This document shows, one piece after another, positions 1 through 64,000 of a stretch of 64,000 bases of DNA. The notes under the pieces were generated by a model, which made no database searches, was not told where the DNA came from, and saw only the letters and a list, made by a program, of their open reading frames with translations. Positions within the stretch are counted from its first letter, which is position 1; every line of letters begins with the position of its first letter. The position numbers and the translations under genes are program-made. The stretch lies in NCBI GenBank assembly GCA_964483115.1, contig CAYZZF010000003.1:2772-66771 (forward strand), read 5' to 3'. The stretch comes from an uncultured Gammaproteobacteria bacterium (lineage in GTDB: Bacteria > Patescibacteriota > Microgenomatia > Levybacterales > UBA12049).

Positions 1-493
1 AACATGGGTAATAAAACCTACTTCTTTAATACCTTCAATAAGGGGAACATTAGCTGTTGAACCGGCGGCAATGATAAATTTCTTCCCTTGATATCTTTGA
101 CCATTAACTTCTATTTCGTTTGGAGAAACAAAAGATGCCTGTCCCTCTATATGGGTAACATTTTCAAGACTCTTTAATACTTTTTCGTATTTTTCTTCTC
201 TCAATCTTGCAACAAGATCAAGCCCATGCTGTACTACAGTTGTGAAGTCAAAGTTCTTTACTTCAATATCAATTCCAGGAATACCATGGTTTCTTGCTTG
301 GTGCATTATTTCACCTGCCCAAAGCAAAGTCTTTGAAGGCACGCAGCCAACATTGACACAAGTTCCACCGAGAGGTAAACCTTTGTTTACCATTAAGGTT
401 TTTGCTTTGAGGTCATTAGCTTTAATGGCGGCGGCAAAAGCTCCTGCACCACCACCAATAATTATTAAATCGAAATTATTATTCATACTTTAA
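1..493 (-). CDS. merA: Class I pyridine nucleotide-disulfide oxidoreductase, MerA-like. Partial: the N-terminal 164 aa are present and the C-terminus lies beyond the window start.
   Basis: Manual reverse translation from the ATG at 493 gives MNNNFDLIIIGGGAGAFAAAIKA...GGTCVNVGCVPSKTLL... It has a Rossmann FAD motif GGGxGA and the redox-active CxxxxC disulfide motif. Several blocks align with the mercuric reductase core. The ORF is open to position 1. Confidence 0.55.
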
Positions 494-537
494 CCGCAGT
501 TCGGACACATAATCTTCCACCTCCTTTAAGTTTATAA

Positions 538-864
538 CTATACGATGAAATCTTTTAAAGTTTTTGTAAAATCATTTTTGCTTAATGAGTAATAAACAGT
601 TTGCGATTCTTTTCTTTTCTGTACTAAATTTAATTCTAAAAGTTTTTTAACGCTATGGGAAACAACAGAAATGGAAGTATCTAAAATTTCTGCCATATCA
701 CTGACATTAAATTCAGGATAATGACAGAGAAGGTAACAAATCTTAAGTCTTGTAGTATCGCCCACAACTCCTAATTGGTGGGCACAGGCAACTAACTCTT
801 TTTTATCCTCCAATTCCTTTTTAATCTTCTGGTATTTATTCATGGTATTTGAATGATTATTCAA
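538..864 (-). CDS. ArsR/SmtB-family metal-sensing transcriptional regulator
   Basis: It has a winged-HTH typical of ArsR proteins (LKICYLLCHY...VSDMAEILDTSISVVSHSVKKLLELNLV) with a Cys pair in the alpha3 helix. It is divergent from the gene at 937 and directly upstream of the MerA-like gene. Confidence 0.6.
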   Translation of the reverse strand: MNNHSNTMNKYQKIKKELEDKKELVACAHQLGVVGDTTRLKICYLLCHYPEFNVSDMAEILDTSISVVSHSVKKLLELNLVQKRKESQTVYYSLSKNDFTKTLKDFIV

Positions 865-914
865 ATAATATACCTTCCTTAACCTTTAAGTCAAGAAGAA
901 AATTTATGCTCAGC

Positions 915-928
915 GAGATCTCGATCTC
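915..928. promoter_or_regulatory. Perfect palindrome GAGATCTCGATCTC in the divergent intergenic region; candidate ArsR operator
   Basis: 14-bp inverted repeat 49 bp upstream of the ArsR start. Duplicated TTGACA boxes follow at 938-958. Confidence 0.3.
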
Positions 929-987
929 AAAAAAACTTGACAAGTATTGACTTGACAAGAATCGTTAAATATGCAACGATAAATTGC

Positions 988-1560
988 ATGAAGAAGATAC
1001 TACTGTCCGTAACCTTCTTTGCAATTACTCCTATAATTTTAGCTTTAAGTCTAATTTATCTGTCATATTTTTCGTACGTGAATAAAGATAAAAGCAATGC
1101 ATTTGCTAATGTAAATAAAAAAATCGCTTTTGCAGCTATTCCAACTACCGAAAATGTGCTTAAAGACCAAATTCTTTCCCAAGACAAAAGGATTGAAAAC
1201 CTAAAACTTTTCTTTAATGAGTACAATTCACCTCTTGAACCATATGCTGAAAACATAGTAAACGTATCCGAAAAATACGGATTGGATTACCGCCTACTAC
1301 CAGCTATTGCCATGCAGGAAAGCAATCTTTGTAAAAAGGCACCAAAAGACTCGTATAACTGTTGGGGATTTGGGATATATGGTAAAAAAGTTACAAAATT
1401 CTCAAATTATGCCGATGCAATCGAAGAGATATCAGAAACCCTTGCCACGGAATATAAGGGAAATGGATTAATAACCCCTGAGGAAATTATGGGCAAGTAT
1501 GCACCCTCAAACAATGGTGCGTGGGCGAGTTCGGTCAATTTCTTCATAAATCAGCTTTAG
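988..1560 (+). CDS. Membrane-anchored putative peptidoglycan hydrolase (glucosaminidase/lytic-transglycosylase-like domain)
   Basis: N-terminal TM helix. C-terminal domain has AIAMQESNL...YNCWGFGIYG, which resembles the Glucosaminidase/SLT catalytic E-S motif. Paralogous to the protein at 1797..2354. Likely start is the internal Met (MKKILL). Confidence 0.4.
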   Translation: MKKILLSVTFFAITPIILALSLIYLSYFSYVNKDKSNAFANVNKKIAFAAIPTTENVLKDQILSQDKRIENLKLFFNEYNSPLEPYAENIVNVSEKYGLDYRLLPAIAMQESNLCKKAPKDSYNCWGFGIYGKKVTKFSNYADAIEEISETLATEYKGNGLITPEEIMGKYAPSNNGAWASSVNFFINQL

Positions 1561-1639
1561 TAGCTCTCCAGGAAGCTAAATCAAAATTAAATTGAGGCTA
1601 AATGCTTTAAAATCGAGGCTAAATCCTATAGTTTAGGAC

Positions 1640-1668
1640 TTGACAAACCTATAGTTAATTGATATAAT
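1640..1668 (+). promoter_or_regulatory. Sigma70 consensus promoter: TTGACA, 17-nt spacer, TATAAT
   Basis: -35 at 1640-1645 and -10 at 1663-1668 with exact 17-nt spacing. Preceded by three degenerate ~21-nt repeats (GCTAAAT...GAG) at 1575-1640. Drives the gene at 1797. Confidence 0.5.
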
Positions 1669-1796
1669 CTCTTTCAGATCCTAAGGTATGCTTTCCAAAT
1701 GCATACGTTAGGATTTTTTTATGACTTTGATCCTTTCAAAATTCTTCATAAACCCACTAAATTAAATCCCGCTTAGCAGATTGCGGATGTAAGACT

Positions 1797-2354
1797 ATGA
1801 AAACAAAATTATTTTATTTATTTATATTTCTTTTTATATTATTACAATTTCCCCCAAAGAGTGTTTTCGCACAGGAGAATTCATCTGCTTCATCAGCTAT
1901 ACTTACAAAAGCAGTTGGGGAATCTGTAAGAGATACTAGGGCTAAAGTCTTACAAAAATTTCTTGAATATTATGGTTCTCCGCTTGCTCCTTTTGCGCAA
2001 AATTTCGTAGACTATGCAGATAGGTACAATTTAGACTGGAAACTCGTTGCTGCAATATCAGGAGTCGAATCAACTTTTGGACAGGCTATCCCCAAAAATT
2101 CATATAATGGATGGGGTTGGGGAATCTACGGAAATAACGTAACTCGTTTTGCTTCGTGGGATGAAGGCATCAAAATAGTATCAAAAGAGCTTAGGGAGAT
2201 GTATATGGACAAGTGGGGAGCAAGAGACATTTTTGAAATAGGTGGTATGTATGCACAGTCTCCGACATGGGCTTACCATGTATTGTATTATATGAACCGA
2301 ATTGAAGACTTTAAACTCTCAGATCCTCAGTCGAGTCTTTCAATTACGCTATAA
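1797..2354 (+). CDS. Secreted paralog of the putative peptidoglycan hydrolase (signal peptide plus glucosaminidase/SLT-like domain)
   Basis: Signal peptide MKTKLFYLFIFLFILLQFPPKSVFAQE. AAISGVESTFG...YNGWGWGIYGNN matches the paralog at 988..1560. Confidence 0.4.
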   Translation: MKTKLFYLFIFLFILLQFPPKSVFAQENSSASSAILTKAVGESVRDTRAKVLQKFLEYYGSPLAPFAQNFVDYADRYNLDWKLVAAISGVESTFGQAIPKNSYNGWGWGIYGNNVTRFASWDEGIKIVSKELREMYMDKWGARDIFEIGGMYAQSPTWAYHVLYYMNRIEDFKLSDPQSSLSITL

Positions 2355-2375
2355 ACTCTGTATAATGAGGTGCTG

Positions 2376-2458
2376 CCCAGATGGCGGAATTGGCAGACGC
2401 GCTGGCTTTAGGAGCCAGTGCTCGTGAGAGCTTGAGAGTTCGACTCTCTCTCTGGGCA
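2376..2458 (+). tRNA. tRNA-Leu (anticodon TAG)
   Basis: Acceptor GCCCAGA/TCTGGGC. Anticodon stem CTGGC/GCCAG with loop TTTAGGA. Long variable arm. T-arm GAGAG-TTCGACT-CTCTC. Discriminator A. No encoded CCA. Confidence 0.75.
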
Positions 2459-2464
2459 CTAATT

Positions 2465-3292
2465 ATGGACTCTACTATTGAAAAACAAGAAGACGGGACA
2501 ATAAAACTTACTATTACCATACCTCTTATAAAAATCAAGAAGGCGAAAGAAGAGATTTTGGAAGAAATCGCAAAAGAGGCTAAGATTGCCGGTTTTAGAA
2601 AAGGCAAAGCGCCAAAAAAACTTGTTGAAAAGAAGTTAGACCAGGGAAAACTCCATGAAGAAAGCCTTAAAAAAATTCTGCCTATAGCATATTCTGAGGC
2701 GGTAAAAAAACATAATATTACTCCAATAATGAATCCTAAAATTCACGTAGAGGATCTTTCAGATGATAAAGATTGGAAATTTACTGCCTTAACGTGTGAA
2801 GCACCACAGATTGATCTTACTGAGTATAAAGACGCAATTAAAAAACTCACTGCAAAAAATAAAATTGTAATTCCTGGTAAAGAACAAACGCAAATCAAAC
2901 TTGAGGAGATAATAGATGAGCTTCTTAAAAACATTAAAGTAAAAATTCCAAAAATTATTATTGAGCAGGAAGCGCAAAAACTCCTTGCTCAAACTCTCGA
3001 TGAAATAAAAAGACTGGGTCTTACCCTTGACCAGTATCTTGCATCAACAAATAAAACTATCGAGAGCTTACAGTCAGAATACGCAACAAAGGCTGAAAAT
3101 GATATAAAGATTGAATTTGCTCTTCAAAAGATTGCAGATGAAGAAAACATAACAGTGACTAATGGCGAGATAGATGAAGCGATACAAAAAGCAAAAGATG
3201 AAACGGAACGAGAAAGATTAGAAGCGAATCGGTACCTTTTAGCAAGCATCATTCGTCAGCAAAAAACGCTTGATTTCCTTAAAAGTTTATGA
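2465..3292 (+). CDS. tig: Trigger factor (short form)
   Basis: N-terminal ribosome-binding signature GFRKGKAPKKLVEKK matches GFRPGKVPRKVV. Start moved to the ATG after the tRNA. Shorter than the canonical ~430 aa protein. Confidence 0.55.
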   Translation: MDSTIEKQEDGTIKLTITIPLIKIKKAKEEILEEIAKEAKIAGFRKGKAPKKLVEKKLDQGKLHEESLKKILPIAYSEAVKKHNITPIMNPKIHVEDLSDDKDWKFTALTCEAPQIDLTEYKDAIKKLTAKNKIVIPGKEQTQIKLEEIIDELLKNIKVKIPKIIIEQEAQKLLAQTLDEIKRLGLTLDQYLASTNKTIESLQSEYATKAENDIKIEFALQKIADEENITVTNGEIDEAIQKAKDETERERLEANRYLLASIIRQQKTLDFLKSL

Positions 3293-3298
3293 TAAGGT

Positions 3299-3964
3299 GT
3301 GCACATGAAATCTTTAAAAACAAAAACATCTAAATCAGGAACATTAGATTATATAGATCAAAATCCCATCGAGGCTTTCAAGGAAATAGGGACAGGAGCA
3401 GCGGATTCTCTTGTTAATGACGTAAGCAAACAAGGCGAAAGCGATTTGTGGGAAAAATTGCTCGGCGCAAAAGAAGACTTATCGGACAAATTTTCTGGAG
3501 AATTATCTGAAGGGCAAGAAATTAATTTCAAGAGTCTTAATAAAAAAAGAGCGGAAGAAAAAGACGATTTTGCAGATGTTGAACCTCTTATAGATTACAG
3601 AAGAGAAATTATTCAGGTAGAGCAACGGACTGGACATGAAAACACTAAAGTTATAAGAGCAAAGATTGAAGAAATACTAGTGGAGCTTAAAAAAATTGCA
3701 TCAACTTCTCAAGAAATTGCGATAGAATTCAAACAAATAGCAGTTGAGCAAAGAATAGAAAAACCAGGCGAGTATCATCTTACATTTTTCGAGTGGATGC
3801 TTTCATTAGTCCGCTCAGCTCGAGCAAAAATAGAAGATTCAAGTGCTTGGCTTTCAGTTATGGAAAGCAAAAAGACGCAGAGGACGTACTGGAATATGTT
3901 TGCAAAACACGGGACGACATTTGGACTATCAAACGAGCGAATAGTTGCTACACAAACAGGATAA
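3299..3964 (+). CDS. Hypothetical protein
   Basis: Complete 221-aa ORF, translationally coupled to tig. No recognisable motifs. Confidence 0.35.
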   Translation: MHMKSLKTKTSKSGTLDYIDQNPIEAFKEIGTGAADSLVNDVSKQGESDLWEKLLGAKEDLSDKFSGELSEGQEINFKSLNKKRAEEKDDFADVEPLIDYRREIIQVEQRTGHENTKVIRAKIEEILVELKKIASTSQEIAIEFKQIAVEQRIEKPGEYHLTFFEWMLSLVRSARAKIEDSSAWLSVMESKKTQRTYWNMFAKHGTTFGLSNERIVATQTG

Positions 3965-4068
3965 ACATGACAAATAGGTCTTTTTTACTCCTTAACATCA
4001 TTCTCCTCATTACGGAGAACTGATTGTTTGGGAGAAAAGGTCTCAAGACTAATAAAAGAATAGACATA

Positions 4069-4098
4069 ATCTCCCAAACAGGGAGATTTTTATATTTT
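4069..4098 (+). terminator. Rho-independent terminator (ATCTCCC-aaaca-GGGAGAT plus a T-run)
   Basis: 7-bp GC-rich stem followed by TTTTTATATTTT. It is nested inside a longer inverted repeat, GTTTGGGAGA (4026-4035) / TCTCCCAAAC (4070-4079). Confidence 0.5.
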
Positions 4099-4599
4099 AT
4101 GATAGAAATTATCACAAAGTCAGTAAAACCGCCAAAAGAATCGGTGCGTCCTACGATTGCTATAGAAGAAATTGATGACGTATCGGTTGGCCGCCAAATT
4201 CTTTCGGTAAGAACAATTATTTCGTGGATACCTAACGAAACTGTACTTTGTCTTATAGATACACTCAATCGCAACAATGCTCAATCGGAAAGAGCAAGAC
4301 ACAGTTTAACATTCTCATTAAACAACAATAGCCCAAACACAAACACTTTATACGGACACAATAGGGGACTCTCGGCATATTTTACTTATAATCCTAGTGA
4401 TGAAACAGTAATTGTTGAGTGGGGAACTATTGATCCAAGAGATGGAGTTGCCAAACTGCACACGCATCTTAATCGAGTAATCGATTTTAAAAATAGAAGT
4501 AAAATGGGAATGAAAATAAGCTTAGGATATATTACTCAAGTACAAAGCGGAGTTTGGTTAGCACTTATTGACAATTTGATTAGTTATCAGGAAGAATGA
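4099..4599 (+). CDS. Hypothetical protein
   Basis: The listed ORF 4024..4599 overlaps the terminator. The ATG at 4099 (MIEIITKSV...) sits just after it. Beta-rich, no known motif. Confidence 0.35.
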   Translation: MIEIITKSVKPPKESVRPTIAIEEIDDVSVGRQILSVRTIISWIPNETVLCLIDTLNRNNAQSERARHSLTFSLNNNSPNTNTLYGHNRGLSAYFTYNPSDETVIVEWGTIDPRDGVAKLHTHLNRVIDFKNRSKMGMKISLGYITQVQSGVWLALIDNLISYQEE

Positions 4600-4726
4600 G
4601 CGGAGTCGCCTATGGGAAAAGTTATAAATACTTTACATAGTTCTGGTTTTGTCCCTATAACAGCGGACGGATTTGTCAAGCTTCCCTCATTTTGCTAAAA
4701 TCGACTAGCGATCCATAAATGTGGAT

Positions 4727-4802
4727 GGGCAGTTAGCTCAGTTGGTAGAGCATTCGCTTGACGTGCGAAAGGTCACTGGTTCAAGTCCAGTACTGCCCAC
4801 CA
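4727..4802 (+). tRNA. tRNA-Val (anticodon GAC)
   Basis: GGGCAGT/ACTGCCC acceptor. D-arm AGCTCAGTTGGTAGAGC. Anticodon loop TTGACGT. T-arm GGTTCAAGTCC. Encoded CCA. Confidence 0.8.
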
Positions 4803-4985
4803 ACAATTGACTTTCGGGAATTTTACCCGCCCTCGCTTTCACCGCCGCCGAATTTCGTATTTTGCTTTGCAAAATGCACCGCAAAAGAAACCAAAGAAGG
4901 AATTGTGTTTGCCCCGCCCTTCCCGTGCGCCACAACAAATTTTTTGCTCCCTTTGTCGATAATGATGTTTTATGGTATTATCTGA

Positions 4986-5034
4986 ATAGTACTAAATCTT
5001 TGATGATACTGCAACATAATAGTACTATAAAGAT
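4986..5034 (+). promoter_or_regulatory. Two AATAGTACTA(A/T)A boxes upstream of the XRE gene; candidate operator
   Basis: AATAGTACTAAATCTTT (4986-5002) and AATAGTACTATAAAGAT (5018-5034). Each has a palindromic AGTACT core and their tails are inverted (ATCTTT / AAAGAT). Confidence 0.3.
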
Positions 5035-5039
5035 TACCT

Positions 5040-5255
5040 ATGGCAAAACAAGATTATCCACTTTCAAAAAATCTCAAGAAGCTAAGAGAAAAGAAAGGGC
5101 TTTCGCAAGATCGGCTCGCGAAGCTCGCCGATATCGCCAACAATACGATTATTAAAATTGAACAAGGTGAAAACATGAACCCTCGACTTGATACACTAAA
5201 AAAGATTGCGAAAGCCCTTGAGGTCAAGGTCGATGATTTGATAAATGACAGTTGA
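5040..5255 (+). CDS. XRE-family (Cro/CI-type) HTH transcriptional regulator
   Basis: LKKLREKKGLSQDRLAKLADIANNTIIKIEQGENMNPRLDTLKKIAKAL is a canonical XRE HTH. Confidence 0.7.
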   Translation: MAKQDYPLSKNLKKLREKKGLSQDRLAKLADIANNTIIKIEQGENMNPRLDTLKKIAKALEVKVDDLINDS

Positions 5256-5321
5256 TATTATGAAAAGTTTCGGGGGGTAAACTATAAGTAAGGTCGCGTT
5301 ATAATTAATTTTTTAAAATCT

Positions 5322-6590
5322 ATGGTTAATCAACAAATGTTTGATTACATCAAGCAACAGCTACAACAAGGAGTCAGCCGAGAACAAATCAAAAATTCTC
5401 TTATGGCTAACGGCTGGCAAGAAAATGATATAAACGAAGCTTTTAATATGTTTTCAAATAACCCTGTCCCGTCGCCGCAAGCACCCGCTCCACAAACCAT
5501 AACCGTCTTGCCGGGCGCAGCTGTTATTTTTGGTCAGGCATGGTCGCTCTATAAACAGAGACTAAGAACTTTTTTGGGGATAATGATAATCCCAGTGTTA
5601 GTTTTAATTGGTCTTATGGTGGTGCTTGCGGGCGGCGGATTTTTAGGCCTTACACTTCTTTCTTCAAAATTTGCCGTTGGAGGAATTGGACTTTTGATAA
5701 TTTTGGGAATTGTATTTTTCTTGGCTATTTTCATAAGTCAAGCGTGGGGCCAAACTGCTTTGCTTTATGCAATTAAAGATAGTCAGGAAGGCATAGGGGT
5801 TAGTGAAGCGTATCGCCGCGGTTGGCACAAAATACTTTCTTATTGGCAGGTTGGCCTTTTGGCAGGATTTATTACGATGGGCGGATTTTTATTGCTCGTC
5901 GTGCCCGGAATAATTTTCGCAACTTGGTTCAGCTTGGCTGTATTCGTTTTGATTGCCGAGGACTTGAAAGGAATGGATGCTTTGCTCAAAAGCCGCGAGT
6001 ATGTCAAAGGAAAATGGGTGGAAATTTTCTGGCGTTTCCTTTTCGTCAGTATTATTTCACTCATTATTTCATTAGTTTCAATTCTTATTTTCACCTTCCT
6101 GAAAATTCCGTTTGGCGCGCAAATTAGTCCCTTCGTAATCGGACTATTTTTGACGCCACTAGTAATGAGCTATTCATACTTGGTATACAACAATATCAAG
6201 GCAATCAAAGGCGAAATTGCTTTTGCGCCAACCGGCGGACAAAAAGCAACTTTCGTTATTCTAGGCATTCTTGGTTTATTGTTAATCCCCACGATACTTT
6301 TCTCTACCATTTTCTTGAGTCTTGGTTCTGCAAAGGAAAAAGCGAGAGATGTAAGAAGGCAAACCGATCTGAATCAAATTCGTGTGGGACTTGAATTATA
6401 TTACGACCAGTATAATGCCTATCCGTTCTCGCTGAACGAATTATCGCCTCAATTTTTGCCGACGACACCCGTTGATCCAAAAACAAATATGCCTTACCAA
6501 TATCAATTACAGCCAGACGGCAAAAATTATAAAGCTTGTGCAGAGTTTGAAGCTACTAAAACCGAGAAATGCGTTACTTCGCAGTTCTAA
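5322..6590 (+). CDS. Polytopic membrane protein with a C-terminal pseudopilin/GspG-like globular domain
   Basis: Small N-terminal soluble domain, a Pro-rich linker, then about 6 TM helices. The C-terminus ARDVRRQTDLNQIRVGLELYYDQYNAYP matches the RDxxRxxDLxQIxxALExYY...YP head-domain motif of the pilins at 27045 and 27524. Confidence 0.5.
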   Translation: MVNQQMFDYIKQQLQQGVSREQIKNSLMANGWQENDINEAFNMFSNNPVPSPQAPAPQTITVLPGAAVIFGQAWSLYKQRLRTFLGIMIIPVLVLIGLMVVLAGGGFLGLTLLSSKFAVGGIGLLIILGIVFFLAIFISQAWGQTALLYAIKDSQEGIGVSEAYRRGWHKILSYWQVGLLAGFITMGGFLLLVVPGIIFATWFSLAVFVLIAEDLKGMDALLKSREYVKGKWVEIFWRFLFVSIISLIISLVSILIFTFLKIPFGAQISPFVIGLFLTPLVMSYSYLVYNNIKAIKGEIAFAPTGGQKATFVILGILGLLLIPTILFSTIFLSLGSAKEKARDVRRQTDLNQIRVGLELYYDQYNAYPFSLNELSPQFLPTTPVDPKTNMPYQYQLQPDGKNYKACAEFEATKTEKCVTSQF

Positions 6591-6830
6591 TTGATTTGTG
6601 GTAAAGATATGGAAAAATATGAAGAAATAAAAAAACCCATTAAGCAAATATTTTTTGATAATTTTCTTGGAGGCATTGCCTGGGCACTTGGAGCAACATT
6701 TGGTCTTTCGCTCATAGTTACATTTCTAACTGTTATTTTAAAAAATATTGATTTTATACCTATTTTCGGAGGCTTTGTTTCAAAAATAACAAGTTATGTT
6801 TTACAAAATAACCCTCACTTGGTAAAATAA
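6591..6830 (+). CDS. Small membrane protein
   Basis: 79 aa with one or two hydrophobic helices. Abuts the preceding gene. Confidence 0.3.
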   Translation: MICGKDMEKYEEIKKPIKQIFFDNFLGGIAWALGATFGLSLIVTFLTVILKNIDFIPIFGGFVSKITSYVLQNNPHLVK

Positions 6831-6834
6831 GCAA

Positions 6835-8088
6835 ATGAATGACTCCAAAAGACCAATCAAATTGACAGAAAGTCACCAACAAATAGGACAAGAACAGGAT
6901 TTATTTACTTTTTCAGACCTTGTCGGCTCGGGTCTTCCACTTTTTACACCTAAGGGCGCAATACTTCGAAAAGTGCTTAATGACTATATAGATGAACTTT
7001 TAATAAAAGCAGGCTATCAATTTGTTTGGATTCCTCATATCGCAAGAAAAACGCTTTACCAAAAATCTGGCCATCTTGAAAAATTTTCGCAAGACATGTT
7101 TCCTGTTATGAAAGCAAAAGGACGGGAGTATATCTTAAAGCCTGCTAATTGCCCCCACCATATACAAATTTTTTTAAGAAAACCCTGGTCATACAGAGAA
7201 TTACCGCAAAGATATGCCGAAAGCTCAACCCAATATAGATCCGAACAATCGGGAGAACTTGAAGGACTGACGAGAGTTTTGGGAATGACGCTTGATGACT
7301 CACACGTTTTCGCCCGCCAAGATCAGATAAAAGAAGAGTTCAAAAAAGCACTCGAAATAAATAAACAAATGCTTTCTGATTTTGGCCTTTCCCACTGGAT
7401 AAGACTCTCTACCTGGAACGCCAAAGATAGAAAAAAATATTTGGGCGATGAAAAAACATGGGAAAACATGCAAAATCTTATGGAGGAAATTTTAAAGGAG
7501 CTTAAAGTTAAATATAAAAGGACTGAAGGCGAAGCTGCATTTTATGGGCCTAAGATGGATTTAATAGTAACTGATTCTCTTAAGAAGGAATGGCAATTAT
7601 CAACAATCCAAGTTGATTTTAATCTTCCGCAGCGTTTTAATCTTTCATACACAGACAAAACAGGAAAACAAAAAAGATTAGTAATGCTTCATAGGGCAAC
7701 TTTTGGATCTTACGAACGATTCTTGGCAATGATAATAGAACACTATCAAGGAATATTTCCTTTGTGGCTTTCGCCTGTTCAGATAGTTATACTTCCAATT
7801 GCAGATCGACATTTTGAGCTTGCAAAAAAGATTTACAAAATATTAATAGAAAATGGGGTCCGGGCAGAAGTTAATGACAAATCGCAAACCCTGCCTTCTA
7901 AAATCCGCGATGCTACTTTACAAAAAGTACCATATATGAGTATAATAGGAGATAGAGAAGTAGAAAAATCAAAACTTGAGGAAGAAAAAATCGTATCGGT
8001 TCGAACAAGAGGTGGAAAAGACTTGGGGCAAGTTAAACTTGTCCAATTTTTAAAAAGGCTACAAGAAGAAATTGATAAAAAGGTCTAA
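6835..8088 (+). CDS. thrS: Threonyl-tRNA synthetase (N-terminally truncated: catalytic core plus anticodon-binding domain only)
   Basis: Class II motifs ANCPHH and RVLGMTLDDSHVF, plus the C-terminal anticodon-binding fold. Lacks the TGS and editing domains. Confidence 0.8.
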   Translation: MNDSKRPIKLTESHQQIGQEQDLFTFSDLVGSGLPLFTPKGAILRKVLNDYIDELLIKAGYQFVWIPHIARKTLYQKSGHLEKFSQDMFPVMKAKGREYILKPANCPHHIQIFLRKPWSYRELPQRYAESSTQYRSEQSGELEGLTRVLGMTLDDSHVFARQDQIKEEFKKALEINKQMLSDFGLSHWIRLSTWNAKDRKKYLGDEKTWENMQNLMEEILKELKVKYKRTEGEAAFYGPKMDLIVTDSLKKEWQLSTIQVDFNLPQRFNLSYTDKTGKQKRLVMLHRATFGSYERFLAMIIEHYQGIFPLWLSPVQIVILPIADRHFELAKKIYKILIENGVRAEVNDKSQTLPSKIRDATLQKVPYMSIIGDREVEKSKLEEEKIVSVRTRGGKDLGQVKLVQFLKRLQEEIDKKV

Positions 8089-8653
8089 AAAACGCACAGA
8101 GCTAAAAAGGTTTCACCGAGTTAATCAAGGTATCTTTGCCCATACCTTAAGAGTGTTGGATAATGATGGGAAACAAATAGGAGTTCTTTCTAAGCTTCAA
8201 GCCCTAGAAAAAGCACAAGAACTTGGTCTTGATCTTGTAGAAATTGCTCCAAATGCTAAACCGCCTGTTGCTAAAATAATTGACTTTAAAAAATTTTTAT
8301 ACCAAGAGAAAAAAAAGAAAAAGGAAGAAAAAAGAAAATCAAAGATGTCCGAGACTAAAGAACTAAGGCTAGGACCTTTTACGAGCGGAAATGATCTTCA
8401 GGTTGTCATAAAAAGGGCCGGAGAATTTTTACAAAATGGCGACAAAGTAAAATTTGTAGTAAAATTCGCAGGAAGACAAATACAGCATCCGGAATTCGGA
8501 GAAAGGATTTTAGATAAGGTAGTCTTATCTCTTTCGGAGCTTTCTAAAGTTGAACGAGAAAGGCATTTTGAAGGACGACAGCTTATATTAATGTTGTCTC
8601 CTGAAAGAAAAAAAGAACATGATAAAGAAAAAAATAAAGAAATCAGTAAGTAA
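8072..8653 (+). CDS. infC: Translation initiation factor IF-3
   Basis: IRVLDNDGKQIGVLSKLQALEKAQELGLDLVEIAPNAKPPVAKIIDFKKF plus the C-terminal domain. Non-ATG start (TTG/ATA) as is usual for infC. Overlaps the end of thrS. Confidence 0.8.
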   Translation: MIKRSKKRTELKRFHRVNQGIFAHTLRVLDNDGKQIGVLSKLQALEKAQELGLDLVEIAPNAKPPVAKIIDFKKFLYQEKKKKKEEKRKSKMSETKELRLGPFTSGNDLQVVIKRAGEFLQNGDKVKFVVKFAGRQIQHPEFGERILDKVVLSLSELSKVERERHFEGRQLILMLSPERKKEHDKEKNKEISK

Positions 8654-8813
8654 AAGGTTTAAGGTCACTAAAAGTGGCAAGGTCCTTTTCTCCCATCAGT
8701 ATAAAAGCCACCTTAAGGCAGGGAAGTCAAAAAGAAGACAAAGAAGGCAAAAAGAACCGGGAATAATTAGGGGAACATTTGCTAAAAAAATTAAGAAAAT
8801 GTTGGGAGAATAG
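8619..8813 (+). CDS. rpmI: 50S ribosomal protein L35
   Basis: KKSVSKRFKVTKSGKVLFSHQYKSHL is the L35 signature. Confidence 0.8.
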   Translation: MIKKKIKKSVSKRFKVTKSGKVLFSHQYKSHLKAGKSKRRQRRQKEPGIIRGTFAKKIKKMLGE

Positions 8814-9005
8814 TTTTAAGAATAATCTTAAATGAAAAAACAAAGACCAAGAAAAAATATAAATTTTTGAGAAACCCATTCGGAGAGGTCGGAAACAAAC
8901 TCTTATAGAACGTTTAATAGATACATTAAGAACATAAAAATCAAATTAGTGAACATTAAGAATAAATAGTAAAAATAAAATATATTTGATATTTAAAATT
9001 TTATT

Positions 9006-9356
9006 ATGGCACGAGTTAAAAGGGGAACAGTATCCCGAAGAAAACACAACAAACTTCTTAAGCTTACAAAAGGATACAGAGGAACCAGAGGCAAACTTAT
9101 TAAAGTGGCTCGCGAGACAGAGCTTCACGCGAGAGCTTATTCTTATCATGGCAGAAAACTTAGAAAAAGAAATTTTAGAACTCTTTGGATTACGAGAATA
9201 GGGGAAGCGGTAAAAAAAGAAGGACTTTCCTACAATGCTTTTATTAATAAATTGAAGAAGGCAAAAATAGAATTGGATCGAAAAACTTTAAGCGATCTTG
9301 CTCTCAATGATCCTAGTGTATTTAACAAAGTAATTGACGCAGTTAAAAAAGTCTGA
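9006..9356 (+). CDS. rplT: 50S ribosomal protein L20
   Basis: MARVKRGTVSRRKHNKLLKLTKGYRGTRGKL...NRKMLSDLA-type sequence. Confidence 0.85.
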   Translation: MARVKRGTVSRRKHNKLLKLTKGYRGTRGKLIKVARETELHARAYSYHGRKLRKRNFRTLWITRIGEAVKKEGLSYNAFINKLKKAKIELDRKTLSDLALNDPSVFNKVIDAVKKV

Positions 9357-9453
9357 TATATTAAATAATAATGAAGCAATTTAGCAACCTAAAAATTTTT
9401 AATTTTTACTTTACCTTCGCTTAGGTGGAGGTTAAGATTATTATAAATTTTAG

Positions 9454-9497
9454 CCTCCGATGACGTGGTAGATAGCGTCAATAAGCGGAGGTTTTTT
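9454..9497 (+). terminator. Terminator/attenuator hairpin (CCTCCG...CGGAGG plus TTTTTT) between rplT and pheS
   Basis: The stem encloses an inner hairpin GACG-tggtagata-GCGTC. The upstream GGAGGTTAAG (9427-9436) can pair with the same CCTCC instead, giving alternative folds. Confidence 0.45.
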
Positions 9498-9730
9498 AGT
9501 ATAAAAGAAGTGTATTTCATGAGAAAGGAAGCTGGTATTGAAGATGGAGCACATGAAGCAGGAATTGTTATCACGATGAATGCATTAATAGATGCCAAAG
9601 AGTAGACCCGCAAGGTAAACGCCATAAAACGGTCTTAATAAGCCTTACCGAAATAATGGCAAATAGACCCGGTTCGATTGATATAGTATTAAAACTACAA
9701 AAGGATAGACAAGTATGATATTCTAATTTT

Positions 9731-10768
9731 ATGGAAGAAGAGTTAATCCAAATTAAGAATGCGGCAGTATCGTTAATTTTGGAAGCAAAAAATCAAGAAG
9801 AACTCGAAGAAATAAAGCTTCAGTTTCTGGGAAGAAGTGGAAAGCTGACACTTGCCATAAAAGAAATCCCTAAATTACCTATTGAGAAAAGGCCTGAAAT
9901 TGGAAAACTTGCAAATGAAGTTAAGAACACAATTGAGGAAACTTTAGAAAATCAAAAATCGAAAATCAAAAATCAAAAATTAGAAGCTGCAAAGATTGAG
10001 ATTGACAGGACAGAACCTGGGATAGAACCTGAAATAGGACACATTCATCCAATGTCCCAAGTCATTTATGAAGTTGTGGATATATTTAAAACTTTGGGAT
10101 TTCAAGCAGCAGACGGGCCCGAGATAGAAACTGATTACTACAATTTTGAAGTTTTAAATATCCCCAAGGATCACCCCGCACGAGATATCCAACAGACATT
10201 GTACTTAGACACAAGAAACAGTAAGGAAACGCCCGGAGAAATATTGCTTCGAACTCAGACGTCCAACATGCAAGCAAGAATCATGGAAAAAATTAAACCT
10301 CCATTTAGAGTTATAGTCCCAGGGAAGGTATTTAGATACGAGCAGGTAGATGTTTCTCACGGATTTGAGTTTCAACAATTTGAAGGATTCGCAGTTGATG
10401 AAAATATCAGATTAACAGATTTATTTGGAACTATCGAATATTTCTTTAAGAAATTCTTTGGTGAAAAAACTAAAGTCCGCTTTGTATGCCATAACTTTCC
10501 TTTTGTAGAGCCCGGGGCTGAAGCCTATATTAACTGTAATGCTTGTGGGGGAAAAGGCTGCGTCTTCTGTAAAAATTCCAGTTGGGTAGAGATATTAGGA
10601 GCAGGAATGATACATCCTAATGTTTTAAAAAGTGTTAATATTGATCCAAATAAATATCAAGGCTTTGCCTTTGGAGTTGGTTTGTCAAGACTTGCAACTT
10701 TAAAATATCAAATGGATGATTTACGGCTTCTGACAAACCCCGACTTAAGAATATTAAATCAGTTTTAA
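9731..10768 (+). CDS. pheS: Phenylalanyl-tRNA synthetase alpha subunit
   Basis: ILLRTQTSNMQAR, FRYEQVDVSHGFEFQQFEGFAVD, and class II motif 3. Confidence 0.85.
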   Translation: MEEELIQIKNAAVSLILEAKNQEELEEIKLQFLGRSGKLTLAIKEIPKLPIEKRPEIGKLANEVKNTIEETLENQKSKIKNQKLEAAKIEIDRTEPGIEPEIGHIHPMSQVIYEVVDIFKTLGFQAADGPEIETDYYNFEVLNIPKDHPARDIQQTLYLDTRNSKETPGEILLRTQTSNMQARIMEKIKPPFRVIVPGKVFRYEQVDVSHGFEFQQFEGFAVDENIRLTDLFGTIEYFFKKFFGEKTKVRFVCHNFPFVEPGAEAYINCNACGGKGCVFCKNSSWVEILGAGMIHPNVLKSVNIDPNKYQGFAFGVGLSRLATLKYQMDDLRLLTNPDLRILNQF

Positions 10769-10787
10769 TGAATATTAAATACTAAGT

Positions 10788-12683
10788 ATGTTGGCACCTT
10801 TATCTTGGCTTAAAGAATACGTCGATATAACTTTATCTCCAAAAGAGCTGGGAGAACGCTTAACTGAAGTTGGGCTAGGTACTGAAAAAATTACAAAAGT
10901 TGATAGTGATATAATTTTTGAACTTGAAATAACTCCAAATCGCCCGGATCTTTTATCGATAATAGGAATAGCTCGGGAAATTGCAGCGATCGAGAAAAAA
11001 AGAATTAAATTTCCAGGTGTAATCGTGACCCACCCCGAAGGTGTAATTGGAAAGCATAAGAAGATATTGCCTCTCGAAATTAAAACTGATTTTAAAATTA
11101 ACCCAAGATTTACTGGTATTATTATAGATAATGTAAAAATTGGAGAGTCTCCGAACTGGATTAAAGAAAGATTGGCGAAAATAGGACAACGACCCATCAA
11201 TAACATTGTAGATATTACTAATTATGTAATGTTTGAGCTTGGCAATCCACTTCATGCTTTCGATTATGACAAAATAAAAGGCCACGTTATGAAAGTTCAC
11301 AAGACACAGGGAGGAGAAAAGTTTAAGAGTGTCGATGAAATATCTTACCATTTGCCTAAGAACGCTGTAGTTATGTCCGATAGCGAAAGTATAATTGACC
11401 TTTGCGGAATAAAAGGAGCTTATAATAGCGGAACTTTTAAAGAAACAAAAACAATTTTTATACGAGTGCCCGTTGAAGTTGCAACTCTTATTCGAAAAAC
11501 ATCTCAGTCTTTAAATCTTCGTTCTGAGGCTTCAAGTATTTTCGAAAGAGGAGTAAATTCTGGCGGGACAATAGAAGCCTTGCAAAGATGCGTTGATTTA
11601 ATTTTAGAAATCGCAGGAGGCGAAATCGCAAGCGAAATTTATGATCTAAAAAAGGGTGATTTTTCTCCGTGGAATGTAAATTTAAATCTTCAAAGACTTA
11701 ATAAATTACTCGGAATTTCTATTGAAGAAAGGACCGTTTTGAACATTTTAAAAAGATTAAATCTTAATCCTAAAAAAATATCAAAAGATATAATCAAGGT
11801 AACTGTTCCAACCTACAGAAATGATTTAAAAATAGAGGAGGATATAGTTGAAGAAGTTTCAAGATTATACGGCTATAATAATTTTCCAAAAACATTGCCC
11901 GAAGGGAAAATACCTACGAAAACAGCACCTTACTTTAAAGATTATAGGCTTGAAGAAAGAATCAAAGGTACTCTTAAAAGCTGCGGATTTTCAGAAATTT
12001 ATACCTATAGTCTTATAAGCGATAAGGATCTCCTAAACTTTGGTATTGACCCTGATAAAGTGCTTCTAGTAGATAATCCTGTAAGCTTGGAATTTGAGTA
12101 TTTAAGACCAACGCTAAAAATAAATTTGATAAAGGCGCTTAGGGAAAATTTGCCGTATTTTGAGAAAATAAACTTATTTGAACTCGGAAAAGTCTATCTT
12201 GGGCAAAGTCTTGACAGTATAAAAGAAGACTATATGCTCTCTGGCATTTCCAATAGTAAAAATTTTTATGAAGTGAAAGGAATTTTGGAGAGATTACTTG
12301 AAGAGATCGGAGTTAAAATGGACCTGAGCAAAAATATTGAAGTGATAGGGGAGGGGATTTTGTTTGAGATTAACTTTACTGAAATTCTTGAAAAAATAAA
12401 TTTGCAAAAAAAATTTGTTCCCATACCTAAATATCCCCCGATAGTTGAAGACATCAGTCTAAAAATAAATCCAAAAATAAAATATGATGAAATTGTTAAT
12501 CTTATTAAAAAGCAAAGCGATCTTGTTACCAGTATTACTCTGATTGATGAATTTAAAGACAAAAAAACATTTAGAATAGTGTATCAGCATAAAGAACGAA
12601 ATCTTACAAATGAAGAAGTAGCAAAAATCAGGAAGAGAATAAGTAATGAGCTTAAAACCCAACTCAAAGCAGAAATTGTTTAA
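10788..12683 (+). CDS. pheT: Phenylalanyl-tRNA synthetase beta subunit (shortened)
   Basis: N-terminus MLAPLSWLKEYVDI...LTEVGLGTE and the B3/4 and B5 regions. 631 aa against about 800 canonical. Confidence 0.8.
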   Translation: MLAPLSWLKEYVDITLSPKELGERLTEVGLGTEKITKVDSDIIFELEITPNRPDLLSIIGIAREIAAIEKKRIKFPGVIVTHPEGVIGKHKKILPLEIKTDFKINPRFTGIIIDNVKIGESPNWIKERLAKIGQRPINNIVDITNYVMFELGNPLHAFDYDKIKGHVMKVHKTQGGEKFKSVDEISYHLPKNAVVMSDSESIIDLCGIKGAYNSGTFKETKTIFIRVPVEVATLIRKTSQSLNLRSEASSIFERGVNSGGTIEALQRCVDLILEIAGGEIASEIYDLKKGDFSPWNVNLNLQRLNKLLGISIEERTVLNILKRLNLNPKKISKDIIKVTVPTYRNDLKIEEDIVEEVSRLYGYNNFPKTLPEGKIPTKTAPYFKDYRLEERIKGTLKSCGFSEIYTYSLISDKDLLNFGIDPDKVLLVDNPVSLEFEYLRPTLKINLIKALRENLPYFEKINLFELGKVYLGQSLDSIKEDYMLSGISNSKNFYEVKGILERLLEEIGVKMDLSKNIEVIGEGILFEINFTEILEKINLQKKFVPIPKYPPIVEDISLKINPKIKYDEIVNLIKKQSDLVTSITLIDEFKDKKTFRIVYQHKERNLTNEEVAKIRKRISNELKTQLKAEIV

Positions 12684-12687
12684 TCCT

Positions 12688-12742
12688 CACGTGCAATCGA
12701 GATACACCCCGAAGGTGAATTTTCGGAAGGTGTAGTTTCGTG
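12688..12742. repeat. Nested hairpin element containing ACACCCCGAAGGTG; likely a bidirectional terminator between convergent pheT and the PBP gene
   Basis: CACG...CGTG outer stem, TACACC...GGTGTA middle stem and CCGAA...TTCGG inner stem. Shares a 13-mer with 16394-16408 and 11030-11045. Confidence 0.45.
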
Positions 12743-12762
12743 TAAGATTTTAAAAATGAGAA

Positions 12763-15186
12763 TTAAAGATTTGGAGTTGGTGTTGGAGTAACTTCAGGAG
12801 TTAAAGAAGGAGAAGGAGAAGGAGAAGGAGTTTGACTTGGACTAGGCTCATTTGAAGAACCACCCGATGACTCTTGGTAATCGGAAGTTTCCGTAGGCGG
12901 ATAATACTCTTGGTCAGCAGCTGAATATGTTTGCCTGAGCCAGGCATCAATTCCTTCCTGCCAACGATTTTTCCCATCGGTTGAAACAGGATCATTTTCA
13001 CGAAACACTATGTAATCTTTTGTATCATAGTCTCCGGCTTTTATCTCTGAATCGTTGGCCAGTTTTCCACTCTGACGTTTTGATAATTTTATTTTTTGAT
13101 AAATTGCACTAGGTCCTGTTGGTTCTGTTCCTTTAATAAAATATTCAGATCTCGTTGGCTGTCCTGAAACAGGCAGTCCTCCTCCTAATGCATCTATCTG
13201 CGTTGCTATAACGTCGTCTGGTTTTTGAGGAAATTCGTCAGGTTTTCCTTTTAAAACAAATGACATAATTCTATTCCAAATAGGCGATGCACCAGTAACA
13301 CCCGATGATATCGCCTGATTCATGGGGCTATTGTCATTATTTCCAACCCAAACGCCAACTACATATGAAGACGTATACCCAACTGTCCAATTATCTCTTT
13401 TTTCATCGGTTGTTCCAGTTTTAACCGAAACCGTTTTCCCCGGAATCACCAGCCAGGAATTCGGGCCAAACTCCATTTTTCTTGCATTATTATCCAAAAG
13501 TATATGGGAAATTAAAAAGGAGATTTCAGGCGAGAGAACTCTTTCTCCTTCATGCTTCTTGTTTTCAAACAGTACGTTTCCTTTACTGTCGGTTACCTTA
13601 AGAATGGCGACCGGATCCTGTTTTATCCCGCCATTTGCAAAAACTCCATAGGCTGTTACCTCAGAAAGAAGACTGGTCTCGCGCCCCCCCAAAACAAGAG
13701 ATAATCCAACATTTGCCATATTCTCAGAAGTAGGCTGCCAATTCTCTATTCCCATATTGTAGGCTTTTTGCATTACGTCTTTTATGCCAACCCGGGCAAG
13801 CATTTTAACAGCCGCGATATTTATTGAATTACCTAGCGCAAATCGCAGCTGTATTGGACCATGGTATTTTTCGTCGTAATTTATAGGAGTATAGATTGGA
13901 TTTTTTGGATCATTTGTTGGAAAATCAGTCTTAGCATCTACTATAAGAGTTGATGGAGTGTACCCTTTTTCAAACGCAACTGAATACATAATTGGTTTAA
14001 GAGATGAGCCGGGTTGGCGATCTGCCAGGGCTGCATTAAAATTTCCATCGTTTTTTGTATCAAAATAGTCTTTACTGCCAACCATAGCCAGAATTTCTCC
14101 GGTTTTTGGATCCGAAACTATCGAAGCTCCATTTCCAACATTATAACCTTTTAGCTTACCGATCTCATCTTTAACTATTTCCTCAGCTTTTTTCTCTATT
14201 GAGTAATCAAGACTTGTTGTAACTTGAAGGCCCCCGTTTTCAACGATATTCTCGCCAAACTGCTTTGCCAAAATCTGTTTTACATACATCACAAAATGTG
14301 GCGCTTTAATAGATGTGTCTTTTTGAGAAAAAGTCTTATCTTTTATTTCATTGAGTGCATCGGTTTTTTGTTCTTTGTTAATTACTTTTTCATTTACCAT
14401 TTGATTTAAGACCTCTTCGGTTCTTGTAATATAGTATTTTTTGCCAGAAAAAGGGGAGTAAGTGCTGGGAGCCTGAGGAAGACCTGCTAAAAATGCACTT
14501 TCTGCCAAATCAAGATCTTTAACTTTTTTCCCAAAATAGGATTCTGCTGCTGCCTCAACGCCAATATTTGCTCCCCCATAGGGAACATCATTTAAATACA
14601 TTTCTAGAATCTGATCTTTTGTATATTTTTTGTCTACTTGAATTGCAAGCATCAGCTCTTTAATTTTTCGAGGAATGGTTCGTTCGGGGGATAGCAGGAC
14701 ATTTTTTACCAACTGTTGAGTAATTGTGGAGCCGCCGGAAAGCTGTCTAAAGAACACGATATTCCTTATAGCTCGAAGATAACCAGTTAGAGAAAAACCT
14801 TGATTTTTGTAAAAATTTTTATCCTCAATCACAATAGTTGCATCCCGAAGAGTTTTGGGAGTGTCAGAAAGTTTTACGTAGGTTCTGTTTTGGGTTTGAT
14901 ATACTGAATAGAGCAATATACCATTTCGATCGTAAATTCTAGTTGACTGGGACAAAGGTGGTTCTATCAATTTTCCTGGAGTTGGCAATTCCCGTCCGTA
15001 CCAAAGAAAAAGCCCAAATGCTACAATAATCAACGCAATTAACCCAATAAAAGAATATTTTGCAAGGTTGCTATACAGGAAAATCTTGGAAGAATACCCC
15101 GATCTCCTTGCTCTTCTGCTTGCATAATCAACCATATCTTTTACTATACCAAATTTACGAAAACCCATCAAATATGCTATACTCAA
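12763..15186 (-). CDS. Class A penicillin-binding protein (bifunctional glycosyltransferase/transpeptidase)
   Basis: N-terminal TM helix. GT51 motifs EDKNFY and ITQQLVKN. Transpeptidase motifs SSLKP, SIN and KTGT. The Pro/Ser/Thr-rich C-terminal tail is encoded by (GGAGAA)n. Confidence 0.85.
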   Translation of the reverse strand: MSIAYLMGFRKFGIVKDMVDYASRRARRSGYSSKIFLYSNLAKYSFIGLIALIIVAFGLFLWYGRELPTPGKLIEPPLSQSTRIYDRNGILLYSVYQTQNRTYVKLSDTPKTLRDATIVIEDKNFYKNQGFSLTGYLRAIRNIVFFRQLSGGSTITQQLVKNVLLSPERTIPRKIKELMLAIQVDKKYTKDQILEMYLNDVPYGGANIGVEAAAESYFGKKVKDLDLAESAFLAGLPQAPSTYSPFSGKKYYITRTEEVLNQMVNEKVINKEQKTDALNEIKDKTFSQKDTSIKAPHFVMYVKQILAKQFGENIVENGGLQVTTSLDYSIEKKAEEIVKDEIGKLKGYNVGNGASIVSDPKTGEILAMVGSKDYFDTKNDGNFNAALADRQPGSSLKPIMYSVAFEKGYTPSTLIVDAKTDFPTNDPKNPIYTPINYDEKYHGPIQLRFALGNSINIAAVKMLARVGIKDVMQKAYNMGIENWQPTSENMANVGLSLVLGGRETSLLSEVTAYGVFANGGIKQDPVAILKVTDSKGNVLFENKKHEGERVLSPEISFLISHILLDNNARKMEFGPNSWLVIPGKTVSVKTGTTDEKRDNWTVGYTSSYVVGVWVGNNDNSPMNQAISSGVTGASPIWNRIMSFVLKGKPDEFPQKPDDVIATQIDALGGGLPVSGQPTRSEYFIKGTEPTGPSAIYQKIKLSKRQSGKLANDSEIKAGDYDTKDYIVFRENDPVSTDGKNRWQEGIDAWLRQTYSAADQEYYPPTETSDYQESSGGSSNEPSPSQTPSPSPSPSLTPEVTPTPTPNL

Positions 15187-15189
15187 TTT

Positions 15190-16377
15190 GTGGATAAAAT
15201 AGATAGAATTTTGACTCGGGGAGTTGCTAATATAATTCCAAAAAAAGACACACTAAAAAAAGCACTTCAAAGTGGTAGAAAGTTAAACATTTATTTAGGA
15301 ATTGACCCAACTTCACCAAGAATTCACTTAGGACATGCTGTTTCGCTTATAAAACTTGCAAAATTTTCTGAACTTAATCATAATGTCACTCTTCTTATCG
15401 GCGATTTTACGGCTCTTGTTAGCGACACATCAGACAAAGATTCCGAGCGGCCTATTTTGAAACCTGAAGAAATAGAAAAGAATTTTAAAACCTATAAAAA
15501 GCAAGCAGAAAAATTTTTGGATTTTTCAAAAGTCAAAATTCGTTACAATAGCGAATGGCTTTCAAAGCTAACTTTTAAAGATATTTTAAGTCTTGTTCAG
15601 AAATTCTCTCTCAATGATTTTATCACAAGAGAGCTCATAAAAAAAAGACTAACTGAAGGAACGCATGTGAGACTTGATGAAGTTTTATATCCTATTATGC
15701 AAGGTTATGATAGTTATTTTATGGATACTGATCTACAGATTGGAGGAACAGACCAAACTTTTAATATGCAGGCAGGACGAACACTGCAAAAAAGACTTCG
15801 AAACAAGAAGTCCTATATTTTAGCAACTGAATTTTTAATGGGAATAGACGGCAAAAAAATGAGTAAAACCTGGAATAATGCAATATGGATTGATGATAAC
15901 GCAGATAACATGTATGCAAAAATAATGTCAATAAGCGATGACTTGATAATTCAATATTTTACGCTGGCAACAAGGATTTCAAATGATGAAATTGAAGAAC
16001 TAAAAAAAGAGCTTGAACAAAGAAGAAACCCGATAAATGTTAAGAAAAGACTCGCGTTCGAGATTGTGAAAAATGTTCACGGAGAAAATAATGCAAAAAT
16101 CGCCCAGAAACATTTTGAAAAAACCGTGCAAAAACAGGAATTGCCAACAAGTATTCCAGTATACAAATATACCGGTGATAGAAGAGATAACATAATTGAC
16201 TTATTGGTTAAAACAGAGTTTTCTCAAAGCCGCGCTGAGGCAAAAAGATTGATCAAACAAGGAGGGGTTGAGATTGATGATGGAAAAATTACAAATCCTA
16301 ACTCAGAAATAGAAATAAAAAATGGTATGATAATAAGGATAGGAAAAAGAAAATTTTTAAAAATCAGGGTACTTTAG
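15190..16377 (+). CDS. tyrS: Tyrosyl-tRNA synthetase
   Basis: HIGH motif (RIHLGH), KMSKT, and a C-terminal S4 RNA-binding domain (RAEAKRLIKQGGVEIDDGKI). Confidence 0.8.
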   Translation: MDKIDRILTRGVANIIPKKDTLKKALQSGRKLNIYLGIDPTSPRIHLGHAVSLIKLAKFSELNHNVTLLIGDFTALVSDTSDKDSERPILKPEEIEKNFKTYKKQAEKFLDFSKVKIRYNSEWLSKLTFKDILSLVQKFSLNDFITRELIKKRLTEGTHVRLDEVLYPIMQGYDSYFMDTDLQIGGTDQTFNMQAGRTLQKRLRNKKSYILATEFLMGIDGKKMSKTWNNAIWIDDNADNMYAKIMSISDDLIIQYFTLATRISNDEIEELKKELEQRRNPINVKKRLAFEIVKNVHGENNAKIAQKHFEKTVQKQELPTSIPVYKYTGDRRDNIIDLLVKTEFSQSRAEAKRLIKQGGVEIDDGKITNPNSEIEIKNGMIIRIGKRKFLKIRVL

Positions 16378-16393
16378 CAAGTGTAAACGTAAC

Positions 16394-16408
16394 ACACCCC
16401 GAAGGTGT
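16394..16408. repeat. ACACC-CCGAA-GGTGT hairpin (REP-like), followed by GGTGTAAA/GGTGAA repeats
   Basis: Same 13-mer CACCCCGAAGGTG as at 12705-12717. Lies just downstream of the tyrS stop. Confidence 0.4.
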
Positions 16409-16440
16409 AAAGGTGAAGGTGTAAACCTGTAAACGAAATA

Positions 16441-16548
16441 TGGAGGTTTTTAGAAGGCATCAATGGATTTGGAAAATTATTGTAATTATTGCATCGCTTG
16501 CTCTTATTGCGGCGTCAGTTCTTCCAGCTCTTAGTCTTCACTAAAATA
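16441..16548 (+). CDS. Possible 35-aa membrane micro-protein
   Basis: MEVFRRHQWIWKIIVIIASLALIAASVLPALSLH has a single TM helix. Preceded by AAATATGGAGG. Below the size cut-off of the ORF track. Confidence 0.2.
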
Positions 16549-16567
16549 TGAACAAGCCTGACTTGTT

Positions 16568-18640
16568 ATGAATCTTAAAACTCCTATCCGTTTGGCAGGA
16601 AATATATTCACAAGATATGCAAACCGTCTTGAAAAACTTGGTATTAAAACCATAGATGATTTTCTCTATTATTTTCCATTTCGTTATGAAGATTATTCCG
16701 TCATTTCGAAAATCAGTCAGGTGCAAAGCGGGGAAGTGGTAACGATCCAGGGAGTCGTAGTTGATATTAAAAATGAATACACCAAAAAATGGAAAAAAAT
16801 TCAGAAAGCAAAGATTGCAGATGAAACAGGAGTAATCGACGTTATATGGTTTAATCAGCCATTTATTTTAAATATAATAAGAAAGAATGATAATGTATCT
16901 CTGTCTGGAAAAATAGGTTTGCATTTAAGTAAATTTGTTCTTGAATCTCCTGATTATGAAGTTATAAATGAACAGACACAAACAATCCATACTGGAAGAT
17001 TAATCCCAATCTATAGAGAAACCAACGGTATTTCGTCTAAATGGTTACGTCGCCAAATATATAAAATCATTAGGGAAAATAAACAAAATATACTCGAATA
17101 TCTTCCTGACTCAATTAAAAAAGATAATGATTTAATGATGTTAAGTGACGCAATTGAACAAATTCACTTTCCAAAATCATTAGAAGATGCTAAAAAAGCA
17201 AGATATCGACTAGCTTTCGATGAATTATTTATTCTCCAACTAACAGCGGCGAAAAGAAGATTTGAATGGAAGAAAAGCCTTACAACCCACCCCTTTTCTA
17301 TAGCAAGCTACAAAAAAAATATTGAGGATTTTTGGAAAAAGCTTCCCTTTGAACTAACAAATGCTCAAGAAAAGGCAGTTTCTGAAATTTTTAAAGATTT
17401 AGGCACAGAGAATCCAATGAACAGACTTTTGGAAGGAGACGTAGGAAGTGGAAAAACAGTCGTTGCAAGCATTGCTATGTATCTAGCTTTCTTAAATGGT
17501 TTCCAATCGGTTCTTATGGCACCAACTGAGATTCTTGCTCAGCAACATTTTAATACTATTTCGAATCTTTTATCTCCATTTAAAGTCAAAGTCAGCCTAA
17601 AAACAGGAAGTATTAAACATAAAGTATCAAGTATAAAGACCGAAAGTAAAAAAATACTCAATACTCAATACTCAATACTCAATACTAACATTTTAGTTGG
17701 GACTCATGCTGTACTTTCTGAAAAGATCAATTTTGAACGTTTGGGACTTGTTGTAATTGATGAACAACAGCGTTTTGGCGTAGAGCAACGGGCAATAATA
17801 AGAGAGAAAGGGGGAAATCCGCACTTTCTTACAATGACTGCAACTCCAATTCCCAGAACCGTTGCTTTAATTTTGTATGGAGACCTTGATCTTTCTTTTT
17901 TGGATGAAATGCCAAAAGGCAGAAAAAAAATTAAAACATGGCTTGTCCCTTCGGAAAAAAGAGATAGTGCCTATCGATGGCTCAAGTCTCAAATTTCAAC
18001 TTTCAAATCTCAGGCTTTTATCATTTGTCCTTTTATTGAAGAATCAGAAAGCATAACTACTGTTAAAGCCGCAACAAAAGAATACGAAAGACTAAAAAAG
18101 GAAATTTTTCCAAATCTCAAACTTGCTCTTCTTCATGGAAAGCTGAAGACCAAAGAGAAAGATTTAATATTGGAAGGTTTCAAAAATAGAAAAACTGACA
18201 TACTTGTCTCAACGCCTGTGGTTGAGGTAGGAATAGATATTCCTAACGCAACAATTATGATGATCGAGGCAGCAGAGCGTTTTGGACTTGCCCAGCTCCA
18301 TCAACTGCGAGGAAGGGTTGGTAGAAGAGAAAAACAATCATATTGTCTATTATTTACAGAGTCACAGCGTGAGAAAACAATTGAAAGGCTTAAAGCGATG
18401 GAAACAATGAGTATAGGCGTAGAACTTGCAGAACTTGATTTAAAACTTCGAGGACCAGGAGAAATATATGGCACAGCCCAACACGGGATTCCAATGCTTA
18501 AAATCGCATCATTTTCAGATATTGCTCTTATAGAAAAGACAAAAAGAGAAGCAAAAAAAATATTTTCAAACATTAAAAGCTATCCAAAACTTTTGGAAAA
18601 AATAGAAAAATCCACAACAAAACAAGTCTCCCCAGATTGA
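16568..18640 (+). CDS. recG: ATP-dependent DNA helicase RecG
   Basis: Wedge/OB domain. Helicase motifs GDVGSGKT and DEQQRFGV. C-terminal ...LHGKLKTKEKD...QLHQLRGRVGR. Confidence 0.85.
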   Translation: MNLKTPIRLAGNIFTRYANRLEKLGIKTIDDFLYYFPFRYEDYSVISKISQVQSGEVVTIQGVVVDIKNEYTKKWKKIQKAKIADETGVIDVIWFNQPFILNIIRKNDNVSLSGKIGLHLSKFVLESPDYEVINEQTQTIHTGRLIPIYRETNGISSKWLRRQIYKIIRENKQNILEYLPDSIKKDNDLMMLSDAIEQIHFPKSLEDAKKARYRLAFDELFILQLTAAKRRFEWKKSLTTHPFSIASYKKNIEDFWKKLPFELTNAQEKAVSEIFKDLGTENPMNRLLEGDVGSGKTVVASIAMYLAFLNGFQSVLMAPTEILAQQHFNTISNLLSPFKVKVSLKTGSIKHKVSSIKTESKKILNTQYSILNTNILVGTHAVLSEKINFERLGLVVIDEQQRFGVEQRAIIREKGGNPHFLTMTATPIPRTVALILYGDLDLSFLDEMPKGRKKIKTWLVPSEKRDSAYRWLKSQISTFKSQAFIICPFIEESESITTVKAATKEYERLKKEIFPNLKLALLHGKLKTKEKDLILEGFKNRKTDILVSTPVVEVGIDIPNATIMMIEAAERFGLAQLHQLRGRVGRREKQSYCLLFTESQREKTIERLKAMETMSIGVELAELDLKLRGPGEIYGTAQHGIPMLKIASFSDIALIEKTKREAKKIFSNIKSYPKLLEKIEKSTTKQVSPD

Positions 18641-18940
18641 AATTAAAAACTTATTCTGTTAAAATTTCATAAATGTCAAGACAAGAAGGACTCCACTCAG
18701 ACTTTTCCGAAATTTCTGATAAATTTGAAGGCGGAGAATTTAGCGGATTTCTACCTTTTTCTGATTTCAAAAGATGGATAGAGAAAGGCAGCTATAGCAG
18801 TCCAAAATGAGCGCATAGAAAGATAAACTCACGGAATTTATATTTATTATACTGATGTTTTAGAAGATAATCCTAATAAACAATTTACTAAAATCAGTTT
18901 CAGGATTGCAGGAAAGCTAAAAATAAAGTAAAATACAAAA

Positions 18941-19162
18941 ATGCCACAGGAACCAAAAAGAAGACATTCAAAACAAAGAAAAGGTAAAAGAAGAAAAAAC
19001 ATAAAACTTAATTCGCCACAAGGAATAATTTGTTCAAACTGTGGAAATATATCAATGCCGCATACTGTTTGCAAAAATTGCGGGTATTATAAAGGAAAGG
19101 AAGTACTAAAGTTAAAAGTCAAAAAACAATCAAAAGAAAAAGCAGATGAAAAATCCTCATGA
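18941..19162 (+). CDS. rpmF: 50S ribosomal protein L32 (zinc-ribbon type)
   Basis: Basic N-terminus KRRHSKQRKGKRR and a CxxC...CxxC pair (CSNCG...CKNCGYY). Confidence 0.7.
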   Translation: MPQEPKRRHSKQRKGKRRKNIKLNSPQGIICSNCGNISMPHTVCKNCGYYKGKEVLKLKVKKQSKEKADEKSS

Positions 19163-19517
19163 CGCGCGACATAAAAAAAGGCAAAGATTGGTCAAAGAAC
19201 TTTTTAAAGAAAGCTTTTATGACCAACCTATAAGTGCAAAGGCTTTAGATATTTTCTCTCAGATTAATTTTCTTAACAAAAATATACAAAAAGCAGCTCC
19301 TCAATTTCCTATAGAAAAAATCAATAAAATTGATTTAGCAGTCCTTCGACTTGCGGTCTATGAGCTTCTTATAGAAAAAAAACAACCGCCAAAAGTAATC
19401 GTTGATGAAGCAATAGAACTTGCTAAAGAATATGGAGGAGAAACAAGTCCTATGTTTGTTAACGGTGTGCTTGGAAACATTATTCAAAATATTTATGAGA
19501 AAACTTCCCAAATTTAA
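19146..19517 (+). CDS. nusB: Transcription antitermination factor NusB
   Basis: LAVLRLAVYELLIEKKQPPKVIVDEAIELAKEYGGETSPMFVNGVLG matches the NusB C-terminal half. Confidence 0.75.
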   Translation: MKNPHDARHKKRQRLVKELFKESFYDQPISAKALDIFSQINFLNKNIQKAAPQFPIEKINKIDLAVLRLAVYELLIEKKQPPKVIVDEAIELAKEYGGETSPMFVNGVLGNIIQNIYEKTSQI

Positions 19518-20157
19518 AAATATAAAACTTTTTGAACAGGCTTTTATACATAGATCATATCTTAATGAGGCAAGACAAAAGAATCTTTCTTCAAATGAAC
19601 GCCTTGAATTCCTAGGAGACAGCATCATATCATTTGTGGTTTCTCACAATCTTTACGATATATATCCAAATTTTGATGAAGGCAGACTAACCAATCTGCG
19701 CTCTATGCTTGTTAATACAAAACAACTGGCGCTTACAGCCAAAGAATTGGGATTTGGCAAACTTTTAAAACTTTCGAAAGGGGAAGAAGAATCAAAAGGA
19801 AGAGAAAATGTAAGTCTTCTTGCAGATAGTTTTGAGGCATTTATTGGTGCGCTTTTTCTAGATCAAGGCATCCAGGAGGTTTCAGACTTTTTAAATTCAA
19901 TATTACTGCCTAAAGCAGAAATTTTTGCTAATAAAACTCTAAAAGATCCAAAAAGTCTCTTGCAAGAACTTATTCAGGCCCAAAGACAACAATCTCCAGT
20001 TTATTCGGTTATTAAAGAAAAAGGGCCTCCTCACAACAAAATTTTCACGGTAAGTGTTTCTACAAACAATACTGTTCTAGGTGAAGGGAAAGGTAAATCA
20101 AAACAAGAAGCTGAGAAAAATGCAGCCAAACAAGCACTTGAAATCCTAAAGTCTTGA
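19495..20157 (+). CDS. rnc: Ribonuclease III
   Basis: Catalytic signature ERLEFLGDS, LADSFEAFIGALFLD, and a C-terminal dsRBD (GPPHNKIFTVSV...GKSKQEAEKNAAKQAL). The listed ORF was trimmed to the Met just before FIHRSY. Confidence 0.8.
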   Translation: MRKLPKFKNIKLFEQAFIHRSYLNEARQKNLSSNERLEFLGDSIISFVVSHNLYDIYPNFDEGRLTNLRSMLVNTKQLALTAKELGFGKLLKLSKGEEESKGRENVSLLADSFEAFIGALFLDQGIQEVSDFLNSILLPKAEIFANKTLKDPKSLLQELIQAQRQQSPVYSVIKEKGPPHNKIFTVSVSTNNTVLGEGKGKSKQEAEKNAAKQALEILKS

Positions 20158-20188
20158 GGGTATTGGCAAATTTTGCTAGAATTGTTTT

Positions 20189-20413
20189 ATGTCACTTGTT
20201 ATAAGATTAAGTAAAACTGGAAAAAAAGGAGAGGCAAAATACAGAATCGTCGTCAAGGAAAGACGAAGTAAAAGAGATGGAAAAGCAATCGAAATACTTG
20301 GATGGTATGAAAAAAGAGAGAGAAAAGTTTTAAAAAAAATAAATGAGAAAAGGTATAGATATTGGAAGTCTCTCGGCGCAAAGCCAAGTACAGCGGTTGA
20401 AAAAATAATTTAA
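20189..20413 (+). CDS. rpsP: 30S ribosomal protein S16
   Basis: MSLVIRLSKTGKKGEAKYRIVV is S16-like. Confidence 0.8.
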   Translation: MSLVIRLSKTGKKGEAKYRIVVKERRSKRDGKAIEILGWYEKRERKVLKKINEKRYRYWKSLGAKPSTAVEKII

Positions 20414-20415
20414 AT

Positions 20416-20655
20416 ATGAAGAAAATTCTCTTTTATATTATCTCCTCGATAGTTGAAAACCCAAAAAAGGTAGACATTCAGGAAGAAGATAATGGGCAAT
20501 TTGTAACTTTTAATGTAGCAGTTGATAAAAATGACATGGGGAAAATAATAGGTAAAAATGGAAGAATCATTCAGGCTATAAGAAATGTATTAAAAATTCC
20601 TGCAATTAAACAAAATAAAAAAATAAATATAGAGCTTTTGGAAAACCCCAATTAA
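20416..20655 (+). CDS. KH-domain RNA-binding protein (YlqC/UPF0109 family)
   Basis: GKIIGKNGRIIQAIRNVL has a GxxG KH motif. Conserved position between rpsP and trmD. Confidence 0.65.
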   Translation: MKKILFYIISSIVENPKKVDIQEEDNGQFVTFNVAVDKNDMGKIIGKNGRIIQAIRNVLKIPAIKQNKKINIELLENPN

Positions 20656-20691
20656 ACTATATCATCAATAATCCATCAAAAAAACTTTTAT

Positions 20692-21426
20692 ATGAGAATA
20701 ACAATCTTGACCCTTTTTAAAGAAATGTTTGGAGGACCCTTTGATTATTCAATCGTTAAAAATTCAATAGACAAAGGGGTAATTAATATTGATTATATAA
20801 ATATCAGGGATTTTGGCATAGGAAAGCACAAAATTGTAGACGACAAACCATACGGAGGAGGTAAGGGAATGGTAATAAGAGTCGATGTTTTAAATAAGGC
20901 AATAGAAGCGGCAAAGCAGAAATTCAAAGAAAAAGGCAAAAAAATGAGTCCGAAAAAACAAAAAGTTATTCTCCTTGATCCCGCTGGTTCCACCTTTAAC
21001 CAAAGAAAGGCAGTGGAATTATCGAAACTTTTGCATCTAATACTTCTCTGTGGTCATTATGAAGGAGTTGATGCAAGAATTAGAAGTTTTGTTGACGAAG
21101 TAATATCTATAGGCGATTTTATTCTAACAGGAGGAGAAATACCTGCTATGTTAATAGTTGACAGTGTTGTAAGGCTTGTACCCCATGTATTAACAAGTGA
21201 GGCAGTTAAAAAAGAATCTTTTTCTCCTTATCTTGAACACCCTCAATATACAAGACCGGAAACATATAAAAATCTTAAGGTTCCAAAGGTTTTAATGTCG
21301 GGAAACCACAAAAAAATAGAAGAATGGAGAAAAAAAGAATCCCTTAAAATAACTCTAAAAAATAGACCTGATTTAATTAAAAGGGGGACGCGGCTGAAGA
21401 CGCGGAAGGAGAGGAAGAAGAAGTAG
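20692..21426 (+). CDS. trmD: tRNA (guanine37-N1)-methyltransferase
   Basis: MRITILTLFKEMF...YGGGKGMV and a SPOUT fold. rimM and rplS are absent from the usual operon. Confidence 0.8.
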   Translation: MRITILTLFKEMFGGPFDYSIVKNSIDKGVINIDYINIRDFGIGKHKIVDDKPYGGGKGMVIRVDVLNKAIEAAKQKFKEKGKKMSPKKQKVILLDPAGSTFNQRKAVELSKLLHLILLCGHYEGVDARIRSFVDEVISIGDFILTGGEIPAMLIVDSVVRLVPHVLTSEAVKKESFSPYLEHPQYTRPETYKNLKVPKVLMSGNHKKIEEWRKKESLKITLKNRPDLIKRGTRLKTRKERKKK

Positions 21427-22099
21427 CTATAATACTTGGCGTCAGGTTGGAGTTCCAAAAAGAAAGTTCTGAGATAAGTTTAAGCCCCTCTGAGGAAATA
21501 GTAGTTATAGGCTCATCATTTTTTAATCCAGCTCTCCTCATTGGTTTATAATAAAATAATATTGTAATTGATGAAAAATTATTGCTTTCACTAATAGTTA
21601 TAACTTCTGATAGGGGAAGTGTTTTGTAAAGTTCATTTAGAAAAGAAACAGTCTTTTTTGGATCTGCTTTAATATTCAAAGACAACTTGAGGAAAGGAAA
21701 ACCCGAAACATTAATAGAGGTTTGTGATAAATCGCCCACTTGAAAATCGTAATCTGAAAGCGAAACACCAGATTTAATTGCTGCAAGCGATATGGCATTA
21801 AGAATTCCTTCAAAATCTTTACCAGCGGGTAGAGCAGAGGACACAAGATTAAACTGCGAATCAAGAGTAGAATCAGATAGATTAGAAAGGAAATTTAGAT
21901 TATTTTGAAGAGTTATAAGCCTTTTATTTTCGCTTTTTGCGTTTTTGCTAAGCACCACCAACTCACGAATTCTTGGTATAATTACAGTCAAAAAAAGAAT
22001 TAAACAAACTAAAATTATAAATATAAATAAAATGTGCTCCCTATACTTAGCATAGATAATTTTGAGTGTATTAATATCTACGTTTAATTTTTCATTCAT
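21377..22099 (-). CDS. pilO: Type IV pilus assembly protein PilO-like
   Basis: Single TM helix then a periplasmic domain. Last gene of the pilM-N-O arrangement. Confidence 0.45.
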   Translation of the reverse strand: MNEKLNVDINTLKIIYAKYREHILFIFIILVCLILFLTVIIPRIRELVVLSKNAKSENKRLITLQNNLNFLSNLSDSTLDSQFNLVSSALPAGKDFEGILNAISLAAIKSGVSLSDYDFQVGDLSQTSINVSGFPFLKLSLNIKADPKKTVSFLNELYKTLPLSEVITISESNNFSSITILFYYKPMRRAGLKNDEPITTISSEGLKLISELSFWNSNLTPSIIATSSSSPSASSAASPF

Positions 22100-22632
22100 A
22101 ATATATCGGTAGTTACAGAAAGAGAGTAAGTGCCATTTTGCACATTAGCCGTGAGAGTATCAACTGTAATATCTTTGATTATTTGTTTTTTTTTTGCCAT
22201 ATCTATTAAATTGTTTAAGAAATTGTTTATCAAAAGCAGAGAGTTTGAAGAAACAACAAGTGTAACTTTACTTTTGTCAATAGATATAGAATTTATTGAA
22301 ACTCCGTCTGGCACCTTCTTAAGAAAAGTGTTTATTGTGATATCATAATTTTGCCTATTCTTTATAATTTCTGAAATACCATCTAGTCTATCTTTTATAA
22401 TAGCCAGTTTTGCTTGTTTCTGTTGTAAAAATGACATATTATAAAACAGTTCATTTTCCTTCTTCTTAATTCGGGCTGGGGACAGTTGCTCACTTAAAAA
22501 AAATAAGAGAATTGATATGACTAAAACAGCTGTAAGAGAACTTAGCGCTAATGTCTTCAGAATTTTTAGCGTTCCTAAAGATTTTTCAGTATCGATCTGG
22601 GCAGGCGGAAGAAGATTTATATCATTTTTCAT
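22096..22632 (-). CDS. pilN: Type IV pilus assembly protein PilN
   Basis: N-terminal INLLP motif followed by a TM helix, the PilN hallmark. Confidence 0.6.
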   Translation of the reverse strand: MKNDINLLPPAQIDTEKSLGTLKILKTLALSSLTAVLVISILLFFLSEQLSPARIKKKENELFYNMSFLQQKQAKLAIIKDRLDGISEIIKNRQNYDITINTFLKKVPDGVSINSISIDKSKVTLVVSSNSLLLINNFLNNLIDMAKKKQIIKDITVDTLTANVQNGTYSLSVTTDIL

Positions 22633-23662
22633 AATCCCTCATCGCCAGTCCTACGGCGATAGTATACTCTGGTGCGTCATCAAGAATCTCTCTAGGTAAT
22701 TCTTGATTTCTAAGTATTTTCCATGGATTAGCAATAACAGTCTCGATATTTACTTTATTTGTAAAAAACAAATCTATTCCAGGAAGTTTTGCTGTTCCTC
22801 CCGAAAGGATTATCTGTCTTATCGGTTTATCTCCTTTATATTTTTCAGAATAAAATGCCAGTGCTTTCCTAACCTCGGCTAATATAGAATCAAGGATTGG
22901 CTCTGTAGCCTTTCCAATTTTCCCTCCAAATATCCCCGTAGAAACTCCGTAACTTTTTTTATATTCTTCGGCCTGTTTTTGCGTAAGTCCAAAATCTGCT
23001 TCAATCGCTCGGTTAATGGCAGAACCTCCGACAGGAATTGAATAGATAAAAATCATAACATTATCCCTTACAATCGCAAGTGCCGTACTGGCTGATCCAA
23101 TATTGACAATAAGAGACGTAGGAAAATTGTCACTTGTGACCAATGCTCTTATAGTTGCCAATATCTGAGTTTCTATTGCATTTATTGTAAGTCCGGCCAT
23201 CGACAAAATTTTCTGATATTTATTTATAAGAAGGGTTGGTGACCCAACTATCAAAATCTGCATTTTTTCTTCCATTATGGCTTGCGGCGGTCTTTTTAGC
23301 ACACTCCAAGCTAGTTTAACTGATGACAGAGGTACAGGAATATGTCGTTCAGCTTCCCAATAGATAGCAGAGGAAAGTTCTTTATCGGATAATACCGGCA
23401 TTTCTATAACATTTGTATATACCTGGTTCTCCGCAAGAGCAATGTTTACATACTTTGTGGTAATCTTGGCTTCATCAATACTTCTTACCAAAGCTCTGGC
23501 CATTTCTTCTTCATCAAGAGGAGACTCTGATAACATCCCTTTTGGAGGAGCTGGGGTGATAAGAGATGCATCAAGTATAAATTCCTCCTTTTGATAAGAT
23601 AACCAAACAATTTTGATAGTTGATACACCGATATCAAGGCCGAAAGGTCTTTTATTCATCAT
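22622..23662 (-). CDS. pilM: Type IV pilus assembly protein PilM (actin-like ATPase fold)
   Basis: GLDIGVSTIKIV and an FtsA/PilM-like fold. Adjacent to pilN. Confidence 0.7.
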   Translation of the reverse strand: MMNKRPFGLDIGVSTIKIVWLSYQKEEFILDASLITPAPPKGMLSESPLDEEEMARALVRSIDEAKITTKYVNIALAENQVYTNVIEMPVLSDKELSSAIYWEAERHIPVPLSSVKLAWSVLKRPPQAIMEEKMQILIVGSPTLLINKYQKILSMAGLTINAIETQILATIRALVTSDNFPTSLIVNIGSASTALAIVRDNVMIFIYSIPVGGSAINRAIEADFGLTQKQAEEYKKSYGVSTGIFGGKIGKATEPILDSILAEVRKALAFYSEKYKGDKPIRQIILSGGTAKLPGIDLFFTNKVNIETVIANPWKILRNQELPREILDDAPEYTIAVGLAMRDYEK

Positions 23663-23667
23663 GAGCT

Positions 23668-24498
23668 TTATCTTGGCGAAAAAATTCCGTATGTAAAATA
23701 CTCGGCAGGAAGCTGAGGAAAGCTTTGAAAAACATTAACCTTACGCGTTACAATATTGCCTGATGTACCAGATGTCCCGATTGATGAAATCATAGAACCC
23801 TGAGAATAAAAAGCTGTAGTAGTACTGCTTGCTCCTATATAAGTATTCGTGTATATAGGAATAACCCTTGCAATTAAACCCGAAGTGACGCTAATTGTTG
23901 CTGAATAGGGGAAACTTTTGCCACCTGCAGTTCCGCTTCCCGAAGTTGAGCTAAAACGATTAGAATTTGCTCTTGTAATGCAGGGATCATATGCATACCG
24001 GGTAAGTGTCTGCGAGGTTTGTGTTCCTGAGATAACTATTATCTCCAAAGCTGCAGGCACATTATTAGGATTATTACAATTGCCCGAAGTATTTCCCCAA
24101 TAGATAGTTAAATTACTTGGACCACTAGGGGACCATGGTTTAGTATAATCGGGGTTATTGCCATTATGCGGAACAAGCCACAAGTCAACGCCTTCATCTT
24201 GCGGTACGAGATTGCCTCCATTTAGTAAGATGCTTGTGCCGCCAACCGCAGCTATATCTGTAGTGTAGCTCGTATTATTAGAGAATGTGCTGCTGAGTCC
24301 TGTACTTGATTGAAGTTGTCGTTGAATTCCAGCTTCGGCAGCAGACAGAGCTTTTGCGGAATCTGCCTCCTCTGTTGATATTTTAAGATTAGTTATACTT
24401 CTGGAGATTACCGATAAACCAACTGTAAGAGAAACAACCATTATCAAAACAACTATCAGAAGGATTTGTCCTTTTTGCTTATATTTCATACTATCCAT
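23668..24498 (-). CDS. PilX-like minor pilin / pilus-associated protein
   Basis: N-terminal GQILLIVVLIMVVSLTVGLSVISRS...EEADSAKALSAAEAGI resembles PilX_N. Ser/Thr/Gly-rich C-terminus. Confidence 0.4.
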   Translation of the reverse strand: MDSMKYKQKGQILLIVVLIMVVSLTVGLSVISRSITNLKISTEEADSAKALSAAEAGIQRQLQSSTGLSSTFSNNTSYTTDIAAVGGTSILLNGGNLVPQDEGVDLWLVPHNGNNPDYTKPWSPSGPSNLTIYWGNTSGNCNNPNNVPAALEIIVISGTQTSQTLTRYAYDPCITRANSNRFSSTSGSGTAGGKSFPYSATISVTSGLIARVIPIYTNTYIGASSTTTAFYSQGSMISSIGTSGTSGNIVTRKVNVFQSFPQLPAEYFTYGIFSPR

Positions 24499-24572
24499 TA
24501 TAATTTTAGCGTATCAATCATTTTTACTGGTGTCAACCCCGTTTGATGAGTGCAATCCCATGTAGCGTCGGG

Positions 24573-26078
24573 TTAAAAATTTCTCATAGTCACTGACGTT
24601 TGAAATGGGATAGATGCTTTTTTCTCGAAAAAATTACTTGAGGTCTTACTAGAAAGAGTAAAATTTATCCCAATTATTGGAGGGGAAACAATATTATCTT
24701 GAGAACAAGTAAAAAAACAGGAATCAACAGAAACAGAATTATTAGTATCTACGAGATTGGCTCCGTTTGATGCAATTTGGCCATTGGGAGAACGCTGAGA
24801 AGAATCTAAGCAGGAAAAGATTGTAGTTCCTCTGTCAAAAGAAGTTATTTTTACATAATTGTATTGAATTAGAGGCGGGGTTGGAGTAGGGGATGGAGCT
24901 GGAGTAGGAGATGGGGTTGGACCAGGCGTAAAAGTAGCGGTTGGTGTGGGTGTGGGGGCCGCAGGGTTTATTGAAACTCCTCCAATTGCCCAATAGCGAG
25001 AGAATGAAAATGTCCATGACATTGTTACAGAATCTGCTCCAGGTTTTGTACTAGAGGCTCCTAATTCAACGCTACTGGCTACCGTGTTCCATAATTGAGT
25101 TTGACCAGAACCAACAGTAGGAGAACTAGAACTGTAAGCTGCAAGATTATCCTCAACTACTGCTCCTGTTTTACTTACAACATTAACAGAGGGATTTTTA
25201 CTATAACCAGAGGCAGTTGTATAGTTACTAAGAGGGGCTGTTTGATCAACTCCTGACCAGCTTGTAGCTCCTCCCACAGGATAGACGTAAGTTGAAAAGT
25301 TTACTTTAATTGTAGCGGTGCCGCTTGTGGGATTAATAAGATACCACATTTCTGATTGGTCTTGATTGATATCCTTTATCCCACCTATTCTTGTAAGAGA
25401 TGCTGTTCCATAAGTTATACTAGTTATGGAAGTGGAACTTCCATAAAAGGAGACACTAACCAAGAGAAGCCTATTGCTGTTCGAACCTACTGTATGGTTC
25501 CAGCTAAGAGATTTTGCATATGAACCAGCCGTATAAGATTTTGCATCAAGAGTTGGAGAAGCAGCTGCAACAGCTTCTTTTATTGGCGATTTTTCAAACT
25601 TAGGAATTAAGTCTTCTAACTTTGAAAATAAACTTGACGTTTTTTCTTTGCCTAGGCTGACAAATCCCTGAATAAACTCAGCAATTTTCGAAAAAAAACT
25701 TTCTTTTTTGCGAATGATAATAGGTGAATAAGAAAGAGGATAACTGCAATCTGCAGTGTAGTTAACTCCGTCAGTGCTTACTCCGTCAAAGTTTTGGGCA
25801 TATTGTATCATCTTTCCCATTTGTGAAATCGCACTATTACCATTTCTTCTAACAATATCTATAGTATTTGTTTTACTTGTTCCACGAAGAGAGGAAACTA
25901 AAATAGCTGAGACAACCGCACCTACAGTAAGGATGACAAACATCACAACCAAAAGCTCGATTAAGGTGAATCCTGCTCGCCGCCGGCTCGAGTTTAAAGT
26001 TAAAAGTTTAAAGTTAAAAGTTAATAAAGAAGGGGGACTAAAATTTTTAATTTTGGATTTTAATTTTGAGTTTTGCAT
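24573..26078 (-). CDS. Large type IV pilin-like protein (501 aa) with a Pro/Thr-rich tract
   Basis: Prepilin cleavage/methylation motif RRRAG|FTLIELLVVM. PAAPTPTPTATFTPGPTPSPTPAPSPTPTPP linker. The leader peptide is encoded by AT-rich heptamer repeats. Confidence 0.6.
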   Translation of the reverse strand: MQNSKLKSKIKNFSPPSLLTFNFKLLTLNSSRRRAGFTLIELLVVMFVILTVGAVVSAILVSSLRGTSKTNTIDIVRRNGNSAISQMGKMIQYAQNFDGVSTDGVNYTADCSYPLSYSPIIIRKKESFFSKIAEFIQGFVSLGKEKTSSLFSKLEDLIPKFEKSPIKEAVAAASPTLDAKSYTAGSYAKSLSWNHTVGSNSNRLLLVSVSFYGSSTSITSITYGTASLTRIGGIKDINQDQSEMWYLINPTSGTATIKVNFSTYVYPVGGATSWSGVDQTAPLSNYTTASGYSKNPSVNVVSKTGAVVEDNLAAYSSSSPTVGSGQTQLWNTVASSVELGASSTKPGADSVTMSWTFSFSRYWAIGGVSINPAAPTPTPTATFTPGPTPSPTPAPSPTPTPPLIQYNYVKITSFDRGTTIFSCLDSSQRSPNGQIASNGANLVDTNNSVSVDSCFFTCSQDNIVSPPIIGINFTLSSKTSSNFFEKKASIPFQTSVTMRNF

Positions 26079-26093
26079 TTTAAATTTTGAATT

Positions 26094-26573
26094 TTATGGC
26101 GCTGTCACACTTGAATTATTGTTAACACAAGAAACAATTTTTATCTGGTGACAAAATGGATTTGAAACGCTTGTGCATTTGGTGTCTGACCAAGACACCA
26201 ATGCTGTTATTAATGCCCCAGTACTTGAACAGTCCATAGATTTTTGTGAAATATCAATTTCTCTTACGAAAAGATTATCAATATTTGTACCGCAGCTAAT
26301 TCCTTTCTGAGTAAGGTCTCTATTTTTATCAAGACAATAATAAGTATTATCGTAGGTTGAAAAATCTGCCCAATTAGATTGAGCAAGTTTTCTAATTATC
26401 TCTATTCCTTCCTGAGCGTATTGTGTAGCCACGTTTTGATTCTTGCTAAATTGGACATTGGTGAGAGATGACATGACAATAATTACTATTGCAGCAATTA
26501 TAACTGTGGCTGTCCCCAATGCTATCAAAACCTCAATCAATGTCTGTCCAATTTGTGAGCTGTTCTTTTTCAT
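26094..26573 (-). CDS. Type IV pilin/pseudopilin
   Basis: G|QTLIEVLIALGTATVIIAAI is a class III signal peptide. Confidence 0.6.
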   Translation of the reverse strand: MKKNSSQIGQTLIEVLIALGTATVIIAAIVIIVMSSLTNVQFSKNQNVATQYAQEGIEIIRKLAQSNWADFSTYDNTYYCLDKNRDLTQKGISCGTNIDNLFVREIDISQKSMDCSSTGALITALVSWSDTKCTSVSNPFCHQIKIVSCVNNNSSVTAP

Positions 26574-27064
26574 CGAATATTCCCTGATGGATCAACTGTT
26601 ATATTGCTTGTATAACCATACCCTGTTACGCTAATTGTAATACCTGAAGATGGAGAAACTCCACCGGTAATAACATTAAAAAAAATAGTCGTTGGTAGTT
26701 GTATTGGATTAGTTATGCTAACATTTGGAGGAAGATTTACGGTTGAAGCTGGATATTTACCTATTGAGGAAACAGCATCTAGTTCATAACTGGTAGATGA
26801 TAATATAACTACTTGATATCCATTAAGCACGCAGGTGGGTACAGACGCGCACTGACTTGGTTTAACTTGATTTGAAGCACGGGATTTTGCAAGACTTAAC
26901 ATAGTTGCTAAATTATTTGCAGCAGAATTAACAGTTTGTAAACGATTGTAATTTACAAATGAGGCAATTCCGACAATTGATAAAATCGCAATAACAGAAA
27001 TGACAACGATCAGTTCGATAAAAGTAAATCCTTCTGAAGACTTTTTATGGATTAGTAAGAACAT
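26570..27064 (-). CDS. Type IV pilin-like protein
   Basis: EG|FTFIELIVVISVIAIL. The listed ORF was shortened to an internal Met to limit overlap with the upstream pilin. Confidence 0.5.
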   Translation of the reverse strand: MFLLIHKKSSEGFTFIELIVVISVIAILSIVGIASFVNYNRLQTVNSAANNLATMLSLAKSRASNQVKPSQCASVPTCVLNGYQVVILSSTSYELDAVSSIGKYPASTVNLPPNVSITNPIQLPTTIFFNVITGGVSPSSGITISVTGYGYTSNITVDPSGNIR

Positions 27065-27527
27065 AATAATAGTTACTATTGCATCCTGTTCCGCTTCCGT
27101 CCGGAGACGTAGTTGTGCCTTGAGAATCATTGGTGTTTTCAAGACACGCGCCTAGAATATAAGTTATGCCATCATTGCTTGAGTAATAGTACATACCGCT
27201 ATTATAATAAGAACTTCCGTTGGGATCACAAGGAATTTTTTGCATATAAGTGGTGGGTGGACTTCCGGCAGTCATAGCAGATCCACAGGCAGGTAGCGAT
27301 GATGGATAGCTTCCCTCATCCGCTCTGTAAAATTCCAGTGCTGACTGTATCTGACGAAGGTCAGACTTTCTTTGACTATCTCTTGCTCTCTGCCGAACGC
27401 CAATAAAATTTACAAAAAGAATACTCGCCAAAACTCCGATAATTGCAATAACAACCAAAAGCTCAATTAGAGTGAATCCTCCGTTGAGATTTGAGATTTG
27501 AGATTTGAGATTTGAGATTTTCTTCAT
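27045..27527 (-). CDS. Type IV pilin
   Basis: GG|FTLIELLVVIAIIGVLA, then RARDSQRKSDLRQIQSALEFY. The leader carries (TGAGATT)x4 heptamer repeats. Confidence 0.7.
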   Translation of the reverse strand: MKKISNLKSQISNLNGGFTLIELLVVIAIIGVLASILFVNFIGVRQRARDSQRKSDLRQIQSALEFYRADEGSYPSSLPACGSAMTAGSPPTTYMQKIPCDPNGSSYYNSGMYYYSSNDGITYILGACLENTNDSQGTTTSPDGSGTGCNSNYYYVLTNP

Positions 27528-28138
27528 GGTGTTACATTTGAACTTGTTGCTCCATAATTACAAATATAACTCGAGGAGGATCCACAGTAAACACCGACTG
27601 GAACATTAGTACATTGTGCTCCTTGATTGCACGCCTGAGGATCTTGTGCGCCTCGCTCTAAAGATGTATAAAGATAGTATGATTGCGCTCCTGTTGTAGG
27701 AGAGGAGTAATACACGTAATTTTGTGAAGAAAGTGGATCATTGGGAACAGAATTTATGTATGGACTAAAATTAGTGGTAGAAAGAGTTGATCCCCAAACT
27801 ACACAATTTCCATCCAACCTTTTTATTCTAAAATCAGTAGCTGTACACTGAGGAGGATAATACCCAAAATCGTTGTAGTATGTCTCTAATGCCCTTTGAA
27901 TTTGCGCCAGATCTGATTTTCGCTGAGCATCTCTTGCTTTCATCAATTGCCCCACTGGGTTTATAATTGTAAACAAAAAGACTGCCATAATCCCCAGTAT
28001 CGCTATTACCAATAACAGCTCAACTAGGGTAAAACCATAAAAATTATTTTTTCTGAAAGAAAGTAGCTTAAAAAGGTTCCAAGAGCCAAAAATGGGCCGA
28101 AAGGAATTGTTGCGATTTTTAACCTCTTTTTCTTCCAC
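27524..28138 (-). CDS. Type IV pilin
   Basis: YG|FTLVELLLVIAILGIMA, then ARDAQRKSDLAQIQRALETYY. Long leader. Overlaps the 3' end of pilD, so the true start may be internal or non-ATG. Confidence 0.6.
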   Translation of the reverse strand: MEEKEVKNRNNSFRPIFGSWNLFKLLSFRKNNFYGFTLVELLLVIAILGIMAVFLFTIINPVGQLMKARDAQRKSDLAQIQRALETYYNDFGYYPPQCTATDFRIKRLDGNCVVWGSTLSTTNFSPYINSVPNDPLSSQNYVYYSSPTTGAQSYYLYTSLERGAQDPQACNQGAQCTNVPVGVYCGSSSSYICNYGATSSNVTP

Positions 28139-28818
28139 ATAATTAGTATGAGGCCAGCAACTGCTCCTGTCAAGAAGGCTATATATAAAGCTATGATAAT
28201 CTTTGGAAATCCTAGCAGCAATCCCAAAAAAAAGACAAGTTTAACATCTCCTAAACCCATCCCTCTACCTTTGGTAATAAAGTATAAAAATAAAAAGAAT
28301 AGAAACACACCAATTGAGGAGACAATATTAGATATCAAGATATTAGAATGTAAGAATATTAAGTAAAGAAAGGAGATCGCAATTGCTGGGTAAACAATTT
28401 TATCTGGGATAATGCCATATTTAAGATCGGTAAAAAAAATTACTATCAAAGAGGAAACAATAAACCAATAATACAGGGCATCAATCATATACTTGATAGT
28501 TAACACTTGATACCCAATACTTATTTGGGGTAATAGATAAACAGCCGATATAAATAAAACTGCCGTTATTAATTCGACAATGGGATAATAAACGGAGATA
28601 GAAGAGTGACAAAGCCTACATTTACCTCTTAGAAGAAAAAATGAAAGAATGGGAATCATATCAAACCAGACAAGTTTTTTTCTGCACTTGTCACAATACG
28701 ATCTTCCTTTAAAAGGGGACTCATCATTCGGAAGACGATCAATAAGAACATTTAAAAAGCTCCCTACTGCAAGACCTAGAATGAATGATAAAGAAATGAA
28801 TGATAAAGAAAACAACAC
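28024..28818 (-). CDS. pilD: Prepilin peptidase (A24 family)
   Basis: N-terminal CxxC...CxxC zinc motif (CDKCRKK...CRLCH) and polytopic peptidase_A24 helices. Confidence 0.75.
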   Translation of the reverse strand: MLFSLSFISLSFILGLAVGSFLNVLIDRLPNDESPFKGRSYCDKCRKKLVWFDMIPILSFFLLRGKCRLCHSSISVYYPIVELITAVLFISAVYLLPQISIGYQVLTIKYMIDALYYWFIVSSLIVIFFTDLKYGIIPDKIVYPAIAISFLYLIFLHSNILISNIVSSIGVFLFFLFLYFITKGRGMGLGDVKLVFFLGLLLGFPKIIIALYIAFLTGAVAGLILIMWKKKRLKIATIPFGPFLALGTFLSYFLSEKIIFMVLP

Positions 28819-28918
28819 TATTTATAGAATAGCATAAAACAATACAGTCAAAACAAAAACAGCTTAAATAATATGAATACTATAATATGAGTACTATAGT
28901 GTACTATTATATTTTTGA

Positions 28919-28977
28919 ATGTAGCGAGTCTGTTTCACCTTAGTCTGTTTCACCTTCCAAGTGAAATAGCTTCGCTA
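28919..28977. repeat. REP-like structured repeat left of the RAYT gene
   Basis: GTAGCGAG...CTTCGCTAC outer stem enclosing two GTCTGTTTCACCTT copies and a CACCTTCCAAGTGAAA hairpin. Confidence 0.5.
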
Positions 28978-28998
28978 CCTGTTACTATCTTAAGAAAC

Positions 28999-29664
28999 TT
29001 ACTCTAAAACTAGATGTTTTATTTCTTCTAATCTTCTTCCGTAATCAATATTATCCAAAAGAAATTCCTTATAATCATCTAATGTTTTGAATTGCTCAAG
29101 GATTGTATCAGCTAGAACCAAACCAGATCTTCCTGCTAAAAAATCTGGTAATGATGACCATGAATAAGATAATAAATCCTGCTCATCAACGACGGTTGAA
29201 ACAACTGGGTTCAAATGAATATACCGGGAAACATGCAATAATTGCTCATTGGATTCTATATGAGAGGATTTAAATACACCTTGAAATACAGGTCCAATTC
29301 TATTGTATTTAGTATTGAAATATTTAGTATAGCTATTCGTAAATTTACTAAGAAATGTAGAGATTCCTTTGTCTTTAGTTTGTCTTAGAAGAAAATGGAA
29401 ATGATTCGGCATAAAAACAAAAGAAATTATTTCAACAAATTTTTCGCTTTTTTCCATATCCGAAATTATTCGATTGCGTTCTTCTTGAGAAAACTTCTTA
29501 AATCTCGAAAGCCTCACAGGCGGAGAAATAAAACGGTAATAGGATAGTGTTAGAAGAGCTTGTTTATAATCATTTTTGTTTAAAAATGTCGGTTGACGCG
29601 CAACTCCACGATTAAAAATATGATAATATTCTTCATTTACTAAAGGGGTAGATCTGTAAGACAC
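28999..29664 (-). mobile_element. IS200/IS605-family Y1 (HuH) transposase, REP-associated tyrosine transposase (RAYT)-like
   Basis: YHIFNRGV, HuH motif MPNHFHFLL, catalytic-Tyr region SRYIHLNPV, and C-terminal YSWSS. Matches the TnpA_REP/RAYT pattern. Flanked by REP-like hairpins. Confidence 0.7.
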
Positions 29665-29710
29665 ATTCTAAAATTAGCAGAATATTAAGATTGTGTCAAC
29701 AGGTGACGAG

Positions 29711-29752
29711 GCTGTTTCACCTTCCAGGTGTAATAAATCAGGTGTAATAAAT
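29711..29752. repeat. REP-like repeat right of the RAYT gene
   Basis: GCTGTTTCACCTTCCAGGTG has a CACC-TTCCA-GGTG hairpin and is a near-copy of the left-flank core. Followed by a CAGGTGTAATAAAT direct repeat. Confidence 0.5.
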
Positions 29753-29939
29753 GGAATAAAGAGATTCTTGCCGAATTATCTCTAGATCAGATTTTACAAT
29801 TTCAAGAAGATTTATAAGGTCGGGCCTCGTTGACTTCTGTTCTGGACGATGAAAATAAAAAATTAAAAGATTATTTTAATAAAGTAAAACCTTCGGGGGG
29901 GGTCGTAAAACTGAAACAGAGATTTTACAACAAGTATAT

Positions 29940-30557
29940 TTATGGAGTAAAAGGCCCTTCCGACATAGTTCCGCTAACAGGATTAGTTCCTGCACCCACA
30001 GCGCTCATGCATGCTACCTGCACTAAACCTTTTGATGAATCAAAGTAAACTATACCTTGGCTTTTCGAACAAGGTGTCCCTGTACCGGTTGCTTTTAATA
30101 ATTCGTTGTTTGATTCAACTGTGGTCCAAATTGCAAATTTAGTAGGAGTAGCACTATCAACTGCATAGCAGATATTTACTTGAACATCACTTGTTAAGGT
30201 TCCACCAGCACAAGGTGTCCCCCCTGTTATGTCTGGCAAGGATACGACATTAGTTATATCCTTTGAAGCCGTTAAAACATTTTGCCAAGTACCTGGAGTA
30301 GCGGTACCGTCAACTACAGGAATAACCGAATTGTTTGAAGTTACATAATTAGACATACTCTTTCCCAGACCTTCCACAGCAGAAATTCTATTTGCGTCTC
30401 TTCCTCGAGCTAATTGTTCCACAGGGTTAATAGCTAGAAGGACAATTGCTGCAAGAACCCCTATGACCGCGATAACCACTAGAAGTTCTATCAACGTAAA
30501 ACCTTTTTTTGAAGTTAAAAGTAAAAGATTAAATAATTTCTTAAAAGAACTTTTCAT
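29940..30557 (-). CDS. Type IV pilin (candidate major pilin)
   Basis: KKG|FTLIELLVVIAVIGVLAAIV. Has its own near-consensus promoter. Lies adjacent to pilC/T/B. Confidence 0.7.
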   Translation of the reverse strand: MKSSFKKLFNLLLLTSKKGFTLIELLVVIAVIGVLAAIVLLAINPVEQLARGRDANRISAVEGLGKSMSNYVTSNNSVIPVVDGTATPGTWQNVLTASKDITNVVSLPDITGGTPCAGGTLTSDVQVNICYAVDSATPTKFAIWTTVESNNELLKATGTGTPCSKSQGIVYFDSSKGLVQVACMSAVGAGTNPVSGTMSEGPFTP

Positions 30558-30573
30558 TTTTTTGTATATATTT

Positions 30574-30603
30574 AGTATAGGCAGATAATTTTAGACTTGT
30601 CAA
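30574..30603 (-). promoter_or_regulatory. Sigma70-like promoter (TTGACA, 18-nt spacer, TATACT) for the pilin gene
   Basis: Minus-strand read: cTTGACAagtctaaaattatctgccTATACTaaatatatacaaaaaATG. Confidence 0.5.
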
Positions 30604-30646
30604 GGAGGTAAAATAAGGCTAATCTTCGTAAAAGTCAGCAGTAAAT

Positions 30647-31852
30647 TTAGCGAATCGACGATATCAAACTATAAATTGGGACAATAACTGATATGAGCAA
30701 AAATGCAACCCCAACACCTAAAACCACTATTATAATAGGTTCAAGAGCAGTTGTTAATGTTTTAATTATTTGATCCGTCTCTCTTTCAAAATATTCAGAG
30801 GCTTTCATTAATGTTTCATCAAGTTTTCCTGTTTCTTCTCCGATTTTTATTAATTGAATAAGAAGAGGGGGGAAAATAGGATATGCGGATATTGCTTCTC
30901 CTATTTTTACTCCGTTCTCTACCTTCTTTGCTATATCCTTCACTGCATCTTTATAATGTATATTTCCTAAAGTATCAGCAGTTTCAAGAAGAGAATCCAC
31001 AACTAAACTGCCACTTCCCACCAAAAGACCAAAAGTTCTTGAAAATTCAGTAAGTATCAATTTTTTGTTAAGGTTACCAAAGACTGGTAATTTTAATAAA
31101 AAATTATCTATCAAAAGCTGTCCAGCTTCTGTCTTATGCCATCTCCTGTAAAAAAAGATAGACAATATAACAATTCCTAAAAGTAAAGGCCAAAAAACTA
31201 TAGTAAATCTTGAAATACCAATAATAATCTGGGTGGGCAATGGGATCGAAACGTTAAGACTTTTATAAAGAGTTGAAAGCTGAGGAATAACAACAGTCAT
31301 CATAATAACCACAACCCCAACCATTAAAATTACAACTATGATTGGGTAAGTTAAAGCCCCTTTAACTGTATTTCTTAATTTCTCCTGCTTTTCTAAATTA
31401 TCTGCAAGTCTTGCAAGAGCTTTATCCAAAAGCCCTGCTGATTCCGCGGATTTGATGATAGCCACATAAATATTAGAAAAAACATTTGGATATTTAGCAA
31501 TTGCCGAAGATAAATTTTTTCCTTCCTCTATATCAGTAATTATGCTATTTACTACCTCAAGCATTGTCTGATTTTCTAGTTGTTCCTTAATTATTTCTAA
31601 AGAACGAATCAATGTAAGCCCTGAAGCAAGCATCGATGAAAGTTGCCGTGTAAAAACGACCACATCCAAATGTCCAATTTTATTATAAAATGGCAGCAGT
31701 TTTAAAAAAGAACTATCGCTTTGTCTTGCTATACGAATAGGGAATAGGTTTTTGCTTCGTAAATATGAAGCTGCTTCGCTAACATCGTTTGCATCAATTA
31801 ATCCCTGGATTATTCTATTATCTGTTGTTACTGCCCTATATTTAAGTTTCAT
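30647..31852 (-). CDS. pilC: Type IV pilus platform protein PilC (GspF family)
   Basis: Two T2SS_F repeats, three TM helices, and PilC-like conserved loops. Confidence 0.75.
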   Translation of the reverse strand: MKLKYRAVTTDNRIIQGLIDANDVSEAASYLRSKNLFPIRIARQSDSSFLKLLPFYNKIGHLDVVVFTRQLSSMLASGLTLIRSLEIIKEQLENQTMLEVVNSIITDIEEGKNLSSAIAKYPNVFSNIYVAIIKSAESAGLLDKALARLADNLEKQEKLRNTVKGALTYPIIVVILMVGVVVIMMTVVIPQLSTLYKSLNVSIPLPTQIIIGISRFTIVFWPLLLGIVILSIFFYRRWHKTEAGQLLIDNFLLKLPVFGNLNKKLILTEFSRTFGLLVGSGSLVVDSLLETADTLGNIHYKDAVKDIAKKVENGVKIGEAISAYPIFPPLLIQLIKIGEETGKLDETLMKASEYFERETDQIIKTLTTALEPIIIVVLGVGVAFLLISVIVPIYSLISSIR

Positions 31853-31855
31853 AAC

Positions 31856-32920
31856 TTATCCTATTAATCTAAATAATTCTTCTTGCCTTACGGCGTAGCT
31901 TTTTGCTGTTTCTAGGCTGATTGAGCCTGAAAGGACTAGAGCAGCCAAAGAGGACTCAAGCGGAATCATTCCCATCTCTTGAGAGTTCTGTATTATTGAA
32001 TCTATAAGATGTGTCTTTCCTTCTCTTATATTACTTGCAACTGCAGGTGTACCAATAAGAACTTCAGCAGCCGGTATCCTCCCACCGTTAATTTGCGGCA
32101 ATAGGCGCTGGGAGACAATCCCTTTTAGGGTTGCGGCAAGCTGAACTTTTATTTGATTTTGTTGAGTTGCGGAAAATGCATCGATGATTCTGTCTATGCT
32201 TTGTGCGGCTGAATTTGTATGAAGAGTTGAGAAAACTAGATGACCGGTCTCTGCAATTGTAATAGCCGATGCAATCGTCTCAGGATCTCTCATCTCTCCA
32301 ACCAAAACTACATCGGGATCTTCTCTAAGAGCCGACCGGAGGGCTGCCGCCCAAGAATTACTATCAAGGCCCATTTCTCGTTGCGATATAATACTTTTTT
32401 CTTTAGGATAAACATATTCAATGGGATCCTCAATTGCTAAAATATGCAAAGACTTATTTAAATTTATCTCATTTATAATCGCCGCAAGGGTGGTCGATTT
32501 ACCATGACCAGTAGGTCCTGTAACCAAAATAAAGCCTTGTTTTAAAGCTGAAAAATTATGGAGAATTTTTGGTAAATGGAGCTCTTCTATTGTCCTTATC
32601 TTTGGCTCAAGAAATCTAAATTCAGCACTTACGTATCCCTTTTGGTAATAAACATTTACTCTAAATCTACCTAGTTCTTCGCCTTCTCTTCCAAAACCAA
32701 AAGAAAAATCAAGTTCCTTATCGGCAAGAAACCGATCTCTCTGGTATTGATTGAGAAGTGAAAAAACCATTGTTGAAACTACATCAGCTGTCAATACAGA
32801 ATAATTCGAGAGATAAGTTAAGACCCCGTCTATACGAAGCGCTGGTGGAATACCAGGGATTAAATGCAGATCCGACGCCTTATTCTCAACTGTTAAACGT
32901 AATAAGTCCTGAATATCCAT
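31856..32920 (-). CDS. pilT: Twitching-motility retraction ATPase PilT
   Basis: Walker A GPTGHGKSTT, Asp box, Walker B, His box. About 350 aa, which is PilT-sized. Confidence 0.8.
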   Translation of the reverse strand: MDIQDLLRLTVENKASDLHLIPGIPPALRIDGVLTYLSNYSVLTADVVSTMVFSLLNQYQRDRFLADKELDFSFGFGREGEELGRFRVNVYYQKGYVSAEFRFLEPKIRTIEELHLPKILHNFSALKQGFILVTGPTGHGKSTTLAAIINEINLNKSLHILAIEDPIEYVYPKEKSIISQREMGLDSNSWAAALRSALREDPDVVLVGEMRDPETIASAITIAETGHLVFSTLHTNSAAQSIDRIIDAFSATQQNQIKVQLAATLKGIVSQRLLPQINGGRIPAAEVLIGTPAVASNIREGKTHLIDSIIQNSQEMGMIPLESSLAALVLSGSISLETAKSYAVRQEELFRLIG

Positions 32921-32997
32921 AGACTCCCTTCGGTCATAATAAACAAATACTTCAAATATTAAAATATTTGTTTATGGTAGTATTGGTATTATTTTCA

Positions 32998-34731
32998 TTA
33001 TTCTTGTGCTACCCTTATAACTTCTTCTGGTGTTGTAATACCTTGAAGAACCTTAAGATATCCATCTTGTTTCATGGTTATCATTCCTTCTAAAATTGCC
33101 TCCTTTTCAAGTGCGCTACTATTGGGGTGTTCTAATATTAAGTTAGCAATCTTGATAGACACTGGCAGAACCTCGAAAATTCCAATTCTTCCAAAATAAC
33201 CTGAATTCCCACACTTGTCGCACCCTCTTCCTCTGTAAAGTTTTATTTCAGTATCAGTATTAATAGGGAATAATCTTCCAAGTACAGTTTTCATTTCCGA
33301 AATTATTTGGTTCGGTGGCACATACGACTCCCTACAATAATGACAGACTCTTCGAACAATTCGCTGCCCTACTATTGCATTCATTGTCGAGGAAAGCAAG
33401 AATGGCTCTGCTTTTAGATCAATTAGACGAGGTAACGCACCCGCAGCATCTGAAGTGTGAAGAGTTGAAAAAACTAGATGACCGGTTAACGACGCTTGAA
33501 TAGCAAGTTCGGTTGTCTCGCCATCTCTTATCTCGCCAACCAGTATGATGTTTGGGTCTTGGCGAAGAAAAGACCTAAGCCCCATTGCAAAAGTAAGACC
33601 CACAGCTGGATTAATCTGGACTTGATTAATCCCTGCCATCTGATACTCAATTGGATCCTCAAGCGTCATTATATTAACCCTTGTTGTATTTAATTTTTCC
33701 AAAACCGAGTATAGAGTAGTGGTTTTACCACTTCCGGTTGGTCCGCAAACAATTATAATTCCATGGGGCCTAAGGATTGCGGTCTCCAGATTCTTTAGAG
33801 ATGCTCCGTTTAAACCAAGTTCCTGAAGAGTCGGGATAGCTCCTGATTTTTTAAGAAGCCTAATCACAATTTTTTCTCCAAAAGTGGTAGGCATAACAGA
33901 AATACGAAGATCAACCTCATTTTTCTCGACCTTAAAATTAAAACGGCCATCTTGAGGAATACGATGCTCATCAATCTTCATGTTTGAAAGAATTTTTATT
34001 CGTGAGATAACTGCTTCCTGCACAGTTTTGGGTAAACTCAACTTATCGTACAGAATGCCATCGATTCTATACCTTACTCTAATTCTATCTTCCTGCGGTT
34101 CTATATGAACGTCAGAGGCTCGGCTTGAAACAGCATATTCCAAAATTGTTGAAACAATCTTGGCAATAGGCGCTTCTTTTATAATCTCTGCTATTTGTCT
34201 GCTATCAATAGTTCGCGGCTTATTGTACTCTTCTGATTCCTTTAATGCCTCGCCAACTTCTCCAACAATTTCTCGATGATATTGCTGCTCTATAGCACTT
34301 CTAACATCGTTTTCTGGGGCTGCAAAAGATTTTATATTAAGTCCTGTTTTTTGCCTAACGAACTGCAGCGCTTCTAAATCAGTGGGGTGGGCCATTGCCA
34401 CCGAAAGAGTCCTTGTCTTTTCCTCATAAAAAAATGGGATTAGAAGAAATCTTTCGGCAACCGCACGAGGAATAAGATTAAGAGCAACAGGGGAAAAAGA
34501 AGTCATGGAAAGCAAAATAAATGGCACTCCAAGTAATCTTGCTTTTGCTTCTGTAATTTTTTCTGGAGCAACGATATTAAAAGAGGCAACAATATCCTCA
34601 TAAGACTTGCCCTGACTTGCGCTTTTTACTTTTATGTCCTCATATTGAGCAGGGGTCAATAAATGCTCAGAAAGCAAAATATCAAGTATGTTTTTGTTCT
34701 CTGGTGTTGTAGTAAAATCACGGGCAGGCAT
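32998..34731 (-). CDS. pilB: Type IV pilus extension ATPase PilB (GspE family)
   Basis: N-terminal GSPII domain. Walker A GPTGSGKTTT. Tetracysteine zinc motif CHYC...CDKC. Confidence 0.8.
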   Translation of the reverse strand: MPARDFTTTPENKNILDILLSEHLLTPAQYEDIKVKSASQGKSYEDIVASFNIVAPEKITEAKARLLGVPFILLSMTSFSPVALNLIPRAVAERFLLIPFFYEEKTRTLSVAMAHPTDLEALQFVRQKTGLNIKSFAAPENDVRSAIEQQYHREIVGEVGEALKESEEYNKPRTIDSRQIAEIIKEAPIAKIVSTILEYAVSSRASDVHIEPQEDRIRVRYRIDGILYDKLSLPKTVQEAVISRIKILSNMKIDEHRIPQDGRFNFKVEKNEVDLRISVMPTTFGEKIVIRLLKKSGAIPTLQELGLNGASLKNLETAILRPHGIIIVCGPTGSGKTTTLYSVLEKLNTTRVNIMTLEDPIEYQMAGINQVQINPAVGLTFAMGLRSFLRQDPNIILVGEIRDGETTELAIQASLTGHLVFSTLHTSDAAGALPRLIDLKAEPFLLSSTMNAIVGQRIVRRVCHYCRESYVPPNQIISEMKTVLGRLFPINTDTEIKLYRGRGCDKCGNSGYFGRIGIFEVLPVSIKIANLILEHPNSSALEKEAILEGMITMKQDGYLKVLQGITTPEEVIRVAQE

Positions 34732-34871
34732 TACTTCTATAGTAAGGAAAAATCAGTTATAATGTCAAGGAGCGGAGACGACACAGACCCGTCAAAAATC
34801 CAAGTATGAGCCGTATTAAAATAGAATTAAAAAGACAAATGCTAAGGTTTGACGGGTCAACACCTTAATTT

Positions 34872-35555
34872 ATGCAGTCAATTCTAATCACATCAAAAAA
34901 CAAAAAAAACTCACATAAACACGCGGCATGGATAGCAAGTAATAACAAAATCGATAATTTAGATATTGATATTGTGAGTTTTGAAAAAATAATAGGCATT
35001 GAGGATATAAGAGCTCTACAAAAGAGACTTTTTCTAAAACCAATAAAAGGTAATGTAAAAGCAGCTATTATAGAAGCGTATGAAGGACTAACGATTGAAG
35101 CTCAAAATGCGCTCTTAAAGGTACTGGAAGAGCCGCCTGAAAATACTATTATAATAGTAACAATTCCAAACAAAAACCTTCTCTTGCCAACAATCCTCTC
35201 AAGATGCAAAATAATTGAACTTAAAGAGGAGTTTAAAGAGCCCACAGAAAAAGAAATATCTCAATATCTTAATATTTTAATATCTTTACCAAAAAGTAGT
35301 ATGGGGGAGAAACTTAAACTTGCTCAAGATTTTGGAAAAAGCAGAGAGGACGCAATAATTTGGCTTGAGCAAATGTCAGTTGTTGTTCGTAAAAGTTTAA
35401 TTAATTCTATAAAAAATAATTCCTCAATAAGGCAGGAATTTTCAGCTTCAGGGTATTTAAATATTTTAAAACTCCTAGAAGAAACTTATACTGCTATTAA
35501 AACTACTAATGTAAACCAACGCTTTGCCCTAGAAAATCTTTTTCTATCACTTTAA
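34872..35555 (+). CDS. holB: DNA polymerase III delta'-like protein (HolB-like, no Walker A)
   Basis: EAQNALLKVLEEPP and LLPTILSRC sensor motifs of clamp-loader delta'. The N-terminal ATP-binding region is not evident. Confidence 0.5.
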   Translation: MQSILITSKNKKNSHKHAAWIASNNKIDNLDIDIVSFEKIIGIEDIRALQKRLFLKPIKGNVKAAIIEAYEGLTIEAQNALLKVLEEPPENTIIIVTIPNKNLLLPTILSRCKIIELKEEFKEPTEKEISQYLNILISLPKSSMGEKLKLAQDFGKSREDAIIWLEQMSVVVRKSLINSIKNNSSIRQEFSASGYLNILKLLEETYTAIKTTNVNQRFALENLFLSL

Positions 35556-35557
35556 TT

Positions 35558-36829
35558 ATGATAATTAAAATTAAAAAACTGTTTTATTTCCCATTGGCTT
35601 ATTATTTTAGATTCTTTGCAAAAATTAGACTAAACCGATGGAAACCAAGAGTTATTATAATTACCGGCTCGAGTGGAAAAACAACCCTTTTAAATCTTGT
35701 GGAATCTCAAATAGAGAGTAGAGCAAAATACAGCCACCATACCAATAGCAGCTATGGAATTCCATTTAATATTTTGGGACTTGAAAGGAGAACTCTATCT
35801 TTAAGCGAATGGCCCTTTCTGTTTCTGTTTGCTCCTATAAAAATATTTACTCCGGTGCCGAAGAAAAAATTTTACATTGTTGAGGCTGATTGCGATAGGC
35901 CGAATGAAGGCAGGTTTCTAACAGCTCTGCTTAAACCCGAAGTCACCCTTTGGACCAATTCGACAAGAAGTCATAGCATGAATTTTGACCCGCAGGTAAA
36001 AAATGGAAAATTTAAGAGTGTCGAAAAAGCTATAGGATATGAATATGGTTATTTTATAGAAAATACATCTAAATTAGTGGTAACAAACGGCGACTCTGTA
36101 ATTATCAAAGGAGAACTTTCAAGAACTAAAGCAAAAGTAGTGTCTATCACAATAAAAAATCTTCAAAATTATAAGATATCACATGAAGGCACCGAATTCA
36201 AAAGCCAAGGAAAGATTTTTAGATTTAGACAACTTTTGCCAAAAGAAAATTTCTACACCTTAGAAATGTGTTTAAATCTTTTATCTTATCTGAGAATCCC
36301 GTCAGATGAATCATTCAGTAAATTTATTCTTCCCCCAGGAAGAAGTAGTTTGCTAAGTGGCATTAAAAATACCAAAATTATCGATAGCAGTTATAATGCC
36401 AATCTCGACTCTATGGCTGCAATTTTGGACATGTTTGATAAAATTCCAGCTGAAAAAAAATGGGCGATACTCGGAGACATGCTTGAGCAAGGACAAGAAG
36501 AAAAAGAAGAACATGAAAAACTGGCAAAGATAATATCCAGAATGCTATTTGACAGAATTATACTTATAGGTCCGCGGGTTTCCCGATACACTTATCCGGA
36601 ATTAAAAAAAATACTCAATAGAAAAGTCAAGATAGAAAAATTCGAAAAACCAAAAGAAGTACTTAATTATCTAAGATCAAATATCAAAGGCGGAGAGTTC
36701 TTACTCTTCAAAGGCGCACGATTTCTTGAGGGAGTAATAGAAAATTTACTTGTCGATAAAAAAGATGTCTTAAAACTGGCGAGGCGCGAAGAAGCCTGGG
36801 AGAAAAGAAGAAAGTCTTGGGGATTATGA
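35558..36829 (+). CDS. murF: Mur ligase family protein, MurF-like (UDP-MurNAc-tripeptide--D-Ala-D-Ala ligase)
   Basis: ATP-binding P-loop VIIITGSSGKTT. IDSSYNANLDSM matches the MurF DDSYNANP motif. Confidence 0.55.
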   Translation: MIIKIKKLFYFPLAYYFRFFAKIRLNRWKPRVIIITGSSGKTTLLNLVESQIESRAKYSHHTNSSYGIPFNILGLERRTLSLSEWPFLFLFAPIKIFTPVPKKKFYIVEADCDRPNEGRFLTALLKPEVTLWTNSTRSHSMNFDPQVKNGKFKSVEKAIGYEYGYFIENTSKLVVTNGDSVIIKGELSRTKAKVVSITIKNLQNYKISHEGTEFKSQGKIFRFRQLLPKENFYTLEMCLNLLSYLRIPSDESFSKFILPPGRSSLLSGIKNTKIIDSSYNANLDSMAAILDMFDKIPAEKKWAILGDMLEQGQEEKEEHEKLAKIISRMLFDRIILIGPRVSRYTYPELKKILNRKVKIEKFEKPKEVLNYLRSNIKGGEFLLFKGARFLEGVIENLLVDKKDVLKLARREEAWEKRRKSWGL

Positions 36830-37569
36830 ACAAAACGGCAAATGGCAAACGGCAAATGACAAATGACAAACTGAAAGTTTTTATTCTACACGGTTGGGCT
36901 TACTCAAAAGAAAAATGGAACCCTTTCCTATCTCTTTTAAAGTCGGGGGGCTTAAACCCCTATTTGCTTTCAATTCCAGGACTTACAGAAAAAAACGATA
37001 AAGTTTGGAATATAGATAATTATGTCAAGTGGCTTTATAAAATTTTAGAAAAAGAGAAAGGGAAGATTGTTCTTTTAGGACACTCAAATGGAGGGAGAAT
37101 AGCTCTTGCCTTTACGATAAAATATCCCCAAAAACTATCAAAACTAATTCTAATTGATAGCGCCGGAGTTTATCACAATGATTTACCTATAAAAATAAAA
37201 CGCGGCATATTTAAAATAACGGCTAAAGTTGGCAAGAAAATCTTTCCTCTTGAGCAGGCAAGAAATTTATTGTATGCAATAGCACGAGAAAATGACTACA
37301 AAAATGCTGACCCAATCATGAAAAGGACTATGATTAATCTTATTAACTCTGATAAGAGTCTTACTATTGATAAAATAAAAGTCTCTACTATTATAATATG
37401 GGGAGAAATAGATAAAATAATTCCTGTGTCTGATGCAAAAATATTAAACCAAAAAATAGTCAATAGTAAATTATATATAATTAATAACTCCAGACATTCA
37501 CCTCAATTTACTCATTCAGAAGAGGTGGCAGACATAATAATTCAGCAATTAAATCGTGCAGTAATTTAG
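36817..37569 (+). CDS. Alpha/beta-fold hydrolase
   Basis: Nucleophile elbow GHSNGG. The N-terminus (MNKTANGKRQMTNDK) is encoded by GGCAAAT/GACAAAT heptamer repeats. Confidence 0.55.
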   Translation: MGIMNKTANGKRQMTNDKLKVFILHGWAYSKEKWNPFLSLLKSGGLNPYLLSIPGLTEKNDKVWNIDNYVKWLYKILEKEKGKIVLLGHSNGGRIALAFTIKYPQKLSKLILIDSAGVYHNDLPIKIKRGIFKITAKVGKKIFPLEQARNLLYAIARENDYKNADPIMKRTMINLINSDKSLTIDKIKVSTIIIWGEIDKIIPVSDAKILNQKIVNSKLYIINNSRHSPQFTHSEEVADIIIQQLNRAVI

Positions 37570-37574
37570 TAAAT

Positions 37575-38774
37575 TTGTATATGAGCATTTTTAATTCCTT
37601 GGGATCAAACTACGATTTAAGTTTTGCATTTAAAGCATTATTTGCATCTGGCAAAAATAACCTTAAAAAATTTCTAGAAAATAAATATAACGGGCAAGTG
37701 ATTATGTTGTTTAAGGCAAGACAGGCAATTACTCTTTCTTTAAAAATCTTAAATCTTCCCAAAGCTTCAAGTGTCGCCATAAATGGATTTACCTGTTATG
37801 TGGTTTATCGGGGAATTGAGGAGGCAGGTCTTAAGCCTTTGTTGATCGATATTCCAAAAGATAACTTTAATTTTACGGCAAAAAAACTAAAAAAAGCATT
37901 AGAAGGAAATCCTAATATCAAAGCAGTAATAATTCAAAATACATTGGGTTATCCATGCGAAATTGAAGAAATTTCTGCTATTCTAAAAGCCAAAAATATT
38001 CCCCTTATTGAAGATCTTGCACATAGCACCGGAACAATTTATAAAAATGGCAAAGAAGCCGGAACAGTCGGGGACATGACAATTTTGTCTTTCAGTCAGG
38101 ATAAAATTGTTGATGCAGTCTCGGGCGGAGCTTTAATCATAAGAAACAAAAAATACCAAAAGGTTAAAATTGACTATTTTCAAAACTCGCCATTTAGAAA
38201 GATAGTGACTGACAGATTTTATCCGATATTTACTCTTATAATAAGGGGGGCTTATGAAATCGGACTTGGCAAATTTATTCATTTTGTATTGAAAAACATA
38301 GGGCTTTTGTCTACCCCGATGGTTGATAATTTATACAAAATGACAATGCTTCCAGAGCGGTATAGAAATCTCGCCGCATATGCTTTTAAAAATCTTAAAG
38401 AAGATTTGAAGCACAGAAAAAAAATCGCCAAAGTTTATGTAAAAAATTTAGATAAAAATTTATTGATAGGTCCAATAGTAAAGGACATTGATTTATCAAC
38501 AAACCTTCGCTTTCCTGTTCTTGTTGAAAACAGAAAAAAACTTATAAATTACTTAAAAAAATACGATATTTATATTTCCGATGTCTGGTATGATGCTCCA
38601 ATTGCGCCGCGAAGGTTTTTCAACAAAATGAATTTAAATTCTATTTGTCCTAATTCAGAGAAATTATCATCTCTTATTTTAAATCTTCCTACTCATAAAA
38701 ATATATCAGAAAAAGACGCAAATATTATTTCAAAAAGGATAAATACATGGCTAAAAACTAGAATTATGAATTAA
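37575..38774 (+). CDS. DegT/DnrJ/EryC1/StrS-family PLP-dependent aminotransferase (probable)
   Basis: Fold-type I layout with a candidate PLP-Lys in SFSQDKIVD. Sits in a cell-wall context next to a FemAB gene. Confidence 0.4.
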   Translation: MYMSIFNSLGSNYDLSFAFKALFASGKNNLKKFLENKYNGQVIMLFKARQAITLSLKILNLPKASSVAINGFTCYVVYRGIEEAGLKPLLIDIPKDNFNFTAKKLKKALEGNPNIKAVIIQNTLGYPCEIEEISAILKAKNIPLIEDLAHSTGTIYKNGKEAGTVGDMTILSFSQDKIVDAVSGGALIIRNKKYQKVKIDYFQNSPFRKIVTDRFYPIFTLIIRGAYEIGLGKFIHFVLKNIGLLSTPMVDNLYKMTMLPERYRNLAAYAFKNLKEDLKHRKKIAKVYVKNLDKNLLIGPIVKDIDLSTNLRFPVLVENRKKLINYLKKYDIYISDVWYDAPIAPRRFFNKMNLNSICPNSEKLSSLILNLPTHKNISEKDANIISKRINTWLKTRIMN

Positions 38775-38839
38775 GAATTAGAAATCAAGAACTAAGCGGA
38801 ACTACAATTATGATTAATACCTCAATAATTCTTTAAATT

Positions 38840-39865
38840 ATGTCAAACATTATAACAAAACCAGTTGAAAACGGACTAGAATGGGAAACTTTTTTACGTA
38901 AGAGAACGGAGGCGAATTTTCTCCAATCTTGGTATTGGGGAGAGTTTCATAAAAACTTAGGCAAAACTATCAGAAGAACCGGCTTTTACAGTAAGGGCAA
39001 ATTAATTGGAGTAATGCTTTCAGTTGTTGAAAATGCAAAAAGAGGGAAGTATTTAACAGTCCCGGCAGGACCGATTTTTGACTTTAGAAATACATCTCTT
39101 ATTAAAGCTTTTATTGTTGAACTTAGAGAAATTGCTATGTTAAACAACTGCGCTTTTGTAAGAGTCCGCCCACAACTTATTTCAGATAATTTTTCCAAGA
39201 AAATTTTTAAAGAAAACGGTTTTATAAATGCGCCGATGCATCTTCATGCTGAATTGACAAATCAGCTTGATATTACAAAATCAGAAAGTGAGCTTCTTGA
39301 AAATATGAGAAAAACAACAAGATATGAAATAAAAAGAGGAGAAAGGGAAGAAATAAAAATATCTGAGACTTCTGATCCTTCGGAAATTAAAGATTTTTAT
39401 AAATTACAAATTCAGACTTCAAAAAGACAAAAATTTGTACCTTTTCCTTATGAATATTTATATGAACAATTTAAAGTATTTGCACAGAACAACATGGCTC
39501 TCTTGTACAATGCATCTTATAGGAAAAAACTGTTGGCGCAGGCTTTTGTTATTTTCTACACAACTGAAGCGGTTTATCACTATGGCGCGTCAGCAGAGGA
39601 GGGAAGAAAATATCCCGGAGCATATATTATTCAATGGAAGGCAATTTTGGAGGCAAAAAAACGAGGGATGTTACGATACAATTTCTGGGGCGTATCACCA
39701 GAAAATGATACAAACCACAGGTTCTATGGACTCTCTCTTTTTAAACGTGGGTTTGGCGGAGAAGATATTGAATATCTCCATGCCCAAGACTTAATAATAA
39801 ATTATCCAAGATATGCCATAAATTTCATAGTTGAGACAATCCGAAAAATCAGGAGAAATGTTTAG
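38840..39865 (+). CDS. FemAB-family peptidoglycan bridge-forming aminoacyltransferase
   Basis: YHYGASAEEGRKYPGAYIIQWKAILEAKKRGMLRYNFWGV matches the conserved FemAB/MurM C-terminal block. Confidence 0.6.
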   Translation: MSNIITKPVENGLEWETFLRKRTEANFLQSWYWGEFHKNLGKTIRRTGFYSKGKLIGVMLSVVENAKRGKYLTVPAGPIFDFRNTSLIKAFIVELREIAMLNNCAFVRVRPQLISDNFSKKIFKENGFINAPMHLHAELTNQLDITKSESELLENMRKTTRYEIKRGEREEIKISETSDPSEIKDFYKLQIQTSKRQKFVPFPYEYLYEQFKVFAQNNMALLYNASYRKKLLAQAFVIFYTTEAVYHYGASAEEGRKYPGAYIIQWKAILEAKKRGMLRYNFWGVSPENDTNHRFYGLSLFKRGFGGEDIEYLHAQDLIINYPRYAINFIVETIRKIRRNV

Positions 39866-40261
39866 CCTTCTATCCTTAGATCTACCACATCGTCATATCT
39901 TTACCGATCCCGTATCGGAAAAACCAAAAAGAACCAAATGGAATCTAAAAATTAGTTTTTAGGTGTCTTTTTGTCCGACAACCGATATATGCTCAAATGG
40001 CATACCGTCACTAAAGTCTGAGTCAACTATCTGCGTAGTAAACAATAAAGTGTCTGTTCTCTCCAACAAATTTCTCATTAAATAGATCAAAAAAGGAAAT
40101 CTCTAATCGGCGAATTTATTTCAACCGGTTTCATCTCAAATCTTGTAATACCCTTTTGCGCATACATATTAGGAAGGGCTATACAGCAAGAATCTTCCAA
40201 GTTCAATCACCTTTGTTAATATGTCCCTTTGAGGGTAGAAATCTATCTGTCTATTTGATAA

Positions 40262-42286
<2,025 letters not shown>

Positions 42287-42288
42287 TT

Positions 42289-42870
42289 ATGATTACAGAT
42301 TCAGGAGAAATTCAACGTGAGCCAGAACCGCAAACACCTAGCATCAAACCATTTTTGTATGGCATAGAAAAAGATGAACCTTCATGGAGAACAGAAGGTT
42401 GCGAGATTTGGAAAAGTTCAGATATTGGAGTTAAAAGTTTGGGAATGGTTCAGGCATTTATTTTAACCCCAAGAGACGAACAGGCATTTGAAGAAAGTCC
42501 CGAATTTGCAAGAAACAGACCGGTTTACGTAGTAGATACAACAGGGGAGGTCAAGGACGGCTTATCTCAAGATTATTTCTTAAAAGATTATGGAGCTTTA
42601 CGGATAAGCCTTCGGCCCCCAGAAAAAATTTCCCATGAATTATATGAGCAAAAAGATTTATCTGGAAAAAAAATTCCTAAGGTGAACGTCGGAATCATTG
42701 TTTGGATTTCTGAAGAAAAAAAGTTTAAATCTTCAATAAAAAATATTCTAATTGAAGGTTCAGCATATGAATACAGATTAATAGATAAAACAGGCAGGTT
42801 GCAAACAAAAAAACCTTTACTTGTTCGTTTAGATGAAGATCTTTTAAGAAAAATAAATATTTCCTTTTAA
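42289..42870 (+). CDS. Hypothetical protein, translationally coupled to gyrB
   Basis: ATG is 2 nt after the gyrB stop. 193 aa with no recognisable motif. Confidence 0.35.
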   Translation: MITDSGEIQREPEPQTPSIKPFLYGIEKDEPSWRTEGCEIWKSSDIGVKSLGMVQAFILTPRDEQAFEESPEFARNRPVYVVDTTGEVKDGLSQDYFLKDYGALRISLRPPEKISHELYEQKDLSGKKIPKVNVGIIVWISEEKKFKSSIKNILIEGSAYEYRLIDKTGRLQTKKPLLVRLDEDLLRKINISF

Positions 42871-42892
42871 ACTCCAAGAGGAATACTAAACA

Positions 42893-43408
42893 ATGACTAT
42901 TAAAAATCTAAAAGTTGGTAAAAATCCGCCGGAGGAAATAAATGTTTTTATAGAAATACCGCAGGGTGTTTCGGTTAAATATGAACTTGATAAAAATTCA
43001 GGCGTTATTTTTGTGGACAGATTTCTTTATACCGAAATGGAATATCCTTTTAATTACGGGTTTATTCCAAATACTTTGTATGACGATGGAGATCCGGTTG
43101 ATGTTCTTGTGCTTGCGAGCAAACCCGTCGCGCCCGGCGTGGTTATTCCATCCCATCCAATAGGAATGCTTGAGATGGAAGATGAAGCAGGAACTGATAA
43201 CAAAATAATCGCAGTGCCGCTTGCAAAGGTTGATCCGAAATTTAAAGATTATAACGATATCTCAGATATCCCAGAAAAAACAAAAAATGAAATTAAATAT
43301 TTTTTTGAGAATTACAAAAAAACCGAGCCGGGTAAGTGGGTAAGACTTAAAGACTGGAAAGGGAAAAAAGAAGCATTAGAAGAGATCAGACGGTCAATTA
43401 AACCCTGA
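42893..43408 (+). CDS. ppa: Inorganic pyrophosphatase (family I)
   Basis: [10 protein letters not shown] and the EIPQG...YELDK signature. Confidence 0.85.
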
Positions 43409-43534
43409 CTCCAAAATTACAAATTCCAAATAAATTACATTTTCTAAATTCTAATTTCTAAAATTTTGAGTTTTGGTTATTTGAATTTAGATATTATTTG
43501 AAATTTGGTGCTTTGAATTTGGAATTTTTTATTT
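43409..43534. repeat. AT-rich imperfect palindromic element of the heptamer-repeat family (copy 1)
   Basis: Left arm AAATTCCAAATAAATTACATTTTCTAAATTCTAA. Right arm TTTGAAATTTGGTGCTTTGAATTTGGAATTT, with near-copies at 57331-57362 (reverse complement) and 63343-63378. Confidence 0.55.
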
Positions 43535-46066
43535 ATGGTTGACATTGGTAAAGTAAATAAAGCTGAGATAACCAGAGAGATGAAGAAGGCGTATCTTGAT
43601 TACGCGATGTCGGTTATCGTAGCTCGCGCTCTCCCTGATGTCCGCGATGGATTAAAACCAGTACACCGAAGGATCCTTTATGCAATGCACGAGATGGGGC
43701 TACAACACAGTGCAAAATATGCAAAATCAGCAAAAATTGTTGGAGAGGTTATGGGAAAATACCACCCTCATGGAGATATGCCTATTTATGATGCATTAGT
43801 CCGTCTTGCACAGGATTTTTCCATGAGATATCCATTGGTTGACGGACAAGGAAATTTTGGCTCGATGGACGGAGACCCACCGGCTGCAATGAGATACACA
43901 GAAGCACGCTTGGCTTCGATAACAGCAGAGATGCTTTATGATCTTGATAAAGAAACCGTTGACTATCTTGATAATTTTGACGCAACTCTTAAAGAACCTG
44001 TCTTTCTGCCAGCAAAACTTCCAAACCTTCTCCTTATGGGTTCTGAAGGAATCGCGGTTGGAATGGCAACTAAAATTCCACCCCATAATCTAGGAGAAGT
44101 TATAGACGCAATTATCTTCATAATTGATAAAACAAAAGTATCACCAGGAGAAAAGGCGCCAAATGGAGAGACTAAAACAAAAACTTACGATACGTTTGAT
44201 ACTTCCAATACTTTTTCTACTTTTACCAATAACGTTACTATTGATGAACTTTTGGAATTTATAAAAGGTCCTGATTTCCCAACAGGAGGAGCTATTTATG
44301 ATATGAGCGAGATAAAGAACGTATACGCAACCGGCAAGGGGCGCATATTAATTCGCGGTAAGGCAGAAATTGAAGATATAGGACAGGGAAAATCCGCAAT
44401 TATAGTTACAGAATTGCCTTATCAGATAAATAAAGCCCTGCTCGTTGCACGAATTGCAGATCTTGCAAAAGAAAAAAAGATAGAAGGAATTTCCGATCTT
44501 AGAGATGAATCAGACAGACATGGCATTCGAGTAGTTATTGAACTTAAAAGGGATGCGGCTCCCAGAAAAGTCTTAAATAATTTATACAAACATACCGGTC
44601 TTCAGACTGTTTTTCCGGCAAACATAGTAGCCCTTATCGATGGGACACCACAAACTCTTAATCTTAAAACGATTCTTGAGGAGTATTTGAAACATAGATT
44701 CCTAGTTATAAATAGGAGATCGGAGTTTGAGTTAAGACAGGCAAAAGCAAGGCTACATATTTTGGAAGGTCTGAGAATTGCAGTAGATAATATTGACACT
44801 GTAATTGAAACCATCAAAAAATCCCGCGATCAGGAAGATGCCAAAAACAACTTAATTACCAGATTTAAACTAACAGAAATTCAGGCAACCGCAATTTTGG
44901 ATATGCAACTTAGAAGATTGGCGGCACTTGAGCGGCAAAAAATTGAGGATGAATACATAATGGTTAGAGAAGATATTGCCTATCTAGAAGATCTTCTTGC
45001 AAATCCTAAAAAAATTCTTATAGTGATTAAGGACGAAATTTTAAAAGTAAAAGAAAGGTATGCTGACCCAAGACGAACCAAGGTGTTTAAAAGCAAAGTC
45101 GGAGAATTTTCAGACGAAGATCTTATCCCCAATGAACCAACTGTTATAACTTTGACAGAGACAGGCTATATAAAAAGGCAAAGTCTTGCCTCATTTAAGA
45201 CTCAACAGAGAGGAGGAAAAGGCGTAAAAGGAATGACTACAAAAGAGGAGGATAGCATTGTTTCTATCCGTTACGCAGAAGCTCATGACAACATTTTGTT
45301 CTTTACAAATCGAGGAAAAGTTTACCAGCTTAAAGCTTATGACATAAACGAATCGACAAGAACAAGTAAGGGCACTGCAATTGTTAATCTTTTAAATATA
45401 GAACAGGAAGAAAAAGTAGAGTCATTTATAAATTATGGAAAAACCGATAAAGGAGAGTATATATTTTTAACGACCAGAAAAGGTACTGTCAAAAAATCTA
45501 AAATTTCTGAATTTGAAAATATTAGAAGAAATGGAATTGTTGCAATCAAGCTTGATAAAGGAGACGAGCTGGCTTGGAGCAAGCTTACTAATGGACAAAA
45601 TGATATTATTCTTGCGACAAGAAATGGAAAGGCGATTAGATTTTCCGAAAAAAGTGTCCGGCCCACAGGCAGAGCTACAATGGGGGTGCGTGGAATAAAA
45701 CTTGACGGCGATGATATGGTTATTGGCATGGACATTATTGACAAAAGAGATACAGAAACGGATCTTCTGACAATTATGGAGAGTGGTCTTGGCAAAAAAA
45801 CAGCTTGCAAACTCTTTAGAGGGCAATCAAGGGGAGGAAAAGGTGTAAAAGTAGCAAAAGTCACTGCGAAAACTGGAAAAGTAGTTCTGGCCCAAGTAAT
45901 TCCTGCAAGTTCTAAGGAAATTATAATAACATCCAAAAGGGGACAGGTGGTAAAACTTGAAATTTCGTCAATCCCCAGACTTTCCCGTAACACTCAGGGG
46001 GTAATCTTAATGCGCTTCTCAAATCTAAGTGATTGCGTAGCCTCTGCAACTTTTGTCGAGAAATAA
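43535..46066 (+). CDS. gyrA: DNA gyrase subunit A
   Basis: Active-site region [10 protein letters not shown]. GyrA-box and beta-pinwheel C-terminal domain. Has an insertion near residue 200. Confidence 0.9.
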
Positions 46067-46070
46067 TAGA

Positions 46071-46940
46071 ATGAAAATTGATGGAAAGATTATCGCACAA
46101 CAAATTTTAGAAGATTTAAAAAACAAAACTAAGGAGCTTAAAAAGGGGGGGGTAGTACCTCATCTTCATGTAATTACGTTGACTTCTGATGCGACTTCAA
46201 ATGCTTACGTTTCGCAAAAGAAAATAAGGGGGGAGGAGATTGACGCAAAAATCACTGTTGAAAATTTAAGTTCGGGAACTCAAATAGAGATTCTTCTTAA
46301 AAAAATAAAAAAATTAAACAATGATTCGAAAGTTCACGGAATAATTGTCCAAAGACCTTTACCTTCGCAGATTGATGAAACTAAAATTGCAAAAGCTATA
46401 AATCCTAGAAAGGATGTGGATGGTTTTCATCCTAATTCTAAATTAACTCCGCCAGTAGCTCTTGCTGTCTTAAAAATTCTTCAAAAAATTCACGACTTAA
46501 TAACCGGTGAGTCTGCCCGGCCAAGAGTCATTGCACGAAAATATAAAAATTTTGATGAATGGTTAAGATCAAAAAAAATAACAGTAATCGGTAGGGGTAT
46601 AACAGCTGGCAAACCAATCATTAATGGTCTAAAAAAATTAGGGATTGAACCCTTAATTATTAGCAGCAAGACGAAAAATTCTAAAGACATCTTAAAAAAC
46701 TCAGATGTAGTAATTTCTGCAGTCGGAAAACCCATTGTTAAAAAAAATGAATTAAAAAATGGCGTGGTTTTAATTGGAGTAGGGATGTTTAAAGACAAAA
46801 ACGGTAGATTCAAAAGCGACTATGATGAAGATGAAATAAAAGATGTTGCTTCTTTTTATACTCCAACACCAGGAGGAGTCGGTCCTATCAACGTCGCCAT
46901 GCTCTTGAAAAATTTAATCACAGCGTCAGAAAGATCTTGA
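46071..46940 (+). CDS. folD: Bifunctional methylenetetrahydrofolate dehydrogenase/cyclohydrolase
   Basis: MKIDGKIIAQQI..., VIGRGITAGKPI, PTPGGVGPINVAMLLKN. The ATG at 46071 is preferred over the TTG-initiated ORF at 46053. Confidence 0.8.
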   Translation: MKIDGKIIAQQILEDLKNKTKELKKGGVVPHLHVITLTSDATSNAYVSQKKIRGEEIDAKITVENLSSGTQIEILLKKIKKLNNDSKVHGIIVQRPLPSQIDETKIAKAINPRKDVDGFHPNSKLTPPVALAVLKILQKIHDLITGESARPRVIARKYKNFDEWLRSKKITVIGRGITAGKPIINGLKKLGIEPLIISSKTKNSKDILKNSDVVISAVGKPIVKKNELKNGVVLIGVGMFKDKNGRFKSDYDEDEIKDVASFYTPTPGGVGPINVAMLLKNLITASERS

Positions 46941-47069
46941 CTTGACGGGACTACCGGATTCTGCTAATCTTAATTCTAGAACTCAAAAAGTTCTAGGTTT
47001 TTTATGCGGAAAAGGAGTCTCTGGTAAAATTAGAAGATTCTGAATCCAAACATAATAATCTATAATAAA

Positions 47070-47822
47070 ATGATGAATAAACTGCAGAATAAATTTATTT
47101 TTCTCATAATTCAGTGTTTTATAACATTTTTTATTTTAATCCTGGGCATTTTTATTTATGGTAAAATTTTTGGTCCAATTTCTATTTCCATAAATGAACA
47201 AGTTCCAAAAAGAACATTTGAAGTAGAAGGAACAGGGAAAACTACGGTTGTTCCAAATGTTTTCCAAATAGAGTTCTCGGTAAATGAAACTGGCAGTACC
47301 CAGAAAGAGGCACAAAATAAAGGAAACGATAAATTAGATAAGGCAATTTCAGAGCTTATATCAATTGGTATTTCTAAAAAAGATATTCAAACAATAGGTT
47401 ATTATGTAAATCCGAATTATGATTTTACGGAAGGCAGGAGGATTACGGGCTATTCCATTAATATAAATACGAGTGTTAAATCAAAAAATATAGATAAAAT
47501 AAATAAGTCGCTTGACAAATTAATAGAACTGGGTATAAATGTTGGCGGAATAAATTACACGGTCGAAGATGAAGAAAGCTATAAATCGAAAGCAAGACAG
47601 CTTGCTGTTGACGATGCAAGAAAAAAAGCACAGGATTTTGCCAAAGCTACTGGTTTTAAATTAGGTAAAATAGCATCTATCAAAGAAGTAACGGAGCCAA
47701 GAATTTTACCGACTTTAGCCAAATCCACCATATCCCAAGTAGAGGGTGGAGGAACCAACATCCAACCCGGATCAACAGACATTACTTCAAAAATAACCAT
47801 CTCTTATTATATTGAAGACTAG
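47070..47822 (+). CDS. SIMPL-domain (DUF541) secreted/periplasmic protein
   Basis: N-terminal TM helix or signal. VEGTGKTTVVPNVFQIEFSV...ARQLAVDDARKKAQDFAKATGFKLGKI is typical of SIMPL/26-kDa periplasmic proteins. Confidence 0.55.
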   Translation: MMNKLQNKFIFLIIQCFITFFILILGIFIYGKIFGPISISINEQVPKRTFEVEGTGKTTVVPNVFQIEFSVNETGSTQKEAQNKGNDKLDKAISELISIGISKKDIQTIGYYVNPNYDFTEGRRITGYSININTSVKSKNIDKINKSLDKLIELGINVGGINYTVEDEESYKSKARQLAVDDARKKAQDFAKATGFKLGKIASIKEVTEPRILPTLAKSTISQVEGGGTNIQPGSTDITSKITISYYIED

Positions 47823-47879
47823 ATTATTTATACCCACTGTAGAAGACTTCGTGGACCATTCAGTAAACTTCGGCTAAAC

Positions 47880-48809
47880 TCACTTGTTGCCAGAATGAAA
47901 GGCCTCGTGCACATCTCTTAGTTGTTTATTTGTTACGTGTGTATAAATTTGTGTGGTTGAGATATTTTTGTGACCCAACATTTCCTGGACAGAGCGAAGA
48001 TCTGCTCCATTTGTTAACAAATCGGTCGCAAAAGAATGGCGAAGTGTATGAACTGTAGCATCAACTGGAAGACGAGCTGCTCTTACATATTTTTTTACAA
48101 TTCTTTCAATACTTCTTGCTGTAAGTCTCATTTTTTCACCGCGGTTTTCGGGAATTTCCCTGCCTGAATATCTAATAAAAAGAGGGTTGTAGATATCCTC
48201 GCGCGTATGTAGATATTCCGAAAGCCATTTTGCCGCGCGATCTGATATGAAGACAACTCTTGCCCGCCCTCCTTTGCCAATTATACCAAATTCCCGCCTT
48301 TCCAAATTTATTTTATCTCGATTCAAAGAAATAAGTTCTGATACGCGAAGACCGGTAGAGAAGAGAAGTTCTAAAATTGCTCTATCTCTTTTCCCTTCAA
48401 TTGAATCTGTATCAATCGAAATCACCAGTCTATCAACTTGATCCTTGTCTAAAAACTTAAGCGAGCGACTTTCTGTTTTTGGCAAATCAATTTTTGACGG
48501 CTCAAGAGTTTCATGGTCATTTTTAATTAAGTATCTCAAAAAAGAACGCAAAGCAATTATATAGTAATTTTGAGTCACTCTTTTTAGACTCAACCCCTTT
48601 TCATCAACTCTATTTGATAAAAAAACTCGATATTTTCTTATAATTGATAAATTTAAATTCTCTATGCTTTTTCCAGATTGAGTAGAAGAGAACCAGTCTT
48701 TAAAAACATCAAGGTAATGTCGATAGTCTCTTATAGTAAGTTTTGAACAGTTTCTCTCAACCTCAAGATATTCAAGAAACTCACCAATAAGCTCAGGCAG
48801 TTGTTTCAT
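47880..48809 (-). CDS. Tyrosine site-specific recombinase XerC/XerD
   Basis: C-terminal catalytic block ATVHTLRHSFATDLLTNGADLRSVQEMLGHKNISTTQIYTHV, i.e. the R-H-R-Y motif. Confidence 0.8.
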   Translation of the reverse strand: MKQLPELIGEFLEYLEVERNCSKLTIRDYRHYLDVFKDWFSSTQSGKSIENLNLSIIRKYRVFLSNRVDEKGLSLKRVTQNYYIIALRSFLRYLIKNDHETLEPSKIDLPKTESRSLKFLDKDQVDRLVISIDTDSIEGKRDRAILELLFSTGLRVSELISLNRDKINLERREFGIIGKGGRARVVFISDRAAKWLSEYLHTREDIYNPLFIRYSGREIPENRGEKMRLTARSIERIVKKYVRAARLPVDATVHTLRHSFATDLLTNGADLRSVQEMLGHKNISTTQIYTHVTNKQLRDVHEAFHSGNK

Positions 48810-49007
48810 TATTAAATTATAGTATAGTAAGTTTCTTTAAAAAAGTCCATTATACGACGCTAGTAGCCCCACAATGGAAGCATAATTGTGCGACGGAAGA
48901 ATTCTATTGTCAACTTCTCGCAAACTAACGAAAAGCGAACTAGCGATATAACTAACTAACTCCGTCGTCTTGACAAATTTCTAATATAGACTAATACTAA
49001 ATATATC

Positions 49008-50444
49008 ATGCAAAACTTGGGCCTTATCCCTGTTGTTTTCCAAAAAAATAAATCAGGAAAATTTAAAAGAAATTATGAATTAGAATATAAAGATTGCCTT
49101 AACTATATAGATTCTTATTGGAAGAAAATTATTTATAAACCTGTAAGAAAAAAAATAAACCACAATTTTCTGACTATTCCTTATAATTTTGTTACGCCCA
49201 ATGATAAAAAATTTTCCTATATATTTTACTGGGACACTTTTTTTATATTTCGAGGTCTTATGGGCACTAAAAGAGAATGGATTATAAAAGATATGGTAGA
49301 AAACTTTGCTTATATTTTCCAAAAATATGGTATAATTCCGAATTTTAATTCCCAAGCTTCAATTGGTAGATCTCAGCCGCCTTTTCTATCCTCAATGATT
49401 CTTGACGCTTACAGAACCTTTAATAACGGTAACGGCACTTTGCCTAAAATGACTTTCGTAAAAAAGTTTCTACTTAATCCTATAGAAACTTTCGGACACA
49501 TAAATTGGTTAAGAGAGAAGACTGAAATCGCAAGAAAAGAATATGACCACGTTTGGAATAATTCCGCTTTATATAATCATTTTGTAAAAAAATATGCTCT
49601 AAACAGATACGGAGATAGAGATATTGGCTATGCTCAGTCTTCAGAACTTGAGTCGGGATGGGACTTTACTTCAAGATTCTACAGCAGATGTAATGAGTTT
49701 TTGCCGATTGACCTTAACTGCTATCTTTATAAATATGAAAAAGATTTTGAGATAGTAGCATCGCTTTTGGGTAAAAGGGATGAGGCGGATTATTGGGTAA
49801 ACGTCTTAAGAAAACGAAAAAATGCGATAAATAGACTTATGTGGAACGAAGAAAAAGGCTTTTTCTTTGATTATGGATATGCTAAAAAGAGTCAAAGTAA
49901 ATTTTATTCATTGGCTGGGTTTACGCCTCTTTGGGTAGGAATAGCATCGTATGATCAGGCAAAAAAAATGCTTGATAACCTGAAATATTTTGAAGGTGAA
50001 TATGGTCTTTTTGTAACTTCCAAAAAGTCTTCACCTCCTAAGATTAATATGAAAAGAATTCCCGTCAGACTAAGATACACAATTGAAGAAGTTATAAAAC
50101 CAAAGCAATGGGACTATCCAAACATTTGGCCTCCTTTAGAATATCTTACGGTTATTGGGCTTTTAAACTATGGGTTTATAGAAGATGCAAAACGTATTAT
50201 GCAAAAATCTCTCAAGGCGCATGCGCAGATTTTTCGAAAATATAAAACATTTTTTGAAAGAATAGATGGGATAAAATGCGAGAAACCACAAGATTCAGAA
50301 TATCCAGTTCAGGAAGGCTTTGGCTGGACAAACGCTATTTTTTATCGCTTCGTCAAAATTCTTCAGGCGCTTGAGGATGGAGTAGATATCTACAGTTTTC
50401 CCAAAAATGAAATTCCCCCCCATGATCTTGCAATACTATATTGA
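49008..50444 (+). CDS. Trehalase (GH37 family)
   Basis: Trehalase signature 2 QWDYPNIWPP. The ESGWDFTSRF and YIFYWDTFF blocks. Confidence 0.65.
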   Translation: MQNLGLIPVVFQKNKSGKFKRNYELEYKDCLNYIDSYWKKIIYKPVRKKINHNFLTIPYNFVTPNDKKFSYIFYWDTFFIFRGLMGTKREWIIKDMVENFAYIFQKYGIIPNFNSQASIGRSQPPFLSSMILDAYRTFNNGNGTLPKMTFVKKFLLNPIETFGHINWLREKTEIARKEYDHVWNNSALYNHFVKKYALNRYGDRDIGYAQSSELESGWDFTSRFYSRCNEFLPIDLNCYLYKYEKDFEIVASLLGKRDEADYWVNVLRKRKNAINRLMWNEEKGFFFDYGYAKKSQSKFYSLAGFTPLWVGIASYDQAKKMLDNLKYFEGEYGLFVTSKKSSPPKINMKRIPVRLRYTIEEVIKPKQWDYPNIWPPLEYLTVIGLLNYGFIEDAKRIMQKSLKAHAQIFRKYKTFFERIDGIKCEKPQDSEYPVQEGFGWTNAIFYRFVKILQALEDGVDIYSFPKNEIPPHDLAILY

Positions 50445-50476
50445 CAAATTATATCTATATTTATTAATATGATTTT

Positions 50477-51100
50477 ATGAGAGAACAAAAAAGTGATTTG
50501 CTAAAATCTAGGGTATCTCGCAGGACCTTTTTGCGTGGCGCTGTCATAGCAGGAGGAGCAGCAGTCGCAACGGGAACAGCTATCATTGCGGTAGGCGAAG
50601 GGAATGGTTTAAGAATTCTCCGTGCAATAGAAGAAAGTTTTGCAGGTCCGAGAAATACAGCTTACGGAAAATATCTAACTCGTCAGGAGGATGGAACATT
50701 TACGATAACTCAAACTCCTCAAGTTGAAAGGGTAAGCTATGTGCCTCTTTTTGATCCAAACATTGAGTACGGGAACGAGAGAAAAATCCTTATTCACCGC
50801 GATCCTTGGATTGGCAGCGCAGGTAATCCAGGAAAATATGTTTTGCCAAATGAAATAAAAACACCGTATGCAGTAAGAATTGCTGGCGGCACATATATTT
50901 CATCAACAGGTGCAGGAGAAGTTAAGATCCGCTATGAAGGGAAGGATCGAATCATAGGTGAGTGGTTTGCGCCCTCCAATGAGCAAGGAACTCCACTTAA
51001 TTTAAATGGTGAACCATTACAAGAAGGTGAAAAACCATACTATATTGCAGCAAACTTTGTTACTGTTGAAAAATCCATGTATCCATCTACACAAAAATAA
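50477..51100 (+). CDS. Hypothetical secreted protein with a Tat-type signal peptide
   Basis: SRRTFLRGAVIAGGAAVATGTA has a twin-arginine motif plus a hydrophobic region with an AxA site. GC content is noticeably above the window average. Confidence 0.45.
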   Translation: MREQKSDLLKSRVSRRTFLRGAVIAGGAAVATGTAIIAVGEGNGLRILRAIEESFAGPRNTAYGKYLTRQEDGTFTITQTPQVERVSYVPLFDPNIEYGNERKILIHRDPWIGSAGNPGKYVLPNEIKTPYAVRIAGGTYISSTGAGEVKIRYEGKDRIIGEWFAPSNEQGTPLNLNGEPLQEGEKPYYIAANFVTVEKSMYPSTQK

Positions 51101-51325
51101 ATTCCCTAAGTCAGGATATAATGGTCCCCATCCTTCCTCTATACCTTGAAAATGTCCTGCATTTTAACAAATCATTTATAGGATTCACGAAGGACTTGTC
51201 ACAAGTAGTGCAAGTATTCATAGAATTATAGCCGGATTTTTGTCTTATAAATTAAAAGCCAGAAAACCAATTATATGCTTGGGGTACTTTAATGGTAGCC
51301 TCGTAGAGCAGTTTTAAAAAATTTT

Positions 51326-52327
51326 TTAAGATTTTTCTTTAGGTCTTACTAAATTTCGGCCTTTTAAATTTGCAAATGCAAGTCCCCGAATAACCCTATC
51401 AATTTCAACATAAGGAAAGAAATACTCTATTGGATGATCAATTTTTCTTCTATAAGAAGGTTCTCGTAGAGCGTTTATGAACGCATAAGTCATAAAAGGC
51501 AATATACTAGCCCATGCAATATTATATTCATTAAGTCCGCCAATAACCAACCATAGAGGTGGCACCGAGCCATGAATAACAGACAAAGTCAGGTCGGATA
51601 TAAAATGGGGATTTTTTTCAGAAGTTAATTTTTCTCTGATTATTATTTCAGAAAATGCAGCCCTTAAACAGCTGTTAACCCTTTTAATAAATCTTCTATC
51701 AAGAGGTTTTTGGCTCCTTTGTCTTACAAGGCCGTCCAAAATTTCTTGTCCCGCAATTTCGATTCGCCAGCCTTCAGGAATTGGTTTTACCAAAGCTTCC
51801 GGGCTTCTTTCATCTTCTAATTTTTCTCCCCAAAATAATCCTTTTCGTCCTGTAACTGAGCCATCAGAATTGACACCTGTAATTGAATACCTCCTATCGA
51901 TAGGCAAATCAGTCATTATAATTTTCCCTTCAATCCCTGCAACTTTTATTAATCTTTCTGCATTATTCCTATTTAACTGCATCTGTGCAGCAAATGGTCC
52001 GCCATAAAGATTTACAAATTTCTGTTGCGACGGCTCTGGTTCATCCAAAAAAGGCACCCGGCCATTTTGCCCAAGTTTCCGGTCTTGACCTTTTGATCTC
52101 CTGTTAAAAATCGTAAATTCTTTCATTGACACTGCTTCTTGAGTTGACTCTTGTCTTAAACCAGCAGAAAATTCCTTATCAGTCATCCTTTTCTCAGGAG
52201 CTCCAAATGACCTAAAAGCAGAATACCCTGATTCTTCTAAAGAGAAAGTTCTATGATTTGTTTCCTTGTTCATTTTGCCTCCAATTATAACACAATATTT
52301 TGAAAAATTAAAAACAATAAATCCCAT
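51326..52327 (-). CDS. Hypothetical protein
   Basis: 333-aa ORF with no recognisable motifs. Confidence 0.3.
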   Translation of the reverse strand: MGFIVFNFSKYCVIIGGKMNKETNHRTFSLEESGYSAFRSFGAPEKRMTDKEFSAGLRQESTQEAVSMKEFTIFNRRSKGQDRKLGQNGRVPFLDEPEPSQQKFVNLYGGPFAAQMQLNRNNAERLIKVAGIEGKIIMTDLPIDRRYSITGVNSDGSVTGRKGLFWGEKLEDERSPEALVKPIPEGWRIEIAGQEILDGLVRQRSQKPLDRRFIKRVNSCLRAAFSEIIIREKLTSEKNPHFISDLTLSVIHGSVPPLWLVIGGLNEYNIAWASILPFMTYAFINALREPSYRRKIDHPIEYFFPYVEIDRVIRGLAFANLKGRNLVRPKEKS

Positions 52328-53068
52328 AGTAGGGGATTGAGTAAAATAAAAATTAAAAGAGAAAATATAAAAAAGAGAATAGATAATTTAGAATAATAAA
52401 ATAAAAATATTTTATTTTTTATATTTTATTTTATATTTTAAGTACTTCTCCGAGAAGTCCTACCTGAGTGGTGTCGTAAAAGTATTATTGTACGACATAA
52501 TCATTCACGCTTCCCGTGCTCTAGGATATCAGAAATTTTTCCTAAAGCATACTTGGGGAGAAATAGGATAAAGAAATCTATCAAGAGGTTAATTCTTTAC
52601 TTTCCTCTATAAAAATTGTAATTAAATTTAACTTAATAAATCTAATAATTCTTTCTCTTTTCCGCGACTGTCAACTAGTATTCAATTTAGATTGAAAAAG
52701 CAATCTAAATGTTAATTTTTAGCCTCAGAAATTATAAAAAAATTATGTAAGAAATCTTACAAAGAGAAACGTTAGGAGGAGCCCGTTCGTATTTTGTTAT
52801 AAGTTTTTTATCCTTCTGATATGGGATTGATATATAATAGATATGGCAAAACGGGAAAGTCTGTGAAAATTGAGCCAATAAATTGTGAAAATTAAATATA
52901 AGTTCATAAAGTTATAAAAGTTATCCACATCCGCCAGCTTGACTAATATCCTATAATATTTTTTAATTAGTATATCAAACTATATCACTTGTTCGTCTCT
53001 AAAATTATTTGAATATCCCATGACAATTACACTCTCCCCTTTCCCCTTTTCCGTCTTATCTATTTTTT

Positions 53069-53896
53069 TTATCCTGTCCACGAGGTAAATAAAATTAACG
53101 AAATAAGTACAATGCTACCTACCCAAATATATTCCCACATTATACTTTTAAAGAGCCTCTTCTCAAGCCAAGTCTGACAGAGCCCAACTATAATATAAAA
53201 TACCCCTGTTAGAAAAATAGCAAGAATAGTTGGGGTACTTGGCCAAAACCATAAAATAGCCGCAACCTCAAGAAGGCATAATGATAAACCCGACACCCAA
53301 TCGATCTTTGAAAATATTTTTTTCTCAAGTGTGTATGTCCAAATTGCATAAAGAACAAGAGGAAAAGAAAAAACAAAAAATAAAACCAGAAACAAAAATA
53401 TATTAAGGTGTAATGAGAAAAGGACGTTTAAGAGAAAAAAGTATGATAAAAGTGTAATCACAAATGAGACAGTTCTAGCAGAGGACAAAAGTGCGATTGT
53501 GCGAATTGAAGAAACTGTAAAAATATTCTCACTTAAAAAGAGTGAATAAAGACCTATAGCATATAAAGAAGTCGTAATAATTCTTGTAATAAGTCGGGCT
53601 GGAACCAAGAAATAAAATAATCCGAAAGATAAACTTGAAAAAAAGGGTAAAATAAAAACCTGGTAGTAAAAATTTTCTTCAAGATCTTTGTATAAAGCCA
53701 AAAACAAAAATATATCAGTTAAAATTGCAAGCGTAAAAGCAATGTAGATTCCGGTTTTTCCCAATAAATATTGCGAGGTGAATAAACCGACAGATAAAAT
53801 TACAACACCTATTATAAAACGCTGTCTTTTTGTCAAAGAGGATAGTATTGTTAAAAATTTTTTCCTTTGTAATCGTGATTTTCTTTTTAAACTCAT
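53069..53896 (-). CDS. Polytopic integral membrane protein (unknown function)
   Basis: About 8 hydrophobic helices. Very Leu/Phe-rich. Confidence 0.4.
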   Translation of the reverse strand: MSLKRKSRLQRKKFLTILSSLTKRQRFIIGVVILSVGLFTSQYLLGKTGIYIAFTLAILTDIFLFLALYKDLEENFYYQVFILPFFSSLSFGLFYFLVPARLITRIITTSLYAIGLYSLFLSENIFTVSSIRTIALLSSARTVSFVITLLSYFFLLNVLFSLHLNIFLFLVLFFVFSFPLVLYAIWTYTLEKKIFSKIDWVSGLSLCLLEVAAILWFWPSTPTILAIFLTGVFYIIVGLCQTWLEKRLFKSIMWEYIWVGSIVLISLILFTSWTG

Positions 53897-53929
53897 AAAA
53901 TCTACTTATATTGTATAAATTTCTTATAC

Positions 53930-54682
53930 CTATTTTAGAGAATCCAATAGATTATCCTGTATATCAAAATTCGCATAGACACGGATAACATCATCTAGTT
54001 CGTCTAGTTTATCGATCAGGGCAAGTACTTTCTTTGCAGTCTCAGAATCTTCCACTTTAACTATTGTCATTGGAGTTTTATAAAGCTCTGCGCTTTGAAT
54101 TTTTAAACCTTTTTCTATTAAAAAATTTTTAACTTTATATAATTCGTCAGGTTTTGTATAAACTTCTACCAATCCATCTGATTCTTTAACATCTTCAGCC
54201 CCGCTATCAACGCTTGTTTCGAAAACTTCATCAAAGCTTTTGCCGTCTTTGGCAACAACTATCAAACCCTTGTCTTCAAACATCCAAGATACAGACCCAA
54301 CAGCTGTAAAAGTCCCTCCATTTCTTTCAATTATACCTTTTACTTCAGAAGTTGTACGGTTCCTGCTGTCAGTTATTGCTCGAACAATTATCGCAACACC
54401 CCCGGGAGCAAATCCTTCATAAGTCACTTCCTCTAACTCTCCCACCTCTTTTCTGACTGCCCGCTGAATTGCTCGCTGGATGTTTTCTTTTGGCATATTC
54501 GCCGCTTTTGCAGCGTCAACTGCAAGCCGCAGTCTAAAATTCTGATTTACCTCCCCTATTCCCCCACTCTGCCTTACTGCAATAGCTATAGCATTGGCAA
54601 GTTTTGTAAAAACAACACCTCTTTTAATATCTGCTTTTTCTTTTTGTCTTTTAATTTGTGCCCATTTAGAATGTCCAGACAT
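53930..54682 (-). CDS. YebC/PmpR-family DNA-binding regulatory protein
   Basis: MSGHSKWAQIKRQKEKADIKRGVVFTKL...RLAVDAAKAANMPKENIQRAI is the canonical YebC N-terminus. Confidence 0.85.
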   Translation of the reverse strand: MSGHSKWAQIKRQKEKADIKRGVVFTKLANAIAIAVRQSGGIGEVNQNFRLRLAVDAAKAANMPKENIQRAIQRAVRKEVGELEEVTYEGFAPGGVAIIVRAITDSRNRTTSEVKGIIERNGGTFTAVGSVSWMFEDKGLIVVAKDGKSFDEVFETSVDSGAEDVKESDGLVEVYTKPDELYKVKNFLIEKGLKIQSAELYKTPMTIVKVEDSETAKKVLALIDKLDELDDVIRVYANFDIQDNLLDSLK

Positions 54683-54794
54683 ATTAAACTCGTTAACCAG
54701 TTAACGCGCTAACGTGTTAACAATTATACGTTTCTATCTTGACTTTTGCAATAAATTGGAGTAGAATTTTTGAAAATTTTAAAAACAATTTTTA

Positions 54795-55517
54795 ATGACA
54801 TCGCTTAAAGACCAAGCTATTTACACTGCACTCAACGGAGAATGGGGAAAGGCAATATCCTTAAATAAATCCCTCATTAAAGAAAACCCCGAAGATGTCA
54901 ACGCTCTTAACCGCCTGGCATTTGCTTTAAGCATTCTGGGTAAGACAAAAGATGCAAAATCTACATATCAAAAAGTTTTAAAAATAGATTCCCTTAACCC
55001 ACTTGCTCTAAGAAACTTAAAGCAAATCTCAAAGGGTAAAAAATTTAAAAATAGCGTAAGAAGGGATGCAGTATGTACTCAGGTTAACAATACTTTTCTT
55101 GAAGAGTCAGGAAAAACTAAAGTTGTAGGGCTCGTAAATATTGCTCAACCGCAGATTATCAATAGCCTTTGTGCCGGCCAATTACTTACCCTCTCTGTAA
55201 AAAGACTGAAGATATTTTTACTAACAGAGCAAACCCAATATATAGGGATGCTACCTGATAATATCGGTAAAAGGCTCATTAAGTTTTTAAAAGCTGGGAA
55301 TGAATACCAAGCTTTTGTAAAATCAGCCTCTGATCGCCATCTTAGTGTTTTTATAAAAGAGGTGAAGAGGATATCTCGATTCAAAGACCAGCCCTCGTTT
55401 GTATTGGGAGAGACCAAGGGACTTAGACTTGACAAAAAAATAAACTATCGGTATGCAAACAGCGGCAAACGCGAAGAAGATAATTATGACGGGGATGATG
55501 AAGATGAAGAAGACTGA
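54795..55517 (+). CDS. TPR-like repeat protein with an acidic C-terminal tail
   Basis: N-terminal TPR-like helices (EWGKAISLNKSLIKENPEDVNALNRLAFAL...). C-terminus DNYDGDDEDEED. Confidence 0.35.
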   Translation: MTSLKDQAIYTALNGEWGKAISLNKSLIKENPEDVNALNRLAFALSILGKTKDAKSTYQKVLKIDSLNPLALRNLKQISKGKKFKNSVRRDAVCTQVNNTFLEESGKTKVVGLVNIAQPQIINSLCAGQLLTLSVKRLKIFLLTEQTQYIGMLPDNIGKRLIKFLKAGNEYQAFVKSASDRHLSVFIKEVKRISRFKDQPSFVLGETKGLRLDKKINYRYANSGKREEDNYDGDDEDEED

Positions 55518-55662
55518 TCTTTTTGATAAAGCACTCTTCCCTTCAAAAGTTCTTTTGATGCCTTTTTAATTTCGGATTTATTGTTAAGATTTCTTAAAGA
55601 CAATAAAGATAATATAACTGATAATACTGCTATAATAATTATCGCCGCTATAAACATAACAT

Positions 55663-56475
55663 TTAATACCTGATACTTGTACCGTCTTCCCCAATTATAA
55701 TTATAACATCTCCTATAGATTTAGTTGTACCTTTTATTGTAGGAAATCCTAAAATTTCGGTCAGTCTTTCAAGAGTGTATGTTCTTTTATTTGAGTAATA
55801 AATCACGGATTTGCGCTTTGGATCTAGCGCTGTTGAAACAAGAACCACATTTCCTCCCATATTGGTGATAAGTCTTGCTATTCTATTCCCCAACCCGTAG
55901 ATATTGGTAGTATTAACTATCTGAACTCTTACATTTTCACCCAATATTGTGTCATCTGAAAAAAGAGAAGATGAAATTTTATCTCGGGCTACTTCATCCT
56001 CATTGACTGATAACCTCGTTTCATAAATATTAGAAGGCAACACATTTTTTGTAAACAATAAAAGTCTTAGAAGATCTACAATAGTAAGGTCTCCTCGGGT
56101 GTTTCTTGAACTAAAAAAAAGACTTGAAAGCAAAGATGACACGCCACTTTTAGTCGAGGCGAAAGAGTTCGAGACGACCTGTGCATCGATAGGGACTTCC
56201 AAAAGTCTATAAATATTTAAATTATTTGTCTCTCCCTCTAAGTTGAGTATTGATATTGAGCGAGAACTTGGTGAAAAAGATATAACTTGAACATCTTTTG
56301 AGGCAGCCGTTTTATTAAAAACCGCTATCGTAAAACGGTGATAATTATCAAAATGACTCTGGGCAATCACATTTATCAATTTAAAAATTAAGGACGAAAA
56401 AATTATAAAAAAAAATAAAACAAAAAAAATAACCGCAAGTTTTGTGTTGCTTGACTTGCCTTTTTTCCTTCTCAT
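55663..56475 (-). CDS. LytR/CpsA/Psr (LCP)-family-like cell-envelope protein with a LytR_C domain
   Basis: N-terminal TM helix. C-terminal VRVQIVNTTNIYGLGNRIARLITNMGGNVV...VIIIIGEDG matches the LytR C-terminal domain pattern. Confidence 0.4.
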   Translation of the reverse strand: MRRKKGKSSNTKLAVIFFVLFFFIIFSSLIFKLINVIAQSHFDNYHRFTIAVFNKTAASKDVQVISFSPSSRSISILNLEGETNNLNIYRLLEVPIDAQVVSNSFASTKSGVSSLLSSLFFSSRNTRGDLTIVDLLRLLLFTKNVLPSNIYETRLSVNEDEVARDKISSSLFSDDTILGENVRVQIVNTTNIYGLGNRIARLITNMGGNVVLVSTALDPKRKSVIYYSNKRTYTLERLTEILGFPTIKGTTKSIGDVIIIIGEDGTSIRY

Positions 56476-56481
56476 ATTAAG

Positions 56482-56631
56482 TTATTCGTGCTTTTTCTTT
56501 TTTGGAATAATCTTAGGTAGAACAAGAGCTGAAGAAAAGACAGAATTGCCTTGAGGACTTGAAATATTTTTAGATACGACTTTTTTCTTCTTTTTCTTTT
56601 CTCCTTTATAATATCCGCCATAGCTCCCCAT
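56482..56631 (-). CDS. Small basic protein (49 aa), hypothetical
   Basis: MGSYGGYYKGEKKKKKKVV... is preceded by a strong SD (GGAAGGGGTGA, 6-nt spacer). Trimmed from the listed ORF 56482..56691. Confidence 0.3.
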   Translation of the reverse strand: MGSYGGYYKGEKKKKKKVVSKNISSPQGNSVFSSALVLPKIIPKKKKHE

Positions 56632-56762
56632 AATATTCACCCCTTCCAATAAACTAGAATAATAAAAATATAGTATAGTAATTAGATACAAAAATCAAAC
56701 ATTCTATAAGTTATCAGATTAATTTTCCATACCATCTCGGGAATTATTCAAATATTTCAATC

Positions 56763-57548
56763 TTAATATTTCAACCTTAAAAGAAAATCACTAAGGTCTT
56801 TTGGGAGAGAAGATTTGATCTGTAAAGTTTTATTATTAACTGGATGGACAAAAGAGATTTCTGAGGCGTGGAGGAAAAGACGGGACAAAAGTTTTCTGTC
56901 CTTCCTTGCGACTTTTCGACCCGCATAAAGATTATCTGCAAAAACAGGATGGCCAAAATATTTAAGATGTACTCTTATCTGATGAGTTCTTCCCGTCTGC
57001 GGATATAGTTCGATCAAACTCAAAGCCTCTTTTTCCTCTCCTGATACATAATATTTAATATTTAATATTTTATACATTGTCGTCGCTTCTCTACCACCTG
57101 CAACAATCCCAAATCTCTTTCTATTCCAAGGTGTTCTTCCAACCGGCACATCTATTTCTCCTTTAGAAGGCGTAACTTTTCCATGAACCAAAGCGATATA
57201 AGTCTTTTTAACCTTCCTCTCTTTGAATTGTTTTTGAAGATTCAAAAAACAATCGAGGGTTTTGCCAATAAGAAGAACTCCCGAAGTCTCCTTATCAAGT
57301 CTATGAACAATCCCAGCCCTGCTGGTAAATTCTAAATCTAAAGCACCAAATTCCAATTTTTTTTTATCATTTGAATTTTGTAATTTATTTGTGATTTGTG
57401 ATTTGTGATTTGTGATTTCAAGATACTCTTCTACCCAGTCCTGTACTGTTTCCTCCTCTTTCGTGGTTTCCGAACGATTTACCGTAACCCCAGACGGTTT
57501 ATCTATAACCAAAAGGCATTCGTCCTCATATATTATTTTCATATCCAT
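56763..57548 (-). CDS. RluA-family pseudouridine synthase (RluD-like, no S4 domain) with an in-frame repeat-derived insertion
   Basis: Catalytic GIVHRLDKETSGVLL and HQIRVHL. A 30-aa insertion (EITNHKSQITNKLQNSNDKKKLEFGALDLEF) is encoded by the heptamer-repeat element at 57331-57418. Confidence 0.7.
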   Translation of the reverse strand: MDMKIIYEDECLLVIDKPSGVTVNRSETTKEEETVQDWVEEYLEITNHKSQITNKLQNSNDKKKLEFGALDLEFTSRAGIVHRLDKETSGVLLIGKTLDCFLNLQKQFKERKVKKTYIALVHGKVTPSKGEIDVPVGRTPWNRKRFGIVAGGREATTMYKILNIKYYVSGEEKEALSLIELYPQTGRTHQIRVHLKYFGHPVFADNLYAGRKVARKDRKLLSRLFLHASEISFVHPVNNKTLQIKSSLPKDLSDFLLRLKY

Positions 57549-58252
57549 AACTTGGGGCGGGACTTAATAATCCTAATAAGTTTTTCATGCTTTACAAGAA
57601 GAACAAGCGGAATTAAAAACATACCTAAAAATATAAGATTTTCAGGGTCTTTTAAAAATAAAAATCCTTTAAACTTATCTATGATACTAAAAATAATTGA
57701 TATCAAGGAAAGGGAGATCAGAAATAGAAGTCCAACTGTGCCATCCTTAAGTTTTCCTTTCTGAATAAGACCAAAAAGAAATTTAAAAAAAATGAAGAAT
57801 AATATAATATAAATAAAAATTAAGGCAATCGGAGAAGGCCTTAAAAGCTTTTCGCCAGATAACCAAAAGTAACCCAGTGTCCCTATTGGCAATGCGGCCA
57901 AAAATGAAATAGAGAAAAAGTCAAATATTCTACCCACTGGAATATTTTTAGTCTTTGAATAAATCAGCATAAATACGCTCGCGCCAAGTACTCCACCTCC
58001 AAGAGACAATCCTGGAAAATAAGGAAAAAGTATAAATACAAAAGGATTTTTGAGGATAGAAAGGTTGTAAAAAATTACATAGAAAAACCGTGCAAAGAAA
58101 ATACCAACTATGAAATCTATAAAACTTAGGTTGAATATTTTTTCTATCATTATATCTTTTTGCAAAAATACAAGGTCATCACGGGACAAAAAGTAAATAC
58201 AAAAAAGAAATATAAATAAACCCACCAAAAGAATGAGAATAAAAAAGTTCAT
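57539..58252 (-). CDS. lgt: Prolipoprotein diacylglyceryl transferase-like membrane protein
   Basis: ARFFYVIFYN...GLSLGGGVLGASVFML and PVGRIFDFF...LPIGTLGYFW align with Lgt blocks (GRLGYVLFYN...GGMSFHGGLLG; GRLGNF). Confidence 0.45.
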   Translation of the reverse strand: MNFFILILLVGLFIFLFCIYFLSRDDLVFLQKDIMIEKIFNLSFIDFIVGIFFARFFYVIFYNLSILKNPFVFILFPYFPGLSLGGGVLGASVFMLIYSKTKNIPVGRIFDFFSISFLAALPIGTLGYFWLSGEKLLRPSPIALIFIYIILFFIFFKFLFGLIQKGKLKDGTVGLLFLISLSLISIIFSIIDKFKGFLFLKDPENLIFLGMFLIPLVLLVKHEKLIRIIKSRPKLWI

Positions 58253-58257
58253 AAGGT

Positions 58258-59583
58258 CTAGTTAAAAATTAAGAAAAGAAAACCCATAATAATCATAGCA
58301 ATACCAGAACCTATTATAACCGTTGTAAGTCCAAAAAGATCCGAAAGACCTCCTGCTATAATTACCGGAAAAAATGAAACAGCTCCAATTAAGGCGTTTA
58401 AAAAACCATATACTCTTCCCCTCATTAATTCATTTGTTTCCATCTGTATAGTCGTGTTAGAAGGTATAAATACAAGAGAGATCGCAAACCCTATAATAAC
58501 TGCTAAGACAATAACAATATTTAGAATTGTAATATTAAGTGAGTAAGGAAGATAGGAATTAATTGTTTTTATAAAATTGTCTGATGTAACTCTATTTCCA
58601 AACGTAAATAAAATAAAGACAAAGCCTGAAAGTATAAAACCTATACAGCTTAGTAATTTGCGATCAAATTTTTTCCCAATGCTTCCCAAAAGTACTGCCC
58701 CAAACCCCATTCCTATCGCCGCAGGGGCTATAATAATCCATGATAAGCTTTCTAATTGAATTTTTAAAATTGTTGTTGCGTAACCCGGAGCAATTACGGC
58801 AAATGTAAAAATTATAGCTTGAGCGATAGTTAACATAATCAAAGCATGCATAACTTTTCTAGCTTTTCTCATAAATATAAATATTTCCCGTGCTTCATGA
58901 GCCAGGGATGGGACAGTCTGCGATAACAAATCCGTATTTTTTCTTTTTTTAGGAAGAGTTATTAAGAGAATAAAAAAAGTGCTTAAGAAGAACAAAACTG
59001 AGAGGAAAAAAAATGTAGTTGTTCTGCCAAATAAAAGAATAATAGGACCTGAAAATATGTAGCCTAGAAGCATTGTCCCGTAAATACCCAATGAAAAAAC
59101 AGCATTTGCAGCAAGAAGAAGATTTTTTGGCACAAGACTTGGGATAATTGCTCCCTCTGCGGGTAGGAAAAACTGCGTAGTAACTGCAATCAAAAATGTC
59201 AGTGTATATATTAAACTTACATGAAGATTTCTAATTAAAAAAGGTAAAATAAGAAGACCGCGAATGAGATTTGTGTAAAACAGAACACTTTTTTTATTCC
59301 ATCTGTCCACATACATACCAGAGACTAAGCTAAAAAGAAGAGCCGGAATTGTAAATGAAAGAATAATTCCCGAAACCGCAGTATTTGATTTGGTAAGTTC
59401 GAAGACCACAAATATCAAAACGAAGTGCTGCATATTAAATGCGAGCTGGGAAAAAAATTCGGAAATCATCATAAAGGAAAACGAACGAATGCGAAGGGCG
59501 GCGAACATATCATTTGTGGTAATAGTTTTTTTGATGAAGCCCATTTTATACTTTCTCGCTGTACTCCCCAGTTCTTGTATCAA
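58258..59583 (-). CDS. MFS-type transporter
   Basis: About 12 TM helices and an MFS-like loop motif. The start may be internal, since the 3' region overlaps efp by 38 nt. Confidence 0.55.
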   Translation of the reverse strand: MIQELGSTARKYKMGFIKKTITTNDMFAALRIRSFSFMMISEFFSQLAFNMQHFVLIFVVFELTKSNTAVSGIILSFTIPALLFSLVSGMYVDRWNKKSVLFYTNLIRGLLILPFLIRNLHVSLIYTLTFLIAVTTQFFLPAEGAIIPSLVPKNLLLAANAVFSLGIYGTMLLGYIFSGPIILLFGRTTTFFFLSVLFFLSTFFILLITLPKKRKNTDLLSQTVPSLAHEAREIFIFMRKARKVMHALIMLTIAQAIIFTFAVIAPGYATTILKIQLESLSWIIIAPAAIGMGFGAVLLGSIGKKFDRKLLSCIGFILSGFVFILFTFGNRVTSDNFIKTINSYLPYSLNITILNIVIVLAVIIGFAISLVFIPSNTTIQMETNELMRGRVYGFLNALIGAVSFFPVIIAGGLSDLFGLTTVIIGSGIAMIIMGFLFLIFN

Positions 59584-60100
59584 GACTTATGCTGTCTCCT
59601 ACTTTTATAAAAAGTGGCACTTTGGTTTTTATACCATTTTCTAAAACTGCGTCTTTGAAGACATTTGTTGCGCTGTTACCTTTTATAGATGCACCTGTTT
59701 CTATTACTTTAAATTTCATCTTAGGTGGCAGATCCAAAGACAAAGCTTCGTCCCCAAAAAAACTTATATTAAAATTTTCGCCCTCCTTTAGATATTCGTA
59801 ATATTGAAACTTAATAAGAGAAATAGAGATCTGCTCAAACGTCAAAGGGTTCATAAAATAAGCGTTCTGTCTATCTTTATAGAGAAACTGGAGTTCTTTT
59901 TTTTCAAGTCTTATATCATTAACTCTTGCCCCACTTATAAAACTTTTGTTTGTTAATGCACCATTTCGCAAATTTCTAACTTTGACTTTAATATTAGCAC
60001 TTCCCCGCCCCATCTTTATATGCTCATAGGAAAGGACCTGGAAAATTTGTCCCTCAGCTTCAAATGTTGCACCAGCTCTAAGTTCTGTTACAGAAACCAT
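59546..60100 (-). CDS. efp: Elongation factor P
   Basis: N-terminal KOW-like domain with the conserved Gly-rich loop KMGRGSANIKVKVRNL, plus OB domains. Confidence 0.8.
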   Translation of the reverse strand: MVSVTELRAGATFEAEGQIFQVLSYEHIKMGRGSANIKVKVRNLRNGALTNKSFISGARVNDIRLEKKELQFLYKDRQNAYFMNPLTFEQISISLIKFQYYEYLKEGENFNISFFGDEALSLDLPPKMKFKVIETGASIKGNSATNVFKDAVLENGIKTKVPLFIKVGDSISLDTRTGEYSEKV

Positions 60101-60213
60101 AATTTAAAAATTAAAACTCAAAGCTCAAAATGAAAAACTACAACGCCAATCGTAAATCTTTTAAAAATTTGTGAAGTTTTGAGATTCAAAGATGTAAATT
60201 TGACATTTGAGAT
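60101..60213. repeat. AT-rich heptamer-repeat palindromic element (copy 2)
   Basis: AAAACTCAAAGCTCAAAATGAAAAACT ... TTTTGAGATTCAAAGATGTAAATTTGACATTTGAGATTTAAGTTTTCAGATTC. Arms are related by reverse complement. Confidence 0.45.
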
Positions 60214-61182
60214 TTAAGTTTTCAGATTCTTTATTCTCTTAACTCGTATTAATCCCGAACACGGAACTATTACTATCCCCTTCTTTTCCAATTGATCCAG
60301 AAATATATTTGCCCCAATTGAATCCGACGCCATATGTCCTGTATTAATAACATTAATATGAAGTTTTTTAATCTCCTGTAAAGCCTCTTCGGGAATATGC
60401 ATATCAATGACAGTACCAATTCCTGCTTTTGCCATTTCCACATAAAGTTCTTTAGATGGATTCGTACCTCCTGTAAATGAGATAAAAATTTTACCAGCCC
60501 TTGAGTTTTCAGAACCCGACAAAATCATAGGACCTGCTTTTCCTCTTCTTGCTTCTATAAATTCTGGAAGTTTATTTATTTCATCGACTATTTCCCCTAC
60601 TCTGTCAAATTTTTTCTTCGAAAGATAATCATTCATAAACTTGTTCCCAAGATTGTCCCAAATAGTATGGAGAGCAAGAAATGGAATATTTAAAAGTCTT
60701 GCTGCATCAATATCTTGTCCATGATTTCTTGGGTCTATTCTCCTTCTCACAGTGCCTTTCCTTTCTTCAAAAAGAGCATGTGCAACATTGGCGGGAATTC
60801 CTGCCTCTTCAAACATATCAACCTGGACATCCATTACCTCATGAAGACTTGCTAGTGCATAGCCTGTTGGATGATGAGAAATAAGAAGGTCTATTTTCTC
60901 TCCTTTTTGGTTTAATCTATCCAAAAGCAAAAGGTCCGCAACCCCGGCGTCAATTCCTGCCATAAGCTTTTTCACTTTTGCCTTAGGATCTCCGTACAAA
61001 ATTCTTGAGTCAGAATATGGATTTTTTAAAGATTCCTTATCAAAAAACTCTTTCTTTCCTGCTGGTAATTCTTCGTATTCTTTTCTAGTTTTTTCTAAAA
61101 ATTTTTTAACTCTGGCTACACCGCGGGGATCCGATTTTATGGCCATCTCAATTCCTAAATCGTAAATTTGTTGAAGTGTCAT
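60214..61182 (-). CDS. Nif3-family (YqfO/YbgI-like) dinuclear metal-centre protein
   Basis: LLISHHP and C-terminal NTGHMASD match the Nif3 metal-binding His clusters. Confidence 0.45.
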   Translation of the reverse strand: MTLQQIYDLGIEMAIKSDPRGVARVKKFLEKTRKEYEELPAGKKEFFDKESLKNPYSDSRILYGDPKAKVKKLMAGIDAGVADLLLLDRLNQKGEKIDLLISHHPTGYALASLHEVMDVQVDMFEEAGIPANVAHALFEERKGTVRRRIDPRNHGQDIDAARLLNIPFLALHTIWDNLGNKFMNDYLSKKKFDRVGEIVDEINKLPEFIEARRGKAGPMILSGSENSRAGKIFISFTGGTNPSKELYVEMAKAGIGTVIDMHIPEEALQEIKKLHINVINTGHMASDSIGANIFLDQLEKKGIVIVPCSGLIRVKRIKNLKT

Positions 61183-61311
61183 AAAGGAAAGTATATAATA
61201 ATAAAGTTAAAAATGCAAAACAAATCACTAATCTGGAATTAGGAATCATGGTCGTTAAATCATAAGTTTTACCTAATTCTTGGTTCGTAATTCATGCTTC
61301 CAAAAAATGCT

Positions 61312-61394
61312 GGCGCGGTGGTGAAATGGTAGACACGCTGCTCTCAAAAAGCAGTGAAGGCAACTTCATGAGAGTTCGACTCTCTCCCGCGCCA
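61312..61394 (+). tRNA. tRNA-Leu (anticodon CAA)
   Basis: Acceptor GGCGCGG/CCGCGCC. Anticodon stem CTGCT/AGCAG with loop CTCAAAA. Long variable arm. T-arm GAGAG-TTCGACT-CTCTC. No encoded CCA. Confidence 0.7.
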
Positions 61395-61562
61395 CTAAAT
61401 GGGGGGCCCGCAAAGGTCTAATAAAGAATCTGCTCCGACCACAACACCGACAAATTTCCTCTGCAAAAAAGAGATTGGCCCAATTTCCATATTTTCTCTA
61501 GCAATCTTATATCACTCCAACTTCGACTTCCTTCGGAACTACCAAATAAAGGTTCTTTTTTT

Positions 61563-61778
61563 CTAGACGCCGATTTTGGCTGCAATTGTAGCCAATTTTT
61601 CCTCAATTCGCTCTAGAGCTGCTAAAATCTGCTCATGAGGTGGTCCCTCTGGCCCTCCTCCCATTAGCCCGCCTGTTGGTGGGGGCGGTGGGGGCGGCAT
61701 ACCTCCCATAGAAGGTGGGACGTCTCCTCCTGGCATCGTCGGCTCTCCTGGTTGATTTTGATTTAGCGGATCATCCAT
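61563..61778 (-). CDS. Small Pro/Gly-rich protein (71 aa) with an amphipathic C-terminus
   Basis: Strong SD AAAGGGGGTGA 8 nt upstream of the ATG. MDDPLNQNQPGEPTMPGGDVPPSMGGMPPPPPPPTGGLMGGGPEGPP...ILAALERIEEKLATIAAKIGV. Locally GC-rich. Confidence 0.4.
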   Translation of the reverse strand: MDDPLNQNQPGEPTMPGGDVPPSMGGMPPPPPPPTGGLMGGGPEGPPHEQILAALERIEEKLATIAAKIGV

Positions 61779-61794
61779 TACTTATCACCCCCTT

Positions 61795-61935
61795 TAAAAA
61801 ATTCCAAATTAAAAATTTTAAATCCTAAATAAATTACATTTCTCAAAATATTAAAATATAAACCGTTTTGGATTTAGGTTTTGTGATTTTGATATTGTTT
61901 AGAATTTATAAATTAGTGCTTAGAATTTTATCTTG
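61795..61935. repeat. AT-rich heptamer-repeat palindromic element (copy 3)
   Basis: AAAAATTCCAAATTAAAAATTTTAAATCCTAAATAAATTACATTTCTCAAAAT ... GTTTTGGATTTAGGTTTTGTGATTTTGATATT. Confidence 0.5.
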
Positions 61936-63255
61936 TTATTCTTCGTGTTTTTTCTCTATATTATAAAATCTTATCCTATCTCCTCTGAAAAGTAAATCTA
62001 TTTCGCCAGTTGGTCCGTTTCTATGCTTGGCAATCAAAAGCTTTGTCGGTATTACATTACCAACTGCCTCTTCTGTTCTATATAAAAACATCACCACATC
62101 CGCATCCTGCTCTATTGCGCCACTTTCTCTAAGGTCTGCAAGTTGAGGTTTTTTCTCTCCTCTATGCTCGACCGCACGTGAGAGTTGAGAAACCGCAAGA
62201 ACAGGAATTTTAAGTTCTCTTGCCAAATTCTTAAGAGATTGCGAAATAACTGAAACTTCCTGGACTCTATTGTCATAATGTCTTCCCGGATCAACAAGCT
62301 GAAGATAATCAACAATAAGAAGCGCAATATTATGTTCAAGCTGAAGCCTTCGGGCTCTTGTTCTTATTTCTGAAACTGATGCTCCCGGTGTATCATCTAT
62401 AAAAATTGCCGCATCTGCCAAAAGCCCCATTGCCTCTGATAATTTTGGGAAATCTGATTCCGAAAGTCTGCCTGTTTTAAGTCTCCATGCATCCACATCC
62501 GCCTGACCTATCAAAAGCCTGTCAACCATTTCTTCTTGACTCATCTCTAAAGAGAATATTCCAACTGGCAATTTTTCTGAGACAGCGATAAACTGAGCTA
62601 TGTTTGCAACCATTGCTGTTTTACCCTGTCCAGGACGCGCTGCAAGTATAAGTAAATTTGAAGCCTGCATTCCAGACAAAGTGTTATCAACATCAACAAA
62701 TCCAGTCTTAATTCCTCTAAAACCTGCTCCTCTTTTATGCAACTCATCTATTCTATCAAAGCTTTCAGCCAACATCTCCTTAAGAGCAATAAATCCTCTT
62801 ATTCCATGCCCTTTGGATATAGAAAATATAGATGATTCAGCCTTGTCCAATAATTCATCTGCAGACTTCTCTTCTGTAAAACCCATTTCTGCAATTTGCC
62901 CACCTGCTGTGATAAGCGCCCTTTTTGTAGAGTCCTCTTTAATAATTTTTGTGTAATATTCTACGTTTGCTGCCGTTGGAACAGCATTTACAAGATCTGA
63001 TATATAAACAGGATCAACTGCATCTTTCTTCTTTTTCTTTTTAAGCTCTGAGGTTAAGGTTAAAATGTCAATAGGCTTTTGCTCCTCAAATAAAGAAAGC
63101 ATGACAGAATAAATAATTCCATTTACGTTGTTGTAGAAATCAGAAGATTTGATAATTTCAGAAACAATGCTTATCGCACTATTGTCGATAAGAATTGCTC
63201 CTAATATGCTCTGTTCTGCTTCTTCATTGTGAGGAGGGACTTTTACATTTGCCAT
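61936..63255 (-). CDS. dnaB: Replicative DNA helicase DnaB
   Basis: N-terminal PPHNEEAEQSILGAIL. Walker A ARPGQGKTA. RecA-like C-terminal domain. Confidence 0.9.
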   Translation of the reverse strand: MANVKVPPHNEEAEQSILGAILIDNSAISIVSEIIKSSDFYNNVNGIIYSVMLSLFEEQKPIDILTLTSELKKKKKKDAVDPVYISDLVNAVPTAANVEYYTKIIKEDSTKRALITAGGQIAEMGFTEEKSADELLDKAESSIFSISKGHGIRGFIALKEMLAESFDRIDELHKRGAGFRGIKTGFVDVDNTLSGMQASNLLILAARPGQGKTAMVANIAQFIAVSEKLPVGIFSLEMSQEEMVDRLLIGQADVDAWRLKTGRLSESDFPKLSEAMGLLADAAIFIDDTPGASVSEIRTRARRLQLEHNIALLIVDYLQLVDPGRHYDNRVQEVSVISQSLKNLARELKIPVLAVSQLSRAVEHRGEKKPQLADLRESGAIEQDADVVMFLYRTEEAVGNVIPTKLLIAKHRNGPTGEIDLLFRGDRIRFYNIEKKHEE

Positions 63256-63382
63256 AACTTATAAAAATTCCAAATTCCAAATAAATTTAAATGTTCAAAA
63301 TTCTAAATTCGAAATTGCTCCTGTATTTTGGTAATTCGAATTTTGATATTATTTTGGAATTTGATGCTTTGGATTTTGAATT
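63256..63382. repeat. AT-rich heptamer-repeat palindromic element (copy 4)
   Basis: AAATTCCAAATTCCAAATAAATTTAAATGTTCAAAATTCTAAATTCGAAATT ... TTTGGAATTTGATGCTTTGGATTTTGAATTTT. Confidence 0.55.
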
Positions 63383-63901
63383 TTAACCCAGCACGACAAC
63401 TTCCATTTCTTCTGGTAATTTTTCTGAGACAGAGAATTTTTGAAGAGACGTGATTTCTTTTCCAAATTCTTTTGCCAACACCGATGCCATTTCCCCATAC
63501 AAAATAACTACACTAGACTCAAATGAACTAATAATAGATTGATCAATCTCTAAGTCTGAATTTAAAATAAGTATCTTATAAGCTTTTCCATTCTGGGTTT
63601 TGCCTAGTGCGCTTAAATTTCCTAGAAGAACTCCTATGCTGCCAATATCCAGACTATATATAAGTTTATCTGCCAAGGCCTGAGTCGTAATTCTAATGCC
63701 CCCTATTTCGTATTCCCCAGGCCCCTCTATTAAAACCCGAAAGCCTTCGACTTTTGATGCATCAATATCTCCATTGCTTTTAAGAGACAAAATTCCGTCT
63801 GCATTTGTTTTTTTCATTTGCCCTGTTGGGTCAACCACAAGACTTGCGTTTTTAGCCTTAATTTTAATTGAATTTTTTAAAAGAAGCGTTACGTCCATCA
63901 A
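63383..63901 (-). CDS. Hypothetical protein (not L9, despite sitting in the usual rplI position upstream of dnaB)
   Basis: 172-aa ORF with no L9 signature and no recognisable motifs. Confidence 0.3.
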   Translation of the reverse strand: MMDVTLLLKNSIKIKAKNASLVVDPTGQMKKTNADGILSLKSNGDIDASKVEGFRVLIEGPGEYEIGGIRITTQALADKLIYSLDIGSIGVLLGNLSALGKTQNGKAYKILILNSDLEIDQSIISSFESSVVILYGEMASVLAKEFGKEITSLQKFSVSEKLPEEMEVVVLG

Positions 63902-64000
63902 CCCATCCTATCACAGTAAATTTTTCTTGACAAGAGGATTTTTTTATCTTATTATTCATTGTATCAAAAATGAAAAGAGAAAAAGTTCTACTCTCGTTTA

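Follow-up and report, generated by a model that had tools for sequence, protein, structure and literature searches.

Genes and features of the locus

Within the window, by which we mean the whole 64-kb stretch of DNA that was analysed, from an ultra-small bacterium (Patescibacteria), a tRNA-Val gene is followed by a short gene for an XRE-family protein and then by a gene for a polytopic membrane protein of 422 residues; the coordinates of these genes, and of the elements that surround and compose them, are collected in Table 1. An earlier reading of this DNA from its sequence alone (the sequence-only reading) had listed the tRNA and both open reading frames, and all three were found where it had placed them. 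The leader that separates the tRNA from the XRE gene (4803-5039) matched no RNA family in Rfam, and its fold energy was unremarkable (z = -1.45).

Table 1. Features of the XRE/membrane-protein locus (positions in the window; residue numbers refer to the membrane protein)
Feature	Positions	Strand	Basis or remark
tRNA-Val (anticodon GAC)	4727-4802	+	ARAGORN; Rfam RF00005, 73 bits; upstream neighbour of the XRE gene
GC-rich left-end repeat element, GGGAATTTTACCCGCCCTCGCTTTCACCGCCGCCGAATTTCG then a short hairpin	4816-4882	+	left boundary of the conserved XRE cassette
Sigma-70-like XRE promoter (TTGTCG, 17-nt spacer, TATTAT; TG upstream)	4953-4981	+	consensus scan
Operator-like box 1, AATAGTACTA, AGTACT palindrome core	4985-4994	+	directly after the -10 hexamer
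Operator-like box 2, AATAGTACTA	5018-5027	+	33 bp after box 1; 13 bp before the XRE start codon
XRE-family HTH protein, 71 aa, HTH domain only	5040-5255	+	Pfam HTH_3
Spacer motif GGGGGGTAAACTATAAGTAAGGTCGCGTTATAAT, ending in a perfect TATAAT (5300-5305)	5272-5305	+	conserved between the XRE and membrane genes
Membrane protein, 422 aa: N-domain, linker, 7 TM helices, pilin head	5322-6590	+	stop codon included
Residues 1-46, three-helix N-terminal domain	5322-5459	+	AF2 helices 4-15, 20-29, 34-46; predicted cytoplasmic
Residues 47-62, Pro-rich disordered linker	5460-5507	+	pLDDT <50 for residues 47-58
Residues 63-297, amphipathic helix and six TM helices, UPF0259/GPDPase_memb-like core	5508-6212	+	family-level Pfam matches
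Residues 311-337, seventh TM helix (TM7), in place of pilin alpha1-N	6252-6332	+	profile/BLASTP alignment
Residues 338-422, GspG-type pilin head: alpha1-C, alpha-beta loop, three strands	6333-6587	+	AF2, Foldseek, profiles

The membrane protein: N-domain, linker and core

The AlphaFold2 (AF2) model of the full membrane protein (pLDDT 84) contained helices in residues 4-46, a disordered segment from 47 to 58, six TM helices, a long helix from 305 to 364, and three strands. The small cytoplasmic N-terminal domain and Pro-rich linker of the sequence-only reading are thus recognizable in the model as a three-helix domain, predicted to be cytoplasmic, and the disordered segment. That reading had also counted about six TM helices, which is correct for the core; the pilin-like helix (305-364) is added to these six, so that there are seven in all. 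Residues D8, Y9, I10, G17, I23, G31 and W32 of the N-domain are conserved, and its fold gave no better than E 0.1 in a profile search against the PDB, with only weak DUF494 matches in 9 of 62 family members.

The core matched PF06790 in 23 of the 62 members (E<=0.1; best 2e-5), most of these matches falling short of the gathering score, and PF10110 in 2 of 62; the window protein alone did not match PF06790. The relation of the core to UPF0259/YciC (PF06790) and GPDPase_memb (PF10110) therefore appears to be a distant one, at the level of a superfamily, in which a six-TM core, short outer loops, positive inner loops and a VPGIIF hairpin are shared. Unlike those proteins, the window protein adds the three-helix N-domain, a seventh TM helix and a head that is predicted to lie outside. 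Searches of the literature on UPF0259 and DUF975 function found nothing relevant and no member with a known function, and neither PADLOC nor PHROGs held a family for the membrane protein.

The pilin head and the seventh TM helix

The C-terminal part of the membrane protein had been described as homologous to the pilins encoded at 27045 and 27524, and our searches agreed with that description. By BLASTP, the C-terminus matched the window pilins (27045-27527(-) and 27524-28138(-)) at E 5e-13, and a profile of the head only, from which the TM helix had been left out, matched them at 3.1e-14 and 2e-11. Against the PDB, profile matches were obtained to geopilin (2.6e-7), PulG (5wda, 5.5e-5) and the soluble GspG head 2kep (1.7e-3). 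Also, T2SSG (PF08334) was matched by 24 of 27 C-terminal modules of the family (best 7.6e-5); the window protein alone had no Pfam match at E<=1, and its TIGR01710 match (E 0.17) was below threshold. Residues D343, P368, D385, Y392 and C417 of the head are invariant, and C406 is present in >=90% of the sequences.

Structure prediction, which the sequence-only reading had named as a check on the C-terminus, likewise gave a pilin-type fold: a continuous helix from 305 to 364 with strands at 393-396, 403-409 and 414-419, at pLDDT values of about 90-95 for the head and 87.6 for the C-terminal model. In Foldseek comparisons with the PDB, the best four matches and 7 of the best 14 were type IV pilins (4d40, probability 0.91; 6t8s, 0.84), these pilin matches being weak ones (E 0.06-0.8, TM 0.35-0.49). 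As modelled, TM7 would run unbroken into alpha1-C of an 85-residue GspG-type head, and the last 112 residues would mimic a whole pilin in their geometry. With GspG/PulG pseudopilins and type IV pilins (PF08334; 5wda, 2kep, 3g20, 4d40, 6t8s) the window protein shares a long alpha1 with a membrane-embedded N-half, the ARD..R..D...I...L..YY....YP signature of alpha1-C and the alpha-beta loop, a DPxT...Y.Y strand region, a small antiparallel sheet and a C-terminal Cys pair. It differs from them in that the module is C-terminal on a polytopic protein of 310 residues, rather than placed behind a leader of 6-30 residues.

In the alignments, F311 at the start of TM7 falls opposite F1 of mature PulG and of the mature window pilin. 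Yet headless homologues, and homologues from outside the Patescibacteria, likewise have a TM7 whose G-x-x-G...P pattern is similar, so that this helix belongs to the core family, and its alignment with pilin alpha1-N may reflect only hydrophobicity.

Fusion of a pilin module to a second module in one polypeptide has a counterpart in Caulobacter CpaL, in which an N-terminal pilin module with a prepilin cleavage site is joined to a vWA domain, which it carries to the pilus tip (PMC12607857). CpaL and the window head share the same structural match, the Thermus pilin 4BHR; unlike CpaL and other modular pilins, the window protein has the reverse order of modules, and its pilin module is locked in the membrane. 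We found nothing relevant in the literature on pilin fusions in Patescibacteria. The opinion that a pilin head on a multi-pass anchor is not a standard component of type IV pili (T4P) was upheld.

An artefact, in which a UPF0259 gene and a pilin gene had been run together by a frameshift or missing stop, has nothing in its favour but the unusual order of domains. The same continuous architecture recurs in >100 independent assemblies at 40-80% identity, and identical copies were present in two other runs; judged by these sequences, such an artefact is already refuted, and we give it practically no credence.

Orientation of the head and lack of a prepilin site

Over 62 family members, K+R amounted to 16.4 in even loops vs 1.3 in odd loops, and 127 Cys residues were located in heads vs 9 in cores. 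Also, PilP, PsbP-like, S41 protease/PDZ, CARDB or TSP3 domains follow TM7 in homologues. From the charge bias, the conserved Cys pair and these alternative extracytoplasmic tails, the pilin head is predicted to face outward, as topology prediction had been expected to place it. A separate observation concerns P0059 and P0083, which carry a second "cytoplasmic" N-domain sequence behind TM7, an arrangement that the topology model does not explain.

We considered whether the protein might be a prepilin with a giant leader, which a peptidase would cut before TM7 to release a small pilin into the fibre. The alignment of F311 with mature F1 residues would fit such a scheme, as would the frequent Gly at -5 (42/62) and the PilD homologue that is encoded at 28024-28818. 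Against it, the -1 residue of the window protein is T310, and a Gly is aligned at this position in only 3 of the 62 members; position +5 is Gly in 46, Ala in 14 and Glu in none. PF07963 (N_methyl), which has a match in the window pilin 27045-27527, has none in the membrane protein, and the "leader" would be 310 residues long with six TM helices. Headless and otherwise-tailed homologues, moreover, keep the same TM7. The remark that the protein lacks the prepilin cleavage site thus holds, and the residues at -1 and +5 argue that the membrane protein is not a prepilin; release from a giant leader is in our estimation very unlikely. Without Gly(-1), Glu5 and the N-methylation motif, the head would be covalently tethered and could not be processed, or extracted into a fibre, by the canonical route.

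The XRE gene and its promoter

The 71-aa protein matched PF01381 (HTH_3) at E 3.6e-16, with a score of 59.4 bits vs the gathering cut-off of 23, and is a member of that family. It has at least 970 homologues, the best 120 of which are 84-100% identical to it; matches in PADLOC and PHROGs were to generic C-protein, capH and repressor families. Both promoter hexamers are conserved in an alignment of 7 XRE-cassette loci. The AGTACT-core repeats that had been noticed in the promoter region proved to be two exact boxes, AATAGTACTA, of which there are exactly two exact copies in the 64 kb (0.13 expected); both are invariant in 7 loci (the window, L094-L097, L099 and L100). A search of viral contigs for the double-box pattern returned 6 matches, none of them followed by an XRE gene.

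Small XRE repressors of the cI/Cro type and the controller (C) proteins of R-M systems are likewise HTH-only proteins of about 70 aa, with two identical palindrome-cored boxes overlapping the region of their own promoter. The XRE protein is probably an autorepressor of its own gene. Also, at locus L005 a relative that is 46% identical precedes genes for a methyltransferase and an MjaI-type restriction enzyme. Unlike the cI/Cro-like and C proteins, the XRE protein described here, whose DNA binding is predicted, stands first in cassettes whose cargo varies and consists mostly of membrane or secreted proteins.

Between the XRE and membrane genes, the spacer motif GGGGGGTAAACTATAAGTAAGGTCGCGTTATAAT recurs ahead of the membrane gene, at a distance of 50-72 bp, in L010, L011/12, L014 and L228, and also after the XRE gene in L094, where the cargo differs. 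This motif is possibly the membrane gene's own promoter, or else the cargo junction of the cassette.

The XRE protein and the membrane protein as a putative pair

The sequence-only reading had raised an anti-sigma-like sensor as one possible role for the membrane protein. In such a pair, the pilin head would sense an outside cue and the N-domain would control the adjacent XRE protein. The arrangement in the window and in L227, the sole loci with an intact XRE gene beside the membrane gene, lends itself to this idea, since the two genes are co-oriented and 66 bp apart, and the membrane protein has both a cytoplasmic and an outside domain by prediction. The comparative data speak otherwise. In L003/4, L011/12 and L228-230, a frameshifted or truncated remnant of the XRE gene accompanies an intact membrane gene, and it is this decay of one gene beside the other on which the sensor reading fails. 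Co-occurrence with the XRE gene, which had been suggested as a synteny check, was not found beside any of 80 species-level homologues of the membrane protein, in a survey that used gene calls with a 50-aa ORF limit; comparison of the closest relatives at the DNA level brought out XRE remnants and fragments at contig edges. XRE genes at 84-97% identity precede serpins, RDD/DUF3592 proteins and proteins of unknown type. Profile searches found no sigma factor or anti-sigma domain, and the N-domain matched no signalling family. By these comparisons the XRE protein is not a functional partner of the membrane protein, and the sensor/regulator pair, already largely refuted, strikes us as highly improbable.

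A proposed XRE-led cassette bounded by repeats

Loci that carry different cargo share the XRE gene, its promoter and its boxes at 78-85% DNA identity, and the unit of XRE plus cargo is bounded by inverted repeats (56 nt at 88% in L094, at 59-114 and 2178-2233; 135 nt at 100% in L099, at 3687-3821 and 7315-7449). In these 2 loci, an inverted copy of the left-end repeat lies at the far end of the cargo, and in L009/L010/L014 and L228-230 such a copy follows the membrane gene, the order in the close relatives being XRE (intact or decayed), membrane gene, inverted repeat. A gene for a large serine recombinase (Resolvase+Recombinase+Zn_ribbon_recom) is located upstream of the XRE gene in 7 of 11 loci. 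From L094, L099 and the relatives of the membrane gene, we defined the cassette as a left GC-rich repeat, a promoter with two AATAGTACTA boxes, the XRE gene, cargo and an inverted right repeat, often with an adjacent serine recombinase gene. What had been taken for ORFs of 154/163 aa between recombinase and XRE in other loci are of low complexity and lack conservation, and were for this reason treated as non-coding; no homologue of this non-coding region was found in the window.

Compared with this definition, the window has the left repeat (93% identical over 57 bp to the copy in L003), the promoter, the boxes and the XRE gene, and an inverted copy of the left-end repeat is absent from its 64 kb. 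The right repeat would have been lost here, or never have been present, and the same may hold for the recombinase. The long inverted repeats around XRE plus cargo, and the adjoining recombinase gene, resemble features of Hin/Gin-type invertons and large serine recombinase elements; unlike these, the cassette in the window has no right repeat, and its mobility is putative. Searches of the literature for serine recombinase repeats, or for elements of this kind, in Patescibacteria/CPR found nothing relevant.

These observations bear on the suggestion that the locus is a small acquired module. Acquisition is plausible by way of the left repeat, given its inverted copy after the membrane gene in close relatives and given that it also flanks XRE-plus-cargo units of other genomes, which in many cases adjoin a large serine recombinase. 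The tRNA-Val gene as an att site is the part of the suggestion that did not stand: the 3' end of the tRNA (17 or 25 nt, <=3 mismatches) had no second copy in the 64 kb, and an island integrated at the tRNA was rejected for lack of this direct repeat. Many close relatives of the membrane gene sit after different tRNAs. Adjacency to a tRNA, observed at 10 of 80 species-level loci vs 34 of 466 control ORFs, is not claimed as a trait of the family because p = 0.12.

We picture the XRE gene as autoregulated and as the first gene of a cassette bounded by repeats, with two AATAGTACTA boxes that would straddle the region of its transcription start. In this sub-lineage the membrane gene would ride as cassette cargo, and it is probably co-transcribed with the XRE gene or driven from the TATAAT at 5300-5305.

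Tails of the core family and a possible link to type IV pili

The family of the membrane protein comprises 1,897 clusters (50% identity) at E<=1e-30, and a pilin head was found on 88 of 124 new 50%-cluster representatives. Judged from these sequences, the head-on-core architecture is common in Patescibacteria, and it has so far been uncharacterised. The core is fused to two different types of pilin head, and occurs also without any tail or with PsbP-like (PsbP_2), HEAT/TPR, Peptidase_S41+PDZ, CARDB or TSP3 tails. In L034 it is fused to PilP and lies between pilO and a pilQ-like gene, in a pilMNOPQ operon (matches: PilM 1e-79, PilN 2e-19, PilO 1.5e-31, PilP 3.6e-16). This core::PilP fusion is essentially unique, being represented by one cluster and one possible fragment.

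Among the products of the pilus genes of the window are PilM, a PilN-like protein, the pilins (including one at 29940-30557), PilD, PilC (30647-31852) and PilB; a likely PilT is the 354-aa ATPase ORF at 31856-32920, which was named from sequence motifs only. The membrane gene is 15-28 kb from this cluster. Among species-level loci, pilus genes were present within 5 kb in 4 of 80 (L020, L034, L040 and L072), which is about what chance would give in a small genome.

Of the roles that the sequence-only reading had offered, pilus docking is the best functional guess. It is helped by the PilP that the L034 core carries inside a pilMNOPQ operon; because synteny with pilus genes is at chance level, we can only infer such a function. 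The lack of Glu5 also argues against canonical packing with pilin N-termini. Most likely, in our view, the protein serves the type IV pilus as a fixed, pilin-like docking partner, and the head would be the docking surface for the cell's pilus system, contacting pilins of the membrane pool or the base of the pilus and so coupling that system to the core and its cytoplasmic N-domain. The window protein would then be neither a fibre subunit nor a signal sensor. It would be comparable with PilP and the PilMNOP alignment subcomplex, which belong to a type IV filament machine as periplasmic components that are anchored in the membrane and do not polymerise, and in L034, inside pilMNOPQ, the 7-TM core stands where PilP usually has a lipid anchor; unlike PilP, the window protein carries a pilin head and is encoded outside the pilus cluster. 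A second likeness, by analogy, is to archaeal FlaF/FlaG, which are archaellin-fold proteins and membrane-anchored parts of the stator, and which are likewise non-polymerising members of such a machine.

Since it is found tailless or with tails unrelated to pili, the core may also be a generic anchor. The UPF0259-like core would then have a function of its own, and the pilin head, as the small disulfide-stabilised extracellular fold most available in Patescibacteria, would have been reused as a binding or spacer domain, directed for example to the cell wall, a host surface or another envelope protein. The variety of tails fits this explanation, as do the chance-level proximity of pilus genes, the lack of Glu5, and a TM7 that is a family feature and was not imported with the head. 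It accounts less well for three independent tails of pilus type (the GspG-type head, the second type of pilin head and the operonic PilP), or for the close similarity that the head keeps, along its whole length, to pilins of the same genome. An ectodomain of this kind, with no link to pili, is a substantial possibility that we nevertheless hold to be somewhat doubtful. Returning to the docking reading, we put forward tentatively, and at a little less than even confidence, the combination of a 7-TM protein with a tethered pilin head, a pilus-docking function and a position as cargo of an XRE-led cassette. A bolder version is improbable, though not negligibly so: a membrane-rooted "anchor pilin" would nucleate, root or gate the base of the fibre in an envelope without PilP/PilQ, its N-domain reporting the state of the fibre, and its gene would be cargo of previously undescribed XRE-led, inverted-repeat, serine-recombinase-associated cassettes that shuffle genes for surface proteins.

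Type IV pili are central to host attachment, movement and DNA uptake in Patescibacteria, whose envelope is unusual. The family described here, of about 1,900 clusters at 50% identity and previously uncharacterised, combines a polytopic core with a pilin head that cannot be processed, and it offers a specific candidate for a basal or accessory part of the pilus that has been missing. If the head is a reused fold and nothing more, pilin heads would be outside domains of general use in these organisms; this is of consequence for annotation, since the labels PilE, ComGC or PulG have been wrongly given to several members. The XRE cassette, for its part, may be a route by which genes for surface proteins are exchanged or switched in these genomes.

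Architecture of the membrane protein and homology of its head

An AlphaFold2 model of the membrane protein (pLDDT 84), built on an alignment of 62 sequences, begins with three helices that form the N-domain (residues 4-46); a Pro-rich linker, disordered in the model (47-58), leads to an amphipathic helix and then to six transmembrane (TM) helices, much as the sequence-only reading had described (an N-terminal domain, a Pro-rich linker and about six TM helices). These are followed by an unbroken 60-residue helix (305-364) and three beta-strands; in outline this part of the model is a lollipop, as in type IV pilins. We modelled residues 298-422 separately (pLDDT 87.6) and observed that, in a Foldseek comparison with the PDB, type IV pilins were the four best matches and 7 of the best 14, at weak E-values (0.06-0.8); the pilin matches included Shewanella 4d40 (probability 0.91), Thermus 4bhr, C. 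difficile PilA1 (0.84) and the S. sanguinis and gonococcal pili.

Sequence supports the pilin homology more strongly than does the fold. In the PDB, a profile of the C-terminal module matched geopilin (E = 2.6e-7), PulG of the pseudopilus (5.5e-5) and the heads of soluble GspG (1.7e-3 to 0.07). Pfam T2SSG was matched in 24 of 27 members. A profile of the head only, without its TM helix, matched the two window pilins (3.1e-14 and 2e-11, in the order of the table), and BLASTP gave E = 5e-13; the earlier claim of homology to these pilins thus holds. The six-TM core appears distantly related to UPF0259/YciC and GPDPase_memb; PF06790 (UPF0259/YciC) matched 23 of the 62 members (best E = 2e-5), with the window protein below threshold. 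We found no published function for UPF0259/YciC in the literature.

Table. Positions of the features discussed, in the window unless another locus is named
Feature	Position	Strand	Remarks
tRNA-Val(GAC)	4727-4802		
GC-rich left-end element	4816-4882		recurs inverted at the far end of the cargo in other loci
XRE unit, ~475 bp	4826-5300		
Promoter boxes, exact AATAGTACTA	4985-4994 and 5018-5027		
XRE HTH gene, 71 aa	5040-5255	+	HTH_3, E = 3.6e-16
Spacer motif	5272-5305		
Membrane protein ORF, 422 aa	5322-6590	+	
Threonyl-tRNA synthetase ORF	6835-8088		417 aa
Type IV pilus cluster	21377-34731	-	
Pilin gene	27045-27527	-	
Pilin gene	27524-28138	-	
221-aa ORF	28999-29664		between pilD and a pilin gene
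354-aa ATPase ORF, probably PilT	31856-32920		
L034 pilus operon and fusion	2755-6955, contig JACRGU010000012		labelled Nitrospirae; diderm MAG, 40% GC
L099 inverted pair, 135 nt	3687-3821/7315-7449		100% identity
L099 inverted pair, 92 nt	1982-2073/3600-3691		99% identity; adjacent to the 135-nt pair
L005 XRE and restriction-modification genes	256-2391		
L227 ORF 3' of membrane gene	1588-2535		
L011 ORF 3' of membrane gene	7276-8229		

Topology and the prepilin test

Charge bias, cysteines and alternative tails, which are three independent lines, predict that the head faces outside. Across the 62 sequences the mean Lys plus Arg count was 16.4 in the segment before TM1 and loops 2-3, 4-5 and 6-7, and 1.3 in loops 1-2, 3-4 and 5-6. 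The heads of these sequences hold 127 cysteines, about two per head, and the cores, of 337 residues, hold 9 in total; C417 is invariant and C406 is kept in at least 90% of sequences. Domains found after TM7 in homologues are typically extracytoplasmic (PilP, PsbP-like, Peptidase_S41 with PDZ, CARDB and TSP3 repeats), and the N-terminal zinc ribbons of some homologues agree with a cytoplasmic N-terminus. A single observation is at odds with a strictly cytoplasmic N-domain: in the homologues P0059 and P0083, what follows TM7 is not the pilin head but a copy of the three-helix 'GW' domain of the N-terminus.

Residue F311 aligns with F1 of the mature protein in both PulG and the window pilin. Gly occupies the aligned -1 position in 3/62 sequences, and position +5 is Gly or Ala and in none of the 62 Glu. 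The N-methylation motif, which is present in the true pilins of this genome, was not found by Pfam in the membrane protein; a PilD homologue is encoded in the window. Identity as a prepilin was rejected on these grounds, and the cleavage site is missing as had been noted. A TM7 with a similar G-x-x-G...P pattern occurs also in headless and non-Patescibacteria homologues, which argues that the head was most likely grafted onto an older seventh helix, rather than a whole pilin appended.

Family and genome

The family is large. A word-indexed search gave 222 matches and an exhaustive search 1,897 clusters (50% identity) at E<=1e-30, with a GspG-type head in 88 of 124 new representatives. About 27 of 80 species-level genome loci bear the head; their labels are Patescibacteria lineages, unclassified 'bacterium' and, in a few bins, other taxa, the last of which we suspect to be mislabelled. 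The core with other tails occurs also in Nitrospirota, Desulfobacterota, Geobacter and Acidobacteria MAGs, and a second, distinct type of pilin head replaces the GspG type in P0074, P0082, L020, L031, L033, L044 and L052.

The window has the low GC content (~35%) and the DUF5660 and DUF5665 genes of a Patescibacteria/CPR genome, and every close homologue is labelled Patescibacteria. The XRE and membrane ORFs lie exactly at the position given earlier, and the tRNA-Val gene is present upstream of XRE. In close relatives the membrane gene is often found 30-650 bp 3' of a tRNA gene on the same strand (as in the window, 4727-5322, and in L003, L005, L011, L013, L017, L020, L022, L024, L028 and L074), the tRNA being variously Val, Gly, Cys, Asp, Pro, Leu, Ile, Ala or Met; over the 80 species-level loci this adjacency was not significantly enriched (10/80 vs 34/466 control ORFs, p = 0.12). 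The threonyl-tRNA synthetase apparently lacks the usual N-terminal TGS/editing region, since its ORF is short and in identical contigs has tRNA-synt_2b and anticodon-binding domains. An ORF of 315-317 aa lies directly 3' of the membrane gene in L227 and L011 (75% identity between the two); it has no Pfam match and is absent from the window.

The XRE gene as part of a putative repeat-bounded cassette

Gene-level synteny had indicated no XRE conservation; this was revised by a DNA-level comparison of the closest relatives (at least 68% identity). An intact 68-aa XRE, 70% identical, lies 66 bp upstream of the membrane gene in L227; the XRE C-terminus is seen at the contig edge in L010/L014, a frameshifted remnant in L003/4, and just the final few codons in L228-230 and L011/12. 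All of these retain an intact membrane gene, and more distant homologues of its product had no XRE. The pairing thus dates from the ancestor of a small clade, and the membrane protein is independent of XRE. These observations rule out a sensor/regulator pair, and with it the anti-sigma-like sensor suggested earlier.

Repeats had been noted in the XRE promoter region, and we found two exact copies of AATAGTACTA, the only ones in 64 kb (expected 0.13), the first directly 3' of a promoter-like site, TTGTCG-17-TATTAT. XRE has at least 970 homologues, of which the best 120 are 84-100% identical, and is far more conserved than the neighbouring membrane gene. A unit of a 214-bp leader, promoter, both boxes, XRE gene and 3' motif is 78-85% identical in DNA across loci with entirely different downstream genes (L094-L100, L108, L109, L121, L124, L127, L131, L138, L144, L147, L153, L161 and L170). 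The cargo there consists of serpins, RDD/DUF3592 membrane proteins and uncharacterised proteins; the membrane protein was cargo in 0/18 of the other loci. Of the 11 loci with enough upstream sequence, 7 have a large serine recombinase gene upstream in divergent orientation.

The arms of the inverted repeat are 56 nt (88%) in L094. In L099 the longer pair flanks XRE and six uncharacterised ORFs, the second flanks the serine recombinase gene, and the whole, which sits between tRNA-Gly and tRNA-Gln, looks like an invertible or mobile unit. The inverted element also occurs ~55-95 bp past the stop codon of the membrane gene in L009/L010/L014 and L228-230; the unit of this clade was therefore left repeat, XRE, membrane gene and right repeat, and of the two repeats the window keeps the left one and lacks the right. 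A search of the window gave no second copy of the tRNA-Val 3' end, which removes the tRNA att site proposed earlier. Acquisition of the two genes as a small module is thus plausible, by way of a repeat-bounded cassette and not by the att site. Between XRE, or what is left of it, and the gene that comes next, the spacer motif (a G-run, TAAACTATAAGTAAGGTC and a TATAAT-like hexamer) is kept in L010, L011/12, L014, L228 and even L094, where that gene differs; a promoter for the cargo and a junction site are possible roles. In L005, a 70-aa XRE (46% identical to that of the window) is immediately followed by genes for an N6_N4 methyltransferase and an MjaI-type restriction enzyme, and members of this XRE group appear to act there as restriction-modification controller-type genes.

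Relation to type IV pili

The pilus system of the window is a full one and lies 15-28 kb from the membrane gene, which is outside the cluster. It encodes a 240-aa ORF, a PilN-like protein, PilM, a 276-aa ORF, three or four small pilins, PilD, PilC, PilB, a 501-aa protein that combines an N-methylation motif with a Pro/Thr-rich region, and an ATPase whose motifs make it likely to be PilT. The 221-aa ORF in this cluster resembles, we presume, an IS200/RAYT-type transposase.

Building on the architecture, pilin homology and outward orientation established by prediction and comparison, and on the missing prepilin site and the wide spread of the family, we infer, tentatively and with somewhat less than even confidence, that an outward, non-prepilin pilin head on a seven-TM core serves the pilus as a docking surface. 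The tethered head would be a fixed pilin-like surface that contacts pilins of the membrane pool or the base of the fibre, and docking would couple the pilus system to the core and N-domain. The main alternative, that the core has some unrelated function and the head is simply a ready-made fold for the outside, is only a little less likely; it is favoured by the many non-pilus tails on the core and by the want of synteny with pilus genes, which lie within 5 kb of a membrane-gene homologue in 4/80 species-level loci, about chance.

Bearing on the docking proposal is L034, in which pilM (PilM_2, 1e-79), pilN (2e-19) and pilO (1.5e-31) precede a gene, its start overlapping the pilO stop, for a 439-aa, seven-TM, UPF0259-like protein. 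Over its first ~300 residues this protein shares 52% identity with the window core, and a PilP domain (3.6e-16) follows TM7; 3' of the fusion, a pilQ-like gene that runs off the contig encodes a lipoprotein bearing both an AMIN domain and a secretin-N0-like motif. Read from its domains, the core would here plainly be the membrane anchor of a pilus-machine part. Such a fusion is nearly unique in the database, L034 being the sole one found, so it indicates what the core is capable of and not a constant role.

The membrane protein joins known kinds, a pilin head and a UPF0259-like core, and we found no paper that places a pilin head on a polytopic core. Its head is of the type of GspG/T2SSG pilins, but it fails their defining prepilin tests. 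The closest counterparts in function are machine parts that stay anchored and do not polymerise, such as PilP in L034; the archaellin-fold stator proteins FlaF and FlaG are another such pair. In modular pilins such as CpaL the pilin module is N-terminal and has a cleavage site, and the protein delivers a cargo domain to the tip of the pilus (PMC12607857), whereas in the membrane protein the module order is reversed and the pilin module locked in the membrane. In summary, the observation of the sequence-only reading is confirmed and its interpretation supported in part: this is a large uncharacterised family, whose link to type IV pili is testable but unproven.

Follow-up and report, generated by a model that had tools for sequence, protein, structure and literature searches.

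Heptanucleotides form the most abundant class of long SSRs in many prokaryotes, and their proposed source is slippage of the polymerase, as far as the accounts given in PMC4679880 and PMC4692102 go. As these two papers summarise them, the prokaryotic LSSRs of Mrazek, Guo and Shah (2007) consist of head-to-tail 7-nt units with an excess of period 7, are scattered over the genome, are enriched in non-genic DNA and are attributed to slippage, all of which they share with the arrays described here. The TAACTGA repeats of marine Beggiatoaceae, cyanobacteria and Bacteroidetes (MacGregor 2015, PMC4679880) occur as two to six tandem heptamers and are abundant within lineages, as are the arrays in the present case, and the tandem heptanucleotides of cyanobacteria such as Calothrix appear, from their citation in PMC4692102, to be similarly lineage-abundant. 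Repeat-derived peptides carried in frame by housekeeping proteins, at positions compatible with the fold, are a further point of likeness, in this case to the Rickettsia palindromic elements (PMC10969869).

The DNA analysed here, referred to as the window, is a stretch of 64,000 nt (64 kb) from a Levybacteria genome, in which the initial annotation had reported heptamer tandem repeats running in frame through two genes that it called essential, pheS (9947-9982) and recG (17654-17688). Both tracts were recovered within the respective ORFs, with slightly different limits; the term "essential" holds for pheS, but not for recG, which is dispensable in model bacteria. The two genes and their arrays are:

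9731 to 10768, + strand: pheS, phenylalanine-tRNA ligase alpha subunit, 345 aa (Pfam tRNA-synt_2d, 1.9e-88; Phe_tRNA-synt_N, 21-86; homologues)
9948 to 9980, + strand: heptamer array (AAAATCA)x4.7 with one G variant, inside pheS, encoding residues 73-84 (ENQKSKIKNQKL)
16568 to 18640, + strand: recG helicase, 690 aa (Pfam; alignment to 1gm5 and 9wm0)
17608 to 17638, + strand: degenerate array AAGTATC/AAGTATA (70% matches), in recG, upstream of the following array
17653 to 17686, + strand: perfect heptamer array (AATACTC)x4.9 (100% identity), inside recG at about residues 363-373

The letters of the pheS array read GAAAATC AAAAATC GAAAATC AAAAATC AAAAATT, for which TRF reports a period of 7 with 4.7 copies and 92% matches, and the array stretch encodes ENQKSKIKNQKLEA, residues 73-86 of PheS. 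The perfect recG array encodes the peptide LNTQYSILNTN; both recG arrays lie in helicase domain 1, between TGSIK and ILVGTHA, and they are partly reverse-complementary (AGTAT upstream and ATACT downstream). Both ORFs are open through their arrays. We note that the arrays are not assembly artefacts, because the pheS array recurs, identical and at an identical offset, in an independent MAG (L001) with a PheS that is 84% identical, and in two independent assemblies from Logan, which represent the same organism and have 99.95% identity to the window, the recG array is unchanged.

Heptamer arrays in the window and in the lineage

The suggestion that the heptamers are a genome-wide feature was borne out, as 19 arrays with a period of 7, 14 or 21 were counted in the window compared to about 0.7 expected, and relatives carry arrays too. 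At a TRF score of at least 40, the observed numbers are 5 (period 7), 12 (period 14) and 2 (period 21), compared to means of 0.02, 0.53 and 0.14, respectively, in 100 order-3 Markov shuffles of the window, and since the shuffles give far fewer such arrays than observed, a chance origin is excluded. Perfect arrays of at least three copies number four for period 7 in the window (period 6, one; periods 5 and 8-15, none), and ten for period 7 in 299 kb of Levybacteria DNA (period 5, one; period 6, two; periods 8-11, none); for other bacteria, sampled through their pheS loci, the corresponding figure is nine period-7 arrays in 1.89 Mb. Arrays of the window outside pheS and recG include:

8930 to 8980, no strand: decayed period-21 array in the infC-rplT spacer
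12388 to 12417, + strand: period-14 array in pheT, residues 534-543, in the linker between the catalytic-like and FDX-ACB domains
25991 to 26095, - strand: adjoining arrays (AGTTTAA/AGTTAAA)x4.9 and (AATTTTG)x7.9, at the 5' end and in the long leader of a pilin-like ORF (24573-26078)
27484 to 27520, - strand: perfect array, coding-strand unit AAATCTC x5.3, in a type IV prepilin leader peptide (MKKISNLKSQISNLNG followed directly by GFTLIEL)
28489 to 28522, - strand: period-14 array in the prepilin peptidase linker between the A24_N and A24 domains
36833 to 36870, + strand: array (AAACGGC/AAATGGC/AAATGAC)x5.4 in an alpha/beta hydrolase (MNKTANGKRQMTNDKLKVFILHGW), right behind its likely ATG (near 36826, judged by eye and not a tool call)
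38760 to 38796, no strand: array (AGAATTA)x5.3 (70% matches) at the 3' end of a DegT-family aminotransferase gene
39184 to 39216, + strand: period-14 array (AGAAAATTTTTCAA x2.4) in a FemAB-family ORF (38840-39865), at about residues 115-126
57049 to 57074, - strand: array (TAATATT)x3.7 in the same RluA-family gene as the next entry, likewise in an insertion
57387 to 57418, - strand: perfect array, coding-strand unit AAATCAC x4.6, in an RluA-family pseudouridine synthase, within a stretch inserted by comparison with solved homologues
63264 to 63316, no strand: intergenic array (AAAATTC)x7.9 upstream of dnaB

The pheT and prepilin peptidase arrays fall between Pfam domains, and Rfam at gathering thresholds detected only three tRNAs in the window, with no RNA family at any array. 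Levybacteria arrays have about five units, mostly span 31-37 nt and are spaced every few kilobases, with 54 perfect runs of 2-3 copies, two of 3-4, six of 4-5, two of 5-6 and none of six or more. Half of the arrays (15 of 30, in a sample biased towards pheS loci, which recur in it) lie between genes or at their edges, though only about 10% of the DNA is non-coding. Matching array positions recur in no fewer than five places, in pheS, recG, the pilin leader and the prepilin peptidase as well as 5' of rplT, across genomes with PheS only about 70% identical; the L170 prepilin peptidase, for example, has an orthologous array with a different unit, and L086 and L002 carry clean heptamer arrays immediately 5' of rplT. 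From these sequence comparisons, heptamer arrays are evidently a lineage-wide and genome-wide feature of this Levybacteria lineage.

Length, frame and unit turnover in pheS and recG

PheS is 345 aa long in nearly all relatives, with the array present or absent, and the array is, judging from the alignments, a replacement of part of the N-terminal-arm helix and not an insertion. A single long helix is predicted for residues 54-89 (mean pLDDT 87 for residues 71-80 and 63 for residues 81-90), with which the arm of P. aeruginosa PheS aligns. Arrays stand at the same codons in six further relatives (L161, L162, L163, L002, L082 and L085) with lineage-specific units, each homogenised (AAAAATC, AAGAATC/ATGAATC, AAAAGCC/AAAAGTC, AAATCTC) and including 14-nt super-units; the array in L082 is a mixed intermediate, those in L005 and L086 have decayed, and many relatives have lost the array or carry a decayed one with no other visible change. 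The comparison points to concerted evolution at constant length at this site.

Compared with RecG of T. maritima and E. coli, the RecG array segment is longer by 7 aa, and compared with that of the closest Levybacteria by 14-16 aa; among Levybacteria it ranges from about 3 to about 35 aa. The site is, as far as alignment can tell, an indel hot spot specific to the lineage, within a surface segment of helicase domain 1 that is variable. At the DNA level, L167 carries 5+5 units (the counterpart of the degenerate upstream array being a clean five-unit array), L165 is 21 nt shorter and L166 another 21 nt shorter, each such step corresponding to three units or 7 aa. Length differences between close relatives at this site are whole-codon, those resolved in DNA being 21-nt steps, and among RecG protein pairs that are at least 85% identical, segment lengths are often 7 or 14 aa apart. 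The initial annotation had pointed to orthologue alignment as the way of recognizing lineage-specific insertions in surface loops; RecG fits this description, but PheS, at 345 aa with or without the array, does not. Its alternative idea of in-frame low-complexity linkers agrees with the behaviour of the arrays inside genes, where they act as tolerated low-complexity segments in frame.

The gain or loss of one or two units would end PheS after 81-91 aa and RecG after 368-380 aa, while a three-unit change leaves both frames intact. No allele shifted by one or two units was present among the pheS and recG orthologues examined, all of which are in frame: full-length products are encoded by about 20 pheS genes taken from DNA loci and represented by 120 listed PheS and 120 listed RecG database proteins, the latter two sets being unable by their nature to contain truncated alleles. 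The coding-strand units of the pheS, recG, prepilin-leader, hydrolase and first RluA-family arrays are free of stop codons, and the reverse complements of AAAATCA, AATACTC, AAATCTC and AAATCAC contain them; stops are also contained in the units of the second RluA-family array (AATATTA) and the long pilin leader (TTTAACT), and both of these ORFs are nonetheless open. Rapid copy-number change was considered as well and discarded, as there was no length change in four imperfect arrays across L086, L168 and L170, which are 99.8-99.9% identical.

Origin of the arrays and competing explanations

The explanation that we consider probable is that these are slippage-born heptanucleotide repeats filtered by selection in genes, where they persist as in-frame, fluid peptide segments and not as ON/OFF switches. 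The arrays would be generated and kept uniform as DNA, for which the most likely process is misalignment during replication in a 7-nt register, encompassing both slippage and a transient misalignment that would copy a neighbouring unit at unchanged length. Selection within genes would require the coding-strand unit to be stop-free in all three frames, and would confine the array to structurally tolerant sites, namely the N-terminal helical arm of PheS, the dispensable surface segment of RecG, domain linkers, N-termini and signal leaders. Comparison with relatives shows this filtering, in that only length-neutral or three-unit (21 nt = 7 aa) changes are retained, and the arrays are therefore evolutionarily fluid peptide segments instead of pheS or recG switches. 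The properties of LSSRs are present, namely improbably long head-to-tail tandems of a unit in the 5-11 nt range, an excess of period 7 (over 64 kb of this genome), under-representation in coding DNA, and a copy number that differs between related genomes (the recG series), with no change among 99.9% identical strains.

Several observations sit less comfortably with slippage. No slippage event has been seen directly, and the copy number is peaked, where simple birth-death slippage predicts a monotonic decay. Furthermore, the position kept at no fewer than five loci could also mean a conserved function, and length-neutral homogenisation in an essential gene needs a conversion-like step that is so far hypothetical.

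The most durable of the competing explanations, which we nevertheless regard as unlikely, is that the arrays are functional nucleic-acid elements, with selection holding about five units at fixed positions, even in genes. Candidate roles are periodic sites for a single-strand-binding protein of the OB-fold or cold-shock type, with each heptamer bound by one protein, or hairpins in a periodic series that act on the stability of mRNA, on translation or on replication. The tight clustering of array length and the conservation of position over divergent Levybacteria at the loci listed above, with the unit changing, are both in keeping with such a role, as are the Xanthomonas GGGAATC arrays, which also favour four units and inverted pairing (PMC4692102), and the binding of cold-shock proteins to heptamer repeats discussed in PMC4679880. 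Of 26 cases of neighbouring arrays, 15 are reverse complements compared to 4% expected, and such arrays form strong hairpins in other bacteria (z -3.7 to -13); folding of the recG pair (z -2.0 in the window and in L007, -3.9 in L167) lends moderate support to RNA structure there. However, units differ between sites and lineages, such that sequence-specific recognition is unlikely; the contexts (leaders, linkers, spacers, helix interiors) are very different; and the loss or decay of the pheS array in many relatives had no visible accompaniment. The pheS array, moreover, has no complementary partner array, and its region folds worse than shuffles (z +1.25), for which reason a hairpin or other RNA structure at that array was rejected. 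It is similarly doubtful that the arrays, with their roughly five units, are more than slippage debris and form a structural element that is maintained, whether as a periodic single-strand or hairpin platform or as the product of dedicated register-shift copying. If they did, this would be an element of which the position and not the sequence is conserved across Levybacteria, which is present in other phyla and which is strong enough to persist in an essential tRNA synthetase gene; in addition, a general cause other than G4 would lie behind the preference for four or five units that has been credited to G-quadruplexes in Xanthomonas.

The initial annotation had also offered remnants of element insertion, and we find it improbable that the arrays, in particular the recG pair, go back to small mobile or foldback elements that had inserted in frame, in the manner of Rickettsia palindromic elements. 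Measured against the minimal RecG of Levybacteria and against solved RecG structures, the recG segment is an insertion; its two arms show partial inverted symmetry, and it is not equally present in the RecG proteins P0133 and P0179, which are 93% identical outside it. In pheS, by contrast, the array brings no length change relative to orthologues without it. When the surroundings of both arrays were inspected by eye, neither inverted nor direct flanking repeats were apparent, nor were any terminal repeats or target duplications; units differ between sites, with no shared flanks seen that would mark a dispersed conserved element with defined ends; and arms that change their unit in place and copies that move by 21-nt steps are the behaviour of slippage. 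Thus, with a constant pheS length, no repeats by eye and each lineage having its own unit at the same codons, the element-insertion reading is unsupported. Recurrence of units at unrelated sites (21 identical-class pairs compared to 1.2 expected from plain heptamer frequencies) might seem to favour dispersal; however, seeding of arrays by the square or cube of heptamer frequency gives 8 to 41 such pairs, and for this reason unit recurrence is not evidence for a special mechanism, and the restricted unit vocabulary was rejected as a sign of a sequence-specific generator. An identical ENQKSKIKNQKL array also occurs in a different loop of a 45%-identical PheS (L140); as a case of transposition it was set aside, because the search pattern contained ENQKSKIK, making it subject to ascertainment bias.

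That the arrays are contingency switches, with the gain or loss of single units turning pheS and recG off and on, is very improbable, and for these two genes already largely refuted. The unit is not a multiple of three, so that a one-unit change shifts the frame; yet such a shift cuts an essential PheS at 81-91 aa, every orthologue examined is in frame with no ON/OFF alleles among them, differences at the recG site are whole-codon, and near-identical strains show no length variation. Neither pheS nor recG is a dispensable surface or restriction-modification gene, a description that suits only the hosts of the pilin-leader arrays. Logan contigs of the same organism end and start inside arrays, and one that starts within the pheS array could hint at heterogeneity; we do not take these breaks as proof of polymorphism, as they would be expected from short k-mers and are read here as breaks of a de Bruijn graph at periodic sequence. 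While Haemophilus influenzae does use heptanucleotide repeats for phase variation (PMC2651432), known switches of this kind have 13-38 units compared to about 5 here. The argument of the initial annotation that the pheS and recG copies are not phase-variation switches is therefore upheld by orthologues that are in frame and, at the recG site, differ by 21-nt steps. This removes an apparent paradox, in that frameshift-prone repeats in an essential gene need not mean switching, and it follows that sequence alone does not allow the heptamers of the neighbouring pilin genes to be interpreted as phase variation.

Finally, an origin as low-complexity sequence by chance, or through selection on the protein for heptads rich in lysine and asparagine in an AT-rich genome with no DNA-level process, is already refuted: despite a GC content of 33-38% and a pheS tract that encodes a hydrophilic helix of the helical arm, a setting in which a coiled coil would go well with a 7-aa period, order-3 shuffles give 0.02 period-7 arrays against the 5 observed, periods 5, 6, 8 and 9 are not enriched, intergenic DNA shows heptamer arrays too, and protein selection can yield a 21-nt but not a 7-nt periodicity, because successive units fall in different frames.

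Comparison with known repeat systems

Taking slippage filtered by selection as the preferred explanation, the pheS codons and the recG hot spot provide clean natural series for fixed-length unit turnover and three-unit steps, through which the question of slippage versus function becomes testable. On a practical level, the arrays give rise to length polymorphisms of 7 aa in conserved marker proteins and break short-k-mer assemblies. Furthermore, the unexplained excess of 7-nt repeats in prokaryotes now extends to the candidate phyla radiation (CPR); our literature search for heptamer repeats in Patescibacteria found nothing.

Among the described systems, the heptanucleotide tracts of the Haemophilus influenzae hmw genes (PMC2651432) share with the present arrays a non-triplet unit and, for some genes (here the pilin leaders), a location in or shortly behind the 5' end, but differ in their 13-38 copies, in the ON/OFF alleles of which none were seen here, and in their hosts, which in our case are housekeeping genes. 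Rickettsia palindromic elements (PMC10969869) resemble the recG insertion in its palindromic character; however, they are families of about 150 bp with a conserved sequence that insert in one step, unlike the 31-37-nt arrays described here with their varied units and slippage-like steps, and unlike the pheS array, which adds no length.

The TAACTGA-type repeats often stand just 5' of start codons, like the arrays upstream of rplT and pheT. Genomes of this type have one dominant heptamer, which is excluded from genes because it contains stop codons, whereas the present lineage has many units, which are stop-free in the pheS, recG, prepilin-leader and hydrolase genes. The GGGAATC and GGGGA(C/T)T arrays of Xanthomonas and Nostoc (Rehm et al. 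2015, PMC4692102) have a similarly peaked copy number, four there and about five here, and likewise occur as frequent inverted pairs, with the type kept between species and the length differing. Those arrays are G-rich and their length preference has been explained by G-quadruplex formation (PMC4692102), while the arrays here are A/T-rich, with no G-tract in AAAATCA or AATACTC, let alone four or more per array. As the Levybacteria arrays cannot form a G4, the shared length preference may need a different explanation.

The closest match is to the LSSRs. As summarised in PMC4679880 and PMC4692102, earlier LSSR cases come mostly from large GC-rich genomes and from cyanobacteria, whereas the present genome is a small, AT-rich one of the CPR. 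Moreover, unlike in those cases as they are recounted there, about half of the arrays here lie in genes or at gene edges, including an essential aminoacyl-tRNA synthetase gene, and the three-unit steps and fixed-length unit turnover within genes are absent from the LSSR descriptions in these summaries. The arrays are a known kind of repeat, found here in a new lineage and with a new in-gene behaviour.

Abundance and placement of heptamer arrays

The window is AT-rich (33–38% GC), and its nearest public PheS and RecG proteins come from Candidatus Levybacteria and Patescibacteria MAGs. Taking order-3 Markov shuffles of the window as the null and a TRF score of at least 40 as the threshold, we observed 5 arrays of period 7, 12 of period 14 and 2 of period 21, against expectations of 0.02, 0.53 and 0.14, respectively. 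Perfect arrays of at least 3 copies in the window number four at period 7 and one at period 6, with none at period 5 or at periods 8–15.

Features of the window
2375–2459, tRNA-Leu gene
2381–3292, listed ORF
8930–8980, array upstream of rplT
9731–10768, pheS ORF (tRNA-synt_2d, 1.9e-88; N-terminal domain, residues 21–86)
9948–9980, + strand, heptamer array in pheS (TRF 4.7 copies, 92% matches)
12388–12417, pheT array, inter-domain linker
12763–15186, − strand, class A penicillin-binding protein ORF
12805–12830, perfect hexamer array (AGAAGG)x4.3
16568–18640, recG ORF (wedge, DEAD and Helicase_C domains)
17653–17686, perfect array (AATACTC)x4.9 in recG, encoding LNTQYSILNTN
27484–27520, prepilin leader array, leader MKKISNLKSQISNLNG/GFTLIEL
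28489–28522, prepilin peptidase array, inter-domain linker
28868–28898, 28927–28956 and 29725–29752, two-copy tandem duplications
28999–29664, − strand, ORF beside the pilin cluster
36833–36870, hydrolase N-terminus array
57387–57418 and 57049–57074, RluA-family synthase arrays, insertions relative to solved homologues

Across the pheS and recG neighbourhoods of Levybacteria (299 kb in total), we counted 54 perfect period-7 runs of 2–3 copies, 2 of 3–4, 6 of 4–5, 2 of 5–6 and none of 6 or more, and the adjoining periods show almost none above 3 copies; the usual array length is 31–37 nt. Perfect period-7 arrays of at least 3 copies total 10 in 0.30 Mb of Levybacteria DNA compared to 9 in 1.89 Mb sampled in the same way from other bacteria, and, of 30 arrays, around half fall between genes or at gene edges, in DNA that is ∼90% coding. 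Because of this excess and this skew in placement, we conclude that heptamer repeats are a lineage-wide feature, depleted from genes yet not excluded from them. Chance or a protein-level origin of the arrays is ruled out by the shuffles and the specificity for period 7, and an assembly artefact by the agreement of independent assemblies.

Two independent Logan assemblies of the same organism (L171 and L172, 99.95% identical to the window) cover 9962–27513 and 10100–27513; both stop at 27513, within the pilin-leader array, and one begins inside the pheS array at 9962. Short-k-mer assemblies are broken by periodic arrays, and the pheS G/A position may be truly heterogeneous. Among the window's perfect arrays of more than 3 copies (periods 4–15), the hexamer array, near the 3′ end of the penicillin-binding protein ORF, is the sole one whose unit is not a heptamer. 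Since ORF 2381–3292 as listed begins within the tRNA-Leu gene, the true start of this ORF probably lies further downstream.

The pheS and recG arrays

The coordinates, units and peptides of the initial annotation for both genes proved correct on sequence read-out, TRF and ORFs. On the plus strand, the pheS array reads GAAAATC AAAAATC GAAAATC AAAAATC AAAAATT, encoding ENQKSKIKNQKLEA. PheS is 345 aa long in nearly all of the best 120 homologues, which align across the array without a gap, indicating that the array is not an insertion. It aligns to P. aeruginosa PheS in the N-terminal arm, at the second helix, and an AlphaFold model has residues 54–89 as one long helix (mean pLDDT about 87–91 as far as residue 80, and 63 over residues 81–90; the remainder of the model is poor).

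In relatives' DNA, the array occupies exactly the same pheS codons, with its own homogenised unit in each lineage: AAAAATC in the window and locus L001 (PheS 84% identical), (AAGAATC ATGAATC)x2.5 in L161, (AAAAGCC AAAAGTC)x2.5 in L162, AATCAAG in L163, AAATCTC in L002, a mixture of AAATATC, AAATCTC and AAAAATC in L082, and AATCAAG, AATTAAG and AATCAGG in L085. It has decayed in L005 and L086, and periodicity at this site is absent in several other relatives. Consecutive units are read in different frames, and therefore protein-level selection can neither create nor keep a 7-nt period; judging from these sequences, homogenisation must act at the DNA level with gene length unchanged, and we infer concerted evolution under a length constraint. 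A further array, GAAAATC(AAAAATC)x4 at L140 10464–10496, lies in a PheS that shares only 45% identity with the query and encodes the same ENQKSKIKNQKL, but in a different loop (residues about 164–175); its rarity cannot be judged because the locus was retrieved with the search pattern ENQKSKIK.

Among Levybacteria RecG proteins, the segment from TGSxK to ILVGTHA in helicase domain 1 is anywhere between about 3 and 35 residues long, and many carry 7-aa-periodic peptides there. The window's segment is 7 aa longer than in T. maritima and E. coli RecG, and the whole protein exceeds its closest relatives by 14–16 aa. The check proposed in the initial annotation, whether the segments are lineage-specific insertions, thus comes out positive for RecG and negative for the ungapped PheS. 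RecG pairs at least 85% identical outside the segment repeatedly differ in it by 7 or 14 aa, and also by other whole-codon lengths (e.g., 3, 9 and 16 aa). At the DNA level, L167 recG carries 5 AAGTATC/AAGTATA units, separated by a 13-nt spacer from 5 AATACAT/AATACAA units; the second array is 21 nt shorter in L165, and L166 lacks another 21 nt. The equivalent site of L007 holds (CCCTTAC)x4.6. The recG arms are partly complementary (AGTAT vs ATACT), folding with z −2.0 for both the window and L007, and −3.9 for L167. RecG proteins P0133 and P0175/P0179 have segments of 25 and 9 residues, a difference amounting to the entire 16-aa repeat-derived insertion; their 93% identity outside the segment implies very recent gain or loss.

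A change of one or two units would cut PheS to 81–91 aa and RecG to 368–380 aa, and a three-unit change preserves the frame. Every orthologue examined is in frame, the length changes resolved in DNA of close relatives are three-unit (21-nt) steps, and four imperfect arrays show no length change among strains 99.8–99.9% identical. Together, these observations argue that the two arrays do not act as switches, upholding the doubt already raised about phase variation here; single-unit slips, if any, would be purged by selection.

Other arrays and pilin leaders

The other window arrays obey the same placement rules: they immediately follow start codons, or lie in signal leaders, inter-domain linkers, segments inserted relative to solved homologues, or spacers. 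No coding-strand frame contains a stop in the units of the pheS, recG, prepilin-leader and hydrolase arrays or of the first RluA-family array; two other in-gene units, AATATTA and TTTAACT, contain stops. Several Levybacteria have arrays directly 5′ of rplT and in the pheS–pheT spacer, abutting the pheT start (L086 9505–9569, L002 3620–3763, L005 11492–11530, L083 5577–5630 and window 8930–8980, the last, upstream of rplT, decayed to a 21-nt period), with units that vary between genomes.

Comparison of window 27484–27520 and 25991–26095, L170 9808–9841 and proteins P0241–P0360 indicates that heptamer arrays make up the leader peptides of type IV prepilins across Levybacteria. In the 119 of 120 listed homologues with a detected cleavage motif, drawn from a protein database in which OFF alleles are not detectable, leader lengths peak at 9–10 and 16–17 aa, with minor groups at 23–24 and 30–31 aa, i.e., in 7-aa steps; two residue classes modulo 7 hold 61 of the 119 (p = 1.6e-7). 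One orthologous leader is (TCAATTT)x4.9 in L170 and (AAATCTC)x5.3 in the window, both in frame. ORF 28999–29664 weakly matches an IS200-like Y1 transposase (4.8e-9) and has perfect or near-perfect tandem duplications of 14–15 nt on either side.

Origin of the arrays and comparison with known repeats

According to PMC4679880, in its summary of a 2007 survey, and PMC4692102, heptanucleotide repeats are the commonest long simple-sequence repeats in many prokaryotes, with slippage of about 7 nt at the polymerase as the proposed cause. We adopt this explanation as the best, with an added selective filter: arrays would arise by slippage and be homogenised without length change, through transient misalignment or conversion between units, and the filter documented here would act on top. 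Three features sit uneasily with simple slippage: copy number is peaked, arrays persist in the same places between genomes that share only about 70% identity in PheS, and adjacent arrays are strongly inclined to be reverse complements of one another. In unrelated bacteria, 15 of 26 array pairs within 200 nt are reverse complements (null expectation 4%; L154 6312–6413, L080 13591–13684, L104 6145–6217, L076 14448–14524, L038 4397–4547 and others), and none of the 26 are direct repeats. The hairpins into which the inverted pairs fold are long and periodic (z −3.7 to −13 in L154, L080, L104 and L076), and one lies directly 3′ of a pheS stop codon.

An origin from mobile elements would fit the recG insertion, and only that; the stepwise 21-nt series at recG and the turnover of units in place count against it, and frequency-weighted seeding reproduces the recurrence of units across sites. 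Of the initial annotation's readings, we retain a genome-wide sequence feature and in-frame segments that the proteins tolerate; we do not retain remnants of element insertion.

Inverted pairing had previously been reported only for GGGAATC in Xanthomonas (PMC4692102), whose G-rich heptamers also show a preferred unit number, ascribed by Rehm et al. to G-quadruplexes (PMC4692102). The arrays studied here share both properties, but are A/T-rich and incapable of G4 structures, for which reason we entertain, as an improbable option, a more general cause. AAGAATC and AGGAATC units (peptides NQESRI, NQESGI and NQELRI), which recur in PheS (L085, L163), RecG (P0136-like proteins) and pilin leaders (P0322, P0306), resemble GGGAATC with G replaced by A, a likeness that may be coincidental. 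The repeat class is already described, and what is new is the lineage and the behaviour of the arrays within genes.

Follow-up and report, generated by a model that had tools for sequence, protein, structure and literature searches.

The intergenic junction between pheT and a convergent penicillin-binding protein gene carries a short hairpin sequence whose core recurs nearby, which raises the question of whether it is a transcription terminator, an RNA motif, or part of a repeat that has moved. In the window (the whole 64-kb stretch of DNA that was analyzed), an exact search for the 13-mer CACCCCGAAGGTG returned exactly three matches, all on the + strand (11031-11043, copy A; 12705-12717, copy B; 16395-16407, copy C), and allowing up to one mismatch added none. 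Shuffled sequences in which dinucleotides were kept held 0.01 matches on average and reached three in 0 of 100 cases. A chance origin of the triplicate was rejected on this basis, which bears out the preliminary description; of the coordinates given there, 12705-12717 was right and the other two were 1 base off. All three copies lie within 5.4 kb around the pheT-PBP1A home locus, and the pattern CACC-N3-7-GGTG turned up just one additional place in the window, a chance site within a pilin gene (30203). The features of this region are as follows.

10788-12683: pheT, with its stop codon TAA at 12681-12683
11012..11050, + strand: element A, in frame in pheT at PheT residues ~76-88 (PGVIVTHPEGVIG), core 11031-11043
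12684..12746, + strand: element B, with box CGTGCAATCG, core 12705-12717, and extra box GAAGGTGTAG, CGTGTAAG
12763-15186, - strand: gene for a class A penicillin-binding protein (PBP1A), with its stop codon at 12763-12765
15190-16377: tyrS, with its stop codon TAG at 16375-16377
16378..16435, + strand: element C, with box AAGTGTAAACG, core 16395-16407, then GGTGAAGGTGTAAA, CTGTAAACG
16440-16544: conserved 34-codon hydrophobic open reading frame (ORF) with its ATG at 16440, preceding recG

As first described, two of the 13-mers follow stop codons, 22 nt past that of pheT (B) and 18 nt past that of tyrS (C), and the third lies in frame in pheT, where copy A encodes part of the protein. The convergent pheT and PBP1A stop codons are separated by 79 nt, most of which belongs to element B, and element C fills the space from the tyrS stop codon to the ATG of the 34-codon ORF before recG. 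Similarity among the three copies reaches well past the 13-mer, over about 35 to 60 nt (a repeat finder aligned 44 nt around them). The shared layout consists of a box (A)GGTGYAAWCG, 5 bases, the hairpin CACC-CCGA-AGGTG, TAA, and then AGGTGTAA-like boxes; the 13-mer is invariant among A, B, and C, and the flanks have diverged. Approximately 31 nonredundant copies, in which positions from -11 to +28 around the core are conserved, gave the consensus (AAAT)YCCY-AGGTGYAATCG-KAAGA-CACCYCGAAGGTG-TAATCG, followed by 0 to 3 extra AGGTGTAA boxes.

The stem common to A, B, and C is 4 bp long (CACC/GGTG). The ACACC/GGTGT hairpin that had been attributed to both gene-end copies is complete in C only, since the fifth pair is A-T in C, A/A in B, and C/T in A. 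The CACG/CGTG and CCGAA/TTCGG complements described around copy B are present in the sequence; in the best fold of B, ACACCCCGAA pairs with the downstream TTCGG..GGTGT, not with the 3′ arm of the 13-mer itself. The CACC/GGTG stem is identical in all variants, without compensatory changes, and this invariance points to sequence-specific recognition rather than structure.

The element is not a transcription terminator, although reuse of the gene-end copies in that role had been proposed. A scan for a stem plus a T-run gave no sense-strand call at B or C; there was a weak antisense call at C, and the regional total equaled the shuffle expectation. An intrinsic terminator calls for a GC-rich stem of at least 5 bp and a T-run; here the stem is 4 to 5 bp, with no sense-strand T-run. 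As RNA, C folds no better than its shuffles (-10.1 kcal/mol, z -0.34), and only B is substantially structured (-19.6 kcal/mol, z -3.1). Family members also occur inside coding sequences and 1 to 160 nt upstream of genes. Comparison with Rfam 15 at gathering scores found only three tRNAs in the whole window, and with E values up to 1 the interval 10900-16700 gave only a spurious mir-316 match inside the PBP1A gene and none at the elements. A T-box or another leader RNA was rejected, since a leader would belong on the opposite side of these genes, and so were CRISPR and tRNA fragments, for which neither an array nor a tRNA match was seen.

We then considered how far the repeat extends beyond the window. 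By its PheT, whose closest homologue is 70% identical, the window belongs to Candidatus Levybacteria (Microgenomates, candidate phyla radiation). Scanning for AAWCGNNNNNCACCYCGAAGGTGWA in a genome collection, of which the source genome is not part, gave 8 sites in Levybacteria RIFCSPLOWO2_12_FULL_39_17, 4 in Microgenomates NC_groundwater_1156, 1 in Levyibacteriota NC_groundwater_739, 1 on a contig labeled Gammaproteobacteria (L023; related sequences are given by such numbers below), and about 20 single matches in unrelated, mostly GC-rich taxa. Under an nhmmer family profile built from 19 copies, the Levybacteria and Microgenomates sites, together with that of L023, which is a full-length family member by this measure, scored 38 to 47 bits; the other single matches scored at most 23 bits or gave no score. 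The L023 contig is probably misbinned, since its copy lies in a DegT gene orthologous to that in L014. A metagenome scan added further Levybacteria-type contigs, many of which represent the Rifle organism recurring in other samples. The L023 label apart, the element was confined in these collection scans to Levybacteria/Microgenomates genomes and metagenome contigs.

Copies per relative genome number roughly 4 to 12 by strict pattern, far below classical REP families (tens to hundreds of extragenic repeats); the strict 25-nt pattern found 8 copies in one related genome and 4 in another, and the profile gives at least 11. The stretches recovered from the RIFCSPLOWO2-type genome hold at least 11 elements versus one gene for the Y1 transposase considered below. 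Run over the window, the profile detected no copies beyond A (40.5 bits), B (34.2 bits), and C (36.3 bits), with a trace of 5.6 bits at the flank of the window's own Y1 gene. The window copies thus score 34 to 40 bits versus 43 to 47 bits for those of relatives and are therefore more decayed, with the 13-mer itself intact; they may be old, immobile relics.

Family members show a consistent polarity. Among solo intergenic copies, 13 of 16 were co-oriented with the called 5′ gene, and element orientation followed regional gene direction in 24 of 28 cases. The local direction of genes coincides with the regional one too frequently for this bias to distinguish a replication-strand effect from selection for cotranscription. 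The location at gene 3′ ends noted for B and C extends to some copies of relatives; four solo copies begin 0 to 3 nt past a stop, namely, B and C in the window and those in L038 (dnaB) and L095 (purD). Measured in this way, the three copies next to Y1 genes begin 8 to 10 nt past the Y1 stop. The in-gene copies are all in the sense direction and in one frame, G-V-I-x-R-H-P/L-E-G-V-I (three robust cases), and their hosts are PheT, the editing domain of LeuRS (L029), and a DegT-type aminotransferase (L014 and L023). An A-rich run and a T directly precede YCCY-AGGTG, and in L100 the PheT site contains AAATCCCTAAG although it is empty. These features hint at a target such as AAAT/YCCY, but a single empty site in an AT-rich genome does not suffice for a claim; the conserved YCCY and preceding AAAT may be target or cleavage context.

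Relatives link the repeat to an enzyme at the pheT-PBP1A junction. Family searches on the neighboring genes gave the order pheT-Y1-PBP1A in L003 and L004, pheT-NUDIX-Y1-PBP1A in L010, and pheT-hydrolase-Y1-PBP1A in L020/L095. In L003 and L004, both of which carry the PheT insertion, the Y1 gene is directly downstream of pheT. The window order is pheT-B-PBP1A, with no Y1 gene there. These four pheT-PBP1A Y1 proteins, here called clade P, are 60 to 69% identical to one another and 42 to 50% identical to the Y1 protein encoded elsewhere in the window (clade S); a clade P gene is absent from the 64-kb window. An element lies 8 to 17 nt past the Y1 stop codon in L004, L010, and L020. It is full length in L010, and in L004 the full element AGGTGCAATCGGAAGACACCTCGAAGGTGTAATCG begins 17 nt past the stop. 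On the other side, in L004 and L020, the exact 13-mer immediately precedes the Y1 gene, and in relatives the upstream sequence runs from the hairpin into TTGACACCTG. In the RIFCSPLOWO2-type genome (L020 and L095), the Y1 gene lies between two full elements, which in L020 are direct repeats of ~30 nt. Hairpin variants are specific to the Y1 clade. The ~0.8 Mb of related DNA examined showed neither Y1 gene in a second copy, and many Y1 homologues lie on contigs of 1 to 3 kb.

The same junction is empty in relatives with the same gene order, where the pheT and PBP1A stop codons are 3 nt apart (L100), overlap (L101), or are 26 nt apart (L102); in L103, an unrelated 175-codon ORF fills the gap. Because the junction holds a Y1 gene in four lineages and is empty in L100, L101, and L102, B is best read as a solo remnant of a clade P Y1 cassette. 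Recombination between direct-repeat flanks such as those of L020 would leave a solo copy such as B.

The sites of A and C vary in the same way. Element A occupies the variable linker that connects domains B1 and B3_4 of PheT. In an alignment of 16 PheT homologues, the segment PGVI..H.EGVIG / GVIxxHxEGVIG appeared only in the window protein, P0003, and P0004, and at the DNA level L003 and L004 have the element at the position of copy A; in L100, the linker is unoccupied. At the equivalent of the C site, L095 has a family member that starts 1 nt past the stop of purD and precedes the same small ORF. In L100 to L103, only 1 to 30 nt separate the stop codon from the ATG of the small ORF, and the element is absent. 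All three sites are filled in some and empty in other syntenic Levybacteria (empty in L100 to L103), and therefore they display the pattern expected of insertions. For A and C, insertion at 1.7 and 3.7 kb from the home site would be the best explanation. Two filled sites are common to lineages with ~68% PheT identity, and this could reflect selection-driven conservation rather than mobility.

We consider it probable that the 13-mer is the hairpin core of a REP-like Levybacteria repeat that serves as the end sequence of clade P Y1 genes, with B as a relic of such a gene and with no terminator function. This reading draws on a lineage-restricted and polar repeat, its linkage to Y1 genes, clade-specific hairpins, filled and empty sites, repeats in excess of genes, and in-frame copies, as seen in the sequences compared. 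In the IS200/IS605 and RAYT paradigm, the enzyme binds a hairpin in single-stranded DNA (ssDNA) and cleaves next to it, and 4ER8 is the structural precedent. By this paradigm, the Y1 enzyme would bind the CACC/GGTG hairpin on one ssDNA strand, cut beside it, and then move or copy the element to another single-stranded site; we infer mobilization by the Y1 enzyme on these grounds. Such strand-specific ssDNA transfer would account for the single orientation of the copies. The repeated AGGTGTAA boxes may be extra protein-binding sites, and it may be speculated that a helical C-terminal tail of the enzyme makes a second protein-DNA contact with them.

The window encodes a Y1 protein of its own at some distance from the three copies. 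This gene and its flanks comprise the following features.

28921..28978, - strand: repeat downstream of the Y1 gene, an imperfect palindrome with a GTAGCGA...TCGCTAC base that encloses CACTTGGAAGGTG and two GGTGAAACAGAC
28999..29664, - strand: RAYT-like HUH/Y1 transposase gene of clade S, 221 amino acids, with motifs NHFH, FQG, and YIHLNP
29694-29699, - strand: TTGACA hexamer beside the upstream repeat
29700..29752, + strand: repeat upstream of the Y1 gene, composed of CAGGTGA, 11 nt, CACC-TTCC-AGGTGTAAT (hairpin 29718-29730), 5 nt, and AGGTGTAAT

The protein matched Pfam Y1_Tnp at 36.8 bits (cutoff, 23), and its best NCBIfam model was REP_Tyr_transpos at 49.9 bits, below the cutoff of 80; for the Y1 proteins generally, the NCBIfam RAYT model was the best match, yet at 44 to 55 bits against that cutoff of 80. 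An AlphaFold2 model (pLDDT 88) has a helical C-terminal tail. A fold search with it returned 4ER8 (E. coli RAYT with a REP hairpin) as the top PDB match (E value of 4.6e-7), followed by the IS608 and ISDra2 transposases (E values of ~3e-4). A single-sequence search of solved structures with the window Y1 gave nothing significant and a profile search gave ISDra2 TnpA only (E value of 0.006); 4ER8 was seen only by the fold search. Clade S orthologues are 75 to 80% identical and lie between pilin and prepilin peptidase genes in a type IV pilus operon, a locus common to the window, L039-41, and L042-45 (two other species); the gene fits vertical inheritance under constraint. In the sole pair for which both proteins can be compared, the window and the L039 genome, Y1 is 80% identical and PheT (L100) is 66% identical. 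The clade S Y1, in its type IV pilus/competence operon, is more conserved than PheT.

On the + strand, antisense to Y1, the upstream repeat has the box/hairpin/box layout of A to C; on the coding strand, this flank reads TTACACCTG-ATTTA-TTACACCTGGAAGGTGAAACAGCCTCGTCACCTG and then TTGACA. The downstream repeat folds as DNA at -9.7 kcal/mol (z -3.8), and 0 of 200 shuffles folded as well. In L039 and L042, the equivalent sequence forms ~31-nt inverted repeats on both sides of the Y1 gene. This clade S hairpin variant, CACCTTCCAGGTG with a GTAGCGA...TCGCTAC foot, has no copy elsewhere in the 64-kb window, and solo copies of it occur on other contigs (e.g., L099). Judged by sequence, the hairpin of A to C and that of clade S are related yet distinct subfamilies with distinct partner genes.

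This distinction bears on the account given in the preliminary description, in which A, B, C, and the flanks of the RAYT at 28999-29664 formed one REP family, moved by that RAYT and reused as terminators. Several observations agree with it: the CACC/GGTG stem is common to both, and so is the architecture, in which an AGGTG box precedes a CACC-N4-AGGTGTAAT hairpin and another AGGTGTAAT box lies 3′ of it. Of the 9 AGGTGTAA sites in the window, 6 belong to A, C, or the Y1 flank, TTCCAGGTGTAAT is exact in both copy A and that flank, B and C lie past stop codons, and B folds well as RNA (-19.6 kcal/mol, z -3.1). A REP-like family linked to Y1 genes is retained, as found in L004, L010, and L020, but the window RAYT is a paralogue of the partner. 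It belongs to the other clade (42 to 50% identity to the element-bearing Y1 proteins), its flanks are set apart by their loop, spacer, and GTAGCGA foot and have no dispersed copies in the window, and the family profile gives them only 5.6 bits. Against termination by these sequences speak the lack of a sense-strand call and of a T-run after C, the shuffle-like fold of C (z -0.34), and copies within genes and immediately before start codons. As a whole, we regard this account as quite unlikely. We assign a similarly small chance to the repeats being ends or miniature derivatives of an ordinary, active IS200/IS605-type insertion sequence rather than of a domesticated RAYT-type gene. The Y1 gene of L020 sits between two directly oriented composite elements resembling left- and right-end hairpins, many homologues are on very short contigs, as repeats tend to be, and L003 and L004, with PheT proteins 93% identical, nonetheless have oppositely oriented Y1 cassettes that are only 69% identical and carry different hairpins, which suggests turnover at the site. 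However, around the tyrosine the proteins read YIHLNP, which is the Y---NP signature of class 2/RAYT and not Y---Q; no NCBIfam IS200/IS605 model matched at an E value of <0.1; RAYT 4ER8 is the best fold match, ahead of IS608 and ISDra2; and both clades occupy conserved syntenic loci, with no second copy in ~0.8 Mb.

REPs in other bacteria are known to stabilize upstream mRNA (reviewed in PMC3733652), and the elements could instead be host-selected cis elements acting in RNA or DNA (3′ untranslated region stabilizers, coupling or spacer signals, or sites for host proteins), to which the Y1 link would be secondary. Strong co-orientation with the upstream gene, direct contact with stop codons, two sites filled alike in lineages ~68% identical in PheT, and a 13-mer that is invariant in the window copies while the flanks diverged are all in keeping with such a role. 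The hairpin is weak, however, the same CACC/GGTG occurs everywhere without covariation or an Rfam match, most syntenic relatives have neither the element at these sites nor another sequence in its place, and sense copies in three unrelated coding sequences fit insertion better, so that we hold this explanation to be credible but unlikely. The presence of one Y1 paralogue within a type IV pilus operon also brings to mind a DNA uptake sequence read by the type IV pilus/competence machinery. Uptake sequences elsewhere are likewise located after genes and in permissive reading frames, and they occur about once per kb. Against this, there are 3 copies in 64 kb and roughly 10 per ~1-Mb relative genome, in a single orientation and with a composite length of 40 to 60 nt, and we give the idea almost no credence. 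It is very unlikely that the two Y1 lineages, in these very small genomes, are domesticated ssDNA enzymes with a host function rather than relics of transposases and that the polar hairpin repeats at gene ends are their recognition tags; if this were true, the tags would serve, for example, the processing of incoming or replicating ssDNA or the marking of gene 3′ ends.

The REP-like repeat with its clade P Y1 partner, which we favor, resembles REP/RAYT systems (REPtrons, E. coli TnpA-REP 4ER8, and Pseudomonas REPINs) in many respects. These include a low-copy Y1 HUH enzyme with Y---NP, a gene flanked by short hairpin repeats, commoner solo copies that are mostly downstream of genes, occasional in-frame copies inside genes, a repeat variant for each enzyme lineage, vertical inheritance at a fixed locus, and a predicted fold closest to 4ER8. 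It differs in that the hairpin lacks GT[AG]G at its 5′ foot; instead, AATCGKAAGA lies 5′ of the hairpin in ~31 copies, and GTAGCGA is found only in the clade S variant, with 7 nt or more between it and the short hairpin. Stems do not exceed 4 to 5 bp, with direct-repeat AGGTGTAA(TCG) boxes on both sides, and the copies are single and polar, as are nearly all of those in relatives, unlike the inverted pairs of REPINs. Further differences are the apparently low copy number in the sequences scanned, the protein score below the NCBIfam RAYT cutoff, and the host, a candidate-phylum bacterium with a small genome. Flanking of the gene by the dispersed repeat is seen in L004, L010, and L020; in the window, the 13-mer family has no adjacent Y1 gene and is represented at that locus by relic B only. 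Most of the known REP/RAYT systems are those of Proteobacteria, Cyanobacteria, and Bacteroidetes, and the role of the enzyme for the host is unsettled. We found no description of REP or RAYT elements in Patescibacteria in the searchable literature.

Among Y1 enzymes, IS200 transposases carry Y---Q and class 2/RAYT proteins carry Y---NP (Table 1 of PMC6006769). The same table gives the second signature of TnpA-Y1 subclass 2.1 as NH[YF]H, FQ, and Y[IV]HLNP, with a median length of 238 amino acids. This subclass is probably the TIRYT/TIRtron group of Di Nocera et al. 2013 (PMC3733652), according to PMC6006769. The Levybacteria Y1 proteins resemble it, as assigned by motif inspection rather than phylogeny: they have NHFH, FQG, and YIHLNP and 215 to 228 amino acids with a helical C-terminal tail, and the L039 and L042 orthologues of the window Y1 lie between the ~31-nt inverted repeats. 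Quentin et al. 2018 (PMC6006769) reported no REP-like hairpins near subclass 2.1 genes, and Di Nocera et al. (PMC3733652) reported that some TIRs form moderately abundant dispersed families. In contrast to that subclass, hairpin repeats flank the genes here and are dispersed, and GGGGWSAS is absent. With IS200/IS605 elements and PATEs, the Levybacteria repeats have in common a Y1 HUH enzyme, subterminal hairpins, polar elements with plausibly seamless excision, and, in L020, flanking elements in direct orientation; they differ in lacking Y---Q and tnpB, in that no multicopy identical cassettes were seen, and in their conserved loci. Copy A recalls the Rickettsia RPE and intragenic REPs, which are also in-frame repeats in permissive loops of essential proteins and in one frame, but the sequence family and host are different, and here a candidate mobilizing enzyme is linked.

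REP/RAYT systems, TIRYT, and intragenic REPs are already known in kind. The Levybacteria system departs from them in several ways: it has no GTAG, direct-repeat boxes enclose a minimal hairpin, the copies are single and polar, a subclass 2.1-like enzyme is accompanied by hairpin repeats, there are two fixed loci, and the host phylum is another one. A bacterium of the candidate phyla radiation keeps paralogous RAYT-like genes at two fixed loci, each with its own repeat, and the pheS-pheT-PBP1A-tyrS-recG neighborhood, with its filled, solo, and empty states, allows easy study of gain, loss, and target choice. Repeats of this kind can be mistaken for terminators or RNA motifs, and they probably break metagenome assemblies, since many Y1 homologues are on the 1- to 3-kb contigs noted above. 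Single copies of the repeat are placed directly against stop codons as well as in frame within aminoacyl-tRNA synthetases (PheT and LeuRS).

Relatives of the Levybacteria window carry RAYT-like Y1 transposase genes (clade P) at the junction between pheT and the PBP1A gene, as follows.

L003 3022-3669, minus strand: Y1 gene
L004 2841-3527, plus strand: Y1 gene
L010 1742-2329, minus strand: clade P Y1 gene, shorter (195 amino acids)

Although L003 and L004 are close relatives with 93% identical PheT, their Y1 genes at this one junction are only 69% identical and lie in opposite orientations, and the associated hairpins differ (CACCCCAAGGGTG in L003 versus CACCYCGAAGGTG in L004). Together, these differences suggest that the Y1 cassette at a single site was replaced or inverted. 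The L010 gene lacks the segment with the catalytic tyrosine motif (YIHLNP) and is probably inactive.

The window's own Y1 gene, a paralogue of clade P, lies in a type IV pilus operon, and the same arrangement was found in the related stretches L039 to L045.

Window 28024-31852, minus strand: type IV pilus operon segment with the RAYT-like Y1 gene between a pilin gene and a prepilin peptidase gene

This pilin-Y1-prepilin peptidase placement is kept in three species, and the pilus-operon Y1 gene is more conserved than PheT (80% versus 66% identity).

Members of the REP-like repeat family, which has a CACC/GGTG hairpin core, and another repeat type were found at the following sites.

L014 1278-1309, L046 5765-5797, L095 2281-2312 and L020 1008-1037: sub-type ending in GGTG-7 nt-TTGACACC
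L103 15300-15345, 3′ of recG: variant element, AGGTGTACCCACATACT-CACCCCAAGGGTG-TATAT, whose hairpin is of the L003 type
L023 3648-3681: full-length family member within a DegT aminotransferase gene
L009 2958-3020, minus strand: a further repeat type from Microgenomates, in which a 22-nt unit (AGAGGTGATTTACCTACACCTT) occurs three times in tandem, adjoining a CACCTGAAAGGTG hairpin

The sub-type ends in a −35-like hexamer (TTGACACC) and sits 5′ of Y1 genes as well as, in solo form, 5′ of other genes; given this hexamer and placement, it might carry an outward-facing promoter. The L023 contig (CAYHUY010000011.1) is labelled Gammaproteobacteria, has a GC content of 39%, and carries a DegT gene orthologous to that of L014; it is probably a mis-binned Levybacteria contig.

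Between tyrS and recG, several relatives have a purine gene (purD or purH) that the window lacks (window 16378-16567 versus L095, L100, and L102), and repeat copy C occupies the place expected for it. A conserved small ORF directly precedes recG.

Window 16440-16544, plus strand: hydrophobic ORF of 34 codons, MEVFRRHQWIWKIIVIIASLALIAASVLPALSLH

Found also ahead of recG in L095, L100, L101, L102, and L103, it probably encodes an unannotated small membrane protein.

Elsewhere in the window, a tRNA gene overlaps the start of an ORF, whose real start is probably more downstream.

Window 2375-2459, same strand as the ORF: tRNA-Leu gene
Window 2381-3292, same strand as the tRNA gene: ORF of 303 codons

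Heptanucleotide tandem repeats are numerous in the window (27484-27520, 17653-17686, 57387-57418, 9948-9980, 26042-26095, and 36833-36870). Three arrays are perfect (TTGAGAT ×5.3, AATACTC ×4.9, and ATTTGTG ×4.6) and one is near perfect (AAAATCA ×4.7). By coordinates, the AATACTC array falls within recG and the AAAATCA array within pheS; slippage at 7-base units can shift the reading frame. A hexamer array encodes a low-complexity C-terminal tail of PBP1A.

Window 12805-12830, 3′-terminal part of the minus-strand PBP1A gene: perfect AGAAGG ×4.3 array

Follow-up and report, generated by a model that had tools for sequence, protein, structure and literature searches.

Bacterial contingency loci switch at a high rate, about 1e-2 to 1e-5 per generation. 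In E. coli K1, the 5' coding region of neuO contains AAGACTC repeats, with tracts of 3-53 units and the gene OFF in 65.6% of complete genomes (PMC13001214). In Neisseria, the opa genes contain CTCTT pentamer repeats in the region coding for the leader peptide (PMC3745409). The opa tracts are built from a single fixed unit, are longer than the arrays reported here and switch at ~1e-3 per generation. In H. influenzae, ATCTTTC heptanucleotide repeats are present in the hmwA promoter (PMC8262952). In this case, the heptanucleotide repeat also controls an adhesin, and its unit resembles the CATCTTT unit found in one of the loci analysed here (L012); however, the hmwA tract is untranslated, lies between promoters, comprises 13-24 or more units and grades transcription.

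Heptanucleotide repeats are also known as families dispersed in genomes, and the cyanobacterial STRR are one such family of short repeats. TAACTGA repeats are present in Beggiatoaceae, Cyanobacteria and Bacteroidetes just upstream of start codons, and those of Beggiatoaceae have been proposed to be the binding site of a regulator that reads a 7-nt periodicity (PMC4679880). Geobacter metallireducens has sets of 4-5 heptamers (PMC2700814). For these three families, a function is at most proposed to be regulatory. We found no report of heptanucleotide repeats, phase variation or repeat-encoded leaders in Patescibacteria or the candidate phyla radiation in the literature searched. In the candidate phyla radiation, type IV pili are considered key to host attachment and DNA uptake.

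Based on the analysis of a 64-kb stretch of Levybacteria DNA (the window; 35% GC) and of related loci, we lean towards a model in which a lineage-wide class of heptanucleotide microsatellites is retained in cleavable pilin leaders, where it has an inherent capacity for reversible ON/OFF changes. The focal array of the window is in a type IV pilus operon, in which all genes are on the minus strand. The operon comprises PilM (22622-23662), six or seven pilin-like genes (23668-28138 and 29940-30557), the prepilin peptidase PilD (28024..28818; Pfam A24_N_bact, 1.1e-30; Peptidase_A24, 2.1e-16) as well as PilC, PilT and PilB (30647-34731). The focal gene codes for a 160-aa type IV pilin or T2SS-G-like prepilin (27045..27527, minus strand; Pfam N_methyl, 3e-8; T2SSG, 4.7e-6), and the protein qualifies as a class III prepilin by its N-terminal methylation motif (G at -1, F at +1, E at +5), its hydrophobic helix and the Pfam matches as well as by the presence of PilD within the locus. 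Its N-terminus reads MKKISNLKSQISNLNGG|FTLIELLVV (leader, then mature protein), and PilD would be the enzyme that cuts off the repeat-encoded leader. The ATG (27527-27525) overlaps the stop codon of the upstream pilin gene (ATGA), and the G(-1) codon is at 27479-27477. An exact-protein look-up of the focal pilin returned no record; the protein is identical to one NCBI protein (P0001, on a contig of 75,970 bp), and the remaining homologues are at most 70% identical. These homologues (52-70% identity) come from Patescibacteria, in most cases from Candidatus Levybacteria.

The focal gene contains, downstream of its ATG and ahead of the G|FTLIEL cleavage site, a perfect (AAATCTC)x5.3 array of 37 nt with five full units (27484-27520 on the coding minus strand; plus-strand unit TTGAGAT; period 7 with 100% matches in TRF). 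This array codes for leader residues 3-15, KISNLKSQISNLN. The array is translated, since the stretch from its end to the G(-1) codon contains no ATG, GTG or TTG. In silico, an intact pilin requires 2, 5 or 8 units, and 1, 3, 4, 6, 7 or 9 units result in a stop at aa 10-30. Thus, a unit not divisible by 3 is located between the start and the functional part of the protein; in silico, the product is lost when the array changes by one unit and is regained when this change is reversed. An earlier interpretation made from the letters of the window (the sequence-only reading) had given the leader of 27045..27527 correctly, as translation confirms, and had rightly anticipated that gain or loss of one unit shifts the reading frame of the focal pilin; the array that it described as (TGAGATT)x4 is real, while its copy number is five full units rather than four.

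The focal array shares with neuO a heptanucleotide unit, full-length translation that depends on the frame and a translated 7-residue repeat. With opa it shares a repeat that is not a multiple of 3 in the cleaved leader of a surface protein, a reading frame set by the number of units, and paralogs with their own tracts. Opa and NeuO are the closest systems in working principle. However, neuO is a single phage-borne gene, whereas the arrays in Levybacteria are a lineage-wide feature of a gene family. The Levybacteria arrays also differ from the opa tracts in having 7-nt units that vary by gene, ~5 copies and a consensus state that is nearly always ON, and the Levybacteria leader is a class III (PilD) signal, while the opa leader is a Sec signal.

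The focal array belongs to a class of arrays with period 7. With a score of at least 14, eight period-7 arrays are present in the window versus 0.01 expected from 100 first-order Markov simulations, and other periods from 4 to 12 are represented by 0-1 arrays each. Four perfect arrays with at least three copies have period 7 and 0-2 have any other period; overall, the 64-kb window contains 8-11 arrays. Similarly, in 36 related Levybacteria loci (517 kb; arrays detected by TRF, at least three copies), there are 89 period-7 arrays versus 1-6 for each other period. The median copy number is 4.6, and among 96 arrays, 77 have 4-6 copies and only six have more than six. These 96 arrays are built from ~40 different canonical units, the commonest of which is AAATTTC (12 arrays), and are located at the N-terminal end of genes (50), between genes (28), internally (15) or C-terminally (3). 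AAATTTC was considered as a slippery heptamer for -1 frameshifting; this idea was abandoned, as the majority of the units do not match the pattern X XXY YYZ.

At the genomic level, the arrays are closest to the TAACTGA repeats and the Geobacter heptamers. As in these families and in STRR, many loci per genome have about 2-6 units of 7 nt, both between and within genes and often at 5' ends. However, each of the three families has one unit and is mostly intergenic, whereas no unit is common to all Levybacteria loci; rather, each array has its own unit and translated prepilin leaders are where the arrays are concentrated. In a scan of JGI metagenomes for (AAATCTC)3, we identified 125 arrays on contigs with 29-70% GC, most of them with 3.4-5 copies and a tail to 15, and no prepilin motif is present beside any of them, arguing that AAATCTC is a generic bacterial microsatellite. 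One JGI contig (L074, 42-582) has an array of arrays, in which four units ~170 nt apart each consist of a conserved GC-rich block followed by (ATCTCAA)4.3-4.9.

We consider the probability that the focal array results from misassembly or is a low-complexity run arisen by chance to be negligible. In favor of an error, it could be argued that two Logan contigs (from SRR5161805 and SRR5161795), which are 99.96-99.99% identical to the window and ungapped, both terminate within the focal array (27492 and 27513). However, a perfect period-7 run of 37 nt contains a repeated 30-mer, and a k=31 graph should, therefore, branch where these contigs end. Because this branching would occur even in a clonal population, the contig ends are silent on heterogeneity, and we rejected them as a sign of it. 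Moreover, only 0.01 such arrays are expected per window, the 37-nt tract is far shorter than the reads and the k of MAG assemblers, the ortholog in another species also has five units, and the architecture is repeated in dozens of relatives. Assembly collapse was likewise rejected as the cause of the ~5-unit ceiling because the tracts are of unequal length (32, 34 and 37 nt) and well below the k of the assemblers. Since the Logan contigs are ungapped, the arrays at 17608-17686, 25991-26095, 36833 and 38760 have the same copy number in three assemblies.

The arrays are strongly enriched in prepilin leaders. In the window and related loci, 40 of 155 prepilin cleavage motifs have an array at most 160 nt upstream of G(-1); 31 of these arrays have an in-frame start upstream, in eight the start is inside ATG-containing units, and one is without an in-frame start. 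Arrays are present at the 5' end of 37 of 147 pilin-like ORFs versus 3 of 504 other ORFs (OR 56, P 1e-22); the pilin counts are not independent of each other, since paralogs of the same genome have unit families in common (L012, L013, L027, L028/29, L030). One of the three array-bearing non-pilin ORFs codes for a GspK-like pseudopilin. In the typical layout, the ATG is followed by 1-3 codons, an array of ~33 nt, 2-3 codons and G|F; most commonly, the ATG is at -42 to -48 and the array at about -40 to -6, followed by two to three codons (e.g. RKG) and F(+1). The units of leader arrays vary by gene and include AAATCTC, AATTTCA, CATCTTT, ATCTCTC, AATTTTC, TCTTACA, ATCCTAC, AAATGGC and others. Translated heptamers can be recognised in many of the leaders of 120 homologous proteins (ISNLKSQ, NSKFKIQ, IVNRQSS, ELRIKN), and leader lengths peak at 10, 16-17 and 23-24 aa, i.e. 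in 7-residue steps that correspond to three units. In two public assemblies, scaffold gaps or masked runs of N directly adjoin leader arrays (L051, ~1927-1973; L015, upstream of 5127), which can mimic truncated pilin genes. One candidate OFF allele, the N-terminally truncated 140-aa protein P0134, was rejected because its truncation is a scaffold gap of Ns.

In the model that we favor, short arrays (~4-6 units, ~30-40 nt, varied units) would arise and turn over by gain and loss of units, probably by replication slippage or unequal exchange, and would survive where the protein tolerates them. The prepilin leader is an ideal site since PilD removes it. A stop-free heptamer array codes for one 7-residue repeat whichever of the three frames is read, and units rich in A code for polar residues, with much K, N and S. 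With the leader cleaved, the peptide independent of the frame and its residues polar, a gain or loss of three units (7 aa) should, therefore, do no harm. By contrast, changes of one or two units cause a frameshift and abolish the pilin, while the reverse change restores it. Each array-bearing pilin thus has a built-in, reversible ON/OFF mutation. This putative ON/OFF capacity is latent, and the consensus state is almost always ON.

Comparisons among relatives are informative about turnover. In a cluster of pilins with at least 90% identity, the leaders read MIKKIIKNCKVKNLNCRKG or MIKKLIKNCRQG, which differ by an in-frame indel of 7 aa (21 nt) flanked by AAATTGT direct repeats. Other pilin pairs that are at least 90% identical have unlike arrays, (AWGAATT)6 versus (AAATTNN)5. 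The syntenic ortholog of the focal pilin (L062; 61% identity) also has five units, which alternate as ABABA (AATATCA/AATCTCA), while the window has five identical units; here, copy number is maintained and the units are homogenised independently. ABABA patterns are common in other arrays. In L012, a Levybacteria MAG, a second pilin gene (JACPLF010000001.1, 10485-10565) has a perfect (ATCTCTC)4.7 array and is out of frame with its Shine-Dalgarno sequence and ATG by exactly one unit. In silico, one additional unit or two fewer units restore MKVERLKIKKTISHLSSLISHLSSRKG|FTLIEL and a normal prepilin of 365 or 358 aa; a single-base change in a nearby A7 run is an alternative repair that also restores the frame. 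Upstream in L012, a stretch that starts with AAATGAA AAATGAA adds a second out-of-frame ATG, with a TGA stop four codons further. For annotation, it follows that seemingly frameshifted pilin genes with arrays may be OFF alleles rather than pseudogenes.

The same data bear on the alternative that the arrays are contingency loci, i.e. selected high-frequency slipped-strand switches of individual pilins that would give rise to combinatorial pilus compositions for host attachment or phage evasion, as for Opa and NeuO. Should the arrays switch, Patescibacteria would gain their first described contingency loci. The location of the array between the ATG and the cleavage site with an ON state only at 2, 5 and 8 units, the strong enrichment in pilins, which are surface structures, and the precedents of Opa (PMC3745409) and NeuO (PMC13001214) speak for this explanation. 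So do several perfect arrays, which imply ongoing homogenisation, the in-frame polymorphism of three units together with the quantised leader lengths, and the OFF allele in L012 that is one unit from ON. By contrast, 39 of the 40 leader arrays are in frame (1/40 OFF), versus 34% ON for NeuO, and long and widely ranging tracts such as the 3-53 units of neuO were not found, most arrays having 4-6 units. Moreover, P0132 has a perfect (AAATTCA)4.7 leader array that recurs unchanged in at least 24 contigs from many different samples, with two SNPs and no indel in 10 aligned loci; because this population is clonal, its invariance is a weak test. The other arrays in the window are identical in three assemblies, the breaks in the Logan contigs are explained by the k=31 graph and provide no evidence of heterogeneity, and like arrays are present in the essential PheS. 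Taken together, we consider a dedicated contingency function somewhat unlikely. Differences in gene length among L052-L061 were rejected as variation because they reflect start choices of the gene caller, the DNA being clonal with 2 SNPs in 2.5 kb. A query with a 45-aa leader against the protein database gave only two matches and no copy-number distribution.

The sequence-only reading had proposed a phase-variation switch in what it called the classic arrangement. The frame effect, the 21-nt indel, the quantised leader lengths and one OFF allele are in line with a switch; the 39 of 40 arrays in frame, the 4-6 units and the invariant P0132 array are not, and the term classic is an overstatement because the proven heptanucleotide switches have long, variable tracts and many OFF genomes. 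The comparison of relatives that it had suggested brought out the 21-nt indel, the leaders quantised by 7 aa and the one-unit OFF allele in L012. On the other hand, it had regarded the same count in divergent relatives as evidence against a switch, and the five units in L062 at 61% identity come close to this.

A further alternative is that the arrays function at the level of the sequence, with pilin genes having an RNA or DNA element at their 5' end for which the peptide and frame are incidental. For instance, translation could initiate in an unstructured region poor in G, or a regulator could bind by recognising the 7-nt periodicity. Constant position and length with varying unit sequence are compatible with such elements, as are the sharing of unit families among paralogs of one genome, the maintenance of AT-rich arrays in a genome with 60.7% GC, and arrays that lie in the 5' UTR upstream of a short conventional leader (L006, 9511/10627). 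TAACTGA upstream of start codons (PMC4679880) and the heptamer sets of Geobacter (PMC2700814) are precedents. In most arrays of the window, the coding-strand unit lacks G; however, avoidance of TAG and TGA in all three frames explains this absence. The ~40 units have no motif in common, which makes a single binding factor unlikely, and we rejected a common protein-binding motif because the arrays share no sequence. Finally, arrays are also present deep within PheS, RecG and RluA. Thus, we regard an explanation purely at the sequence level as quite improbable.

Arrays in prepilin leaders are not confined to Levybacteria. On a contig with 60.7% GC labelled Deltaproteobacteria (L038), AT-rich arrays are present in four pseudopilin leaders (10380-12200), with the units AAAATGC, AAATTCA, AATTCAA and ATCTCAA in addition to the GC-rich AACTCGG; one of these leaders reads MKKISNLKSQIS and resembles the window pilin. 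A planctomycete-like prepilin (P0156) also carries an array (...NLKSQISNPKSEISNL...RRG|FTLVEM). These two cases hint at positive selection for arrays in such leaders. Tolerance alone does not obviously account for the contrast between pilins and the 5' ends of other genes (25% versus 0.6%). The strength of the enrichment in pilins together with AT-rich arrays in a GC-rich genome keeps alive a selected role, either contingency switching or a function at the RNA or DNA level. In its strongest form, the arrays would be a selected, conserved leader module of prepilins and pseudopilins that recurs across phyla (Levybacteria/Patescibacteria, the deltaproteobacterial T2SS-like operon with 60.7% GC and the planctomycete-like prepilin) and gives each pilin paralog its own reversible ON/OFF switch or, alternatively, serves a recognition system with 7-nt periodicity. 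We consider this form unlikely; if the arrays were such switches, ultra-small episymbiotic bacteria would vary the composition of their pili stochastically.

Our favored model, retention of a lineage-wide microsatellite class where proteins tolerate it, is also supported by arrays in three housekeeping genes. In the window, PheS contains AAAATCA x4.7 in frame (9948..9980, plus strand; Pfam Phe_tRNA-synt_N and tRNA-synt_2d), and the encoded peptide, ENQKSKIKNQKL, falls after the N-terminal domain and before the catalytic core of this essential protein. RecG contains AAGTATN x4.4 followed by a perfect AATACTC x4.9 array (17608..17686, plus strand, in frame; Pfam RecG_wedge/DEAD/Helicase_C), and these arrays fall between LKTGS and ILVGTHA. 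In four Levybacteria species, RecG has arrays with different units at this one loop, from LxTGS to VGTHA (in the relatives L010, 18575-18614; L014, 16802-16843; L031, 18920-18951); thus, the position of the array is conserved while its sequence is not. An RluA-type pseudouridine synthase gene contains a perfect AAATCAC x4.6 array in frame (57387..57418, minus strand; Pfam PseudoU_synth_2). The presence of the same arrays in frame in PheS, RecG and RluA argues that they are not a switch device specific to pilins. Even without switching, these features are of general relevance: Leaders change in steps of 7 residues, position and copy number are conserved while units turn over, and the period is strictly seven, also inside RecG, PheS and RluA.

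For two additional 5' arrays in the window, we also changed the copy number in silico. A 501-aa pilin-like protein (24573..26078, minus strand; Pfam N_methyl, 9.5e-7) has the 36-aa leader MQNSKLKSKIKNFSPPSLLTFNFKLLTLNSSRRRAG|FTLIEL, in which an array of (AACTTTT/AACTTTA)x4.9 in an ABABA pattern is located (25991..26024, minus strand; TRF, 88% matches at period 7 and 100% at period 14). The only in-frame start is lost upon any change of this array by +/-7 or +/-14 nt. The ATG (26078) is within a degenerate AAAATTN x7.9 array (26042..26095, minus strand; detected by TRF, as repeat families D1/D9 and by alignment), which is itself an incomplete copy of an AT-rich element dispersed in the window. 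The sequence-only reading had noted both features, the first as (GTTWAAA)x5, and we recovered both, the array as AACTTTW x4.9 on the minus strand. In the gene for an alpha/beta hydrolase (36817/36826..37569, plus strand; Pfam Abhydrolase_1, 4.9e-16), the N-terminus is encoded by (AAACGGC/AAATGGC/AAATGAC)x5.4 (36833..36870, plus strand), and three of five units contain an ATG. The array is thus present as described earlier; loss of one unit leaves no in-frame ATG, whereas gain of one unit keeps one.

The dispersed AT-rich element is ~120 nt long and has arms of degenerate heptamers (AAATTNC... / ...GNAATTT), which base-pair with each other in a long imperfect hairpin (DNA fold energy, -17.5 kcal/mol; z, -3.7). 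Copies are at 43405-43535 (plus strand), 63250-63390 (plus strand), 57320-57425 (minus strand) and 61795-61860, with the partial copy at 26038-26097. Copies are located directly upstream of gyrA and dnaB, and one is in frame inside the RluA-type gene, where, by alignment, the AAATCAC array forms the left arm of the element. The neighbor of the pilins that the sequence-only reading called a RAYT/REP insertion is a candidate only, an IS200/RAYT-like gene with a Y1_Tnp domain (28999..29664, minus strand; Pfam, E 4.8e-9) within the pilus operon; in addition to this domain, the window has the AT-rich element as a dispersed palindromic element. The Y1_Tnp gene is flanked by several perfect tandem duplications of 14-15 nt (28780-28956 and 29725-29752), and such a gene also adjoins the pilin operon in another species (L047, 1220-1627). 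Finally, a 44-nt element (…GTGTAATCGTGACCCACCCCGAAGGTGTAA…) that is GC-richer than its surroundings is present in three copies at gene boundaries in the window (11005-11048, 12679-12722 and 16369-16412).
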